Part shown: piece by piece, positions 1 to 64,000 of the stretch
Layout: every line of letters begins with the position of its first letter
How positions within the stretch are numbered: position 1 is the first letter of the stretch
Source of the DNA: Azolla caroliniana
Lineage: Eukaryota; Plantae; Polypodiophyta
DNA: 64,000 bases
Assembly (NCBI GenBank): GCA_043228905.1
Contig: JBHGNT010000004.1
Location: forward strand, 15,376,001-15,440,000
Direction: 5' to 3'
The notes under the pieces: generated by a model
What the model saw: only the letters and a program-made list of their open reading frames with translations
Databases searched by the model: none
What the model was told of the DNA's origin: nothing
Made by a program: the position numbers and the translations under genes

Positions 1-389
1 GTTGAATAGACCGAACTGTTGTCATTGATCAGGTCCAGCTGTTAAAGTCTGCCAGCTTGTTAGCTTATGTTAATATCTTCAGAATATAAACTGCCAGATA
101 TGAGTTTCTAATCCATATATGTAGTTTAAAATGATCAATCTTAACATTCCTATATTGTGTCTATTTGAACTCAAATAAAGCTTGTAAGGTTGGTATATAT
201 CATTTTGGCATATTACTGAGGTTTCACAGCCTTCCATCTGTGCCTTTTACCAATGTTTTCAACAAATGCATACTTGGTGAAAGTATATTAACTGAAATGT
301 TCTAGTTGTATCATTAAAACATAAAGTCGTAGCAATGTAATTTTCAGTGTATTTTGCATTGATTATTTTTCAAATTAATAAACTTATAG

Positions 390-512
<123 letters not shown>

Positions 513-996
513 TGAGTGTCAGTTCTGTATAAGCTAATTTGGCTGTTTTTTAGATCTCTTATGTTAACTTAGCCCTGCCCAGTTTTGAATCTATAATATT
601 GCCTTTATTCTTGGATTAATACACAAGAATTATTACCAAACTTGAAACTGATTTCCAATGGATGGTGTCACAAGTCTGTCTCTGTAAACCAAACAAGCTG
701 GGTTGTGCATTGTTTATATTATTATTTTTATTCCAAGGGTGCACATGGAAAATCAGGTATTTGAATGTTTTCTAGAAAGGGTCAAGGTTGATGTAGATCT
801 GAAGTAATCATTTCTTGTTTGGTCTAGATCCACCATCTTGTTCAATGATGCTATGGAGAATAATGTTTCATGTGTATCAACCTTGAACTTCTAGGAGTTG
901 ATGGCTGCTCATTTCCTGTTCTTTTGATACTGTCGTGTTGATTAAACAGTTCTAGGGTGATCTTTTTAAAACTGTAATTCTTCTTGCAACGTTCAG

Positions 997-1039
997 ATAT
1001 GCCGATGCTAGTGGTGCTGGAAAAGATGTTTACGAATTT
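997..1039 (+). CDS. CCT: CCT internal exon
   Basis: cag|...|gtaag; YADASGAGKDVYEF; phase matches the previous exon. Confidence 0.93.
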
Positions 1040-1117
1040 GTAAGTTCAGGATTAGAATTTAATTAATTTTGCAGTTGGGTTTTATTTCAAAGAAAATTTC
1101 TAATGAATAGATGACAG

Positions 1118-1273
1118 GTTAAGTCTGTTGGTAAATTTAAAGAGACAAAGAGAACTGATGGGATCTCAACTTCTGATATAATTATGCGCATCGTGAAAGA
1201 CTACAATGAATACGTAACTCGAAATCTAGCTCGGGGCTACTCTAGAAAAGATCTGGGTGTGAGTTATGTTAAG
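1118..1273 (+). CDS. CCT: CCT internal exon
   Basis: [52 protein letters not shown], containing the RTxGISTS cytidylyltransferase motif; AG/GT sites. Confidence 0.95.
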
Positions 1274-1443
1274 GTAAGTTGTATTTGCTTGATATAATGC
1301 TTTATGGTAAAAAGCTCACAAAAAATTGAGGAACACACATTACCTATCATTATTTACTTCGCCTCCCTATATGTAGAATCTAGATGGTTATTTTAGCATC
1401 CTCATTAGTCGTTCCTTGATTAGCTGAACTTGTGTTTCTTCAG

Positions 1444-1524
1444 GAGAAACAGCTACGAGTGAACATGGGCATCACAAAACTACGGCAGAAAGTTAAAGAA
1501 CACCAAGCGATAGTAGGACAAAAG
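1444..1524 (+). CDS. CCT: CCT internal exon
   Basis: EKQLRVNMGITKLRQKVKEHQAIVGQK; cag|...|gtatg. Confidence 0.9.
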
Positions 1525-1849
1525 GTATGCCACACTTTTTCTTTTCTTTTCAAAGTTGAATATTGTACTTTTACCTTGGTTGATTAGTGAGCAAGTTCAC
1601 GTGACATATCTGCATTAAGAAATGTATATATTAATAAAATTTTTCCCATATGCATCACTCAAATCAAATATGAATGGAAGGAAGAAACCAAAATGCTTGA
1701 GTTTTGATTATTTTCCTAACACCCATGGTCAATAGAAAAAGAGCATGATTCCTTAAATGGAACATATAATTGAGGAAAAAGGAAGAAATGCTATAGTTCA
1801 TTAGATGGCACATATAATTGCTCTTTTGAGGGCTGATCAGGGTCATAGG

Positions 1850-2480
1850 TGTAGAAAAATCAGTAGATTAGGAAAAACGAGTTCGTGATTACAAAGATGT
1901 AGAATGGTTTATATAACCAATATGTACAGGTAGATGGAAACCAACAATCACCTAATTAGGTTCACATTATTCTAACTATGTTCACAGCAAAGCTTTCATA
2001 GGATACACATTAAGTGTAACAAACCCCTCTAAAGTTAAAAGGTATGAACTTGAATATCATCACTGTTCAGGTGTTGGAAGAATGCCTGATTCCGTGTGAA
2101 AATATTCAATCTTTTCTCTGGATAGAGCCTTTGTAAAATGTCTGCACCATTTTCAAGATTTGGTACATAGACCAACTTTATCTCTTTAACATGGAATTGC
2201 TCCTGTAATGATAATGCACCTCAATGTGTTTTGTACGTGCATGGAAGACAGAATTCCTTGCAATAGCCAAGGCACTTTGACTATCTGTAAATATACTAGT
2301 AGGAGATGGTTGCTAAAGTGACAAATCAGACAATAATCTCCTGAGCCAGACACACTCTACTGTAACACTGAATGCTGCTCTATATTTGGTTTCATAACTT
2401 GATGATGCCACTTTTGGTTGCTTCTTGCTGAGCTAGGAGACAGAATAATTGTGGATCATGAAACAATTGCCACTGTTTGA
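1850..2480 (-). mobile_element. Decayed Ty1/copia 3' remnant (RNase H, PPT, LTR part) in CCT intron
   Basis: Minus strand reads [27 protein letters not shown]; LTR edge tgtaaca near 2015-2021; a similar LTR segment recurs at about 9680-9848. Confidence 0.75.
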
Positions 2481-2984
2481 GGCATGAGTGTTGTTGTTTT
2501 GCCGACAGCCGACAGACAGAATAGGGCAAACGTTTTACTATTCAGATCGTTCTCTCAAGATGATTGTGGTTGGGGAGATGGGATGTGTCGACACTCACTC
2601 AGAACCTAATCACTTAGAACTCGAACATACGATCCTGATCGATTGCTAGTATAACATAATTGATGTAGCAGAGAATAAGTTTGAACATTCAACACAGTAA
2701 ATAGATAGATAGAGAATAACATAATAGTCAACACAAGAATACTCCAACTACCAAAAATTATATTAAAACCAAAACAGAACGATAATGTTACAATGCTCTC
2801 GGTCCCTTTTTATAGGCGATCTAAGAGTTTTTTCCAAGATCATACACTTGCATGTTCGACAAGAACCTACAGTTATACAAAACTGTCCCATTTCTTAAAT
2901 TACTATATTTTTGTACTCGGCAAAAATTACATTTAAAATCTGTCTTTTCATACTGTTGACTCCGACTCCGACTCCGCTATATTG

Positions 2985-3670
2985 ACATAGGGAAAAGTTG
3001 TGGACAATAGTACAGCCACACAAGCTCATCCACAAAGAACAATCACAACTTTCTTTATCCCCATCACTCCTACTAATGCTACAAGTCAATCAAGGGATAC
3101 ACAAATGGCCTCTTGACAAGGACATAACAAAGGGGTTACAATAGTACAACCACACATGCTCATCCACAAAGAACAATTACAACTTTATTTTGCCCCATCA
3201 CTCCGACTAATGCTACAAGTCAATCAAAGGATACACAAATGGCCTCCTAACCAGGACATAGCAAAGGGGTTACAATAGATTAGGCAATAACAATTTGTCG
3301 TGTATGTAGGCCCTGACCCCATGGATCATGACCGCAACATACTTGTCATCGACAAAGAAAGGCCATTATGTCCTGCCATCATAGGTGCTTCCGTCGCTTT
3401 GGAGACCTTTTCATTCTAGATCGACCTATGCTAGAGATCTTTCAAAGACAAAAGTTATCATATATCTAACTTGAAAATCTCACATGTGCCAAAAACCAAA
3501 TTCTTTCATTTATTTTTATCTTGTTTACTTTTATATTTAGTGAGTAATATTTATTTTATTTTGATTTGTTCTCAAAGATGAGAAAACACTTAAGATATAA
3601 TCTCCTATTTGGTCTTATAGGCCATTTTGGTCTCCTAAATGATGTTAATATATCGTTCTTTCTTTCTTTC
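2985..3670 (+). mobile_element. 5'-truncated non-LTR retrotransposon (RTE/RTEX-like LINE) 3' end with an internal ~134-bp tandem duplication
   Basis: Homologous to 5105-5545 and to the reverse complement of 20533-20790, which is joined to LINE RT; ends GATGTTAATATATC(TTTC)n. Confidence 0.75.
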
Positions 3671-3699
3671 ATCATGGGAAGTTGCGGCATCATTGGTTT

Positions 3700-4115
3700 T
3701 AGAAGGAATGCTATTAGTATCTCGTCCTTGTTGGCCTTTGAACTTAGAAGAGGTAACAAAATCTTGATCACCGCTATTAAGAGCATCCCTTTTTGGTCGA
3801 GATTGAGATTCCTATAAGAGAAGGGGGATTAGCTCATTAAAGTTGAAGCTCTCTTCAACTCTTGTAAGAAGCCTTATGTAGTGCCAAAGCCTTTATATGA
3901 ATCCGGAAAAGTTGTAAGAACTTTAGAAACTAATTGGTTATTTGAAATCACTTCATCAATGTTGAGTAATTGTTCCTTACAGACTTTGATCATTATCAAG
4001 AATGCATCCATGGAATCACCTTCTTGTATCTTGTCTCTTGAAGTTGCCGCTTGAGCATAGCAACTCTTGCTCTGTTCCTTTTAGCGTATAGATTCTTTAA
4101 CACATCCCAAGCACT
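3700..4115 (-). mobile_element. Ty1/copia gag fragment
   Basis: SAWDVLKNLYAKRNRARVAMLKRQL; similar to the gag of the 14727-19873 element. Confidence 0.65.
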
Positions 4116-4579
4116 GTTATCCGTGGGACAGTAGGAACAAAGTATGAAAAGAACCGCGAAGGACAAAGTGTGAAAGGGATGCGTAGGACGAATGTGAAAA
4201 GACCAAAAGGAGCCAAACACTAGCAGCCGAAGGTAGAAGCCGATTGTCAGGAGGGAGTAGTTGGAACACACTGAGCTAGGAGGTAGCTATATAATCGAGA
4301 AGGAGCGAACACAGAAGGGGATTAAAATAGGAGGAAGCAGAGAAGATATTGAATAAGAATCCCCAAGAGCAGACTAAGCCTAGATCTGGATTAGAATAGA
4401 GTGAGTGAGTGTTACCGATTTTACTTGGTACTGTACTGTGTTGTAGTGTATGCAAGTATAATCGCATACATATATATTTTGTGGCCATAACGGTGCCCAC
4501 CCGAGGCACATGCACTCGGCTACCGTCCCAACGTGCCGCCCAAGCAGAAGGCACTTCTGACTCAACCCTCACAGAGCAA

Positions 4580-4804
4580 TCACCTTCAAATTGGTACCAA
4601 CCCGTCTACTATGCCAACCAACGTCTCTCAGTTGCCGAAAGAAATTATTCGACCATGGAGAGAGAAGCGCTCGACATGATCTACAACATTACCAAGTTTC
4701 AGCTCTACTTTCTCGACCGAAAATTCACATTCCATGTCGATTACTCGGCCCTGTTATACTTGGTAACAAAACAATCGCTGACTGGAAGGTTGGCTAGATG
4801 GATG
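4580..4804 (+). mobile_element. Ty3/gypsy RNase H fragment
   Basis: QPVYYANQRLSVAERNYSTMEREAL...FTFHVDYSALLYL...GRLARW. Confidence 0.8.
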
Positions 4805-6110
4805 TGTAGGGATTTAGTCCCTTCTATTGATGAGAAAGATTGACTATGTAATTGACAATATCGTGGAAAGACATAAACACAACAAATGCATAGAATACAC
4901 AATTTTACGTGGAAACCCTAAACGAGAAAAAAAATCACGGGAGAACAGATCTTCACTATACAGTGGATATAAAAGACGATGAGATTACAACACTCTCGCG
5001 TCGTAGAGTGTAATAGCCTCACAGGGCTCTTGATGTCTAAGCTCACACAGTTATGGCATCGCTCACTCACACTCACACACTCTCTCTCTACCCCCTGTAT
5101 ACAGAAATGGGATACATACCAAGATATAACAAAGGGGTTACGATTGATCGGGCAATGGCAATTTGCCGTGCATGTAGGCCCCGGCCCCATGGACCACGAC
5201 CTCGACACCCTTGTCATCGACAAATAAAAGCCATTATCTCCCGCCATCGTAGGTGCTTCCCTCGCTTCGGAGACATTTCCATTCTGGATCGACCTATAAT
5301 AGAGATCTTTCGGAGACAAAAGCTACAATATACCTAACTTGAGAATCTCGCATGTGCCAAAACCTAGATTCTCTCGTCTCTTTTCTTTTCATCTTATTTA
5401 CTTTTATATTTACTGTGTAATATTTACTTTATTTTGATTTGTTCTCAAAGACGAGAAAACATTTAAGATGTAATCTCTTATTCGGTCTTATAGGCCATTT
5501 TGGCCTCTTAAAAGACGTTAATATATCTTTCTTACTTTCTTTCTACACTATCGCGCTCTACACTATTCTGTTCTACACATCACTCTCTTTGCCCTAAGTG
5601 TATTTATACTTATACACTGTATGGGCTATTTACAAATGTAGCCACTACTACTGTCATTACTATTATAGCGATAATAGTTAATCAGCTGACGGGGTTCGAC
5701 TAGTCGACACCAGTGTCAACTGTCCAGTCGGCCTTATCTTCGACCATCTGGTCAGCCTGACTAGTCAGTCGTGTCTTTGACTTGGACTCTCCCACTGTCG
5801 ACTCTCTATGTCTTCGACTGTCGGCTCTCGGCACGACCAGTCAGCTGCACCATAGGAGGGACATATTCCTAACAAACTCCCCCTTCATTCCTATGGGTGG
5901 AGTCGGTTAGTCCTGTCCTTTGTTGATAAACTTTGAGTTTGTCCATCGGTAGGTTCTTTGTCAGCATGTTGGAGATTCGTCTTTCTCCTCTTTCGGGAGA
6001 GTCGTCAGTATGGATCTTTACAAGGGTAAACTCTTCTTCTTCAACCTTCTCCTGCAACCAGTGATACCTCCTATGTGTATGTTTGGTCCGGGAGTGATAC
6101 GCAACATTCT
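4805..6110 (-). mobile_element. Tnt1/Tork-like copia 3' LTR (4805-5874, interrupted by a LINE end) plus PPT and RNase H C-terminus
   Basis: tgtaggga...ttcctaaca termini; PPT aactccccctt at 5875-5885; minus strand encodes YHSRTKHI...EKVEEEEFTLVKIHT. Confidence 0.7.
5105..5545 (+). mobile_element. 5'-truncated LINE 3' end inserted in a copia LTR
   Basis: Same family as 2985-3670; ends ggccattttggcc...GACGTTAATATATC followed by a TTTC-rich tail. Confidence 0.75.
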
Positions 6111-6511
6111 GTGAGAAAAGATGTTAATAGCAGCAGCGGAAGAGTTAGAACAAAATAGACACAACTAAGCTGTGAGAAGGCTGCTAGACAGCATTAGAAA
6201 AAATGGTTGCAAAGAGTAGAGACACAGTCAAAGAGTTGTACGTGTTTGTAAGTAGTAACAGAAAATAATCTGATTACAAAAGAGACTGGTATAAGCCTAT
6301 TTATACAAAATTGGCAATGGTTGTTTGGTAGTTAAGAGACTCTTGTACTACCAAACGGGTACAATAAACTAGGAATAAAAAGGGAATATCTTGGAAAAAG
6401 CGGAAGAGGGAAAAAGGCTTTTAAAGTGTTGCAGATTCTAGAAAGAGAAGGCATTTAAAGAGTAGCAGATTCTAGAGAGACAAGAATCTAGGAAGAGAGA
6501 GAATGTAGTAC

Positions 6512-7500
6512 AGAAAGAAAGAAAGAAGGATATATTAACGTCTTCTAAGGCCAAAATTGGCTCGGTTATGGTTAACACTTTGTAGCTTATTCTCTCTATG
6601 TTGTTTTAGCTGTAAGATATACCTACCTAGTCTCTTTACATCCGGGGTATCTAATAGTTTGGAGAGGGTGGGAGAGGGTCCTAATATGTCTTGGTATTCT
6701 ACCCTTATCTCGGCATAGGTTGGACACTTGCATGTTAAGTGATACTCATCCTCTATCTCTATGTGACATAATCTACATAGCCTTTCCTCTCTAGGGACTC
6801 TATTAGCCCGACCATTCTCAATCTCAACTTGGTGAGATGATATCCTAAGTTGTCCAATGGCCACCCTTAGTGTATTTGATAAGAAGGTATCTAGATATCT
6901 TGGTCGTGTTATAAAACCTAACTTAGAGAAGTGTAAGAAGTGTTCCTTATGGTACAACATTGTAGATGGGAGTGGCTCTCGTGGAGTGATCCATTTATAT
7001 CGAGTGTAAATTTGCCATATTTCTTGGTGTATCACTTTATTACGGTCTTCATGAGAGATTAGAGTTTGATTAGTCCCATGGTTGTACTTAAGGGTAGGTA
7101 GGTTATTAATGTCTATGTCGTTTGCAAGTAACCAACTCACCACAGTGCCATACCAAGAGCTAGTGTCTCCAGACGCATGTAGGGATCGGGATGCCTCAAA
7201 GGCTTGACAGGATTCCTATCTTGTGGTTGGCTATGTATCCGATGAATAAAAACTACAACTTGAAAAAGTGTTTCTACTAACATCGGGGGCAAACTGAACT
7301 CTCCTCTAATAATGTCATGTGGTACTATCGATTTGCTTTGGTTTTTAAAGATTGCTTAAAGTGTGCAGCACTTCATTAGAGCTTGTTTGGGGTGGACTCA
7401 AGTTTAGATCTTATTTGTATGTCTAAACCTAAGTAGTGATATAGTTTTAGGGGAATAGAAAAGCGAGGGCGAGGGCGTGGGTGGGGGGGGCTAGGGGAGT
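6512..7500 (-). mobile_element. RTE/RTEX-like LINE, post-RT region and 3' end
   Basis: ORF 6535-7143 with QLRISSHQVEIENGR..PREERLCRLC...EDEYHLTCKCPTY zinc motif; terminal GACGTTAATATATC(TTTC)n. Confidence 0.85.
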
Positions 7501-8025
7501 GTAGCTTGTTTAAGATATCAAAAGTATTTAAACCTAATCAAAGTTTTTAGAACATATTAAAGATCATTGGGATAACTTAAGTTATTAAACACCAATAGAG
7601 TATTATTAAAACACCAATATAGAGTATTATTAAAACGGGACCATACGTTTAGATGAAAGGGAGTTGTTTAAACACACGCTTAAACAAACACTTAAAAGAA
7701 AGATTATTATTAAAAAAAGAGAGATTGAAATTAAAAAATGATTATGGTTAAGAAGGGATTATGATGAAGGGGGAAGGGGTTGCTTAAACAAAGTACTTAA
7801 ACGAATGTTTAAACAAATACTTAGATAAGAAAACACTTGAGCAAACACTTAAAGCAAGGTTATGATTAAAAGAGAAGGGAGGGATTATGATTAAAGAAAA
7901 GGGGTCATGGCGAAGAAGAGGATGATTATGATTAAGAGAGGAGAATACTTAAACAAATGTTGAAACAAAAAGTTAGACCAAAAAATGATTGAACAAGTAC
8001 TTAAAAAAAGGGGTTAAACAAGTAC

Positions 8026-8830
8026 TTAATAAAAAATGATTATTAAACAAGGTTGGTTGGGAGATAGGGACTCATACCACTCCTGGGCCCTTGAGTAGAA
8101 AGTTGCCACCAACAAGGGAAGTTTCACTATGTCCTTCACCTTCCTGATTGAAACCGCGTGATGCTTGAAGGATGCCAAAAAAGCTCTTGCATCCTGAACG
8201 CCATCACCTGCGAAGGCAAATTGAAAAGCCATATCCACATAATACTACGACACAATCAATCTTCCCAAGATGCGAAAAAGATCGGCCCTCCCTGGAGCGC
8301 CAAAAATGATAGAGAGATGATAGAAAGACGAGAGAAGGAAGATATATAGATCCAAAACCACAAAGATCTATTGATAATGAATAATCAGGATGGAAGGAAG
8401 AGAGAAAGAAGATACATAAATCCAAGTCTACAAAGATATATGGATAACAACACAACCACACTACATGAATAGGCAAGAAAAACACCACAAGAAGTAGACT
8501 CCGCCCTCACTACCTTACTCTTCTTCCTTTATATAAAAGTCTTCTCAACTAGATAACTTTCCCTTGCTTTCTTTTTTACGCTTTTTTACGCTTTTTTACG
8601 CTTTTTTACAAATAGCTCTCTTCATAAGCTTTCTAACCCATATTTGAACAGGATGTTTGACTTCCAAATGAATGAGTTATTAGCGTTCGTTGTAGACAGT
8701 GTTTTGGTGGCCCGCTTTTTTTTTTCTTTTACTTTTCTCCAACTTTCTTGCTTTTAGTTTGACTTATCCTCCAAACCTTAGCTCGTGTTCTTGGCCTCCG
8801 GATGTGAATGCTCCATACCTTATATTTTTG
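8026..8830 (-). mobile_element. Decayed LTR-retrotransposon 5' remnant (gag-like start and LTR-like sequence)
   Basis: FAGDGVQDARAFLASF...RAQEWYESL resembles the Gypsy gag N-terminus; boundaries approximate. Confidence 0.4.
8571..8610. repeat. 10-bp tandem repeat (CTTTTTTACG)x4
   Basis: Seen directly. Confidence 0.9.
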
Positions 8831-8877
8831 TAGTGTCCAATACCTTGAATTCTAAAATCACTTTCACACCTCTTTTC

Positions 8878-9480
8878 CATGCTGTTTTACTCTCTTGTCC
8901 TAGAAACAAGCGATACAAATGATTTTCAAATTTAGCCAAATACAATCTCTTCTTCTTCCTCACGAGGCGTTGGAAGGTTGCTCTCGCTTGGTTGTGTGTA
9001 TAAATGCCCCGAGTTACATCACGCTGCAAGCATCTCCTTGTATCACGGCATTCCTCATCATACCAACTATTTTGTATTACTGTACCGAGTTTGGGGGGAT
9101 TGGCCGTTGTGTGAGGGAAGGCATTTGTGGCTGCTTTATGCAATGATTTGGATAAACCTTGGGTAAGTTCTTCAAGGGGCGCGAAAGGATCCAAATCTAG
9201 CATGCCATTGTATACACCGCAACTATACACATCAATTGTCTCGTGAGTGAATAGATACGTAGCCAGCCCACTCTCCTTAGCATATACATCCTTTGTGCAT
9301 CCATCCTTTACCTCAAATCGTAGATATGCATGATCAGCTGCCAAGCGAATAGGTCTTCCTGATATAGTGAACACTTTTATTTCAGGTATAAGAGATGGAG
9401 ATCCCATTAGATAATCGACTGTGCTTGCACCCCCTTTTGGGTTCCAACATGTCAAAGCATCTGATCCAGGCCATTGTGAC
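8878..9480 (-). mobile_element. LINE fragment: APE endonuclease C-terminus and linker
   Basis: TCWNPKGGASTVDY...AADHAYL (STxDY/SDH-type motifs) followed by SWYDEECR linker. Confidence 0.8.
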
Positions 9481-10164
9481 AAGCCATTATATAGAAGGAA
9501 AAAGATAAATAGAAATATCTTTTTTGTATGCCTATTAGGAAGAATACGGCATCTTCTTAGAAGTAAATGTTTTATTCTATTAGGAAGAATGGGATAGAAG
9601 AAGTAATCTACCATTTGTGGAAAATACAGGGATCATCTTAGATTAACTCTTAGGCACAACAAGATCACATAGAAGACTAAGGAAAAAACAGTAGATAAAG
9701 AAAACGAGCTTGTGATTGCGAAGATGTAGAACAGTTTATATAACAAATATCTACGTGTAGCTGGAAACTGAATAGTCATCTAACTAGGTTCACACTATTC
9801 TAAATGTTCAGACCAAATCTTTCATAGGATACATATTAAGTGTAACAATATGGTAAAGAATGATAATAACTAAGGTCCTGAGGGTGATTTGGAATTTTTC
9901 CTGTCTACCTAAAAATTATTGGCTGGTTTAAGCAGTTGGGATTCTTTTGGGCAAGCATATAGCTAGAACTTACATAATTATGTAATCCACCTAATATAGC
10001 CGAACTTGGATACAAGAAATTAACAGGAATCATGTCTGCAGACATTTTTGATTGTAACATACAATTATTGTTCTTTGTTTATGCTGTCACTCTCACTCAA
10101 AATAGCAGTAGTACTCAGATTTCTTTCCTTGAAGCATATTAATGTGAGCTTGTATGTATGGCAG

Positions 10165-10275
10165 CTCAATACTGTTGCAAAGACTGCAGGCATGCATCAT
10201 AGTGAATGGGTGGAGAATGCAGATCGTTGGGTTAGTGGTTCCCTTGAGAAATTTGAAGAAAAGTGCCATGTGATG
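10165..10275 (+). CDS. CCT: CCT exon (membrane-binding region) after an 8.64-kb intron
   Basis: [37 protein letters not shown]; EWVENADRW is typical of plant CCT; phase 0 at both ends. Confidence 0.92.
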
Positions 10276-10649
10276 GTAATGCTTTATCACTCTTCGTATA
10301 TAGTTATTTTAAACGAAGACTGCTTCATAAATAACTGGATAACACTATAAATGAAAGAGCATAAAAATAAGTGGATGAAAAACAGTGGTTTTTCGTACTG
10401 GGGGATAGAGCATCCCCAGAATGGATACTTAATGTTTTAGTATGACCTATGTATCACGCAGTGAGATTTGAAAGCGCCTATTTCGTGAGTGTTGAGTGAA
10501 AGTTGTAGAGTAACAAAATTAAAATGTAACGTATCTACCTCGTATACATATTATATTGATCAGGTTACTATTTGAGAAATTTCATGTGTATTGATTTGTT
10601 GCTTTTATTTATCAAGATTAGGAATGCGTCTTTTGGTTTCATAATGCAG

Positions 10650-10739
10650 GAAAGTGCAATTAGGTTGAGGATCCAAAACGGGTTCATTAGGAAGCAGCAA
10701 CAAAAGAGGCGTCCTTCTACAAAGTTACTTGGGAAATAG
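10650..10739 (+). CDS. CCT: CCT terminal coding exon
   Basis: gcag|ESAIRLRIQNGFIRKQQQKRRPSTKLLGK*, resembling the plant CCT 'TAIRDRIQ' segment. Confidence 0.8.
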   Translation, partial: ESAIRLRIQNGFIRKQQQKRRPSTKLLGK

Positions 10740-11431
10740 TGAAACAGCTATCTAAGGTTCTAAGCATTTGTAAGCATTGTTCTTTTTCTGAATGAACCTT
10801 CCTGTATTTTAATCATTTCATTGAGGTGTATTGAGCCACTTGATACCAGTCTTCCTTCAAGATAGGTCATCAGTTCTCACTGAAATTAACGTCCCTTTCT
10901 TGCAGTTCCAGATATTTGAATTGTAAGTACATATACCTTCCTAAAATAGGAAAAAGGAGTTGCAACACATTATTATTTTATTTTTTCATATTTCCACTGT
11001 ATATTCATCTTCAATGTCTGTTGCATTATTAAATATTACGTTAACAAATCTCATAGGAAATTTGCCTAAAAGGAATTCACTAATTGCTTTTAATTTCAGT
11101 GTTTAGAATTTAACATAGTTTTGTGAGCCATTTTTTACTGTAACAAGAATCACTTGATTGACTGGTACCCTGGCCATATTATAATTTGTATACTTTCTAT
11201 CCTAAACTAAGATGAATGGGTCCTAAGTATAGAGCACTTTTAGAGCTCTCCATGGAATGATGACTAAAATATACTTGAAAAGCATATTATCATGTATGAG
11301 ACTAGAACTTTGAAGATAGCAGATTATTTCAACTGTTGGTAGTACAAGTTGCAAATGTCACTTGATCAAACATAAGTTTGAAGCTTGTAAATTGTTCTCT
11401 AATTGGATTATACTATTTCAAATTGTGACAT

Positions 11432-11645
11432 GGATCTTTAACCACTCATCATCAAACCTAAGACATTTTGTTACTCTATATCGAACTAGATACTAACAAG
11501 TCACATAATCCCTCAGTGGTTGTCAGACCTTTAGTTTAGGGATCTTTAACTAATCATCAAACTGAAGACATTTTGCTACTCTATATTGGACCAGATACTA
11601 ACCAGCAACATAATCCCTGAGTAGTTGTGAGACCTTTAGTTTAGG
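11432..11645. repeat. ~107-bp tandem duplication between the two convergent genes
   Basis: ggatctttaac...gacctttagtttagg occurs twice with scattered mismatches. Confidence 0.85.
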
Positions 11646-12505
11646 AGTGTTATCCCACAAGAGGGGTGAAAAACACATGGCCACATGCCCAGTGACGTGG
11701 TTTAGACTGCCAAATGATTTGGCCTATAAGTAAAAACATGGACAACACTACATCCAACAAGTTAAACAAATAAATGAAGACATCTTTGCTCAGTCAATTA
11801 AAAAAGAAAATGTGCTTTGATGAGACTCCACCTTTGGCCCAAATTCATAAAAGCAAGCAGTTATATGACAGCAGTTGTTGCTATACTAAAATCCCCTTAT
11901 ATTTCTCCAAATAAAATGAGTCAGAATGATAAGATGGTGCCTTCCCTTAGTGCTCTCCTAGATGTTAAAACCAATAAAAAAGCAAGGTACATACAAGTTA
12001 ATGCTAAATACTTTAATTGAATTTGAAAACCAATAAAAAAGTGAGGTACAACTTAATGCTAAAGTAATAATGCTCCTTTTTTGGCAAAAAAAGAGTATTA
12101 TACATGATTGGGAGAATGTTTCTGTGTACACAAAAAAGTGAAACACAAGTAGCCAAATGCATAGAAAGCGAATGAATACCTGATAAAAAAACTTGATTAA
12201 GAACCCAGTTAAGTTGAACAATAAATAAATATATAAAGAGGATGCCAATTAAAAATGACAAAGCACCTAGCAATTCATAGTCATAAATATTAAACTTGAA
12301 AATTAAGAATGCTAAGATACAGTTCTCCAAAGATACTAATTTTCCGTTCTTGATTGCAAGCTGATAGGAGACTGCTGTAAATATGCCCTCCCTAGGTTTT
12401 AATACTGTCTGAATGTAGATGATTTTCTTTTTCCAAGGAGAAAATTCATGCAGTCACCTAAATCTCTGTGGGTTAGAAAGTTGTCGTCAAGAACTCCTTG
12501 GCCAG

Positions 12506-12972
12506 TTGCATCTGTGCTACTTCCTCTAACAAAAGAAACAAGCAGGAAGAGAAATCTATATAATACCAACCACAACTGCCAGCCAAGTAGAGATTTTTCA
12601 TTCTTTTGAAATTCACATTCAAAAGGCTGGTCTCTTTTACATGAAAATGTTACAACCTACTTGAAGAGCATTTACCATTCTTCCACATCAGCTTTGAATT
12701 TTCATCAAACTTGAACGTTATCCCTTTTGTAGTTTTGCATCTGTGCTACTTCATCTAACAAAAGAAACAAGCAGGACAGGAAATCTATATAATACCAACA
12801 CAGCCAGCCAAGTAGAGATTTTTCATTCTTTTGAAATTCACATTCAAAAGGGCGGTCTACACGTTCTTTTTTACATGAGAATGTTACAACCGACCTGAAG
12901 AGCATTTACCATTCTTCCACATCAGCTTCGAATTTTCATCAACTCTGAACGTTATCCATTTTGTAGTTTTGC
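12506..12972. repeat. ~230-bp tandem duplication covering the EBS/SHL stop codon and 3' UTR
   Basis: ttgcatctgtgctacttc...ttttgtagttttgc starts at 12506 and at 12736. Confidence 0.9.
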
Positions 12973-12978
12973 TTCAGG
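12952..12978 (-). CDS. EBS: EBS/SHL probable terminal exon 5
   Basis: ttggcag|PEAKLQNG*, positioned like the usual short xExKRRKR last exon. Alternatively the ORF reads through exon 4 to a TGA ending at 13992. Confidence 0.6.
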   Translation of the reverse strand, partial: PEAKLQNG

Positions 12979-13997
12979 CTGCCAAGGTAAAAGGACATTA
13001 GTTTTGAAACTTGCTTCCATTCCCAGGAAATTTGTGACTTCCAAATGTTAGCTGTGCATCACTGCCAGAAGCAAATTACAGTGAGAATAATGGCAAAAAC
13101 AAAGCTAAGGAAATTGTTGTGCAATAAGGAGTGTATATCAGCAAGGAAAGAGCATACTCGGGCACTAAAAGAGAAGAGCACAGGGAATTGTGCTATAATA
13201 TATGGTAAGCAAAGAAGTAAATGTGATTATTTCCATATTATTCATGGCTGCAGTTATAAATGGGGACAAAACAAGGGAACTTTGAAAGTATGACGTTTTT
13301 GCACTGGGCCATTCAACCGAAATGTTTCACTTTCAAAACTTGATTCATTTTAGACAAAAAATGTACTAATTTGTAACTACAAAACTTGCATTTAGGTTTA
13401 ATTTTCAGCTTGCCTTTTCATTTTAACATAGTTATTCATCTGAGATACATTGGAGAACCTCAGAATTGAACGAGTCAGGAGGTACAGTGTCCTACATCAT
13501 ATACAATTAAATGGTCATGCATAGACCTTTAAGTTCAGACTATGCAAGCTAATGAAAATACAGCTTATAACTAGGCTATATATTACAGCCTCAAGCAAAG
13601 AGAGTCTATATGTGCAGGCTGCTGTGATTTTGAGTTTGGTATAATTCCGCAACAAAATTCAAAATGAATGATAATCAGGACTTGAACTCGCAACTTCAGA
13701 ATTGGGGCAAATCGAACAGTTCAAATTGTGAAAATTGGGGGAATTGGCAAGTTTCTGGATTCTCTCATATTTATTGATGACTTTTGATACAATACTTGGG
13801 TATTACTAGGTGGTTGCCCACATTTTTATCCATATCACAAACCCATATGCATTTGCCATAAGTTGATAACTAAAAAAACTGTCACAGAAGGTTAAAGAAA
13901 TACATTATACATTAAACAATCTTCCCTATATAGGAACCCCTTTACAAATATTTGGGAAAAATATAATGCAAGACAACTATCAAACAAAATTTCAAAC

Positions 13998-14136
13998 CTT
14001 TGTTTCTACAGATGCATCTGGACCATTACTGGTAACTTGTTTATTTTTTTCTTCTTTGCTTGCACAGTCAGAACAAACAAATTCCTCCAACGTTTTTACT
14101 TGCTCTGGCGTAAGATTTACACAAGAAGGGTGAAAC
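13998..14136 (-). CDS. EBS: EBS/SHL exon 4 (PHD finger, second half)
   Basis: gcag|G-FHPSCVNLTPEQVKTLEEFVCSDCASKEEKNKQVTSNGPDASVETK|gtttg; completes the C4HC3 PHD. Confidence 0.93.
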
Positions 14137-14280
14137 CTGCATTTTCATAGGCCCAGTAAGACATTATTGTTACAAGTACAACTTGTTTCACCTATGTTTC
14201 ATATTTACTCATTATGTGAGCAAAGGACAAGTTCAGACAAACACAATTTGTTTCACCATCATGCTGCAAAATACAGCCAT

Positions 14281-14586
14281 GCACAAAACATAGATGCATG
14301 TATACATACCATATCCCACCAACTACCCATGGAGGGGAGAGGATTAAGTCATCTTCTTTCATGTATTTATGTGTCTCATGTTTACTTTATATGATGGTTG
14401 TCTGCAGTGTGCACTGGTCTATATGTGTGCAGATATGCACAAAACATAGATGCATGTGTACAAACCATATCCAACCAACTATCCATAGAGGGGAGAGGAT
14501 TAAGCCATCTTCTTTCATGTATTTGTGTGCCTCATGTTTACTTTATATGGTGGTTGTGTCTGCAGTGCGCACTGGTCTATATGTGC
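14281..14586. repeat. 156-bp tandem duplication in EBS/SHL intron 3
   Basis: gcacaaaacatagatgcatg... starts at 14281 and at 14437. Confidence 0.9.
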
Positions 14587-14726
14587 ATTTATGTTAACTG
14601 GTCTGCATGCATGATTGCATATTTAGAGCATGTCTACATTGATTTTTTAATAAATAGAATATATAAGACATTTTGGTTCAATGTTTCACCACTATAACAA
14701 GAAAGGCTGGAATATGGTGTTTCGGG

Positions 14727-17700
14727 TGTTGACATATTTTGGTAGTGATGTGTGTGAACACACTTAGGACAGTGATGTGTGAACACACTTAGGATAATGA
14801 TGTGTGTGAACACATTTAGGACAGTAATGTGTGAACACACTTAGGACAATGATGTGTGTGAACACACTTAGGACTACAGGGGCATTTTTTCCCTCTTTAG
14901 GAGGTTTTTTCCCCCTATCTAAAAATACTCTTACAACCCTAAAGTGGTGAAGCTTTTTGGGATTCAAAGTAAGAACCCAACAGTGGTATCAGAGCTACAA
15001 AGCGACATTTGAGCAGCAACACAACGGCTCTCATACGCAGTCCTTCTGTGCCATCTGTGGTGGTGTTTTTCTGCTGTTGAAAAAACAAATTTCTGCGTGT
15101 TTTCTTTCTCTGCGCAGTTTCAGTTGTGTTTTTTTTCTGCTTCCAAGTCAATTCAATCCTAGAAAAAAGCCTCCTTGAGTCTTCCAAGACATTCCTATAA
15201 CCCTCAAAAATCAGATTTGCTTCCCTTTTCTCTTCACTTGTTCATCTTTCAAGTAAAAAAGGTAAGTTATTCCCTTCAACAGTCCATTTTTTACATCAAA
15301 ACGTGTTTAGTCCATGGCCATGGCTGAGAGCAATGATGTATTTCGGATGCTTGCTGTTGAGGATAAACTAGATTGAACAAATTACCCTCTTTGGGCTTAT
15401 ATGATGCGCCATGTATTAGTAGCAAAGGGGTTGTGGAATGTGGTTCAAGGGGCTGAAAAACGTCCTGTTGTTGAGAACACATGCTGATTGTACTGATTCT
15501 GTCGAGGATGTTGATCATCTTGTTGATGCCCATGCTACAGTTTTTGTTGTACCAACTGCAGAGCAACTTCGTTGGGATGGCAGAGATGCTCAAGCACATG
15601 CTTTGATAGCTTTGTCTGTGAAGCGTGCCATTATTCCCCATATTCGCTCTTGCAAGACAGCAAAGGATGCTTGGGATACTCTTACCACTTTGTATCAAGC
15701 AAGAAATGAGGCTCATGTTGCTTATCCCTAAAAACAATTGGAGAGCGAGCACATGAATGAAGGGGATTCTATGGACAGTTTTCTTACAAAAATCAGATTT
15801 AAAGGAACAATTAATTTCTGTTGATGAAGTGATATCAGATAGTTCACTTGTGCTGACCGTTCTAAATGGTCTTCCTGATTCATATCAGAGTTTTGCTTCT
15901 ACTCTTCGTTTAATGATGAAAGGCAATCCCAATGCCTTATCATTCGAGGAGCTAGTCTCTGTTTTGTTACAGGAAGATCAGTCTAGGCAAAATAGGTCTA
16001 TTATGCATGTTGCAGATCAAGCTTTCCTAGCTAGTTAGAAGGGCAAAGGTAAATGGAACTCTTCTACTAGCAAGCAAAGATTTGCTAATAATTCACAAGT
16101 GAATGAAAAAAAACAAGAGCAGAAACAAAAACTATTTTGCAATATTGTAAAGGAATTGACCATATTATAAAGAACTGTCCAAATTTGGCTGCAAAAGAGG
16201 CAAAGAAAAAAGAGGTAGGACTCGTTGTTGCAGAAGTTTTTGCACCAAAAATAGTCTGCAAATCTTGTGCAGAATGAAGAATGGGCATTTACTACTGTTT
16301 GTAGTTTTGACCCATCTTCACTTGAACAATGTATGTCTGTTGCACAATCAGATGTTTGGTACTTCGACAGTGGGGCAACCAAACATATTACATCGCAACG
16401 CAATTTCTTCACTTCATTGGAGCCTGCCCCTACAGGGAATACTGTCACATGCACCAACAACTCATCTTATCCAGTTATGGGTGTTGGTAAGATCATTTTG
16501 ACTATTGCTGATGGTAGTCCTTTCATCTTGTCAGATGCTTTGTTTGTGCCAGGGATCAAGAAAAATCTGTTGTCAATTTCAGCATTAGCCAAAGTTGGCT
16601 TGGTTGTTAAATTTGTTGATGACAGGTGTACAGTTCATGATCTATCCAATGGGGATGTTATTATTGCTTCTGGCATTTTATGTCGTGGGCTGTATAAGCT
16701 CATAGATTATGAACGATCTATAAATGATTCAGCCTGTGCAATACAAGATTCTCGGGCTATTTCAGATGCAAAGATTTGGCATGCACGCTTTGGTCATCTG
16801 AATTTTGCAAGTTTGCTTCGCTTGCAAAAATCTGAAATGGTGTCATCCTTGCCCAAACTTGAGGCACCTCGGAAGCATGTTTGTGAAGGCTGCATTTTGG
16901 GCAAAATGCACCGTTCATCCTTTCCAAAAGATGGTTCAGTTCAAGCTACGCAGAAATTGCAACTTGTTCATAGTGATGTCTGTGGTCCTATGCAGACACA
17001 TTCTCTTGGGAACTATCTTTATTTTGTGACTTTCATTGATGACTTTTCTAGGCATGCATGGGTATATCCATTGAAGGCAAAGTCTGAAGTGTTTCTGTGC
17101 TTCAAACAATTTCTAGCTTTGGCTGAGAATTTGTCATCATGTAAAATGGGCACCCTCTGTTCTAATCGAGGGGGGGAGTATACATCTTCTGAGTTTAATG
17201 CATTTCTGGCTGAACGTGGGATAAAACACCAGTGTACAGTGCCATATACACCTCAACAAAATGGAGTTGTTGAAAGAAAGAACAGGTCACTCATGGAAAT
17301 GGCGAGGTGTATGGTCAAAAGTCAGGCCTTACCACAGTTTCTGGCTTGAGGCTGTCATGTGTGCAGCATATGTACTTAACAAGTGTCCCACTAAAGCATT
17401 GCACTCTATCACTCCATATGAAGCTTGGCATGGCCAAAAGCCATCTGTTGCTCATCTACGTGTTTTTGGTTGTTTGGCATATGCATTAGTGCCTAAACAA
17501 CAACGCAAAAAATTGGATGATAAAGCAGTGAAATGTATTTTTGTAGGATATAGTTCTGAAAGTAAAGGCTATCTATCGTCTGTATCATCCACAATCTAAA
17601 CGCATTTTGGTTAGCCGTGATGTTGTTTTTGTGGAGGATGCAATTCAACCACTCTTTCATGTACGAAGGAGACATCAGTTAGCTCCAAAGATATGTATAA

Positions 17701-19873
17701 CACTTTGTTGCCTCTGTTTACAAGTGGACAATTAAGTGTTGAACCACTTGAGGCACCTTCTCAGCCTTTGGAAGCTACTCATAATGATGCAGATCATTCC
17801 ATTTCTGATGCAGATCAGTCTATTTCTGATGCAGACTTACATGATGCACTTATTAATGAGAGGGCTGATATAGAGGAGGCAAAGATTGTGCCTAGATGGC
17901 TGTTGCAGACTTTGCAAGACAGTAAATTGGATTTTCCTTTGCCATACCATACTTGTTCAAGTTATCATAGTGCTTCTTTTGCATCAGATTGTTATGCAAT
18001 GGCTGCCTCTAGTCTTTGCAATGAGAGTGAGCCTGTTTCTTTTGATGAAGCACAAAATTCAGAAAATTGGATGGCTGCTATGCAATCAGAATATGAGGCT
18101 ATTATGAAGACTGGTACATGGTCTTTATGTGACTTGCCTCCTGGCAAGAAGGCTATTGGCACTAAGTGGGTATATAAGCTAAAGCGTAAACCTGATGGAA
18201 CAATTGACAGGTATAAAGCTAGGCTTGTTGCAAAAGGTTATGCCCAAGAAAAAGGCATCGATTTTGATGAGACCTTTGCTCCCACCTGCCGTATGACTAC
18301 TGTTCGTAGCATCTGTGCAATTGCAACTCATCATGGTTGGAATGTACATCAGTTGGACATTAAAACAACATTTTTAAATGGTGATCTTCATGAGGAAGTG
18401 TATGTATCCTAGCCCCGTGGTTTTGTGCAAAAAGGGCATGAACACAAAGTGTGCAGGTTGCGAAAGGCATTATATGGCTTGAAGCAAGCACCGCGTTCGT
18501 GGTATGAAAAGATACATGCCTATTTGATTGCATTTGGGTTTGAGAATAGTCCAACTGAAAGCACCTTATATGTTAAGCGTGTTGATGATGTATTTCTGAT
18601 CATGGTTGTGTATGTCGATGATATGTTGCTCACTGGTCCCAATGAGAAGCATATTGCTGACTTTAAGGCTGATTTGCATGCCTCCTTTGAGATGTCAGAT
18701 TTGGGGCATTTCTATCATTATTTGGGCATTCAATTCATGCAAGTTGATGGTGGAATAGCTTTGTGTCAATCGAAATACATCGACACATTATTACAGCGTT
18801 TTGGCCTTGAAGACTGTAAACCTATTGCCATTCCCATGGAGACAGGTTTACGTTTGAGCCTTCATGATGCTGGAGATGCATTTGATGCTGTTCTCTATCA
18901 GCAAGCAGTTGGATGCTTGATTTACTTATGTATAACCTGACCTGATATTCAGTTTGCTGTCTCTCAGATGAGCAGGTTTATGCATTGCCCAGGAGTTAAG
19001 CATTGGCAGGCAGTTAAGCGCATCTTTCGCTACTTGAGTGGTACCCGGTCACTTGGGTTGTTTTATCCCAAGGGGGGATCCACTACCGCCAAACCTGCAT
19101 GCTTTTTCTGACTCTGATTGGGCTGGTTGTTATGACACTCGTGTGTCCACAAGTGGTTTTTGCTTCATGCTTGGTAGCTCATGCATATCTTGGTTGAGCA
19201 AGAAGTAGCCTACTGTGGCCACTTCTAGTTGTGAGGCTGAGTATAGGGCAGCTTTCACAGCTACAGTTGAGTGTGTGTGGCTCAGACGCCTTTTAGCAGA
19301 TTTGGGTGTTGGTCAGTCTTCTGCCACCACCATCTTCACTGACAGTCAAAGTGCAATGGCAGTTGTGAGGAACCCTGTGTTCCATGCTCGCACTAAGCAC
19401 ATTGAGGTGCATTATCACTATGTCAAGGAAAGGTTCTCCGCTGGAGAGATCAGTTTGGCTTATTTGCCCACGCAGGAGAACATTGTAGACCTCTTCACAA
19501 AGGCTCTGCCTAGGGAGAAGTTTGAAGCTTTCCGCAAAGCTTTAGGCCTAATCCCATTTGTGGATTCATCTCTATCCACATAGCTTGGCACTTGTTTAAC
19601 CATGAGTGTCAGCTCCATGTTCACTGCATCACTCCCAAGGGGGATTTGTTGACATATTTTGGTAGTGATGTGTGTGCACTTAGGATAGTGATGTGTGTGA
19701 ACACATTTAGGACAGTAATGTGTGAACACACTTAGGACAATGATGTGTGTGAACACACTTAGGACTACAGGAGCATTTTTTCCCTCTTTAGGAGGTTTTT
19801 TCCCCCTGTCTAAAAATACTCTTACAACCCTAAAGTGGTGAAGCTTTTTGGGATTCAAAGTAAGAACCCAACA
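14727..19873 (+). mobile_element. Full-length Ty1/copia LTR retrotransposon (disrupted gag-pol) in EBS/SHL intron 3
   Basis: LTRs 14727-14982 and 19647-19873 (TG..CA); TSD TCGGG on both sides; PBS TGGTATCAGAGC (tRNA-iMet) 14984-14995; PPT before 19647; DSGA protease, WHARFGH and HSDVCGP integrase, [15 protein letters not shown] RNase H. Confidence 0.97.
14745..14875. repeat. 25-27-bp minisatellite in the copia LTR (5 units; 4 units in the 3' LTR at about 19665-19766)
   Basis: Unit GTGATGT(GT)GTGAACACACTTAGGACA. Confidence 0.95.
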
Positions 19874-20532
19874 TCGGGAAGAAGTATTTCATCACCAGAA
19901 CATCATTGCTGGTATGTGAACTTGTGTTGTGTGTATGCATCTCCTGTGAGCTTGTATGATGTGAGCGGATGTCTTTGCTTGTATGCGTCTTTTGTGACAT
20001 TTCTCGATCTGCCATGACAGACCACAAGCCTAAAGAGGCTATTAAGAGCTTGAAAAGAAGAGCTCAAAGATTCCTCTCAGTGTTGGCATCAGTCATTACC
20101 CTTATCATCATTATTTATTATAATCTCTCTCATCTGTTTCTGTACCTCATTTTACCATCGTCATATACTAAGTAACTCCATCACCATACTCAAGCTCTTA
20201 AAACTATCAGTACCATGTTGCTAACCCGTCATCAGTAATTCTCTCGTTCCAGTTGATTAATGCTTTTTTTATTCCATCTCCAAGGTCAGTAATTTGAGTC
20301 TTTTGTCCCTCACATGTGCTCCCTTGATGCATCTTGCAAATTAATAGAGCTTCTAATCTATTGTGTTATATCTGGACTCTGTACACAACCTTAGATTCTA
20401 GTAATTACAGAACTTCCCCCCATCATACATGTGGGCCACTTTCATTGTCGCACAACCAAAGGACAAGCGCACATATATATTAATCCTTTTGTCTTTTATT
20501 AAGTGCAATTCCGAAACATCCGCTAAAGAGAG

Positions 20533-21710
20533 GCAAAAAGAAAGAAAGAAACATATATTAACGTCTTTTAAGAGCCTATAACACCAAACAAGAGATTACA
20601 TCTTAAGTGTTGTCTCGTCTTTGAGAACAACAAATCAACAAATCCAAATAAAATAAATATTACTCCATAAATATAAAAGTAAATAAGATAAAAAGAGACA
20701 AGGGAAACTGATTTTCAGCAAATGTCAGATTCTCAAGTTAGATGTAACTTTTGTCTTTTCGAAAGATCTCTAGCATAGGTCGATTCTACTCCATGTTTCT
20801 ACTCCACGAGAAAGTCGGACACAAGCAGCCTCCCGTAAAGAGAACCTAGGCCCTGTAAATGTTACTCCTAGGTATGTGTAGGAGCGTGTGTATTCCACCT
20901 TTTCCTCTCCCAAGAAGAATTCCGGTTGTGATCTTGTTACCCATGCTTCAGTGGTGTTAAACACCATCACTTTAGTTTATCCATGTTGATTGACAAACCT
21001 TTGTTCGTACAAAATAGTTTTAAGGCATTTAGATGTCTTTGTAGTCCCTCCGGAGAGTCAGAAATCAGCACAATATCATCAGCATATAGTAATATTTGTA
21101 TAGCTATACCTGCTAGGCATGCTCCTGAACCCCCCAAATCACTCTATGTAATGTGATACCTCATCTATATAGAGACCGAAGAGAGTGGGTGATAGTGGGA
21201 ATTCTTGCTTCATTCCAATTGTGCTAGCCACCGCCTCTAACAAACCCTTGGAAGACTGCACTTTTCCTGACACGGATTCATAGAGTGCATAGATTCCCCA
21301 TTGCATATCTGCAGGAACACCAAGAGCTTCTAGACGCTAGCTACATAAGCCGAGCACGTGGCACAGTGGCTTTTCAGAAATCCACAAAGCAACAATAAAT
21401 CCTCTTATTATGGGCTTGGTCCTCAATAAGGACCCGGAGGGTCAATATGTGATCCAAAGTTGTGAACCCCTTCCGAAAGCCTGCCTGTCCAACTGAACGG
21501 CAGCCATTTTGCTCTACCCATTTACTCAATTCTGATTCTAGAATCGAGCCATATAGTCTAGCCAAGTAATGGCCAATCATGATTCTCCTATAGCTGCTTG
21601 GCATCATGGGGTCTCCACTCTTGAGGATTGGCACAATAGTATGCCGAGTCCATCTAGTAGGGAAACCTTGACACATGGCTCTATTAAAGATGAAAGTAGA
21701 AAACAATAAA
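20533..21710 (-). mobile_element. RTE/RTEX-like LINE: RT domain joined by an internal deletion to the 3' end
   Basis: IVPILKSGD...QAGFRKG.TT.DHI...CFVDF, PLSPTLF, LLYADD, YTYLGV; 3' end homologous to 5105-5545. Confidence 0.9.
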
Positions 21711-21912
21711 TAGAAATTTCAAGTTTTACAACTAGAAATATGTGAGTGCAATCCTTCATTCCATTACGACACCAATTATAGAGTGCTTTTCATTTTTGGT
21801 GGACAAAGCTCCATGTTACTGTATTCATACCTGAATTTTCGAACATACAACATTCTCTAATAATAATAATATGACTATTAACCCTAACTAGAACCTTACC
21901 AGTCAGCCTTAC

Positions 21913-21981
21913 CAGTCCTTGCATTCTTCACATTGCACCATTAAATCATCTGGATTATACGGCATCTCACATTTGCAATAC
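21913..21981 (-). CDS. EBS: EBS/SHL exon 3 (PHD finger, first half)
   Basis: YCKCEMPYNPDDLMVQCEECKDW; phases fit the flanking exons. Confidence 0.95.
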
Positions 21982-22559
21982 CTACAATACCCAAGCAATT
22001 ATATCAAAATCCTTGCATTTACAGTTCTCCGCTATAGAACTCTATACGTAGGAATCAAAAAGTGCCTTATGAAAAAGAATCCATATAAGCAGAATGCATA
22101 AAATACTATTACTCATACAGTATTGTCCCTCGTACAATTGGAGGTGAGACATTTTTCTAGCTATTTTTCAATAACATCTAAAACAACGCTCCCAAACACT
22201 AGAATTATGTTCTAAATATTGAATATAGATTTAAAGTAGTACAGATTCATGGTACACTACATTTTCTTAACTCATTGAAGCTAATATATCTGATCATGGT
22301 CATTACAAGCACATCGATGCTTACATATCTATAAGACTTCCTATAGATAGTTTCAAATACCCAAATATATAGAAAATCTTGATGCGTGTCTGAGCAAGAG
22401 AAGGAGACAACCTGAAATAATAAACTATGCAGTTGCGGGGATGACGGCTTATGCACTGAAGACAAAACTATATTAATCAACTGAACACAATGGGCCAAAG
22501 GTTTGAACAAAGGTAGTTAGAGTACTTATTGTGTCGACTGCTCTGTTTATTCTTTTATC

Positions 22560-23520
22560 TATTTACTGTGTCGAATGTTCGAATCTATTCTCTGCTACAT
22601 ATATTCACTAACAGTCGATCAGGATCTTGTGTTCTAAGCCTAGTATTAGGTTTTGCGTGATCAGTGTTTGCATAAGTTTTGAGTAAGTAACTAATTTCGA
22701 CAACCATGAATTCTCTTGTTGTACACACCACAACAAAACAATTTTGCTGTGCAAAAGAATCACACAATTCTTGAGACGAACATGTGGAAGATTCATTGGG
22801 CAAAGGCAGCAGTCACAACTGCGTATCTCATCAACGGGTGGTGCATGACTGAGGGTTTCCATGTGACCCCCTTGTTACGGCAGTCCGAAACGCACCATAC
22901 TAAAGTGCGAGGCCGTTCAGGCAGATACTACACCATCTCGTCATCGTTGACTGGGACGTTGATGGAGATGACTGATTCGCACAAATCTTTGATCTTGAGG
23001 GTATAGTCTGTTACAAACATATCCCTCTGCATAATATTATTCAATACCTGTAGGATTTGAAATTTTCAGTCCATGGTTGAAGCCGCAAAAGTCTTCTTCA
23101 AATTTTCCCATGCTTCCTTTGTGGCCTTCACGTATCGGATATAGCTTAACTTGTGATCTTGCAGAATTCTAACTCTCGAGAGTCAGAGTGTCCGAAAGCG
23201 TAGTGCGTGTGAGAGAGTGGAGAGTGAGCAAGAGAAGGAATCAAAGAAAACAACCATAAATAATAAAATACACAAGGGGGATGATAGCATATGCACTAAA
23301 GAGAAAACTATATTAATCAACTAAAAACCATCAACTGAACACAATGGGCCAAGTGGGTTTTATATACAAGTCCTCAAGGGATTGCCACATTAAATGTGGT
23401 TGGTGGGGCCTAGTCATAGTCATCCACTCGAGTACGATTCTGTCATAAGAATATCTAATATTCTTTGATCACATTTAAACTTGACAACTAACTAGATATC
23501 AAAATCTAGTTCTTCATGTC
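22560..23520 (-). mobile_element. Scrambled copia remnant (gag and LTR-like pieces; short integrase piece on +) in EBS/SHL intron 2
   Basis: Minus strand KEAWENLKKTFAAST...VTDYTLKIKDLCES matches the gag at about 41890-42040; YTPQQN on + at about 22720. Confidence 0.6.
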
Positions 23521-23762
23521 ACTAGATTGTTCATACATCGTCCTTTTCTACATAAGCACATGTTCACACGAGTTGAGCTTGATTCTCTATACCCTTAAAT
23601 AAGTAAATAGCACTTACAATAAATTATAATCTTGTGCTTATAATTCTATTTTAATATTCTAGAAACAATCACTAAATTGAAAGAAGGTACTTGCATTGCT
23701 ATCATAAGTATTCAAGTTAATAAAAAGGAATTTATCACTGAGTTGAAAAAGAAATTGCTTAC

Positions 23763-24105
23763 ACTGCTACTCTATCAGGGGTAAATGCACCAGTGGATGC
23801 ATGGTACTCAAACCGGCAGAAATAGTCCTCTGCCTCAACATTCTCAAGTATAGTATAGCTTTTGAATGAATGCACAGTACATTTTCCTTCAATGGTATCA
23901 GCACTCTGAATGTCAGTGTGGTCGGACAAGAAAACCTCTTTCACACCATGGAATTGTCGTCGTCCACCCATTGACTCTTCAGGTCGGTAGTACCAACGAA
24001 CTTCTACTTTCGCATTGTTCCTCCCATCTGCCCACATTTTCTCCAACCTTGCCACATACGGTGGTTTGTTGGCCTCCTGGTTCCGCAATAGAACAGCATC
24101 CCCAA
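23763..24105 (-). CDS. EBS: EBS/SHL exon 2 (BAH domain)
   Basis: GDAVLLR...PPYVAR...[26 protein letters not shown]...YFCRFEY...FTPDRVAV; AG/GT sites; BAH aromatic-cage Y/W/Y present. Confidence 0.96.
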
Positions 24106-24502
24106 CTACAAACCCAATCAGATTCAAAATATGTCAAAATAGTGGCCAGGACATGCCAAATGCCACCTGAAACATGAAAACACTCCCCCGAAATATGTCA
24201 AACACCACTCAAGACATTTCAAAGACCACCCAAAGCATGTCAGAGCGCATGTCTGACTTCCACAAAACAAAACCCCGAAAACATGTCAAAACACCACCCA
24301 AAACGCAAAACACTGCCCAAAATTCTAAAATATTAGTGCAAATTTGAGCATATTTTTTGGAATAGAACCTTCTGGAAGACGCTTTTCTAAAAAAAATGAC
24401 AAGAGAACAGATACAAAAGCATACTTCAATTTATTTTAAGGTTTGCGGAGAATTCAAGGCAGAAAAAAGATAAATAGGGGTGGACAGGGAGGGAAATCTT
24501 AC

Positions 24503-24575
24503 TTTTAACAACTTTTCCGGTTCCTTTGATGGTGTAGCTGTCGATATCTTTCTTCGGGTTTCTGGTCTTGGTCAT
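24503..24575 (-). CDS. EBS: BAH-PHD chromatin reader (EBS/SHL family), exon 1
   Basis: ATG at 24575, MTKTRNPKKDIDSYTIKGTGKVVK + 1 nt, then GTAAG donor; matches the EBS/SHL N-terminus. EBS versus SHL orthology cannot be resolved. Confidence 0.92.
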
Positions 24576-25649
24576 AGCTCTATAGCTATGGCGGTGGAGA
24601 GAAAGATGAGAGAGAAGATGACAAAGAAAGAAGGAATTCGGCCTAATAAAGAACGAGGTAAAACGCGAGGTTTCTGGTTCACTGTGCTTTTCGATTATTC
24701 GACGACACTGAACAATGACTGTCACACAAGGAAGGAGTGAGATTGGGAAAAAAGAAGAATATTTTACCAAGAAACAAAGATGATGAGCAAGGAGAAGAAA
24801 TGGAACCCATTAATGCATAAGGAGAATCAAAGCCTTCGAAATTGAGGAGCAAAATGGAGTTATGATATTTGCCGATAGGGGCCGTGGTTGAGATGTAGTT
24901 ACTTGTTAGTGTCTATTTGTTCAGATAATTGTGTGGGTTAGGTCGATGTAACCATGTAGTTTTGAAGGGACTCAAACGAGATATATTTGATGTTTGTAGC
25001 AAAGATGTGTTAAAGATAAGGATTTGAACCCATGACCTCATGTTGATACCTTACCAAGATAATAAAGTAATGAAAATCTACCAAAACATAGTATTTTTTG
25101 ATGAAGATAGATAGATAGATAGATAGATTTTGAATGTTCCTCAGAGACCTATGCGATGTATGAGGCAAGATACATAGATAGATAAATTTTTTTATCATCT
25201 TCGACGGTCAAATATGACCTATGGGACAAATTTATAACCTTTTCATGTAGTACATGTGAAAGTGAGGAGAAACTCATAATGTTCAAGAACTTTACTAATG
25301 AATGTCGCAATCCAGAGTGCGCACTCTGACTATGAGAGGAAATCATACAAGGTTTGGGTTTGGTCGAGAAAGTGTGTAAAGCATTTTATCAATGTGCGAT
25401 ACTCATACTCTCAAACTTGTATAGCGCAAACTATGCATGGTCAATTATTCTCATCAATTGTGCCCCAACGCACTATCTCACAACCTAGTGAGTTAAGCTA
25501 AGTCACATGGAAGCAATGGTTCAGAAGGCAAATAATGGGATGGGCTCTTAACATGTATTGATGTTTGTGGTTTCCCCATTCAACAAAGAACATGGTTTTG
25601 TAGTTTTTTGTAGATCGCTGCAACATATGTACTATTGGGCTAAAGATTG

Positions 25650-28600
25650 AGTGTAAGGCCGAAAAGAGCAGAAAGTGCGGCATAATCGAAATGCCGGAAG
25701 CAATTCCGAACCCTCCAGAAGCAGGGGGAGTCATAACGCCGCCGGAAGCCGGCAAGAGAAGGCCGCGACGGAATGTTGGTACTGTGGCAAGAAACGCCAC
25801 AGGGAGAGCGAGTGTTGGAAGAAGAGAGCTGATTCGGACAAAGCCGAATCGAGTAGAAGAGACGCAGGAAGGCGTCAGAAATCGCACTATGCCGAAGGCT
25901 TCAAACGAGCCGGAAATGGATTGGGTCCAACCTTTGTAATGAAGCACAAGGCCAATTTGATGGCCGTGAACACCTCGACATCAAGCGAGGTGTAGTATGT
26001 TGATTCCAGAGCGTCAAATCATATGACGAGTCATGAGGAATGGTTCTCGTATTTGGAGAAACCGGAAAAGAAAGGAGTGGTCGAAACGGGAGACCACACT
26101 CCACATACCATCGAACATGTTGGAGAAGTTCCTCTCAGCCACGTCGGGCAGAAAGGGAAACTTATGAATGTGTTGCACGTCTCGACAATAACCAAGAACA
26201 TGGTGTCGGTTGGTCAGATCGTCGATCAGGGGATGCAAGTTCGATTCACGCACCTCAGGTGCTACATCAAAGAGGAAGGCCAAGTTATTGCGCAAGGGCG
26301 CCGTGAAGGGAGGATGTTCATCCTCGACACCAATCAAGCCAAAACCGCGTTGTTCGCGAAAGGACAGAAGGTCGAGTCGGACATCGACCTGTGGCACAAG
26401 CGGTTCGGCCACGTTAACTTCCCATGGCTTCGTGAAATGCAGACGAAGAACATTGTTTTTGGTTTGCCGAAATTTCGGGGTCGTAATGGCCAAGTCTGCG
26501 AAGCTTGCCAACTAGGGAAGCAGCAGCGACTTCCGTTCCCAAACGAACGTAATCGGAGTCGAAATCTGCCCGACTTAATCCATTCGGATGTATGGGGACC
26601 GGCACAGAACGTGAGTCTCGATGGAAGCCGTTACTTCGTAACCTTCATCGATGACTTCACTCGGCACACCTGGGCATGCTTGATCGCGAAAAAGAGCGAA
26701 GTCTTCGTGTGGTTCTTGAAGGTGAAGAACCTTGTGGAAAGGGAAACTGGGCGTAAGATCAAGTGCCTACGGTCCGATGGCAGGAAGGAGTACTTCTCCG
26801 ACCAGTTCACGAGTTATCTATAGAAGGAGGGAATTCTATTCGAATTCTCGTGTAGATATACGTCGGAGCAGAACGACGTATCCGAGTGGAAGAATTGGAT
26901 AATCGAAGAAGCGGTCAGGGCAATGCTTGAAGAGAAGCATATGCCGTAAGGACAATTGTTTATTTGCAGAATCAAATTTCTACTAATGGAGGAGTGTTGC
27001 CACACGAGTTTTATTTCAGAAAGAAGCCGAACTTGGCATACTTGAGGATTTTCGGCAACATTGCGTATGTGCATGTGCCGAAGGAGAAGAGGAGGAAGTT
27101 CAATGCCAAAGCCGAGAAGTGTATCTTGGTCGGCTATTCAGACGAGCAGAAGGGGTATAAGTGCTATAAACCCCGAACAAAGGAAGTTCGCGTAAGCCGA
27201 GATGTCGTATTCGATGAGTCCGCTTCATGGTACTTGCATTCACCCCCAATACCTCATGACTCCATTCCGAATTCTGAAGAAGAGATCAGTGAGGCCGAGT
27301 TGCCTCCACGTGATGAGGAAATCGGAGCTCTAACACAAAGTCCGATCTCATTTCGGCTAAGCGGGCCAAATGAGGAGTGGGCTGAGATGGCCAACCAAAT
27401 GAAGAGCCGGCGAGTAGTGGAGACTCAGCAGTGTTGTCCCCACGTAAAGAACCGAGGAGACGGTTTACGCGTTGTCGTGAAAAATCCGTCACTACGTGCA
27501 GATCGTGAGGCGGAACTGCCGGGGTCCTGGACCAGAAGGATTCGAAGTTTGCACTAGCTTTAACGAGAAAGGGTTTAAGATAGATTGAGGGAGATTGAGA
27601 TTAAACCCTTGACTTTATATTTGAGAGACAAGATACATCACCATTAGGGTAACTTGTTATTATTATTATTATTATTAATTTCTTCCCCAATTTTTTCATT
27701 AGTCCCTACTTGTTTGATTCCTCCATTCTTTTATAAATGCCCCCATGTGTATGATGCATATGAGGGTACAAGGCATGCATGTAATGCATGAAATGCATGC
27801 GATGCATGTTTGCCATGTCACTCATCCAAGCTCTCATGTATGAGATTTTACATATCAAAACTATAATAAAAGTATAACTCTAAAGTCATGACTTAGCTTA
27901 GTGGTAAGTCATTTGTCTCTTATGGAGGAGGTGCAAGGTTCAATTCTTACTTACACCCCCATAAACACAAAATTTTACAAGGCTTTAGTCTTGTATTTAC
28001 AAATGTTTAACTGCATATTACACCTTCAGTTGACCTTCGATGGAACAGTTAGACAATTTTGTTCGTTTCACACCGAAAGATCTTCAAGACACCGTGCATC
28101 GCGATCAACCTATTCGACCGACCCGACCGATCCGTCTGTCCAGTCCCATATGTCTATTACGGTTCCTGTTCCAACCATCTGGTCTAGTGTCGTCCGTCCA
28201 TCCAGTCTGGTTTCGTCGTGCGGTCTGGTGTGATCCGAATTCGTCCAAAACACTATTTGAATAACTTGGACGCATCCATTCGTCCAAGTTATACAACACA
28301 AGCTTTTTGTGCTCCTAACACATAGATAAAATATATAAAGATATGGCTCTACTTATATACTCTTGAATCCTGATGTTGTCCTATCTATGTGGGATATCTT
28401 ACAGTTTTGTTTTCCTCTTCTTCTCAAACTTTACACTCACATAACTTGACACTAAGTTGTTTGTTTCACATGTAGTAAAATGCATTCAGAAGCTCTTGAA
28501 GACATCCATCTTTTCGTACCAAGATATTCAACTAATATAAAATAGTATCTTCACTATTATTGTTTCATATTGTGTGTGAAGAACTACACTCGATTTTGTA

Positions 28601-31290
28601 CATTCCATGCAAATTTCACACCGTTGTCGAAAATCTTCACGACAACGTAAAGAAAAAGGGAAGAAGAAAATGTCAAAATATGATTTCGGTAGTGCCGAGT
28701 TAGATTAGAGCGAAACTGACTTCGGGCCAATCGAGAAGGAACCTTCGCGGAAGGGGTCAAAATCAACCGAAAAGGTTGTGAAATCGGGTAATCACGAATT
28801 ACGTTGATCCACCCGCTTGAAGAATCTCGTAAAGAGGTACGGGTACAATGAATACATGGCGCACCATTACGCGTACATGACACGAGTGGCGAAAGTGCGT
28901 GAGCCGAAGAGCTACCCAGAAGCAACGGAAAACGCAAACTAGTGTGCCACGATGGAGGAAGAGATGCGTGCATTATCAGACAACGAGACTTGGGACCTAG
29001 TTGACGCACCTAAAGGTGTTAAGCCGATTGGATGCAGATGGGTGTTTAAAGTGAAATACAACACCAACAACTCGATCAACCGATATAAGGCCCGTTTGGT
29101 TGCAAAAGGCTACGCGTAGAAGCACGATGTCAATTACGACAAGACCTTCACACCTTATGCGAAGATGACTACCGTGCAAGTTCTGCTAGCCGTAGTTGCG
29201 GCGAAGGGGTGGCATCTACATCAGATGGATGTAAAGAATGCGTTCCTACAAGGTGATCTTGAGGAACAAGTGTACATGGTACAACCCCCCGGATTTCTAT
29301 CCGAATAGAACACTTCGGCAATCTACCGATTGAAGAAGGCATTATATGGCCTTAAGCAACCCCGCGAGCTTGGAACACAAAGATTTTGCAACGGTTGCGT
29401 AGAATGGGGTTTACAACGTCCAAATCAGACTCCTCGTTGTTTGTTCGGCAAGGTCGACATGGACCGTTTTGTCTTTTACTTTATGTTGATGATTTAGTCT
29501 TTGCCAATGCTGGCTTGGAAGAAATCGACCGTGTAAAGTCTCAGCTTGCGGCATCGTTCGAAATGAAGGATCTTGGAGATCTTCATTACTTCCTCAGGAT
29601 CGAAGTGATCCGTTCCCCTGAAGGCATCTTGATCAGTTAGTGTTATTATGCGCTAAATATGCTCTTCAAGTTCAGGATGGCAGATTGTAAGCCCATCTCG
29701 ACCCCTCTGGATAGAAACATAAAGCTTCGCCAAGATTCGGGAAATGCGTGCGACCCGACACGGTTTCAATAGATTGTCGGAAGCCTCATCTACTTGACGA
29801 TCACTCGGTCGGACCTCAACTATCCGGTCAGAATGATCAGTCAATTTATGTTGCAGCCCACGACCAAACACCTTCAGTGCACGCAAAGGATATTACGATA
29901 TGTCAGCGGCACTAAAGACATGTCGTTGTTGTATCATGCAGACGTAGCCGAGCAGTTAGTTGACTACACGGATGCCGATTGGGCCGGAAATGCCCACAAT
30001 CGTAGATCCACATCCGGATATGCATTCTCATTGGGAAGTGTGGCGATTGCATGGAGCAGTAAGGAGCAGCCGACAGTAGCACTGTCGAGCACTGAGGGCG
30101 AATATCAAGGGGCGACTGTCGCTACGTGCGAAGTCATTTGGCTGAAACGGTTATTACGAGATTTGCACGTAGAGGTGTCCTATCCAATGACGATCTACTG
30201 CAACAACCTCAACATCATCCACCTTGCGAAAAACCCTATATTCCACACTCGAACCAAGCACATTGAGGTGCACTACCATTTTGTCTGTGAGTGTGTCCAT
30301 TCTGGTGAAGTCGAATTGGCGTATGTTCCAACGGGTTCGGCAAATTACTGACATCTTCACCAAGCCCCTTGGTTTCGACAAGTTACGACATTTCTCGGTT
30401 GATCTGGGTTTGCGGCACCTCAACACACCAAACTTGAGGGGGAGACAAGAACAGGAACAGGAGTGTGAAAGGAGTGGTAGTAACCACGATGTTGAATCGG
30501 ATGAAGAATTCGATTTCGGATCAGCTGAAGAAGCCGAAGAAGAAAACAAGGGTCATAATCGCAAGGAAGAGCCGAAGACAGCCAAACAAAGGGGAAACAA
30601 AGCCAAGAAAGGCATAAAGGCCAAGACTAAGACATGGTCGGATGTAGTTAAGGGCCTGAAGACAGAAGACGAATTGGAGACAACCAATTTGTGTGAAAGC
30701 GGGAATGAATCGAAAATGTTCGATTCGGATACGCCAAATCAACTGAGGGCCAAGCGGAGAAAAGGGTAGTGAAAGTGGCACCAACACCGCGATAGCAAGG
30801 GAGTTGAGAAAGGTCGCATGAGCAGACAAGCCGACCAGAAGGGTCGAAGCGCGCGGAATTGAACAGGTCGAGGAGCGCGAGCGAGGCATGAAGCCAGGAG
30901 AGGCCGGAGCAAAAATCTGGAAAACCATATGGAACCTCAAGTTGAGCTTGAGGGGGAATGTTGAGAGACAAGCTCAACATTGGGAGCGTAAACGGGTACG
31001 TAACCCAGTACGTAAACTGGGTGCGTAAAACCGTGAGCAAAATATGGTCGTAGTGGTATGTAAACCTAGAGGGCGTTAGAATGTTATTCCTCGTAAGGAA
31101 TAATTTTGGGGGTAAGAGTAGGATGCTCATTTATGAGTAGTCAGGTACTGTAAGTACTTGTGTCAGCCCGATAGTCAGGGCTTGTATAAAAGGTGCTCTC
31201 TAAGCACTAAGTATGTACATAGAATTATTTTTGAATATAGTTATGTTTTCTGCCCTCTCTCTTCTTCTTCTTTTTCGTAAATCAATGTTT
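25650..31290 (+). mobile_element. 5'-truncated Ty1/copia ('family X' copy 1) with a solo-LTR insertion
   Basis: CWYCGKKRH.ESEC zinc knuckle, LWHKRFGH, HSDVWGP, RT and RNase H fragments; 3' LTR starts 30959 after PPT; homologous to 41100-52296. Confidence 0.9.
27473..28644 (-). mobile_element. Solo LTR of a Gypsy family related to 37869-56170
   Basis: TGTCGTGA...TCACGACA termini; 4-bp TSD GCGT/ACGT restoring the host RRxTRKEKGKK frame; shares the CATG-rich and tRNA-like blocks with the Gypsy LTRs; strand inferred from that homology. Confidence 0.85.
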
Positions 31291-31299
31291 GTTATTAAA

Positions 31300-31936
31300 A
31301 CAAAATGATAATACACCCCTTGCTATCTTCACTACTTCATAAATAGTGATAGTGCAAGGGAAACCCTCTCAAGTGTTGTAAAACTAGATGACATAAGTCT
31401 ATCTCCTCTTGGGACAAGATCCCCATACAACATAGTTGTGAAAGTTGCCAAATCAATTTCCCTTTCGTCCTATGGATTTGTTGTGTTATCCCATGAAGTC
31501 CATCAAACAAGAACTCATTTCTCATGGTCCAATTAAACCACATCCCCCAATATCTAAGGTAATAAAAAACCACCTTATATGATGGTGTGGGCATAACTTT
31601 ATCCTCATCCATAAAAACCCATTTATAAGGTGACAAAATATTCCCTATTATCTATGCCCAAATTTTTGACATAATCGCCCAAATGGCCTTAGCAACCGAA
31701 CATGTAATGAACCTATGTCTGACATCTTCTTCAAACATCGTACAGAAAAAACATGTCCCATTTGAAATATGTCTTTGTTTTATGGCCATCGCCAAAGGCA
31801 ACCCACCAACTATGGCACACCAAAGAAACACCTTTGCACGGAATGGAAGATGAGACTGCCACCTTGCATCTAAAACTCTACGCCACCACTTTACATTTCT
31901 AGTAATGCTCCATGTATCCAACACCTTATTTTCTAA

Positions 31937-31940
<4 letters not shown>
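31300..31940 (-). mobile_element. L1-type LINE 3' fragment (zf-RVT)
   Basis: WQSHLPFRAKVFLW...CFFC..FEEDVRHRFITCSVAKAIW and WFNWTMRNEFLF. Confidence 0.8.
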
Positions 31941-31941
<1 letters not shown>

Positions 31942-31974
<33 letters not shown>

Positions 31975-33095
31975 TGTCTCTCCCTCTCCTTCTTTGTGAT
32001 TTCTGTGTTTTATCGAACTGTCGTAATTCCGAACCGTGTACTCACTGTCTTACGCATAAGCTTCCGCACACGTATTCTTTTACATCAACCATGTCATGAC
32101 TAAGTCAACTATCAGGTCGACTATCACTCCCCCTCAAGCTTGGCAAGGCATAGGTCGAAAGACCAAGCTCGGTCGCAAATTGTTGAAGCTTGTCAGTCCC
32201 CAAGGCTTTCATGAAGATGTCGGTTGTTTGAAGATTGGTGCTGATGTGCTGAAGGTCGACATCCCTTGCAAGGACATGTTCTTGGATGAAGTGGTAGTGC
32301 ACCTCAATGTGCTTTGTCCAAGCATGAAAGACAGGGTTTTGAGCAAGATGGATACTGTTGAGATTGTCGCAGTAGAGCAAGATTGGATCGTTGATGGAGA
32401 CGTCCAAATCCTTATCCTTTTGAGCCATATGGCTTCACATGCAGCCACTGCCACGCCCCTGTATTCGGCCTCTATGCTCGAAAGAGCGACAGTCGGTTGT
32501 TATTTACTGCTCCATGATATTGCTCCGCTGCCGAGGGAGAAAATAAATCCGGAGGTTGATTGTTTATCAGCCTTATAGCTGGCCCAATCGGCATATGTGT
32601 ACCCTTCGAGTTAAATTGGCGTAGCCAATTTGTAGAGAATGTCATAGTCCATTGTTCCACTCACATATCGTAACACTCGCTTAACACAATCCAAATGAAT
32701 ATCTCGTGGAGTTTGCATGAATTGAATAAGGAGGCCTACCTGATAGTTGAGGCCGGGTCGAGGTGATAGTGAGGTAGATAAGACTACCAACAAGTTGTCA
32801 ATAGTGTGTCGGCTCACACTCTATGGTGTTGGAGTTGGCATCCAGTTTGAGGTTTCAGTCAAGATAGGTTGCCACAGATTTGCACTCAGTCATCCCGAAC
32901 TTGTATAACAAGTTGAGGACGTAGTGCCATTGGGAGATCATAATGCCAACTGGAGTCCAAATTACTTCAATACCTAGGCTGTAATGAAGCTCTTTCATTT
33001 CTGTCATCTCAAATTTGTCGGAGAGGAGGGACTTGACCTTGTTGATGTCAACTAGATGCTCCTTGCCAATGACCGAATCATCCATGTAGAGGATT
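31942..33095 (-). mobile_element. Decayed copia RT/RNase H with PPT and LTR remnant including (CT)n
   Basis: [40 protein letters not shown]...LPSLRGS. Confidence 0.8.
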
Positions 33096-35256
33096 GTTAA
33101 TAATTTGGTAATTAACTAGGGTTAATTCGTCACTAATTATGTGAGTAGTTAAGCAGCGGAACGTTATGTGATATGTGTGTGTATGTGAGTGAGAGGAAGA
33201 GAGAGAGATAGATACACTTATGAACAATAATATAAATGGGGGATGATTAACGAGAGTGTATATTAAAAAGCATCATCCAATACAAAAATACCCACAATGA
33301 GGTATATATACATCTCATGTGCAAATGTGCACATGTGTGAGTAGAATATAGGTACAAAGGTGTAAGTCCTATATTAAATGAACATGGGAGTGGAGGATCT
33401 ACAATGTATCCCACTCAAGTACAAAATTCTATTTGAGGCTTTAAGGTCAACACACTAACTAGATTCTATCTAGGTAACTACTAAGTTATTTGTGTTGACT
33501 AACTAACTAAATCTAGTTGAGCTTGATATCTCAACAAGGATGAAAAAAATCGGGCTTCTGGAATCGCTTCTTGTTGGCCACCTTGGACGGCCAAGTGGGA
33601 AAGGTCACGAAGTTGAAAAGATAAAAGGATGATTACGGCAAGTGAAGAAAACGGATGGGGGCGTAGCGTAGTGAAGAGGAAGTAACAACCGTAGCTTAGG
33701 GCCAACCAGAGTGTAGTTAAGGAAAGTAATGGTTCACGCGCTGAGCGTAATCGTCCATGACCTTGTATATAAAGGGCATGGAAGACTTGTAAAGAGCTAG
33801 TGATAATTTTGTATTCAACATCTGAAATATAGTTTTTGATTGCTTCACTCTCTGTGTTCTCGTAGCTATTCGATCTATTCGTGTCGAGTTTATCTTCTCT
33901 GTGTTGAGCCATATACGCTGTGTGTGCTAGTGTGTAAGGAGTCGGTTGTGGCCGTCTTCTTAGTCTTCATGGTTAAATCAACACTTACAAGTCTAGGTTA
34001 TAGTCAACTGTATCACGATTACTACTTACTCTCCTATTCTTGAACCATGACTCCCTTGAAGTTGAACCCCGAAGAACTGGGGATTCGACGCAGTGTGTCA
34101 CCTTAACCAATAACACTTTTGGCACACCCAGAGATTTGTGACAAGCACAACTGAACATTAGGGAATGGATGTTGTCTAGTCGTAGAGGCAACAAAGAAGC
34201 CAATCGCAGAGCTAAACCCCAGACTCGGGCAAAATCCCGAAAGGCGGCGGAACTTGCCATGGAAAAGCCACGCCTCGACACACGCGTACCGGATCTCGAT
34301 GAAAGCGTGTTCGAGTCCTCGCTCACCGAGCAGAGCACGAGTGGTCAGGAGGTTCTTCTCCCCACTGCACCCGGTTATTAAAAGCACTAGTAGCACTTGT
34401 GAGACAAACCTCCCACCACTTCCGACTGAACCCGCCTACGACAACTTTAGACGATATACGTGCACAACCATGGCCTTCTCTTATCCTTATTACAATGGTG
34501 AACTCGATGCCGAGGCTCACGCACAATCTTTTCTTAACGTCTAGAATGCAAACCATGCGGCTACCAGAGGTCGATGCCAACGTCTCTAAGATCGCGGAGT
34601 TCGGGCTTACTCTCGATGGACAAGCAATGCGGTGGCATTTGCAGCTCGATCTCTCGACTTTCACGACGTTCGATCAGCTTTGCATTGCATTCCTTCGACT
34701 GTTTCATTGGAGTATCCCGCAACACAAAATCATTGGTCAATTCTACTCTATCCGGTAGTTCAACCAGGAATTATTCGCCGATTTCGTCATCCGGTTCTAG
34801 AACTTACGAAGCTAGCTCACGCGGGCACCCACCGAGGATGAGGCTAAGGAAACTTTCCTCGCCGCTTTGTGCCATCCGCTGCAACACGCGGGCTGACTAC
34901 CATATTTGCCATTCTCGGGCACATACAATCAACCAATGCGAGTACAACCTTTTAAATCGACCCTTGATGCCGGTTCGGCGTATCGAACCACAAAGTAACA
35001 ATTGGTAGCCCAACAATCGATTTTGACAGGACGAGCGTTATCGAAACGCGGACTGGAATCGGCGTAATGACGAAAATGACCGAGATAGTTGAGATGATGA
35101 TCAATATTGGGACGATGATGATCAAGAGGAAGATGACTATCGTCCGAACGACCGGTTTAACAACCACGGGGGGTGACACTACGAGAATTGACGCTCCACG
35201 AATAACCGAGGTTGGCAAGCCGAAACATGATGTACGAAAGGGATAGACAACCATGT

Positions 35257-36382
35257 TGTCGTGAAGATCCGTCACTATGCGCGGATCGTGAGGCGGAACC
35301 GTCGGGGTTCTGGACCGGAAGGATTCAAAGTCGGTACAAGCTTTTCGCGCAAGCTTTAGCAAGAAAGTACTTAAGATAGATTGGGAAAGAGAGAAGTTGA
35401 GATTCAACGATTGAGAGAGATTGATTGAACTTTTATCTTTAGATTTAAGAAACAAGTTACACAATCAGTTTGATAACGAATTTCTTCTTCTTAATTTCAT
35501 CACAAAAAAGAAACGTTTTTTCTCCTCCCCCTTCCTTCTTTTATAGATGCTCTCATGCATATGATGCATGTGAGGGTACAAGACATGCATAAAATGCATG
35601 CTTGCCATTTGGCGCTTATGTATTACATGTGGTGCATGATAACCATGTCACTCATTTTAGCTCTCATGTATGAGAATTTACACATAAAAGTACAATGATA
35701 GAAATATAAATTCAACTAAATGGCATGGCTTAATGGTAAGCCAATTGACTCCTAACTCGGAGGTGCAAGGTTCGAATCCTTACTTGCCCTCCTTGTATAT
35801 GTATATATGTATATATATTTATATATTTATTTATATAGTCGCCGGACTCCGGTTCGTCGGATGCCGTCGGTTACCGGTGCCTCGCCGGATGCCGTCGTCT
35901 CACCAGCGCCGGATGCCACCGCCTCGCCGTCGCCGGATTGCCGTCGGATGTCGGTGTCTCACTGGCGCCGGATGCCACCGACTCCATCGCCGGTCCGGTT
36001 TTGGTTGGCCAAAACCCTTTACGAGTAGCTAGCCCACCTCCACTCTTAGTTCAAGTTACCTTGAACTCTCTATGCTCCACACATAGACACAAAGATAATA
36101 TCTTTTGCTCTACCTTATATTTGATGAGAGCCGTATTTGTCGTGCCTATGTGGGATATCTCACAATTTTCTCTTTTCCTTTCACAAACTTTATACCCTCA
36201 TTTCTTGACATTTAGTTGTCCGTTTCACGTGTAATAAAGTGCATTCGAAACCTCCATCATTTTGTACTTAGATATTAAATTTATTTAAAATGTTATCTTC
36301 ACAATTATTGTATTATGTGATTCATACTCGATTTTGTACGTTTTATGGGATTTTCACACTATTACCGAAAATCTTCACGACA
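35257..36382 (-). mobile_element. Solo LTR, same family as 27473-28644
   Basis: TGTCGTGAAGA...TCTTCACGACA; TSD ATGT/ACGT; collinear with 27473-28644 except for the central cassette. Confidence 0.85.
35719..35790 (+). promoter_or_regulatory. tRNA-like Pol III type-2 promoter module inside an LTR
   Basis: A box TGGCTTAATGG 35726-35736; B box GGTTCGAATCC 35769-35779; D-arm GGCTT/AAGCC and T-arm AAGG/CCTT pair; no good acceptor or anticodon stem. Confidence 0.7.
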
Positions 36383-36868
36383 ACGTAACCATTCGTCCCG
36401 CGACAATAGTTCGGAGGACGACCGACGTCATCCCTAGAATAAAAATCATTGTGATTACCTCAGGAAGCCCCAGAATACGCGATAACATCAGTATCAACAA
36501 CGACCTCGGGATGAGCCTGTGCCACCACCTGAGCTCGTCGCTCCACCCACAACAAAAAAAGGTGAGTCCATTCTACATTGTTTTATCTGTCAACAGCCAG
36601 GGCATTACGCGACTTAGTGTCCACGACACGATAAGGGCAACAGACCGGTGGTGAATACGATCACGACAGAAGTACAACAGGTGACCACTTGTAGCCAGTC
36701 AAAGGCAAGCGAGTGGGAAGTACAAGATGACATAAGAAAAGAGGCGAAAGCCTATCTAGAAAAGCCAATGAGGCCAACATTGATCGCATGCGTTAGGATG
36801 CGTTAGGACGCGGCAGTCGAGGCATCATTGTCCCATACGAAGGACACTATGACGGGTGAGGATCTGGT

Positions 36869-37302
36869 TGTCACAGACACACCAATTGTGGACTCGAACA
36901 AAGCACAGATGACTGGGTTATGAGCGACGAGCTACGAACTTGGAACTCGAAGTGACGAGGCTAGAAACTCGGGAAGTTGGGAGCGATGAGACGAGGAACT
37001 TAAGATGTTGGGAACAATACAAGAGCATAAAATAGAGATGTAAATGAAGGAGAGAAGATGGGGTTAAACGAGAATACTAGATTGATGTGTCAATGACTAG
37101 TGTGGAATCCCTTCTTCTCTCCTTGATTTACATCTTTGTTTTATGATCTTGTATTGTTCCCAACATCTTAAGTTCCTCGTCTCATCGCTCCCAACATCAT
37201 GAGTTTCTAGCCTCGTCACTTTGAGTTCCAAGTTCGTAGCCTGTCGCTCATAACCCAATCATCTGTGCTTTGTCCGAGTCCACAATTGGTGTGTCTGTGA
37301 CA
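36869..37302. repeat. Long inverted repeat (~190-bp arms, ~55-bp spacer)
   Basis: tgtcacagacacaccaattgtggactc... mirrored by ...gagtccacaattggtgtgtctgtgaca. Confidence 0.93.
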
Positions 37303-37656
37303 GTTTGAATCCCTTGAAAAGGACCAAGAAGGTTACAAGTATTTATACTGTGAGTCGAAGTACATGCAGTAGAATATTTTGGAGAATATTTGGGAGAATA
37401 TTGTAGAACCCTCTAGAACCTTCTAGTTCTAGAACTTTCTATAAACTCCTAGAACTTCAAATAGATAATCTACTAATAATCTACTAAGATATAGATAACA
37501 TGACCATATATTTGGATGTGTCGGAACACAACACCTAACTATATATGTCAAGAGGTGAAGAGTTCAAATTTTGACATGATTGTTGACATGTCTGTGACAT
37601 TATCAAAAGCGTGGTGTAGGGGTGAGCTAAAAGAGAAAACCAAAGTACGTTGAGGA

Positions 37657-37868
37657 GTGAGTGACCATGAGCAATCCTCACTAGAAATTAGAGCACGTTT
37701 GAACGTGAGCGACCATATGTGGTCCTCACCGGAGACTAGAACACCAACGGGTGTGAGAGACCATGTACGGTCCTCATCGGAGACTGGAACACCAATGTGA
37801 ATGTGAGCGACAATGTACGGTCCTCACCAGGAATTGGAACACCAACGGGCATGAGCAACCATGTAAGG
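37657..37868. repeat. 48-bp minisatellite, left part (split by the Gypsy insertion)
   Basis: Unit GTGAGCGACCATGTGCGGTCCTCACCGGAGACTGGAACACCAACGGAT, about 4.4 units. Confidence 0.92.
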
Positions 37869-40800
37869 TGTCGTGTTGATCTTGGCGTACGAGAGCAAAT
37901 GAAAAGAAAATTGCGTATCTGGGAAGTAAGCACCGGGCTTCTTGTCAAAGAAAGAGGAGAAACAGAAATAACTTGTATTGATATTTGATGATGATTACAA
38001 AATATTTCTTGTAAAATAATATAGCTTGTTCCTCCTATTACAATAATATTCCTCATCTCCTGTTCTCCCCCTCACTCTTTTCCCTTTCCCTCTTTAAATA
38101 GGTGTCCCCATGCATATGATGCATGTGAGGGTACAAAACATGCATGTAGTGCATGGAATGCATGTGATGCATGATAGACATCCCACACATTTGAGCTTTC
38201 ATGTATGAAAATATACATGGCATAAGTACAACATTAAAATACAAATTTTAAAGAACAATTGACCTAGCCTTACGGTATGTGCCTTGTGTTTGGTATGTGA
38301 GGTTGTGGGTTCAAGTCTCTCGAATGTTTTTCAATACAATATTTTAGTTTATTTTTCTATTGTGAAGCAAACCCTTCACGACACCTAAACCCCCTTGACG
38401 CTCCTATTCATTGAGGTCTCACACTTTATATAACCTTTTACAAAGATTTGAATAAGCTCATATAAATTGGTAGAAGTTATTTTCTCATCGTGGCATGGAA
38501 ACGTCACGACATCCTCCCCCTCTAGACCTGCGCATCCTCTAGCATGCACCAACAAATGTCTCCTTCTTCAGCTTCATGGATGTCATCTTCGTTGAGGAAG
38601 TTAGTGCTTTGATCTTCCCTTCTCTTGAATAGCTTAATTCGCTTTCCTGCAATTGGTAACTTTAAAGCAACTCCATCTATTTCAATTAGGAAATACGTTG
38701 CATTTTTATTCACTTGTCTAATGATATATGGCCCGAACCATCTTTTAGCAAATTTGCGACAAGTACTATGTTGGTTATCCAAGATGCTATCATAAACTAT
38801 GACCCAATCACCTTGGATCTTTCTTGGTCGAAGGCGATGGGTTTTATCAAATCTTTCTTTGTTCCGTAGTCGACATTGTTTCATCCTTTCCGTAGCTATT
38901 TGAACATCTTCATCCCTTCTTTCTAGCTGTCTTATTCTAAGAGCAAGCAAATATTCTCGACTCATTTCATCTGCCCATGGCAAGGAAACCTAGGAAAATA
39001 CTGTTTTCTCTACTGGCATAATTGGCTTTTGACCAAGTATCAATTTTGATGTCATAAAGCCAGTTACGGAACTGCGAGTAGTGCGGTCAGCCCATAGTGC
39101 ATATGGTAACAGATGAGGCCACTTAGCTATCTTGCCATCACAAGATTTCACCAAAGCTTTTACTATAGGGCTATGTCCACGCCCAGCCTTCCCATTAGCT
39201 TCAGGGTTATATGCCGTAGTTAAGGATAGTCGAATTCCCATTCTTGAAAAAAATTGTTCAGCTTCGTTAGAATCTAGTTTTCCTCTGTCTGCAAAAATCT
39301 TCCCAATGCACCCATACCTACATATCACATCTTCAAGAAGGAACTTACAAACAACTGAAGTGGTTTTTTGGCGTAGGGCTCGACCTTCCACTTGATTTGT
39401 CAAATCTTCTCTTGCCAATACAAGATATCTCATTTGCTAAACCCCCACAGGCATCATTACAATATCCACAACCCATTTATAATGTAGAGATAAAGAATAA
39501 ATAGGTTGCAACCCATCACAATGCCAAATATTCGAATACATTTGGTAGTTCTCACATGATTGTACATAATCTGCAACATCATTGTACACTCCAACCCACC
39601 AAAACTTCTCTTTTAATTTCGAGTAGGTGGCCCAAACTCCACGATGACCTGCCCATAAAGTATCATGAAATTCAAATATTAGTTTTTGTTGCTCTTCCCT
39701 TCTTCCAACCACTCTTTGCGGAATCCATTTCACAACTTTTGGATGTCTCCAAAGATATCCCTCATGAAGAAAAAATTTATAAGCTTTCTTTCTTATTTTA
39801 TGAAATAGCTCCCTTGACCATGTTCCATCTTTCTCATGAGTACTCAAGTATTTTCCAATTTGTAACATCTCCCCCTCGTACTCAGATTCACGAAGAATAA
39901 CATGAACACCCAAATCACATGACCCCTTCAAGTTACAATTTATGGAAAAGAAATCAAAACTCTTATCTTCTTCATTAGTCATTCCATAATATTTCTACCT
40001 TTAAACCTCGCTCTTGAGAGCATATCGGCAACTAGGTTATCCGTTCCTACAATGTGCTTGATTTCAGGACATAGTGATTTTATGTAAGCTATCCATCTAA
40101 GCATAGCTATATAAGATGTTTCACAACTTGAAATCATTTCTAACAATGGACGACAATCTATTTCAACCACAACTTCAGCACCAATTAAGTATTCATGATC
40201 TGTTTTAATAGTTGTTAACATACCCCATAACTCTCTTTTAATCTGTGGGTAATCTCTTTGGCGTTCTGTTAAGATTTTTGTACCAAATCGAACTACGTAT
40301 CTCAACCCATCCTTCTCTTCTTGGCTAACAACCCAACTGATCCTGATTGGACTTGTATCCACAGTAACAATGATGGGGTGTTCACTATCATACCTAGCGT
40401 TCCGTAAAACAGGGGCATTCAACAACATTTCCTTTAGTTGGCGAATTGCATCTGTATGTAAATTAGTCCAAAGGAAACTTGAATTCTTCTTAAGCAACCC
40501 ATAAAGCGGATCAACCACATGTGCGAAATGTGGAATCCAAATTCGGTAAAACACACAAGCACCCAAAAACCTACGCACTTTTGTTAGAGATTTACAATCA
40601 TTTTGAATTGTATTTACCTTAATTGGGGATGGCTTTCTTCCGTAGGGCCCACACATATGCCCTACAATCAGAACTTCGGGAACCCCAAACATAGATTTTT
40701 GACCTGAAAAGGTAAGATGAACCTCTTCTAACCTTGAAAGGATTCTTTCACAAGCATCAATGTGGTCTGCAACAAACTTTCTACATCCGTTCGCCATGAG

Positions 40801-41099
40801 TTTTTCATCCTTCTTATTCATCGAGCATCCTTTAATTGGAACATCATCTAGAAAAGGCATAGTTATTTTAGGCACAAAATCTCTTAAAATTTTATTCATA
40901 GCATTCACCATATGTGCCACTGAATTTGTAGCACCTTGAGGCAATGTACACATTCGCATCAATCCAATTGGTGTTCTTATAGTAGTTATATCACGACTAT
41001 CAATAGCAAGCTGAAATTGATCATATCCTGAATACAAATCACACATAGAATATATAGCTCTTCCTGCGAAAGCTTCTGCAAAGGCATCTACAATCGGTC

Positions 41100-44004
41100 T
41101 GTTGAGATACAAGCTCAACATTGGCCGAATCGGCTGTGCAAGCCGAGAACCGGATCGGTTGGGACCGATTAGTTAGGTTGGACTGGTGTGTAAAACGGAT
41201 GCGTAAACCGGTACGCAAACCGGTGCGTAACGAGAGGCCATATCAGTGCGTAAACCGAAAGGCCATTAGAGAAATATTCCTCGTAAGGAATAATTTTGGG
41301 AGTGAGTGTCGAGGCTCATTTATGAGCAGTCAAATACTGTCAATACTTGTGTCAACCCGACTGTCAGGGCTTGTATAAAAGTGCTCACTGAGCATATCCT
41401 ATGTACAGAGAGTTAGTATTTCTTGAATTGAGTTTTTGTGTGTGTTCTCTCTCTGTCTCTCCCGCGTACTGTGTATACTCAAGCTCTCCATTAAACCTGC
41501 GTGTTTTCTATGTGTTTGGTTTTCTATTGCTTCCGCACATAATCTTTTACATGGTATCAGAGCGCGAGGGTTGAGAACCTCTGCAGTCGACATAGCTTGA
41601 AAAGAAAAACCAACCAAGAAGAACAGGTAAAACCGATGGATAAAGGCATGGCTAGCTCGCTTCCGACGGAGAAGCTCGACGGAAACAACTACGCATCTTG
41701 GTCCTACAAGATGCACCAGTACCTGCTCGGACACGGTTACTGGAGCTATGTTGATGGAGCAAATGACACAGCACCCGATTCGACACACAAAGACTTCCCG
41801 GCTTGGGAACAGTCGGTGAGCAGAGTATTGTACTGCTTCGCGTCTTGTGTGGGCGAATAGCTCCGGAGCTATATTCGGGATGCGAAAACGCCAAAGGATG
41901 CTTGGGGAAATCTGAAGAAGATCTTCGCCGCAAGCACCACAGCCAGGAACCTTCAACTCCGATAGGAGTTGAGCAATTTATGACAGCGCGACTTGTCAGT
42001 GGCTGATTACACCTCGAAGATCAAAGATATATGTGACTCTCTATCCTCTATTGATGTGAACGTCGAGGAAGGCGAGATGGTGCAAATCGGTCTTGGGGAA
42101 CTGGTGTCGAAGTTCAGAGTGTTCCGAACTGCTGTGTGCACACGGGAGAATACGCTGTTGTTTTTCGACTTACAGTCGATGCTCCTTATAGAGGAGAACC
42201 ACGCGGGTGCGTCGATGAGCACGCATGCCGACAACAAGATGCTGTACACAAAGGGAGATAGGCCCCGTGGTCGTGGCGGATGAGGCGACCCGGTGTGCAA
42301 TGGAGGCGGCCGACGGGATCAAGGAAGAAGACACCAGAGCGATGCCGACAGCAATTCCAGACCCTTCGGAAACAGGCGGAGTCGAGGCGACGAGAATCGG
42401 CAAGGGAAATCTGCCACGGAATGTTGGTAATGTGGCAAGAAAGGCCATAGGGAGAGCGAGTGCTGGAAAAAGCGTGCCGATTTGGAGAGAACCGGGTCTG
42501 GATCAGGTTCCGGACAGACCGATAAGGGTAATCGGTAGCGATCGCACTACGCTGAAGGATCCGGAAAAGGGTCAGCCTTCGTGAAAAGACACGAAGCGAA
42601 CTCGATGAAGAAGTCCACTCCGAAATCAGACGAGGTGTGGTACGTCAACTCCGGCGCGTCAAACCACATGACGTGCCACGAGGAGTGGTTCTCATACCTT
42701 GAGAAACCGACGCAACCGGGAGTAGTCGCAACCGGAAACGACACTCCGCACCTGATTGCGAATGTTGGTGAAGTTCCCTTGAGCCATGTCGGGCAGAAAG
42801 GGAAACTCATGAATGTGTTACACGTCCCGACAATCACAAAGAACTTGGTGTCGGTCGGGCAGATTGTCGACCAGGGGATGCAGGTTCAGTTTACGCATCT
42901 CGGGTGCTTCATCGAGGAAGAAGGCTGAGTTATTGCGCAAGGGCGCAGAGACGAGAGGATGTATATCCTCGACTCTAGCAACAATGGCACCGCAATGTTC
43001 ACGAAAGGACAAAAAGTTGAGTCGGATATCGACTTATGGCATAAGCGGATAGGCCACGTCAACTATCAACGGCTTTAGGACCTGCAATCGAAACAGGTGG
43101 TGTTCGGATTGCCCAAATTTAGTGGCCAGAAGGCACAAATTTGTGAAGCATGCCAGCTAGGGAAGAAACACTGACTTCCCTTCCCTAACGAGCGTAATCG
43201 GAGCCAGAACAAGCTCGACTTGATACATTCCGATGTATGGGGGCCGACACAGAACGTTAGTCTTGGCGGGAGTCGATATTTCGTCTCTTTCATCGACGAC
43301 TATACGCGGCACACGTGGATCTACCTCATCGAGAAGAAGAGTGAAGTCTTTGATTGTTTTCGGGACCTCAAAGGGTTTGTGGAAACGGAAACAAGACAAA
43401 AGATCAAGTGCTTGCGGTCAGATGGCAAAAAAGAGTATTTTTCCGGTTAGTTCAACGGGTATCTACAACAGATGGGAATTCGGCATGAATTCAGTTGCAG
43501 ATACACGCCGGAGCAAAACGGCATGGCCGAGAGGAGGAATCGGTCAATTGTAGAAGTAGCATGGGCAATGCTAGAGGAAAAGAGCTTGCCCAACTTCTAT
43601 TGGGCCGAGGCGGTACGAACAATGATATGTTAGGAAACAGGTCCCTCCGGACGGGATGACCTGGTGAGAACCAGATGACAAGTACCCGGCAAGAGCTGGA
43701 TGATGAAGACCTGGTGAGAACCGGATGATGAGTGCTCGGCAAGCGCCGGATGAAGGAGTACCCGGAAACGGAAGACCCGGTGAGAACCGGATGATGAGGG
43801 CCCAGCAAGCGCCGGATGATGCAGGCCCGGTGAGGAGTGCTCACCGGATGGAGGGACATATTCGTAAATATGTTTTCTGAAAGTCCATCGGGGCTATATT
43901 TGTAAATAGCCGAAAAGTCATATTAGTATAAATATGACTTAGGGCAAACTTAGAGATGTGGTTGTCATTCTTGTTGGTGCTAGATCAGAGAGCGCGTAAC
44001 AGTG

Positions 44005-44038
<34 letters not shown>

Positions 44039-47000
44039 GAGGTCGTTGCCTCTGTTGTAACCGCCGCCTATGGCGAAGATCGTGAGCACGAGGTCGTTGC
44101 CTCCATAAGCTCACTGTTGTAATCATTGTGATATAGTGATAGTTTGGAGTTTGTGAACTCCCGTGGTTTTTCCCTCTTAGGGTTTTCCACGTTAAACATC
44201 CTGTGTACTCTTCTCTCCTTTGTGTCGTGCGTTCATTATCCGTTTTCTGTGTTTGATTTTAGACTCGGTTGTGGCCGAGCGTTGTTCATCAGAGCATGTA
44301 GTTCCTGTCAAAGTGGTATCAGAGCGAAACGACACAGAAGATGGACGAATCGTTGGGCGGCATGTTCAAGCTCACCGGCTCCAACTATTCAGTGTGGAAG
44401 TCGAAGATGAGGGACATGCTCGTGGTTAAAGGTCTTTGGTTGCCGGTTCAGTTCGGGGACAAGAGACCGGACAAAATCGACGCCACGATATGGGAGGTGA
44501 TGCACATGAAGACAACGGTGTACATACGGTGCTTCATCAACATGAGCCTATACAACAACTTCAATGAAGAGAGCAAGGCTCATGAGCTCTGGGAGAAGAT
44601 CAACATTATGTTTCAGAACAAAAATGCTGTTAACCAGGTTTCGGTATTCCAGAAGCTAGTAAGACTCCGGTACCAAGATGGCTCCAGCATGGTGGAGCAT
44701 ATGAATGCCTTCCAGGGGATGATACACCAGGCAACATCATTGGAAGTACCTCTCGCCGACGAGGTACTAGCGCTACTCCTACTCGATTCCCTCCCGGATA
44801 GCTGGGAGACGTTGGTTGTCAGTTTGGGCAACGCCGGGCCGGAAGGGAAACGGTTATCCCTAGCAAGAGTAAAGTCGAGCTTGCTAGATGAGGAGGCGCG
44901 TCAGAAAGATAAGGATATGAGCTCCGACTCCAAAGCACTCCTTACCGAATCGGAACGTGGAAGACAAAGGAACCATAGTCTCCAGAACCGGGAGAAGTCG
45001 GGGACACGGTCAAAGTCAAGGGGGAGGCCTACTTGCTTCTATTGCGGCAAGCCGGGACACTTCTAGAAGAACTGTCGGCATTTCCGAAAAGATAAGGAAA
45101 CCGACGGTACCAATTCGAAGCGGACACCGAACCGGAACGGTAAAGACCGGAGGGGGCCGGACCGGAAGGGAATGACGGCAATCACGGCAAGTGAAGAAGA
45201 GTTGATGCTCATCACCGAGGAGAGTGAGCTAAACCTTGCCGGCGACAAGACGACTTGAGTGGTCGACTCCGGAGCGTCGTTCCACCTTACCCCGAACCGG
45301 AAATGCTTCTCATCCTACTCAGCCGGTGATCACGGCTGTGTCCGGATGGGGAATGAAGGTACATGCCGAATTGTTGGCATAGGAGACGTGTGGTTGACAA
45401 CGCCAACCAGATGCAAGCTTCTACTGAAGGATGTCAGACACGTTTTGGAGGTTCGACTAAACCTGATATCAGCCGGTCGGCTAGATGATGAAGGCTACAC
45501 GGGTAGCATCCAGAACGGTGTTATGAAGTTCAACAAAGGGAGCCTGATTGTGGCTCGGGCCCTGAAGGTCAACACACTGTACCTGATGAATTCCCGGTTA
45601 TGTCTGGAAGAAGTGAACGTGGCATCCGACACTGCCGGTGAGCTGTGGCACAAGAGGCTGTGTCACATGAGCGAGAAGGGGATGAAGAGGCTTGCAGACG
45701 ACAACCTCATTCCAGTGAAGAACGTGCACTTGGAGAAGTGCACTGATTGTCTGGCCGGAAACAAAACTGGACCTCCTTCCGATCGAGGCCACCGATGAGA
45801 CGTAATGCGCCACTGGAGTTGGTGCACACGGATGTGTGTCAAGTGGACATGAAGTCACATGCAGGATCGCAATACTTTGTGACGTTCATAGATGACCACA
45901 GCTGGAAGTTGTGGGCCACATTGTTGAAGACGAAGGATTAGGTGTTATCCGTCTTCAAAGAGCTCCATGCGAGAGTGGAAAGAGAAACTGGCCTGAAGCT
46001 GAAGGCGGTTCGAGCAGATAACGGAGGGGAATACCGGGGGCAGTTCGAGGAGTACTGTCGCTCGAAGGGAATCCGGCTCGAATTTACTGTGCCGAAGACG
46101 CCGGAACTAAACGGGCTGGTCGAGAGGATGAACCAGACCATAATGGAGAGGGTTTGGAGTATGCTGGCACATGCAAAACTACCCAAGAAGTTTTGGGCTG
46201 AGGCACTGTCGACGGTGACATATGTGATAAACAGATCACCCTTTAGTACCCTTGGACTGAGACACGCCATAAGGAGTCTGGACCGGTAAGGAAGTGTCGT
46301 ACCGACATTTGAAGGTATTCGGGTGTCTTGCGTACGTGCATGTAGCTAAGGACTGGAGAGGAAAACTAGATCCGAAGACTCAGCCATGCATATTCCTCGG
46401 TTACGGCGACGATGAGTTCGGCTACCGAGTGTGGGACCTGGTCGACAAGAAGGTATTCCGGAGTCGAGATATTATCTTCATGGAGGACAAGATGCTCGCC
46501 GACTGGGAGTCGGAGAAGAAGATAATGAACTTTGAGTCGACCGGTAAGGATCGATTCTACGATGAGCAGACCCAACCGGCAAGAGACAGGTTAACACTCG
46601 AGGAACCAGCCGGTTACGGTGAGGATACCGAACTGGCAGAAGAAGAAGTAGAGGAAGCTGAAACCGGAACTGGCCAAGACCCTGAATCGGATTCGGATGA
46701 AGAGGAAATGGAGGAGCCGGTTACCGAAGCCCAAAGACAGAGATATCCTCTCAGAGAGAGAAGTGCCCCCCAGAGATTTCCGGATGCAGAGCATGTGCTG
46801 CTAACCGATGAGGGGGAGCCAGAAAGCTTCGAAGAAGCGAAGGATGACACCCACAACCGAAAATGGTTGAGTGCCATGCAGGATGAGATGGATTCCCTGC
46901 ATGAGAACCATACGTACGAATTGGTGGAGTTGCCGAAAGGAAAGCGGGCACTTCGAAACAAGTGGGTGTACAAGTTGAAACCGGGAGATGCCGGCAACCC

Positions 47001-50000
47001 CCCGAGATACAAAGCCAAGATCGTGGTGAAGGGGTTCCAACAGAAGAAGGGCGTGGACTTTGATGAGATATTTGCCCCGGTAGTAAAGATGACCTCCATC
47101 CGAACGGTGCTGAGTATAGCGGCAAGCATGGACCTCGAGGTAGAGCAGTTGGACGTGAAGACGACATTCCTTCACGGTGACCTCGAAGAGGAGATCTACA
47201 TGCAGCAACCGGAAGGATTCGTGGAGAAAGGGAAGGAGCACTTGATTTGCCGGTTGAAGAAGAGCCTCTACGGGTTGAAGCAGGCCGCCCAACAATGGTA
47301 CCGGAAGTTCGACTCCTTCATGACCGATCAAGGGTACCATAAGACGCAGGCCGATCACTACGTGTTTGTGAAGAAGTTTGAAGGAGGCGACTTCCTGATA
47401 CTCCTTCTGTACGTGGACGACATGTTGATCGTCGGACGAGACCAAGCCAAAATACGGATGCTGAAGAAGGCTCTCAACCGGACCTTCTCAATGAAAGACT
47501 TGGGTTCGGCAAGACAGATGTTGGGGATGCATATTATCCGGGACCGGTCAATGAAGCAATTGTGGCTGTCACAGGAGAAGTACGTGACAAAGGTGCTTCA
47601 ACGATTCAACATGTCAGATGCGAAACCAGTCGGATCGACACTTCCGGCAAACTGCAGGTTATCTGGTAAGCAAAGCCCGAAGACGAAAGCAAAGAAGGCG
47701 GATATGATGAAGGTTCCATATGCCTCTGCTGTCGGGAGCTTAATGTACGCAATGGTGTGTACTCGACTAGATATTGGATACGTAGTCGGAGTGGTGAGCC
47801 GGTTCATGAGCAATCCTGGAAAGGAGCACTGGAACGCGGTCAAATGGATACTCCGGTACTTGAAGGGGACTTCGAATATGTGTCTCCGATTCGGCTCCGG
47901 AAAACCTCAACTTGACGGTTTTACCGATTCGGACATGTCGGCTGATGTGGATACCAACCGGTCTACATCCGGGTATGTTATGACATATGCAGGGGGAGCT
48001 GTTTCGTGGCAGTCGAGGCTGCAGAAGACGGTTGCGTTGTCAACCATGGAGGCGGAGTACATGGCGCCTGTGGAAGCCAGCAAGGAAATATTATGGATGA
48101 AGGACTTCATCGGAGAGCTCAGTATCCGGCAAGATGAATACCGGCTCTATTGCGACAGTCAAAGTGCCATCCACCTTGCTAAGAATGCGGCCTACCATTC
48201 CCGGACAAAGCATATCTAGCGGTATCACTAGATCCGGGAAAGAGTGGATGACCAGGAGTTCGCGCTGACGAAGATCCACACGGCCGAGAATGGGTCAGAT
48301 ATGGTGGCCAAAGTACTGATACTCGACAAGCTGGAAGCATGCCGAAAGCGAATCAGACTAGTAAGACATCCCATGCCGGAGTGAAGGGGGAGTTTGTTAG
48401 GAAACAGGTCCCTCCAGACAGGATGACTCGATGAGAACCGGATCATGAGTACCCGACAAGAGCTGGATGATGAAGACCCGGTGAGAACCGGATGATGAAT
48501 GCCCGGCAAGCGCCGGATGAAGGAGTACCCGGAAATGGAAGATCTGGTGAGAACCGGATGATGAGGGCCCGACAAGCGCCGGATGATGCAGGCCCGGTGA
48601 GTAGTGCTCACCGGATGGAGGGACATATTCGTAAATATGTTTTCTGAGAGTCCATTGGGGCTATATTTGTAAATAGCCGAAAAGTCATATTAGTATAAAT
48701 ATGACTTAGGGCAAACTTAGAGATGTGGTTGTCATTCTTGTTGGCACTAGATCTGAGAGCGCGTAACAATGTACAGAGAGAGAGAGAGAGAGGAAGAGGT
48801 CGTTGCCTCTGTTGTAACCGCCACTTGTGGCGAAGATCGTGAGCACGAGGTCGTTGCCTCCGTGAGCTCACTGTTGTAATCATTGTGATATAGTGATAGT
48901 TTGGAGTCTGTGAACTCTCGTGGTTTTTCCCTCTTAGGGTTTTCCATGTTAAACATCCTGTGTACTCTTCTCTCCTTTGTGCCCGAGCGTTGTTCATCGG
49001 AGCGTGTAGTTCCTATCACGATATACATCCAGAATCAGATCGGAGAAAAAGTGTTGGCGTATGAGCTGTATTTCGGAAGGAAGCCGAATCTGCGACACTT
49101 GAGAGTTTTCGGCAGTATTGCATATGTGCATGTGCCGAAGGAGAAAAGGAGGAAGTTGGACGCGAAAGCCGAGAAGTGTATCTTGGTTGGCTACTTGGAC
49201 GAGCAAAAGTGTTATAAGTGCTATAACCCTCGCACCAAACAAGCGCGCATGAGTCACGACGTTGTGTTTGACGAGTCCGCGTCCTGGTACTTGCTTTCGA
49301 CTCCGGACCTCATCTCCAATCCGAGTTTTGACGATGAGGTCAGTGAGGCCGAGATGCCTCAAGATGTGCCTGAAATCGGGACTAGTGAAGAGAGTCTGAT
49401 TTCGTTTCGGTTAAGCGGACCAAATGGACGATTGAGTCGGTTTGACCAGTCCGATGAAGAGACGACGAGTAGTGGAGACTTGGCCGTGCATTCCCCGCGG
49501 AGGAAGCCGAGGAGACGGCTTACGCGCAAGGAGAAAGGGAAGAAGAAGGTGTTGAACTACGACACGGATAGGAACGAGTCGGATCTATGCGACTCCGACT
49601 CCGAGGGAAGTGATGACGGGCCTTCGAGAGCGAAGTCCGCATCAGCTAAGAAAGCCTCAACATTACCTAATGACCAATTACGCCGATCTACCCGCCAGAA
49701 GAACCCTGTTGTGCGGTTCGGTTACAACGAGTACATGGTGCATCACTATGCATACATGACCCGTGTTGCGGAAGTACGTGAGTCGGAGAGCTACATAGAT
49801 GTAGCAAAGGACGCGAATTGGTGTGGCGCAATGGAGGAAGAGATGCACGCACTGGCTGAAAATGAAACCTGGGACCTGGTTGACGCACCGACGGGTGTAA
49901 AGCTGATTGGATGCAGGTGGGTGTACAAGGTCAAGTACAACACCGACGGCTCGGTCAACCAATACAAGACCCGATTAGTAGCGAAAGGCTATGCGTAGAA

Positions 50001-52296
50001 ACACGGCATTGACTACGATGAGACGTTTGCGCCGGTCGCTAAGATGATGACCGTCCGTGTTTTGCTCGTGGTAACTACGGCAAAGGGGTGGCACTTACAT
50101 CAGATGGATGTAAAGAATGCATTCCTGCAAGGTGAGCTTGAGGAACAAGTATACACGGTACAACCCCCCGGATTTCACTCCGGACCGAATACCTCAGCGT
50201 GTGCCAATTGAAGAAGTCCCTTTACGGACTAAAGCAAGCCCCGCGTGCCTTGAACGCGAAGATCACGCAGCAACTGCGTTGAATGGGCTTTGCGACGTCG
50301 AAATCGGACTCCTCACTATTCATCCGGAAAGGTCGACTCAAGCCGGTTAGTATTCTACTTTATGTTGATGACTTGGTCATCACCGGCGCCGACCTAAGTG
50401 AAATCAACCGCGTGAAGCTCTAGCTTGCGGCATCATTCGACATGAAGGATCTGGGGGATCTTCATTACTTCCTCGGGATCAAAGTGATCCGCACCTCCGA
50501 AGGGATACTGATCAGCCAACGACATTACGTGCTGAGTATGCTCTTCAAATTTGGGATGGCAGGCTGTAAGTCTGTCTCGATTCCTCTGGAAAGAACCGTC
50601 AAGCTTCGCCTCGATTCCGGAAAGGTATGCGACCCGACAAGGTTCCGACAGATAGTTGGAAGCCTTATATACTTGACCATCACCCGACCAGATCTCAGCT
50701 ACCCGGTCGGGGTGATTAGTCAGTTCATGGTGCCACCGATTGAGGAGCACCTTTAGTGCGTGCAACGTGTACTCCGGTACGTCAGTGGCACTAAGGACCG
50801 GGGGCTACTATATCGGAAGATACTGCCACGTAGTTGGTAGGTTACACCGATGCTGATTGGGCCGGAAACGCCGGCGATCGCCGATCCACATCTGGTTTCG
50901 CGTTCTCTCTTGGGAGTGTCGCGATCGCGTGGAGTAGCAAGAAGCAGCCGACGGTTGCGCTGTCGAGCACCGAAACTGAGTATAGAGGAGCGGCTATCGC
51001 GACATGCGAAGCCATATGGTTGAAGCAGCTACTTAAGGATCTGCAGGTGGAGGTACCCGATCCAACGATCATCTACTGTGACAACCTTAGCAGCATCCAG
51101 CTCGCAAAGAACCCCGTCTTCCACGCCCGGACTAAGCACATTGAGGTGCACTACCATCTCGTCCGTGAGTGTGTCCTCTCCGGTGAAGTCGAACTTCAGT
51201 ATGTTCCGACGGATCGGAAGAACGCCGATATTTTCACCAAGCCTCTTGGTCTAGACAAGTTGCGGCAATTCTTGAGTGTGCTCGGGTTGCGTCACCTTGA
51301 CGTGCCGAACTTGAGGGGGAGAGACATCCCGGATGACCACGGAAGGGAGTAGGGAAGGAGCGGAAAAGACCGTGACGCCGAGTCGGATGACGAATCCGAT
51401 TTCCGATCGGTTGAAGAAGCCAAGGGCGGATCTGCGAAAGAGTCCGAAAGCGGACATAAGGGGATCAGATGAAAGAAAGAGCCAAAGCCAACCAAGCGTG
51501 GGGGAGACGAAGCCATCAAGGGCGAGAAGACTGAAGACGAGTTGGAGACAACCAACTGAGTCGAGAGCGAAAACCGATTGGAGGAAGCTGAGTCGGTTCG
51601 GATGTTTGATTTGGATACGCTGAATCAACCAAGGGCCACGCGGAAGAGAAGGCAGCAGAAGAGGTGCCAACACCGCAATAGCAAGGAAGCTGAGAAAGGC
51701 CGTGTGAGTAGACAAACCAACCCGAAGGGTCGAGGCGCGCGGAATCGAACGGGTCGAGGAGCGCGAGCGAGGCATGAAGCCAGAAGGAACCGGAGCACAG
51801 ATCCGGAAGAGCAAATGGAACCTCAAGTTGAGCTTGAGGGGGAGTGTTGAGATACAAGCTCAACATTGGCCGAATCGGCTGTGCAAGCCGAGAACTGGAT
51901 CGGTTGGGACCGATCGGTTAGGCCGGACCGGTGCGTAAAACGGATGTGCAAACCGGTACGCAAACCTGTGCGTAACGAGAGGCCGTATCGGTGCGTAAAC
52001 TGAAAGGCCGTTAGAGAAATATTCCTCGTAAGGAATAATTTTAAGAGTGAGTGTCAAGGCTCATTTATGAGTAGTCAAGTATTGTCAGTACTTGTGTCAG
52101 CCCGACTGTCAAGGCTTGTATAAAAGTGCTCACTGAGCACATCCTATGTACAGAGAGTTAGTATTTCTTGAATTGAGTTTTTTTGTGTGTTCTCTCTTTG
52201 TCTCTCCCGCGTACTGTGTATACTCAAGCTCTCCATTAAACCTGCGTGTTTTCTATGTGTTTGGTTTTCTATTGCTTCTGCAAATAATCTTTTACA
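41100..52296 (+). mobile_element. Full-length Ty1/copia ('family X' copy 2) inserted in the Gypsy RT
   Basis: 452-bp LTRs 41100-41551 and 51845-52296; TSD CGGTC on both sides; PBS TGGTATCAGAGC 41552-41563; gag EKLDGNNYASW; many stops. Confidence 0.97.
43628..49018 (+). mobile_element. Full-length Tnt1/Tork-like Ty1/copia nested in the family X integrase
   Basis: LTRs 43628-44310 and 48395-49018; TSD TGATA/CGATA; PBS 44314-44325; 641-aa INT-RT-RH ORF 46294-48219 (LLLYVDDML, VPYASAVGSLMYAMVCTR, YHSRTKHI). Confidence 0.97.
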
Positions 52297-55200
52297 CGGT
52301 CTAACACTGACATTTCGAATAGTAACTCTATTGACAGGCTGCAAATCCTAAATGAACCTTAAAGAACCGTTCTTTTTAGGTACAATAAACCACTTATTCG
52401 AGCAGGGGGCATTTGATGGCTCCAAGATACCCATTTCTATTTTTTCCTTAAGCAAAGCTATTACTTGTGGTATTTGGGCCCAAGGAACATGGATAAGCCT
52501 TAAATTCCAAGGAATATGCGGAACTGTAAATATAATCATTGGTTCCATAATTGTTGGGTCTACACAACCAATTTCACTAAATTCAAATGCAAATGCTTTC
52601 CCATGACTAGCAATCATATTTCGAAAACATTGTATCTCAACAGGCAAAAGAAAATCATTCTCACCAATTTTTAGTTGATCTAGAGTAGCATTTGTAAACT
52701 TATGACCAATATCCTTAGAATCCCGCAATGTTGGCTCAAACGTGACATTCTTTTTATTTCCATACTATCCATAGGTAGATGCATGGCCACAGGCATTGAC
52801 CTTTTTGTCTATTGTTTTATATTTAGTGTTAACTTTTATTGCATAGTTATTTTTACTTGCTTTTTTAGTATTTTCATGATAGCTATTGCCAACTATTTCA
52901 CTATTAGCTATACAACCATTTTTTTCAATAAAATCAGCAATATGAAGGTACATATCAACAGAATTTACATGAACAAATCTCTTGTCACATTCTTTCTCAT
53001 TCGAGCAATTTTCTAATATTTTGATTGTATCCACATTTGAATATTCAAGAAGCATACAAGAAATTATGTCATCCCTTTCAATCATCCCTAAAGTGCACAA
53101 TGCATCCAACATTTTCATGCTCCCTTTATTTTGTTTATGACTTTCCACACCAAAGTAACAGGTAAATCCATCCATTGTATCAGACAAAGTATTGATTGTT
53201 TTATTAATTGGAAAACATTTTTGCAAGGAAAGAAAAGCTTTGGGACCATTGTGTCCTTGCCCATCAATGATCCTATTTAAACATCTGACTCATAAGATGA
53301 CGTATCATGCTCACATGAGTTAATTCGTAATTCTTCTTTATTTCTATCATGCTCCTACCTAACAATAAGAAATTGAACACTTCTTTTACCATCGGTAATT
53401 CGAATCCTAGCATATGTTGAACCATCTTCAAGGTGTCCATCCTAGAAGATGTGATGTATGGTTGAGACCAAGAGTCACTGGGTATGGCGAGGTCTTTTGG
53501 ATAAAGAAATGTTGCTCCATTAGAACATCTCCAATGGTGACTTTGATGTTTGGGCAAGCTCCATGAAGTTGCTTGGTCGTTGAATTAGCCGACTTTACCC
53601 TCCACCCATGATTTGTTTCCATTGGCCATCCGTTGTTCCTATAAATATCATAAGAAATTAGATTAATTTTGAGCCATGGTCAACTAAGGACACGACCGGA
53701 TCTTCAAGGTTTCCAATCTTCATGGGTGTCTCAGTTGTTGCTCTTGCCCAATGTTTCTTAGCATAGTAGCTTTTTAGCTCTTTCGGCTTCTCTTCGGAGG
53801 TTGTTGTCGCAATAGCTTGTGTACCAACAATGGAAGAGCTTGGTTCACCTTTGAGGACTTCCGCCGTTGCTTTCTTTACTTCACTTCGTGGGTTTTCGGT
53901 GACTTCAATACTTTGTCGTTTTCTTTTAATTCCATCTATTATTGCATCATGAAATTCTTTTTTAGATATGCCCAAAAGTTCCCTCAAGGAAAGTTCCACT
54001 TTGCTATCTAAAATTCTTTCTTCCAATACTTTTTTAAAATCAGTTGAAGCTTCAATATCAGATAATAATTTGAACGAGGGACTCTTCTTATCCTTACCTT
54101 TTTCAATGTCAGGGCTTACCATTTTTCGACTTTTTGTCTCCCTCTTTTTAGCGCTTCTTAGCTCCCTCTTCTTGTTATCTTCCTTTTCTGCCCATTTCCG
54201 TTTCTCTTCGATGATCACTTCATGGGCTTGGGTTGTTGCAATCTTCGCGAAAGCTGAGAGGCCATCCACTGGGTCTTCTCAACTAGTTTTGATTCGGACA
54301 ACATCACCTCCAGACTTCAACTTTTCAAACTCGATTTTACCCTTTCTTGCAGCTTTCAAAATACACGGCCAAAATTCAAATTCAGATCCTCCTTCACCAG
54401 CATGGACGACTGTAGTTGTTGGTTGATAGACAACTTGTGTCCTAGTTATTTCCGCGTCTTCGATGATCCTTCTCATACCACCTCTTCTAAAGTTAGTTCG
54501 GAGAGGTAATTGAGTTTTAGAAGAATGAATCTTACCATCTTTGAAGAATATCACCCCTCTTTTTATCGCTTCTTGATAGTTATCACACCCTCCTCTTGAA
54601 TGGTCGACGCTATCACACCATATGCATCTTCTTTCATAATCTTTTTGGGGTTGTGAGGATTTTTCTTCTTGTAACTTTGCAACATGTAATGAAAGATCTT
54701 TTATATCTTTGATAAGATCGTCCATCACTGTTTCTGGTACCTTGGAAATAGTTGACGGACTCCTAGTATCCTCCCTGATGGTTGTCTTCACTTCATCTTT
54801 CATACCTTTGGCAATCGAAAGATCCTCACACCATTTGACTCTAGTCCAGTGGGTGTAGTCCAGTCTTCAAGGAATGCAACTAATTTTTCTCGATAGGATC
54901 GGTCTAATGCCTTCAAGAATAATATGACCTTCTCTTGTTCCAAAAGAGTCCTTTCGGTCGTCGTTAATTGATTATAATGAGCTTCAAACTCTTTCAACAA
55001 CTCCATCACCGAAATCTTCTTGTCCTCTTTGTCCACCCAATCCAAGAAACTTCTCCTTGATGCTCGGATTGTATCACCAAGCATGTATTCATTTAATAAA
55101 GCTTGCTCAAATGCAACCCAATCATTAGAACTTGTTGCGAGTTCAGAGACTCTATTTCTCAAAGGGAGTTCAACCGTCCTCACAAAATTCATTTGAACAT

Positions 55201-56170
55201 CATGTTGATTTAATCCTTTACTACCCATCTTAGTAACATATACTTGTAAGAATTTAGTTATATTTTTATCTTCAAAGAGACCTATTTTCTCTACAACCTT
55301 GTCAATAGCATGATCAATTCGTTGAAGAGCAGTTGCCCGTTCTTGGCTTTGCATCATTCTTTCAATCATTTGAAGCACCACGTTGATTTGTGGCTCCACA
55401 ACGACTTCTTGGTTGATTCGTGGCTTTGAGACTGCTTGTTGGATCTCCATCTCTCTTAACTTCCCATTTCACATCAGGTTCACCATTGTCACGTCGATCT
55501 CGAAGTACGAGAGCAAACGAAAAGAAAATCGCGTATCTGGGAAGTAAGCACCGAGCTTCTTGTCAAAGAAAGAGGAGAAACGAAAATAACTTGTATTGAT
55601 ATTTGATGATGATTACAAAATATTTCTTGTAAAATAATATAGCTTGTCCCTCCTATTACAATAATATTCCTCGTCTCCTGTTCTCCCCCTCACTCTTTTC
55701 TCTTTCCCTCTTTAAATAGGTGCCCCCATGCATATGATGCATGTGAAGGTACAAAACATGCATGTAGTGCATGAAATGCATGTGATGCATGATTGCCATT
55801 TGGCGTTCATGCATTACATGTGATGCATGATAGACATCCCACGCATTTGAGCTTTCATGTATGAAAATATACATGGCATAAGTACAAACATTAAAGTATA
55901 ACTTTTAAAGAACAAATGACCTTGCCTAATGGCAGTCTGTGCCTTGTGTTTGGTATGTGAGGTTGTGGGTTCAAGTCTCTCGAATGTTATTCAATAAAAT
56001 ATTTTAGTTTATTTTTCTATCGTGAAGCAAATCCTTCACGACACCTAAACCCCTTGACGCTCCTATTCATCGAGGTCTCACACTTTATATAACCTTTTAC
56101 AAAGATTTGAATAAACTCATATAAATTGGTAGAAGTTATTTTCTCATCGTGGCATGGAAACGTCATGACA

Positions 56171-56815
56171 ACAGTCCTCATCGGAGACTGGAACATGAAT
56201 GTGAGGAAACATGTGCGGTCCTCACCAGAGAGAAGAACACCAACGGATGTGAGCGACCATGTGCAGTCCTCACCGGGAATTGGAACACCAATGGACGTGA
56301 GTGACCATGTGCGGTCCTCACCGGGAACTGGAACACCAATGGGTGTGAGTGACCATGTGTGGTTCTCATCGGAGATAGGAACACCAACGGATGTGAGCGA
56401 CCATGTGCAGTTCTCACCGTGAATTGGAACACCAATGGACGTGAGTTATCATGTGCGGTCCTCACCGGGAACTGGAACACCAACGGGCGTGAACGACCAT
56501 GTACGGTCCTCAACAGAGACACGAAAACCAAGGGCGTGAGAGACCATGTACGGTCTTCACCGGAGACAACAACACCAATGGAAATGAGCGACCATGTGCG
56601 GTTCTCACCGGAGACACGAACACTAACGGATGTGAGCGACCATGTGCGGTCCTCACCGGCAACTAGAACACCAACAAGTGTGAGAGACCATGTATGGTCC
56701 TCACCGGAGACGTGAACACCAAAGTGCGTGAGCGACCATGTGCGGTCCTCACCGGAGACATGAACACCAATGGATGTGAGCGACCCGGCATGGTCCTCAC
56801 CGGGAACTGAAACAC
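56171..56815. repeat. 48-bp minisatellite, right part (about 13.5 units)
   Basis: Continues the unit interrupted at 37868. Confidence 0.95.
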
Positions 56816-57445
56816 TTGACGACAATGACGGCTAGGCAAAGTAGTGTGGATGATGACAACAAGAGGGTTGAAGATGATGATGTCGAAGACGAAGCAATGA
56901 AGGAAATGATGTTGACGAAGCAACTTTGGAAGCAATGACTTTGACTATGGCAATAATGGAAGTGGAGAAAGAGATGAAGAGGATAAGAAACATAGAGATC
57001 GAGATGTTGAGGTTCTGAAGAAACACAAAGACACATATACAAAGGATGATAGAAAACACAAACTTGACAGGGATGAAGGTGATAGGAAACACAGATAAAG
57101 TGAAGAAGATAATAAGAAACACATAGATAGAGATGAAAACGGTAGGAAACAAAAGGAGAAGGATGACAATGACAAAAAACGCAAAGATAAGGATGTGGAA
57201 GATGATAAGAAGTGCAGAGATAGGGATGATGATGAGAAGAAACTAGGAGATAGAGATGTGAAGAATGAGAAAAAACTAAGAGATAGAGATGATGATGATA
57301 AGAAACTAGGAGATTAAAGATAAAGACAATGATGAAAAGAAACTAAGAGATAGAAATGGCGAGGAAGATAGAAAATGAAGGGATGATGATGATGGTAACT
57401 CCAGAACCAATGACAGTGACGATGGTAACTCTAGAAGCAAGGGCG

Positions 57446-57784
57446 ATTTCAAATCCTAGGAATTCTTAGAAAGTTCTAGAACTAGAAGGTTCTAGAGGGT
57501 TCTACAATATTCTCCCAAATATTCTACTGCATGTACTTCGACTCACATTATAAATACTTGTAACCTCCTTGGTCCTTTTCAAGGGATTCAAACTGTCAAA
57601 GACACACCAACTGTGGACTCAGACAAAGCACAAATGATTGGGTTATGAGCGACGGGCTACAAACTTGGAAGTCGAAGTGACGAGGCTAGAAACTCAGGAA
57701 GTTGGGAGCGATGAGACGAGGAACTTAAGATGCTGGGAACAATACAAGAGCATAAAACAGAGATGTAAATAAAGGAGAATGACA
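57446..57784 (+). repeat. ~340-bp inverted copy of about 37113-37462, with TATAAATA at 57549
   Basis: Reverse-complement match read directly (agaaagttctagaactagaagg...gatgtaaat). Confidence 0.92.
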
Positions 57785-60700
57785 ACAACTCCATATTTGT
57801 ACGTCCTCTCTACTATAGTGGTCTGTTTTCTTGGGGTTTGTGGACCCCCATGGTTTTTTCCATTTCGGGTTTTCCACGTAAAATATCGGTGTCTTTATGT
57901 TTGCACGTTTTTCTGTCTGTGTACTACTTGATTTCCGCACATGAACACGAACGTGTAATCGGTTGTGGCCGGTCAATTTCTAACAAAGTGGTATCAAAGC
58001 GATGGAAGACTCGTTTGGCGGCATGTTTAAGCTAACCGACTCCAACTACTCAGTGTTGAAGTCGAAGATGAGAGACATGCTCGTGTGCACAAACCTCTAG
58101 CTGCAGGTGCAGTTTGGAGATAAAAGACCAGACAAGATCGACGCAATGACTTGGGAAGTGTTGCATCTGAAGGCGGCCACATATATAAGGTGTTTTATAG
58201 ACATAAGTCTGTTCAACAACTTTGGCGAAGAAATAGAAGTAGACGTGCTATGGAAGAAGATCGACGTCATGTTTGAAAACAAGAACGCCGTGAATTGAGT
58301 CTCAGTATTTCGAAAAATCGTGAGGCTCCCGTATCAAGATGGCTCCAGTATGGCGGAGCACATCAATGCCTTTCAAGGATTGATGAACCAAACCACCTCT
58401 CTAGAAGTACCTCTTGCCGATGAGGTATTAGCATTATTGTTGCTGGGATCCCTTTCAGACAGTTGGGAGACGCTCGTTGTCACGTTGGACAATGCTGGAC
58501 GGGAAGGGAAGCATCTATCCCTAGAGCAGGTGAAGTCGAGATTGCTGAGTGAAGAGGCTCGCCGGAAGGACCGTGAGTCCAATACCGACCAAAAGGCCTT
58601 AGTCATGGAAGGTGACATGATTCAGGGAAGAGGCCGAAATTGGAGTCCCCAGAACCGAGATAAGTCGGGGACCAGGTCGAAGTTGAGGGGGAGACCCATG
58701 TGCTTCTATTGTGGGAAGTTGGGGCACTTCCAGAAAAACTACCAACACTTTCGAAAGGAGAAAGGGGGAGTTGATGGCGTAGAGCCGAAGAAAATCCCGG
58801 ACAGAAAGAACACCTCAGCAATCGTTGCAAGTGAGGAGGAGTTGTTGCTCATTAGTGTGCAAAACGAAGTGAATCTCGCCGGCGAAGAATCAACATGGAT
58901 GGTTGATTCGGGTGCGTCATTCCACCTAACCCTTGACCGAAAGTGCTTGTCATCCTACAGAGTTGGAGATATCAGATCCGTAAAGATGGGAAATGAAGGA
59001 GCATGCCGAATCGTCGGCATTGCATATGTGTGTTTGGAAACCTGAACCGGGTGTAGACTCGTGTTGAGAGATGTACGACACATTCCACAGGTTTGATTGA
59101 ATCTAATATCAGTCGATCGGCTAGATGATGAAGGCTACACGGGTAGCATCCGAAACGATGTCATGATGTTCTGTTGAGGAAGCATGATCGTGGGTCGAGC
59201 CCAGAAAACCAACACACTGTACATAATGAATGCTCGAATATGCTGAGGGGAAGCAAACGTGGCAACTAGCACGGTCAGTGAACTGTGGCATAGGAGGTTG
59301 TGCCATATGAGCCAAAAGGGGATGCGAAAGGATGCTGAGGACAACCTCGTTCCTGAGGTGGAGAACGTGCAACTTGAGAAGTGCACGGATTGCTTGGCCG
59401 GTAAGAGGAACTGAACATCCTTCTGAACGAGGCCCCCGATGAGGAAGAAAATGCCATTGGAACTCATGCATACAGACGTATGCTATGTGGACACGAAGTC
59501 ACATGGTGGTTTGCAGTATTTCATGACCTTCATTGATGACTGTAGCCGAAAGTTGCGGGTTTTCGTGTTGAAGATGAAGGATCAAGTATTATCTGTCTTC
59601 AAAGAGTTCCAAGTGAGGGATGAGAGAGAAACCGGCTGAAAATTGAAGGCGGTCCGAGTGGATAATGGTAGAGAGTACCGTGGACTGTTCGAGGAATACT
59701 GCCGAAATCAAGGAATCCAGCTCGAATATATCGTGCCGAAGACTCCAAAGCAATATGGGTTGGCTGAGAGAATGAACCGGACCGTAATGGAAAGGGTCCG
59801 AAGTATGCTTGCACATGCTAAATTACCGAAGACATTCTGGGCTGAGGCACTGATGACGACATCGTACGTGATAAACCGATCACCCTCAATACCCTTGGAC
59901 GGTGATATTACACAAAGGGCGTGGGGTGGCAAAGACGTATCGTACCAACATTTGAGGGTGTTCGACTGTCTTGCTAATGTGCATGTGGCAAAGGACCAGA
60001 GGGGGAAGTTGGACCCAAAATCTCGGCCATACATATTTCTCGGCTACGACAATGATGAATTTGGCTATCGGCTATGGGACTTAGCCGAGAAGAAAGTGAT
60101 TTGGAGCCATGACATTGTCTTCATGGAGGAAAAGACAATAGTTGATTGGGAGAATGAGAATAAGTCTCCAACTACCGAATCGAACCGAATCGACCCTCGA
60201 CCGAATCGAGTAGAAGCCGAATCGATCGAAATCGAATCTGAGCTAGTCGGCCGAGTTAATACTAGGCAAAATCGAGAACCGACCAAAGAATGAGGGGAAT
60301 TGGTCGAACAAGGAACCGAATTCGACTCGGCTGAAGAAGTTTGGACGGTGATATTCCACAAAGGGTGTGGAGTGGCAAAGACGTATCATACCGACATTTG
60401 AGGGTGTTCGGCTTTCTTGCTTATGTGCATGTGGCAAAGGACCAGAGGGGGAAGTTGGACCCGAAATCTCGGCCATGCATAAGATGATGATGAATTTGGT
60501 TATCGGCTATGGGACTTAGCCAAAAAGAAAGTGATTAGGAGCTGTGACATTGTCTTCATGGAGAAAAAGACAATAGTTGACTAGGAGATTGAGAATAAGT
60601 CTCCAACTACCGAATTGAACTGAGTCGATGCTCGGCCGAATCAAGTAGAAGCCAAATTGATGGAAATCGAATCCGAGCCAGTCGGCTGAGTTAATACTCA

Positions 60701-60816
60701 GCAAAATCGAGAACCGACCGAAGAATGAGGGGAATTGGTAGAACAAGGAACCGAATTCAACCTGGCTGAAGAAGTCGAAGAAGAACCGACCGTGCCGAAT
60801 GGAGGCCGAAGATATC
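57785..60816 (+). mobile_element. Second Tnt1/Tork-like copia (partial 5' LTR to 57984, PBS, gag-PR-INT), interrupted at 60816
   Basis: tttctaaca then TGGTATCAAAGC; MEDSFGGMFKLT; LEVPLADEVLALLLL; CFYCGKLGH; similar to 43628-49018. Confidence 0.92.
59895..60775. repeat. ~440-bp tandem duplication of the integrase C-terminal region
   Basis: ttggacggtgatatt...gctgaagaagt starts at 59895 and at 60341. Confidence 0.92.
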
Positions 60817-63800
60817 TATAAAAAAGGAATAGCGTGCCGAAGCAAGTAGAAAATCAAACACCGAGAATATGCAGGTTTAATGGAGAGCTTGTATATGCAC
60901 AGTACGCGGGAGAGGCAGAGAGACAGAGAACACACAGAGAACTTAATTCAAAATAATACTCGATCTGTATATACACCATGCTCAGTGAGCACCTTTTATA
61001 CAAGCCCTGGCAATAGGGCTGACACAAGTACTGATAGTACTTGACTGCTCATAAGTGAGCCTCAACACTTACTCCCAAAATTATTCCTTACGAGGAATAT
61101 CTCTCTAATGGCCTTCTGGTTTACGCACCGATACGACCATGTTATGCGTACCGATTTACGCACCCAGTCTACGCACTGGATTACGCATTGTATTACGCAC
61201 GAATGTTGAGCTTGTCTCTCAACACTCCCCCTCAAGCTCAACTTGAGGTTCCACCTGCTCCGCCAGATCTACGCTCCGGTTCCTTCTGGCTTCATGCCTC
61301 GCTCGCGCTCCTCGACCCGTTCGATTCCGCGCTCCTCGACCCTTCCGGTCGGCTTGTCTGCTCACACGGCCCTTCTCAGCTTCCTTGTTGTTGCGGTGCT
61401 GGCGCCTCTTCTGCTGCCTTCCCTCCTACTTGGCCCTCAGTTGATTCAGTGTATCCGAATCAAACATCTGAACCGACTCGGCTTCCTCCGATTGCTTTTC
61501 GCTCTCGTCCGAGTTGGTTGTCTCGAACTCGTCTTCAGTCTTCTCGCCCTTGATGGCTTCGTCTCTCCTAGGCTTGGTTGGCTTCAACTCTTCCTTTCGA
61601 CTGCTCCCCTTATGTCCGCTTCCGGAATCTTCCGCAGATCCGCCCTCGGCTTCTTCAGCCGATACAAAATTGAATTCGTCATCCGACTTGGCATCACGGT
61701 CTTCTCTCCCCCTTCCGTGGTCATTCGAGAAGTCTCTCCCCCTCAAGTTCGGCACGTCCAGGTGACGCAACCCAAGCGCACCCAAGAATTGCTGCAACTT
61801 GTCTAGACCAAGAGGCTTGGTGAAGATGTCGGCAGTCTGCCGATCTGTGAGAACATATTGAAGTTCGACTTCACCAGAGAGAACATGCTCATGGACGAAA
61901 TTGTAGTGCACCTCAATGTGCTTAGTCCGGGCGTGGAAAACGGGGTTCTTTGCGAGCTGGATACTGTTGAGGTTGTTACAGTAGATTGTCGTTGGATCGG
62001 ATACCTCCACCTGTAGATCCTTAAGTAGCCGCTTCAACCATAAGGCTTCCCATGTCGCGACAACCGCTCCTCTATACTTGGCTTCGGTGCTCGACAACGC
62101 AACTGTCAGTTGCTTCTTACTACTCCACGCGATCGCGGCACTCCCAAGAGAGAACGCGAAACCGGACGTGGATTGGCGATCGCCGGCATTTCCGGCCCAA
62201 TCAGCATCGGTGTAACTGACCAACTGCGCAGCAGTATCGGCCCGATATAGTAGCCCCTGGTCCTTAGTGCCACTGAAGTACCGGAGTACGTGTTGTGCGC
62301 ACTGAAGGTGCTCCTCGGTCGGTCATGCCATGAACTGACTGATCATCCCGACCGGGTAGTTGAGATCTGGTCGGGTGATGGTCAAGTATATAAGGCTTCT
62401 GACTATCTGTCGGAACCTCGTCGGGTCGCATACCTTTCCAGAATCGGGTCGAAGCTTGACGGTTCTATCCAGAGGAGTCGAGACGGACTTACAATCGGCC
62501 ATCCCGAATTTGAAGAGCATATTCAGCGTGTAATGACATTGGCTGATCAAGATGCCTTCAGGGGTATGGATCACTTCGATCCCGAGGAAGTAGTGAAGGT
62601 TCCCCAGATCCTTCATGTCAAATGATGCCGCGAGTTGGAACTTTACGCGGTCAATTTCACCAAGGTCGGCGCCGGTGATGACGAAATCATCAACATAAAG
62701 TAAGATAATAACCGGCCCGAGTCGATCTCTCCGAATGAATAGTGAGGAGTCCGATTTTGACGTTGTAAAGCCCAATCGACGCAATCGTTGCGTGATCTTC
62801 ACGTTCCAGGCACGCGGGGCTTGCTTTAGTTCATAAAGGGACTTCTTCAATCGGCACACTGCCGAAGTGTTCGTTCCGGAGTGAAATCCGGGGGGTTGTA
62901 CCATGTACACCTGTTCCTCAAGCTCACCTCAGGAATGCATTCCTTACATCCATCTGATGTAAGTGCCACCCCTTTGCCGCAGCTACCGCGAGCAAAACAC
63001 GGACGATCGTCATCTTCGCGACCGGCGCGAACGTTTCATCGTAGTCGATGCCGTGTTTCTGCGCGTAACCTTTCACTACTAACCGGGCCTTGTATCGGTT
63101 GACCGAGCCATCGGTGTTGTACTTGACCTTGTACACCCACTTGCCTCCGATCGACTTCACACCTTTTGGTGCATCAACCAGGTCCTAGGTTTCATTCTCC
63201 GCTAATGCGCGCATCTCTTCCTCCATTGCGGCACGCTAATTCGCGTCCTTCGCCACTTCTGCGTAGCTCTCCGGGTCACGCACTTCCGCTACACACGTCA
63301 TGTACGCATAGTGATGCGCCATGTACTTGTTGTAACCGAACCGCACAACAAGGTTCTTCTGGCGGGTAGATCGGCGTAGTTGCTCATTAGCCGAAGTTGA
63401 GGCTTCCTTGGCCGACACGGACTTCGCTCCCGAAGACCTGTCATCACTTCCCTCGGAGTCGGACTTGCGTCGATCCGACTCGTTCCTATCTGTGCCGTAA
63501 TCCGACACCTTCTTCTTCCCTTTTTCTTTGCGTGTAAGCCGTCTCCTCGGCTTCCTGCGCGGGGAATGTACGGCCGAGTCTCCACTACTCGTTGTCTCCT
63601 CATCGGACTGGTCGAACCGATTTAGTTGTCTATTCGGTCCGCTTAACCAAAACGAAATCAGACTCTCTTCGCAGGTCCCGATTTCATGCTCATCCAGAGG
63701 CATCTCGGCTTCACTGACCTCATCGTCAGAACTCGGATTTGAGGTGAGGTTCGGAGTCAGAGGCAAGTACCAGGACGCGGACTCGTCAAACACAACGTCA

Positions 63801-64000
63801 CGGCTCACGCGCGCTTGTTTGGTGCGAGGGTTATAACACTTATAACCCTTCTGCTCCTCCGAGTAGCCAACCAAGATACACTTCTCGGTTTCGTGTCCAA
63901 CTTCCTCCGTTTCTCCTTTGGCACATGCACATACGCAATGCTACCGAAAATTCTCAAGTGTTGTAGATTCGGCTTCCTTCCGAAATACAGCTCATGCGCT
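60817..64000 (-). mobile_element. Ty1/copia 'family X' copy 3 (3' half; runs off the window)
   Basis: 3' LTR 60817-61224, PPT, RNase H ([17 protein letters not shown]), RT (LLYVDD), integrase C-terminus; homologous to 49020-52296. Confidence 0.95.

What the first reader, a model, noticed from the sequence alone, without database searches (positions are those of the whole stretch)
35719..35790. tRNA-like Pol III promoter module built into the LTRs of a Gypsy group
Seen: all four LTRs of this group carry an A-box/B-box pair at tRNA-like spacing (43-46 nt start to start) at the same position. They are TGGCTTAATGG/GGTTCGAATCC (35726/35769), TAGCTTAGTGG/GGTTCAATTCT (27894/27937), TAGCCTTACGG/GGTTCAAGTCT (38265/38308) and TTGCCTAATGG/GGTTCAAGTCT (55922/55968). 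The boxes persist while the sequence between them has diverged strongly and LTR length differs (about 650 versus 1150 bp). The module lies in U3, upstream of the TATA box and antisense to gag-pol. Known: A/B boxes recruit TFIIIC, tDNAs can act as chromatin barriers, and Cassandra TRIMs carry 5S-derived Pol III promoters in their LTRs. Inference: a protein-coding Gypsy lineage maintains a tRNA-derived TFIIIC/Pol III cassette, perhaps to insulate its promoter from heterochromatin or to make a short antisense RNA. I do not know of this being described for plant Gypsy LTRs.
Basis: partly seen in the sequence, partly recalled or inferred. Interest (0 to 1): 0.8.

Follow-up and report, generated by a model that had tools for sequence, protein, structure and literature searches.

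The report
Backwards tRNA promoter in Phygy LTRs
One branch of protein-coding jumping genes in a seed-free plant (likely a fern) carries, back to back with its own promoter, a worn tRNA-like piece that no longer folds as a tRNA but mostly keeps the bases of a tRNA-gene promoter, so it likely served as a docking site for the RNA polymerase III factor TFIIIC, although many copies have damaged it and no binding has been shown.

Summary
The four A/B box pairs are real, at the stated places, and are the only such pairs in the window (0.5 expected by chance). They lie in the likely U3, antisense, in LTRs of a Phygy-type Gypsy (NCGN 4-bp target duplications, tRNA-Trp primer site). Two LTRs are solo LTRs, so the window holds three insertions, not four. 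Fourteen further LTR copies, picked by a neighbouring block and not by the boxes, show the module is family-wide. It keeps tRNA register but no cloverleaf. Across 14 copies the 11 key box bases change less than the rest of the module (p about 0.01). Among the 10 unbiased copies this is not significant (p 0.14-0.25), only 2 of 10 keep both boxes strict, and a young open-gag lineage has B-box C56T. The adjacent CATG block is conserved as well or better. There is no fixed terminator, the module does not track the primer tRNA, and two other Phygy-like LTRs lack it. Best reading: a captured tRNA/SINE head, likely kept as a dispensable TFIIIC site (0.5); neutral relic 0.3. It resembles Helenus but is antisense and in an autonomous element. 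The scan noted similar LTR-borne tRNA relics on other genomes.

The parts
35719..35790 (+). tRNA-like module in solo LTR B (tRNA positions 1-72 by register; no acceptor stem)
35726..35736 (+). A box (tRNA positions 8-19), strict consensus in this copy
35769..35779 (+). B box (positions 52-62), full GTTCRANNC match
35673..35725 (.). AT-rich stretch upstream of the A box; would be the TFIIIB seat (inferred)
35554..35672 (.). CATG-rich block between TATA motif and module; best-conserved of the LTR stretches compared
35539..35545 (-). TATA-like motif of the LTR's Pol II promoter (predicted; start site not mapped)
35257..36382 (-). solo LTR B, 1126 bp, TG...CA, flanked by ATGT/ACGT
27473..28644 (-). 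solo LTR A, 1172 bp, flanked by GCGT/ACGT
27894..27947 (+). A box to B box of the module in LTR A
27601..27648 (-). second, more decayed tRNA-like unit on the element-sense strand, downstream of the TATA motif (profile E 0.011 here, 1.8e-4 in L010)
37869..38511 (-). 3' LTR of full element C, 643 bp; boxes at 38265 and 38308
38512..38523 (-). polypurine tract of element C
38525..41097 (-). RT, RNase H and integrase of element C (broken by stops; nested Copia insertions at 41100-52300)
52351..55468 (-). gag (zinc knuckle, DUF4100) and start of pol of element C, in pieces
55468..55485 (-). 18-nt primer binding site, tRNA-Trp type
55487..56170 (-). 5' LTR of element C, 684 bp, 89% identical to the 3' LTR; boxes at 55922 and 55968

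Best explanation
A tRNA-like head, likely from a SINE or a tRNA copy, sits backwards in the likely U3 of one branch of Phygy-type Gypsy LTRs, is copied along with the LTR, and has likely been kept as a dispensable docking site for TFIIIC rather than for any RNA it makes. Shown: presence, position, orientation, tRNA register, loss of the cloverleaf, family-wide spread, and lower change at the key box bases over the deepest split. Inferred: TFIIIC would bind the B box, the A box would seat TFIIIB on the AT-rich stretch that adjoins the CATG block, and this would keep chromatin open on the upstream side of the element's own Pol II promoter, as tRNA genes do at barriers (established for yeast and mammals, recalled). 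The element itself must be transcribed by Pol II from the TATA motif on the other strand. The benefit is likely small or intermittent, as recently spreading copies carry a damaged B box.
For: 9 of 11 key positions (T8 G10 A14 G18 G19 G53 T54 T55 C56 A58 C61; list recalled from tRNA/promoter consensus, contacts partly) are fixed in 14 copies against 10 of 43 other module positions (Fisher p 0.0006) and 18 of 53 AT-flank positions (p 0.005). On a tree built from the flanks alone, changes per site are 0.55 for key bases, 1.91 for the free positions inside the boxes, 1.38 between the boxes and 1.26 in the AT flank (permutation p 0.012): a protein-recognition pattern, not a block. Element C against the other types: B box 72% identical, positions 35743-35759 38%, after the B box 25%. 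A-B spacing is 43 nt in 13 of 14 copies. No variant of 5% or more at any of the 11 key positions in four sequencing runs laid on the module. Best blastn hits in a phage library fall on tRNA genes over about 58 nt in register (E 0.05-0.6, weak).
Against: In the 10 full copies not chosen by their boxes the signal is not significant: 9 of 11 vs 22 of 43 (p 0.065); permutation p 0.25 and 0.14. The two key sites that vary are A14 and C56, three changes each. C56T is in 4 of 10 (L002, L003, L005, L012); L002/L003/L005 are 97-99% alike with almost no other CpG decay, and L003 has an open gag frame and about 30-fold contig coverage, so the change was likely inherited from an amplifying master. Only 2 of 10 keep both boxes strict; 4 more of the 14 distinct loci break off in or before the module. 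The CATG block changes about as little (0.64 per site). The clean result has roughly an 18% chance by itself (24 of 169 places varied; hand arithmetic) and is biased near the adjacent microsatellite. Two other Phygy-like LTRs have no A/B pair.
Confidence: 0.5

Rival explanations
1. Neutral passenger: an old SINE or tRNA fragment landed in U3 of the ancestral LTR and decays slowly; the apparent box conservation comes from few lineages and from picking the window copies by eye.
For: No significant excess in the 10 unbiased copies; C56T and A14G shared by related copies; simple-repeat tails after the module in the long-type LTRs, as in SINEs; a second, more decayed tRNA-like unit in the same LTRs and a lone B-box relic at 25030 suggest such relics are common here; absent from two other Phygy-like LTRs.
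Against: Element C keeps 10 and 11 of the 11 key bases in its two LTRs while sharing only 38-49% with the other types between the boxes; free positions inside the boxes change 3.5 times more than key ones (p 0.002 in all 14, 0.03 in the unbiased 10).
Confidence: 0.32
2. RNA-level role as in Ty3 or HIV-1: in the genomic RNA the module is complementary to tRNA, so the 3' U3 would pair with the D and T arms of the primer tRNA, circularise the RNA and help minus-strand initiation or transfer.
For: Position (U3) and orientation are those of the 3' half of the Ty3 bipartite PBS and of the tRNA-Lys3-like sequence in HIV-1 U3-R (seen only as a citing sentence and a reference title). D-loop and T-loop are the same bases as the A and B boxes.
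Against: The PBS here is a full contiguous 18-mer, not Ty3's 8-nt piece. The primer's 3' 18 nt can be read from the PBS: the module matches the required T-stem strand at only 1-2 of 5 and primer positions 59-72 at 2-5 of 14 in all 14 copies. Non-key positions within the boxes are the most variable, which breaks contiguous pairing with one tRNA. Phage tRNA hits listed were Arg, Lys, Gln and Asn, none Trp.
Confidence: 0.1
3. A Pol III-made antisense RNA, or a U3 hairpin structure, is the selected product: D-arm and T-arm hairpins would be kept for RNA folding, or would pair with the second inverted unit in R/U5.
For: The module folds below shuffles in most long-type copies (z about -2 to -4 on one or both strands, crude shuffle); the D-arm stem keeps 3-4 of 4 pairs in a one-base-shifted register; element C has a T5 run 8 nt after the B box in one LTR; the inverted second unit is significant (p up to 0.045) in 6 of 17 copies tested.
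Against: No fixed terminator (first T4 at +8 to +256); the long T-arm hairpin is absent from element C and L006; the second unit is not detectable in the B and C types; no clear compensatory changes seen by eye.
Confidence: 0.08

Closest known systems
Helenus TRIMs (TRIMp3; Kojima 2024, PMC10886601; parts 1-4 of 6 read, plus searched passages of text and supplement)
   Same: tRNA-derived sequence inside the LTR with conserved TRGCY/YGG and GGTTC boxes and no working tRNA; proposed origin by SINE insertion into an LTR; one plant family (Selaginella).
   Different: Helenus is short (311-1263 bp) and non-coding; in the Selaginella consensus the tRNA-like part reads in the element's sense and is thought to drive the element's transcript. 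Here the carrier encodes gag-pol, keeps a TATA motif, and the module is antisense and upstream of it. The paper expects autonomous elements to use Pol II and did not analyse their tRNA-like LTRs.
Cassandra TRIMs (bioRxiv 10.1101/2023.07.14.548913, searched passages)
   Same: Pol III promoter boxes in LTRs, conserved while the bases between them vary and without large indels.
   Different: 5S-derived A/IE/C boxes, non-autonomous, Pol II promoter replaced; here type-2 A/B boxes beside an intact-looking Pol II promoter, with weaker conservation.
Phygy clade of non-chromovirus Ty3/gypsy (Neumann et al. 2019, PMC6317226; section 9, passages, one supplement row)
   Same: 4-bp NCGN target duplication, tRNA-Trp PBS, polyprotein filling the internal part, no extra domain seen.
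   Different: Described from Physcomitrella; no tRNA-like LTR module is mentioned in what I read; element C without its nested insertions is about 7.1 kb, a little under the 7.7-10.0 kb range.
Ty3 bipartite PBS (PMC5371799, PMC4974528, passages) and HIV-1 tRNA-Lys3-like sequence in U3-R (Piekna-Przybylska et al. 2010, title and citing sentence only)
   Same: tRNA-complementary sequence in U3 of the genomic RNA.
   Different: Those match the element's own primer; this module does not match the primer's stems, and the 5' PBS is complete.

Membership tests
Phygy (carrier element) | 4-bp target duplication with NCGN preference | tested here: met
   ATGT/ACGT, GCGT/ACGT and AAGG/ACAG around B, A and C; clade feature. 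None is a perfect duplication; C's is two changes off.
Phygy (carrier element) | PBS for tRNA-Trp | tested here: met
   The PBS of L003 matches 16 of 18 bases of the insect tRNA-Trp-CCA 3' end printed in the Helenus supplement, compared by eye; C has the same PBS with two transitions. The host tRNA was not obtained.
Phygy (carrier element) | Gypsy domain order, no chromodomain or extra RNase H | tested here: met
   RT, RNase H, integrase in order; Pfam found no chromodomain in 9 frames of C; frames are broken, so a lost domain is not excluded.
Phygy (carrier element) | RT groups with REXdb Phygy references | not testable with these tools
   No reference set. Named relatives are from Riccia, Adiantum and Calypogeia; the tree is unresolved for this row.
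Helenus / TRIMp3 | tRNA-derived sequence with A and B boxes inside the LTR | tested here: met
Helenus / TRIMp3 | short non-coding element | tested here: not met
   C encodes gag-pol; L003 has an open gag frame behind the long-type LTR
Helenus / TRIMp3 | Pol III promoter oriented to transcribe the element | tested here: not met
   The module is antisense to PBS and gag; only the decayed second unit is in sense
tRNA gene | cloverleaf | tested here: not met
   ARAGORN 0 in the window and in 15 loci; Rfam tRNA clan 13 bits at best; acceptor stem 0-2 of 7 pairs
type 2 Pol III promoter | both boxes at consensus and tRNA-like spacing | tested here: inconclusive
   Strict in 4 of 14 copies (2 of 4 window, 2 of 10 unbiased); spacing 43 nt in 13 of 14
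type 2 Pol III promoter | TFIIIC/Pol III occupancy or transcript | not testable with these tools
   No run on record as RNA; contigs cannot show strand or starts
Ty3-type bipartite PBS | U3 segments complementary to the primer's T and D arms, short 5' PBS | tested here: not met
   T-arm part tested from the PBS; the D-arm part could not be tested without the host tRNA-Trp
tRNA-derived SINE | free-standing copies with their own target duplications | tested here: inconclusive
   One weak relic outside these LTRs at 25017-25041; no whole genome held

The most novel reading that the evidence does not exclude
An autonomous plant Gypsy lineage carries its own chromatin barrier: a back-to-back TFIIIC/TFIIIB site that shields its Pol II promoter from silencing, once present on both sides of the promoter (the second inverted unit), with the inner sequence of the module replaced or rewritten in element C while the boxes stayed.
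Probability: 0.25. Interest if true: 0.72.

Novelty: new variant of a known kind. Interest (0 to 1): 0.42.

Why it matters
Pol III boxes in LTRs are described as the promoter of small non-coding elements. An antisense A/B module beside the Pol II promoter of a protein-coding element cannot serve that purpose, so if it is under selection it points to a chromatin use of TFIIIC by a plant retrotransposon, and thousands of LTRs would scatter TFIIIC sites through the genome. Natural intact and broken variants in one family make this directly testable by comparing occupancy and methylation. If neutral, it is one more tRNA relic that can inflate tRNA-pseudogene counts.

Tried and rejected
No whole genome is held, so no genome-wide copy set. 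ARAGORN and Rfam found no tRNA. The host tRNA-Trp gene was sought with a motif in viral and prokaryote contigs: 0 hits, so the isotype of origin is open; phage tRNA hits point to several types (Arg, Lys, Gln, Asn) at weak E-values and only short T-arm hits for element C. Related elements in viral contigs: none. Prokaryote contigs gave 3 contaminant-like loci, one reaching into an LTR, which has no A/B pair in the 967 bp held. No RNA holder listed; X20 (RNA by guess only) has one contig over the module, not taken as expression. Rejected: A and B as a pair of LTRs; a conserved terminator; Ty3-type primer pairing as the main reading. Rows dropped before counts: L015 (99.7% duplicate of L008); L004, L007, L009, L011 were left out of the 14-copy statistics because they break off in or before the module, which favours the conservation signal. 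L003/L005 and L010/L014 may each be one collapsed family seen in two samples. Literature: searches (mostly listings and abstract starts) found no report of an A/B module in Phygy or other autonomous plant Gypsy LTRs; subscription papers and Repbase entries were not searchable, and bioRxiv supplements were closed.

Full report
Observation. The four A/B pairs are present as written. A loose pattern scan of both strands finds exactly these four, 43, 43, 43 and 46 nt apart, against a mean of 0.48 in 60 simulated windows. They occupy the same position in homologous LTRs.

The carrier. The LTRs read on the minus strand. Element C runs 37869-56170, with LTRs 89% identical, a polypurine tract at 38512 and an 18-nt primer site at 55468-55485. 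Its broken frames give DUF4100, RT, RNase H and integrase hits in Gypsy order, split by nested Copia elements. LTRs A (27473-28644) and B (35257-36382) are solo LTRs with near-matching ACGT-type 4-bp flanks. Neumann et al. give Phygy a 4-bp NCGN duplication and a tRNA-Trp primer site in 81% of elements. The primer site here matches an insect tRNA-Trp 3' end at 16 of 18 bases by eye. Named RT relatives are from Riccia, Adiantum and Calypogeia, with Adiantum highest over the first 200 residues (68-73% against 62-68% for Riccia) but no resolved tree position. The host is a seed-free plant, likely a fern. U3 is inferred from a conserved TATA-like motif; no start site was mapped.

More copies. No genome is held. 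A pattern from the CATG block, not the boxes, gave 15 metagenome loci, 14 distinct. Ten span the module; four break off in or before it. L003 links the long-type LTR to a full primer site and an open gag frame 32% identical to C's, so both LTR types belong to protein-coding elements. Four runs laid on LTR B gave 988-6346 contig pieces each, and runs under four organism codes cover the module. Two other Phygy-like LTRs lack an A/B pair, so the module marks a sub-branch.

What the module is. It keeps class I tRNA register from position 8 to 62, and its best blastn matches in a phage library fall on tRNA genes over about 58 nt (weak E-values, several isotypes). It is not a tRNA gene: ARAGORN finds none, the best Rfam tRNA-clan score is 13 bits, and the acceptor stem keeps 0-2 of 7 pairs. 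Simple-repeat tails follow it in the long-type LTRs, as in SINEs. The isotype of origin is open because the host tRNAs could not be obtained.

Is it selected? For: over 14 copies 9 of 11 key box bases are fixed against 10 of 43 other module positions (p 0.0006). On a tree from the flanks, key bases change 0.55 times per site, free box positions 1.91, the between-box stretch 1.38 and the AT flank 1.26 (permutation p 0.012). Element C keeps the B box at 72% while sharing 38% in the middle of the module and 25% after it. No key base varied at 5% or more in four runs, though that alone has about an 18% chance and is biased near the microsatellite. Against: the window copies were chosen by eye for their boxes, and in the 10 unbiased copies the excess is not significant (p 0.065; 0.25 and 0.14). 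Only 2 of those 10 keep both boxes strict. C56T is in 4 of 10, three of them 97-99% alike with little other CpG decay and one with an open gag, so an amplifying master likely carried it. C56 is a TFIIIC contact and C56G abolishes TFIIIC-dependent targeting in Dictyostelium; the effect of C56T in plants I did not find. The CATG block is conserved about as well as the key bases (0.64 per site). The four truncated loci were left out of these counts.

How it would work. The pattern of fixed contact bases beside free degenerate bases fits protein recognition better than base pairing. The Ty3-type reading (U3 pairing with the primer's T and D arms) fits position and strand, but the primer site is already a full 18-mer and the module matches the primer's T-stem at 1-2 of 5 and positions 59-72 at 2-5 of 14. 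A conserved antisense RNA is unlikely because the first T4 lies anywhere from +8 to +256. I therefore favour a TFIIIC/TFIIIB site that faces away from the Pol II promoter and would keep its upstream side open (0.5), with a neutral relic as the main rival (0.32). Occupancy and any barrier effect are inferred, not shown.

Comparison. Helenus TRIMs carry tRNA-derived A/B boxes in their LTRs, and Kojima notes that not a few Repbase LTRs contain tRNA-like parts but analysed only elements under about 1 kb. Cassandra does the same with 5S boxes. Both are non-coding and use, or are thought to use, Pol III to copy themselves; this element is coding, and its module is antisense. My ten literature searches (listed under Tried and rejected) found no description for Phygy or another autonomous plant Gypsy. 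Earlier notes of this scan report LTR-borne tRNA relics or promoters in probably fungal elements on other genomes, one judged a passenger; none matches this sequence, and I did not test them.

Verdict. Real feature, a new variant of a known kind; evidence for function is suggestive and mixed. Interest 0.42. The bold reading, a self-carried chromatin barrier in an autonomous plant retrotransposon, has probability about 0.25 and would deserve about 0.7.

Noticed in passing
window 35554-35672 (also 27744, 38109, 55727 onward): A CATG-rich, nearly CpG-free, partly self-complementary block (7-12 CATG and 4-9 CATGCA/TGCATG per 150 nt) between TATA motif and module is the best-conserved of the LTR stretches compared; CATGCA is the RY motif bound by plant B3 factors (recalled). 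It may be the real control element.
   Followed up: partly
window 27601-27648 (-); L010 1641-1686, L007, L008, L012, L014: A second, inverted and more decayed tRNA-like unit lies about 80-140 nt downstream of the TATA motif in some LTR types, followed by simple repeats; not detectable in types B and C. Old inverted duplication or second SINE insertion.
   Followed up: partly
window 25010-25080 (-): Lone B box with a shortened tRNA-like lead-in, next to a (TATC)n run, outside any LTR I identified.
   Followed up: partly
window 37609-37869 and 56171-56842: Element C is inserted into a 48-bp tandem repeat array.
   Followed up: no
window 41100-52300 and 43628-48991: Two nested Copia elements (LTR pairs 94% and 92% identical) split the pol of element C.
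   Followed up: no
window 34303-35256 and 36383-36654 (+): Solo LTR B interrupts a gag-like frame with a zinc knuckle at 36579 that belongs to another element; no match to C's gag and no Pfam hit.
   Followed up: no
L009 (turned), about 824-1236: A module-bearing LTR is inserted into the LTR of another Phygy-like element whose own LTR has a TATA motif but no A/B pair.
   Followed up: partly
L016, L017, L018: Contigs filed under bacterial genomes encode Phygy-like pol at 58-62% identity to element C; likely plant contamination.
   Followed up: no
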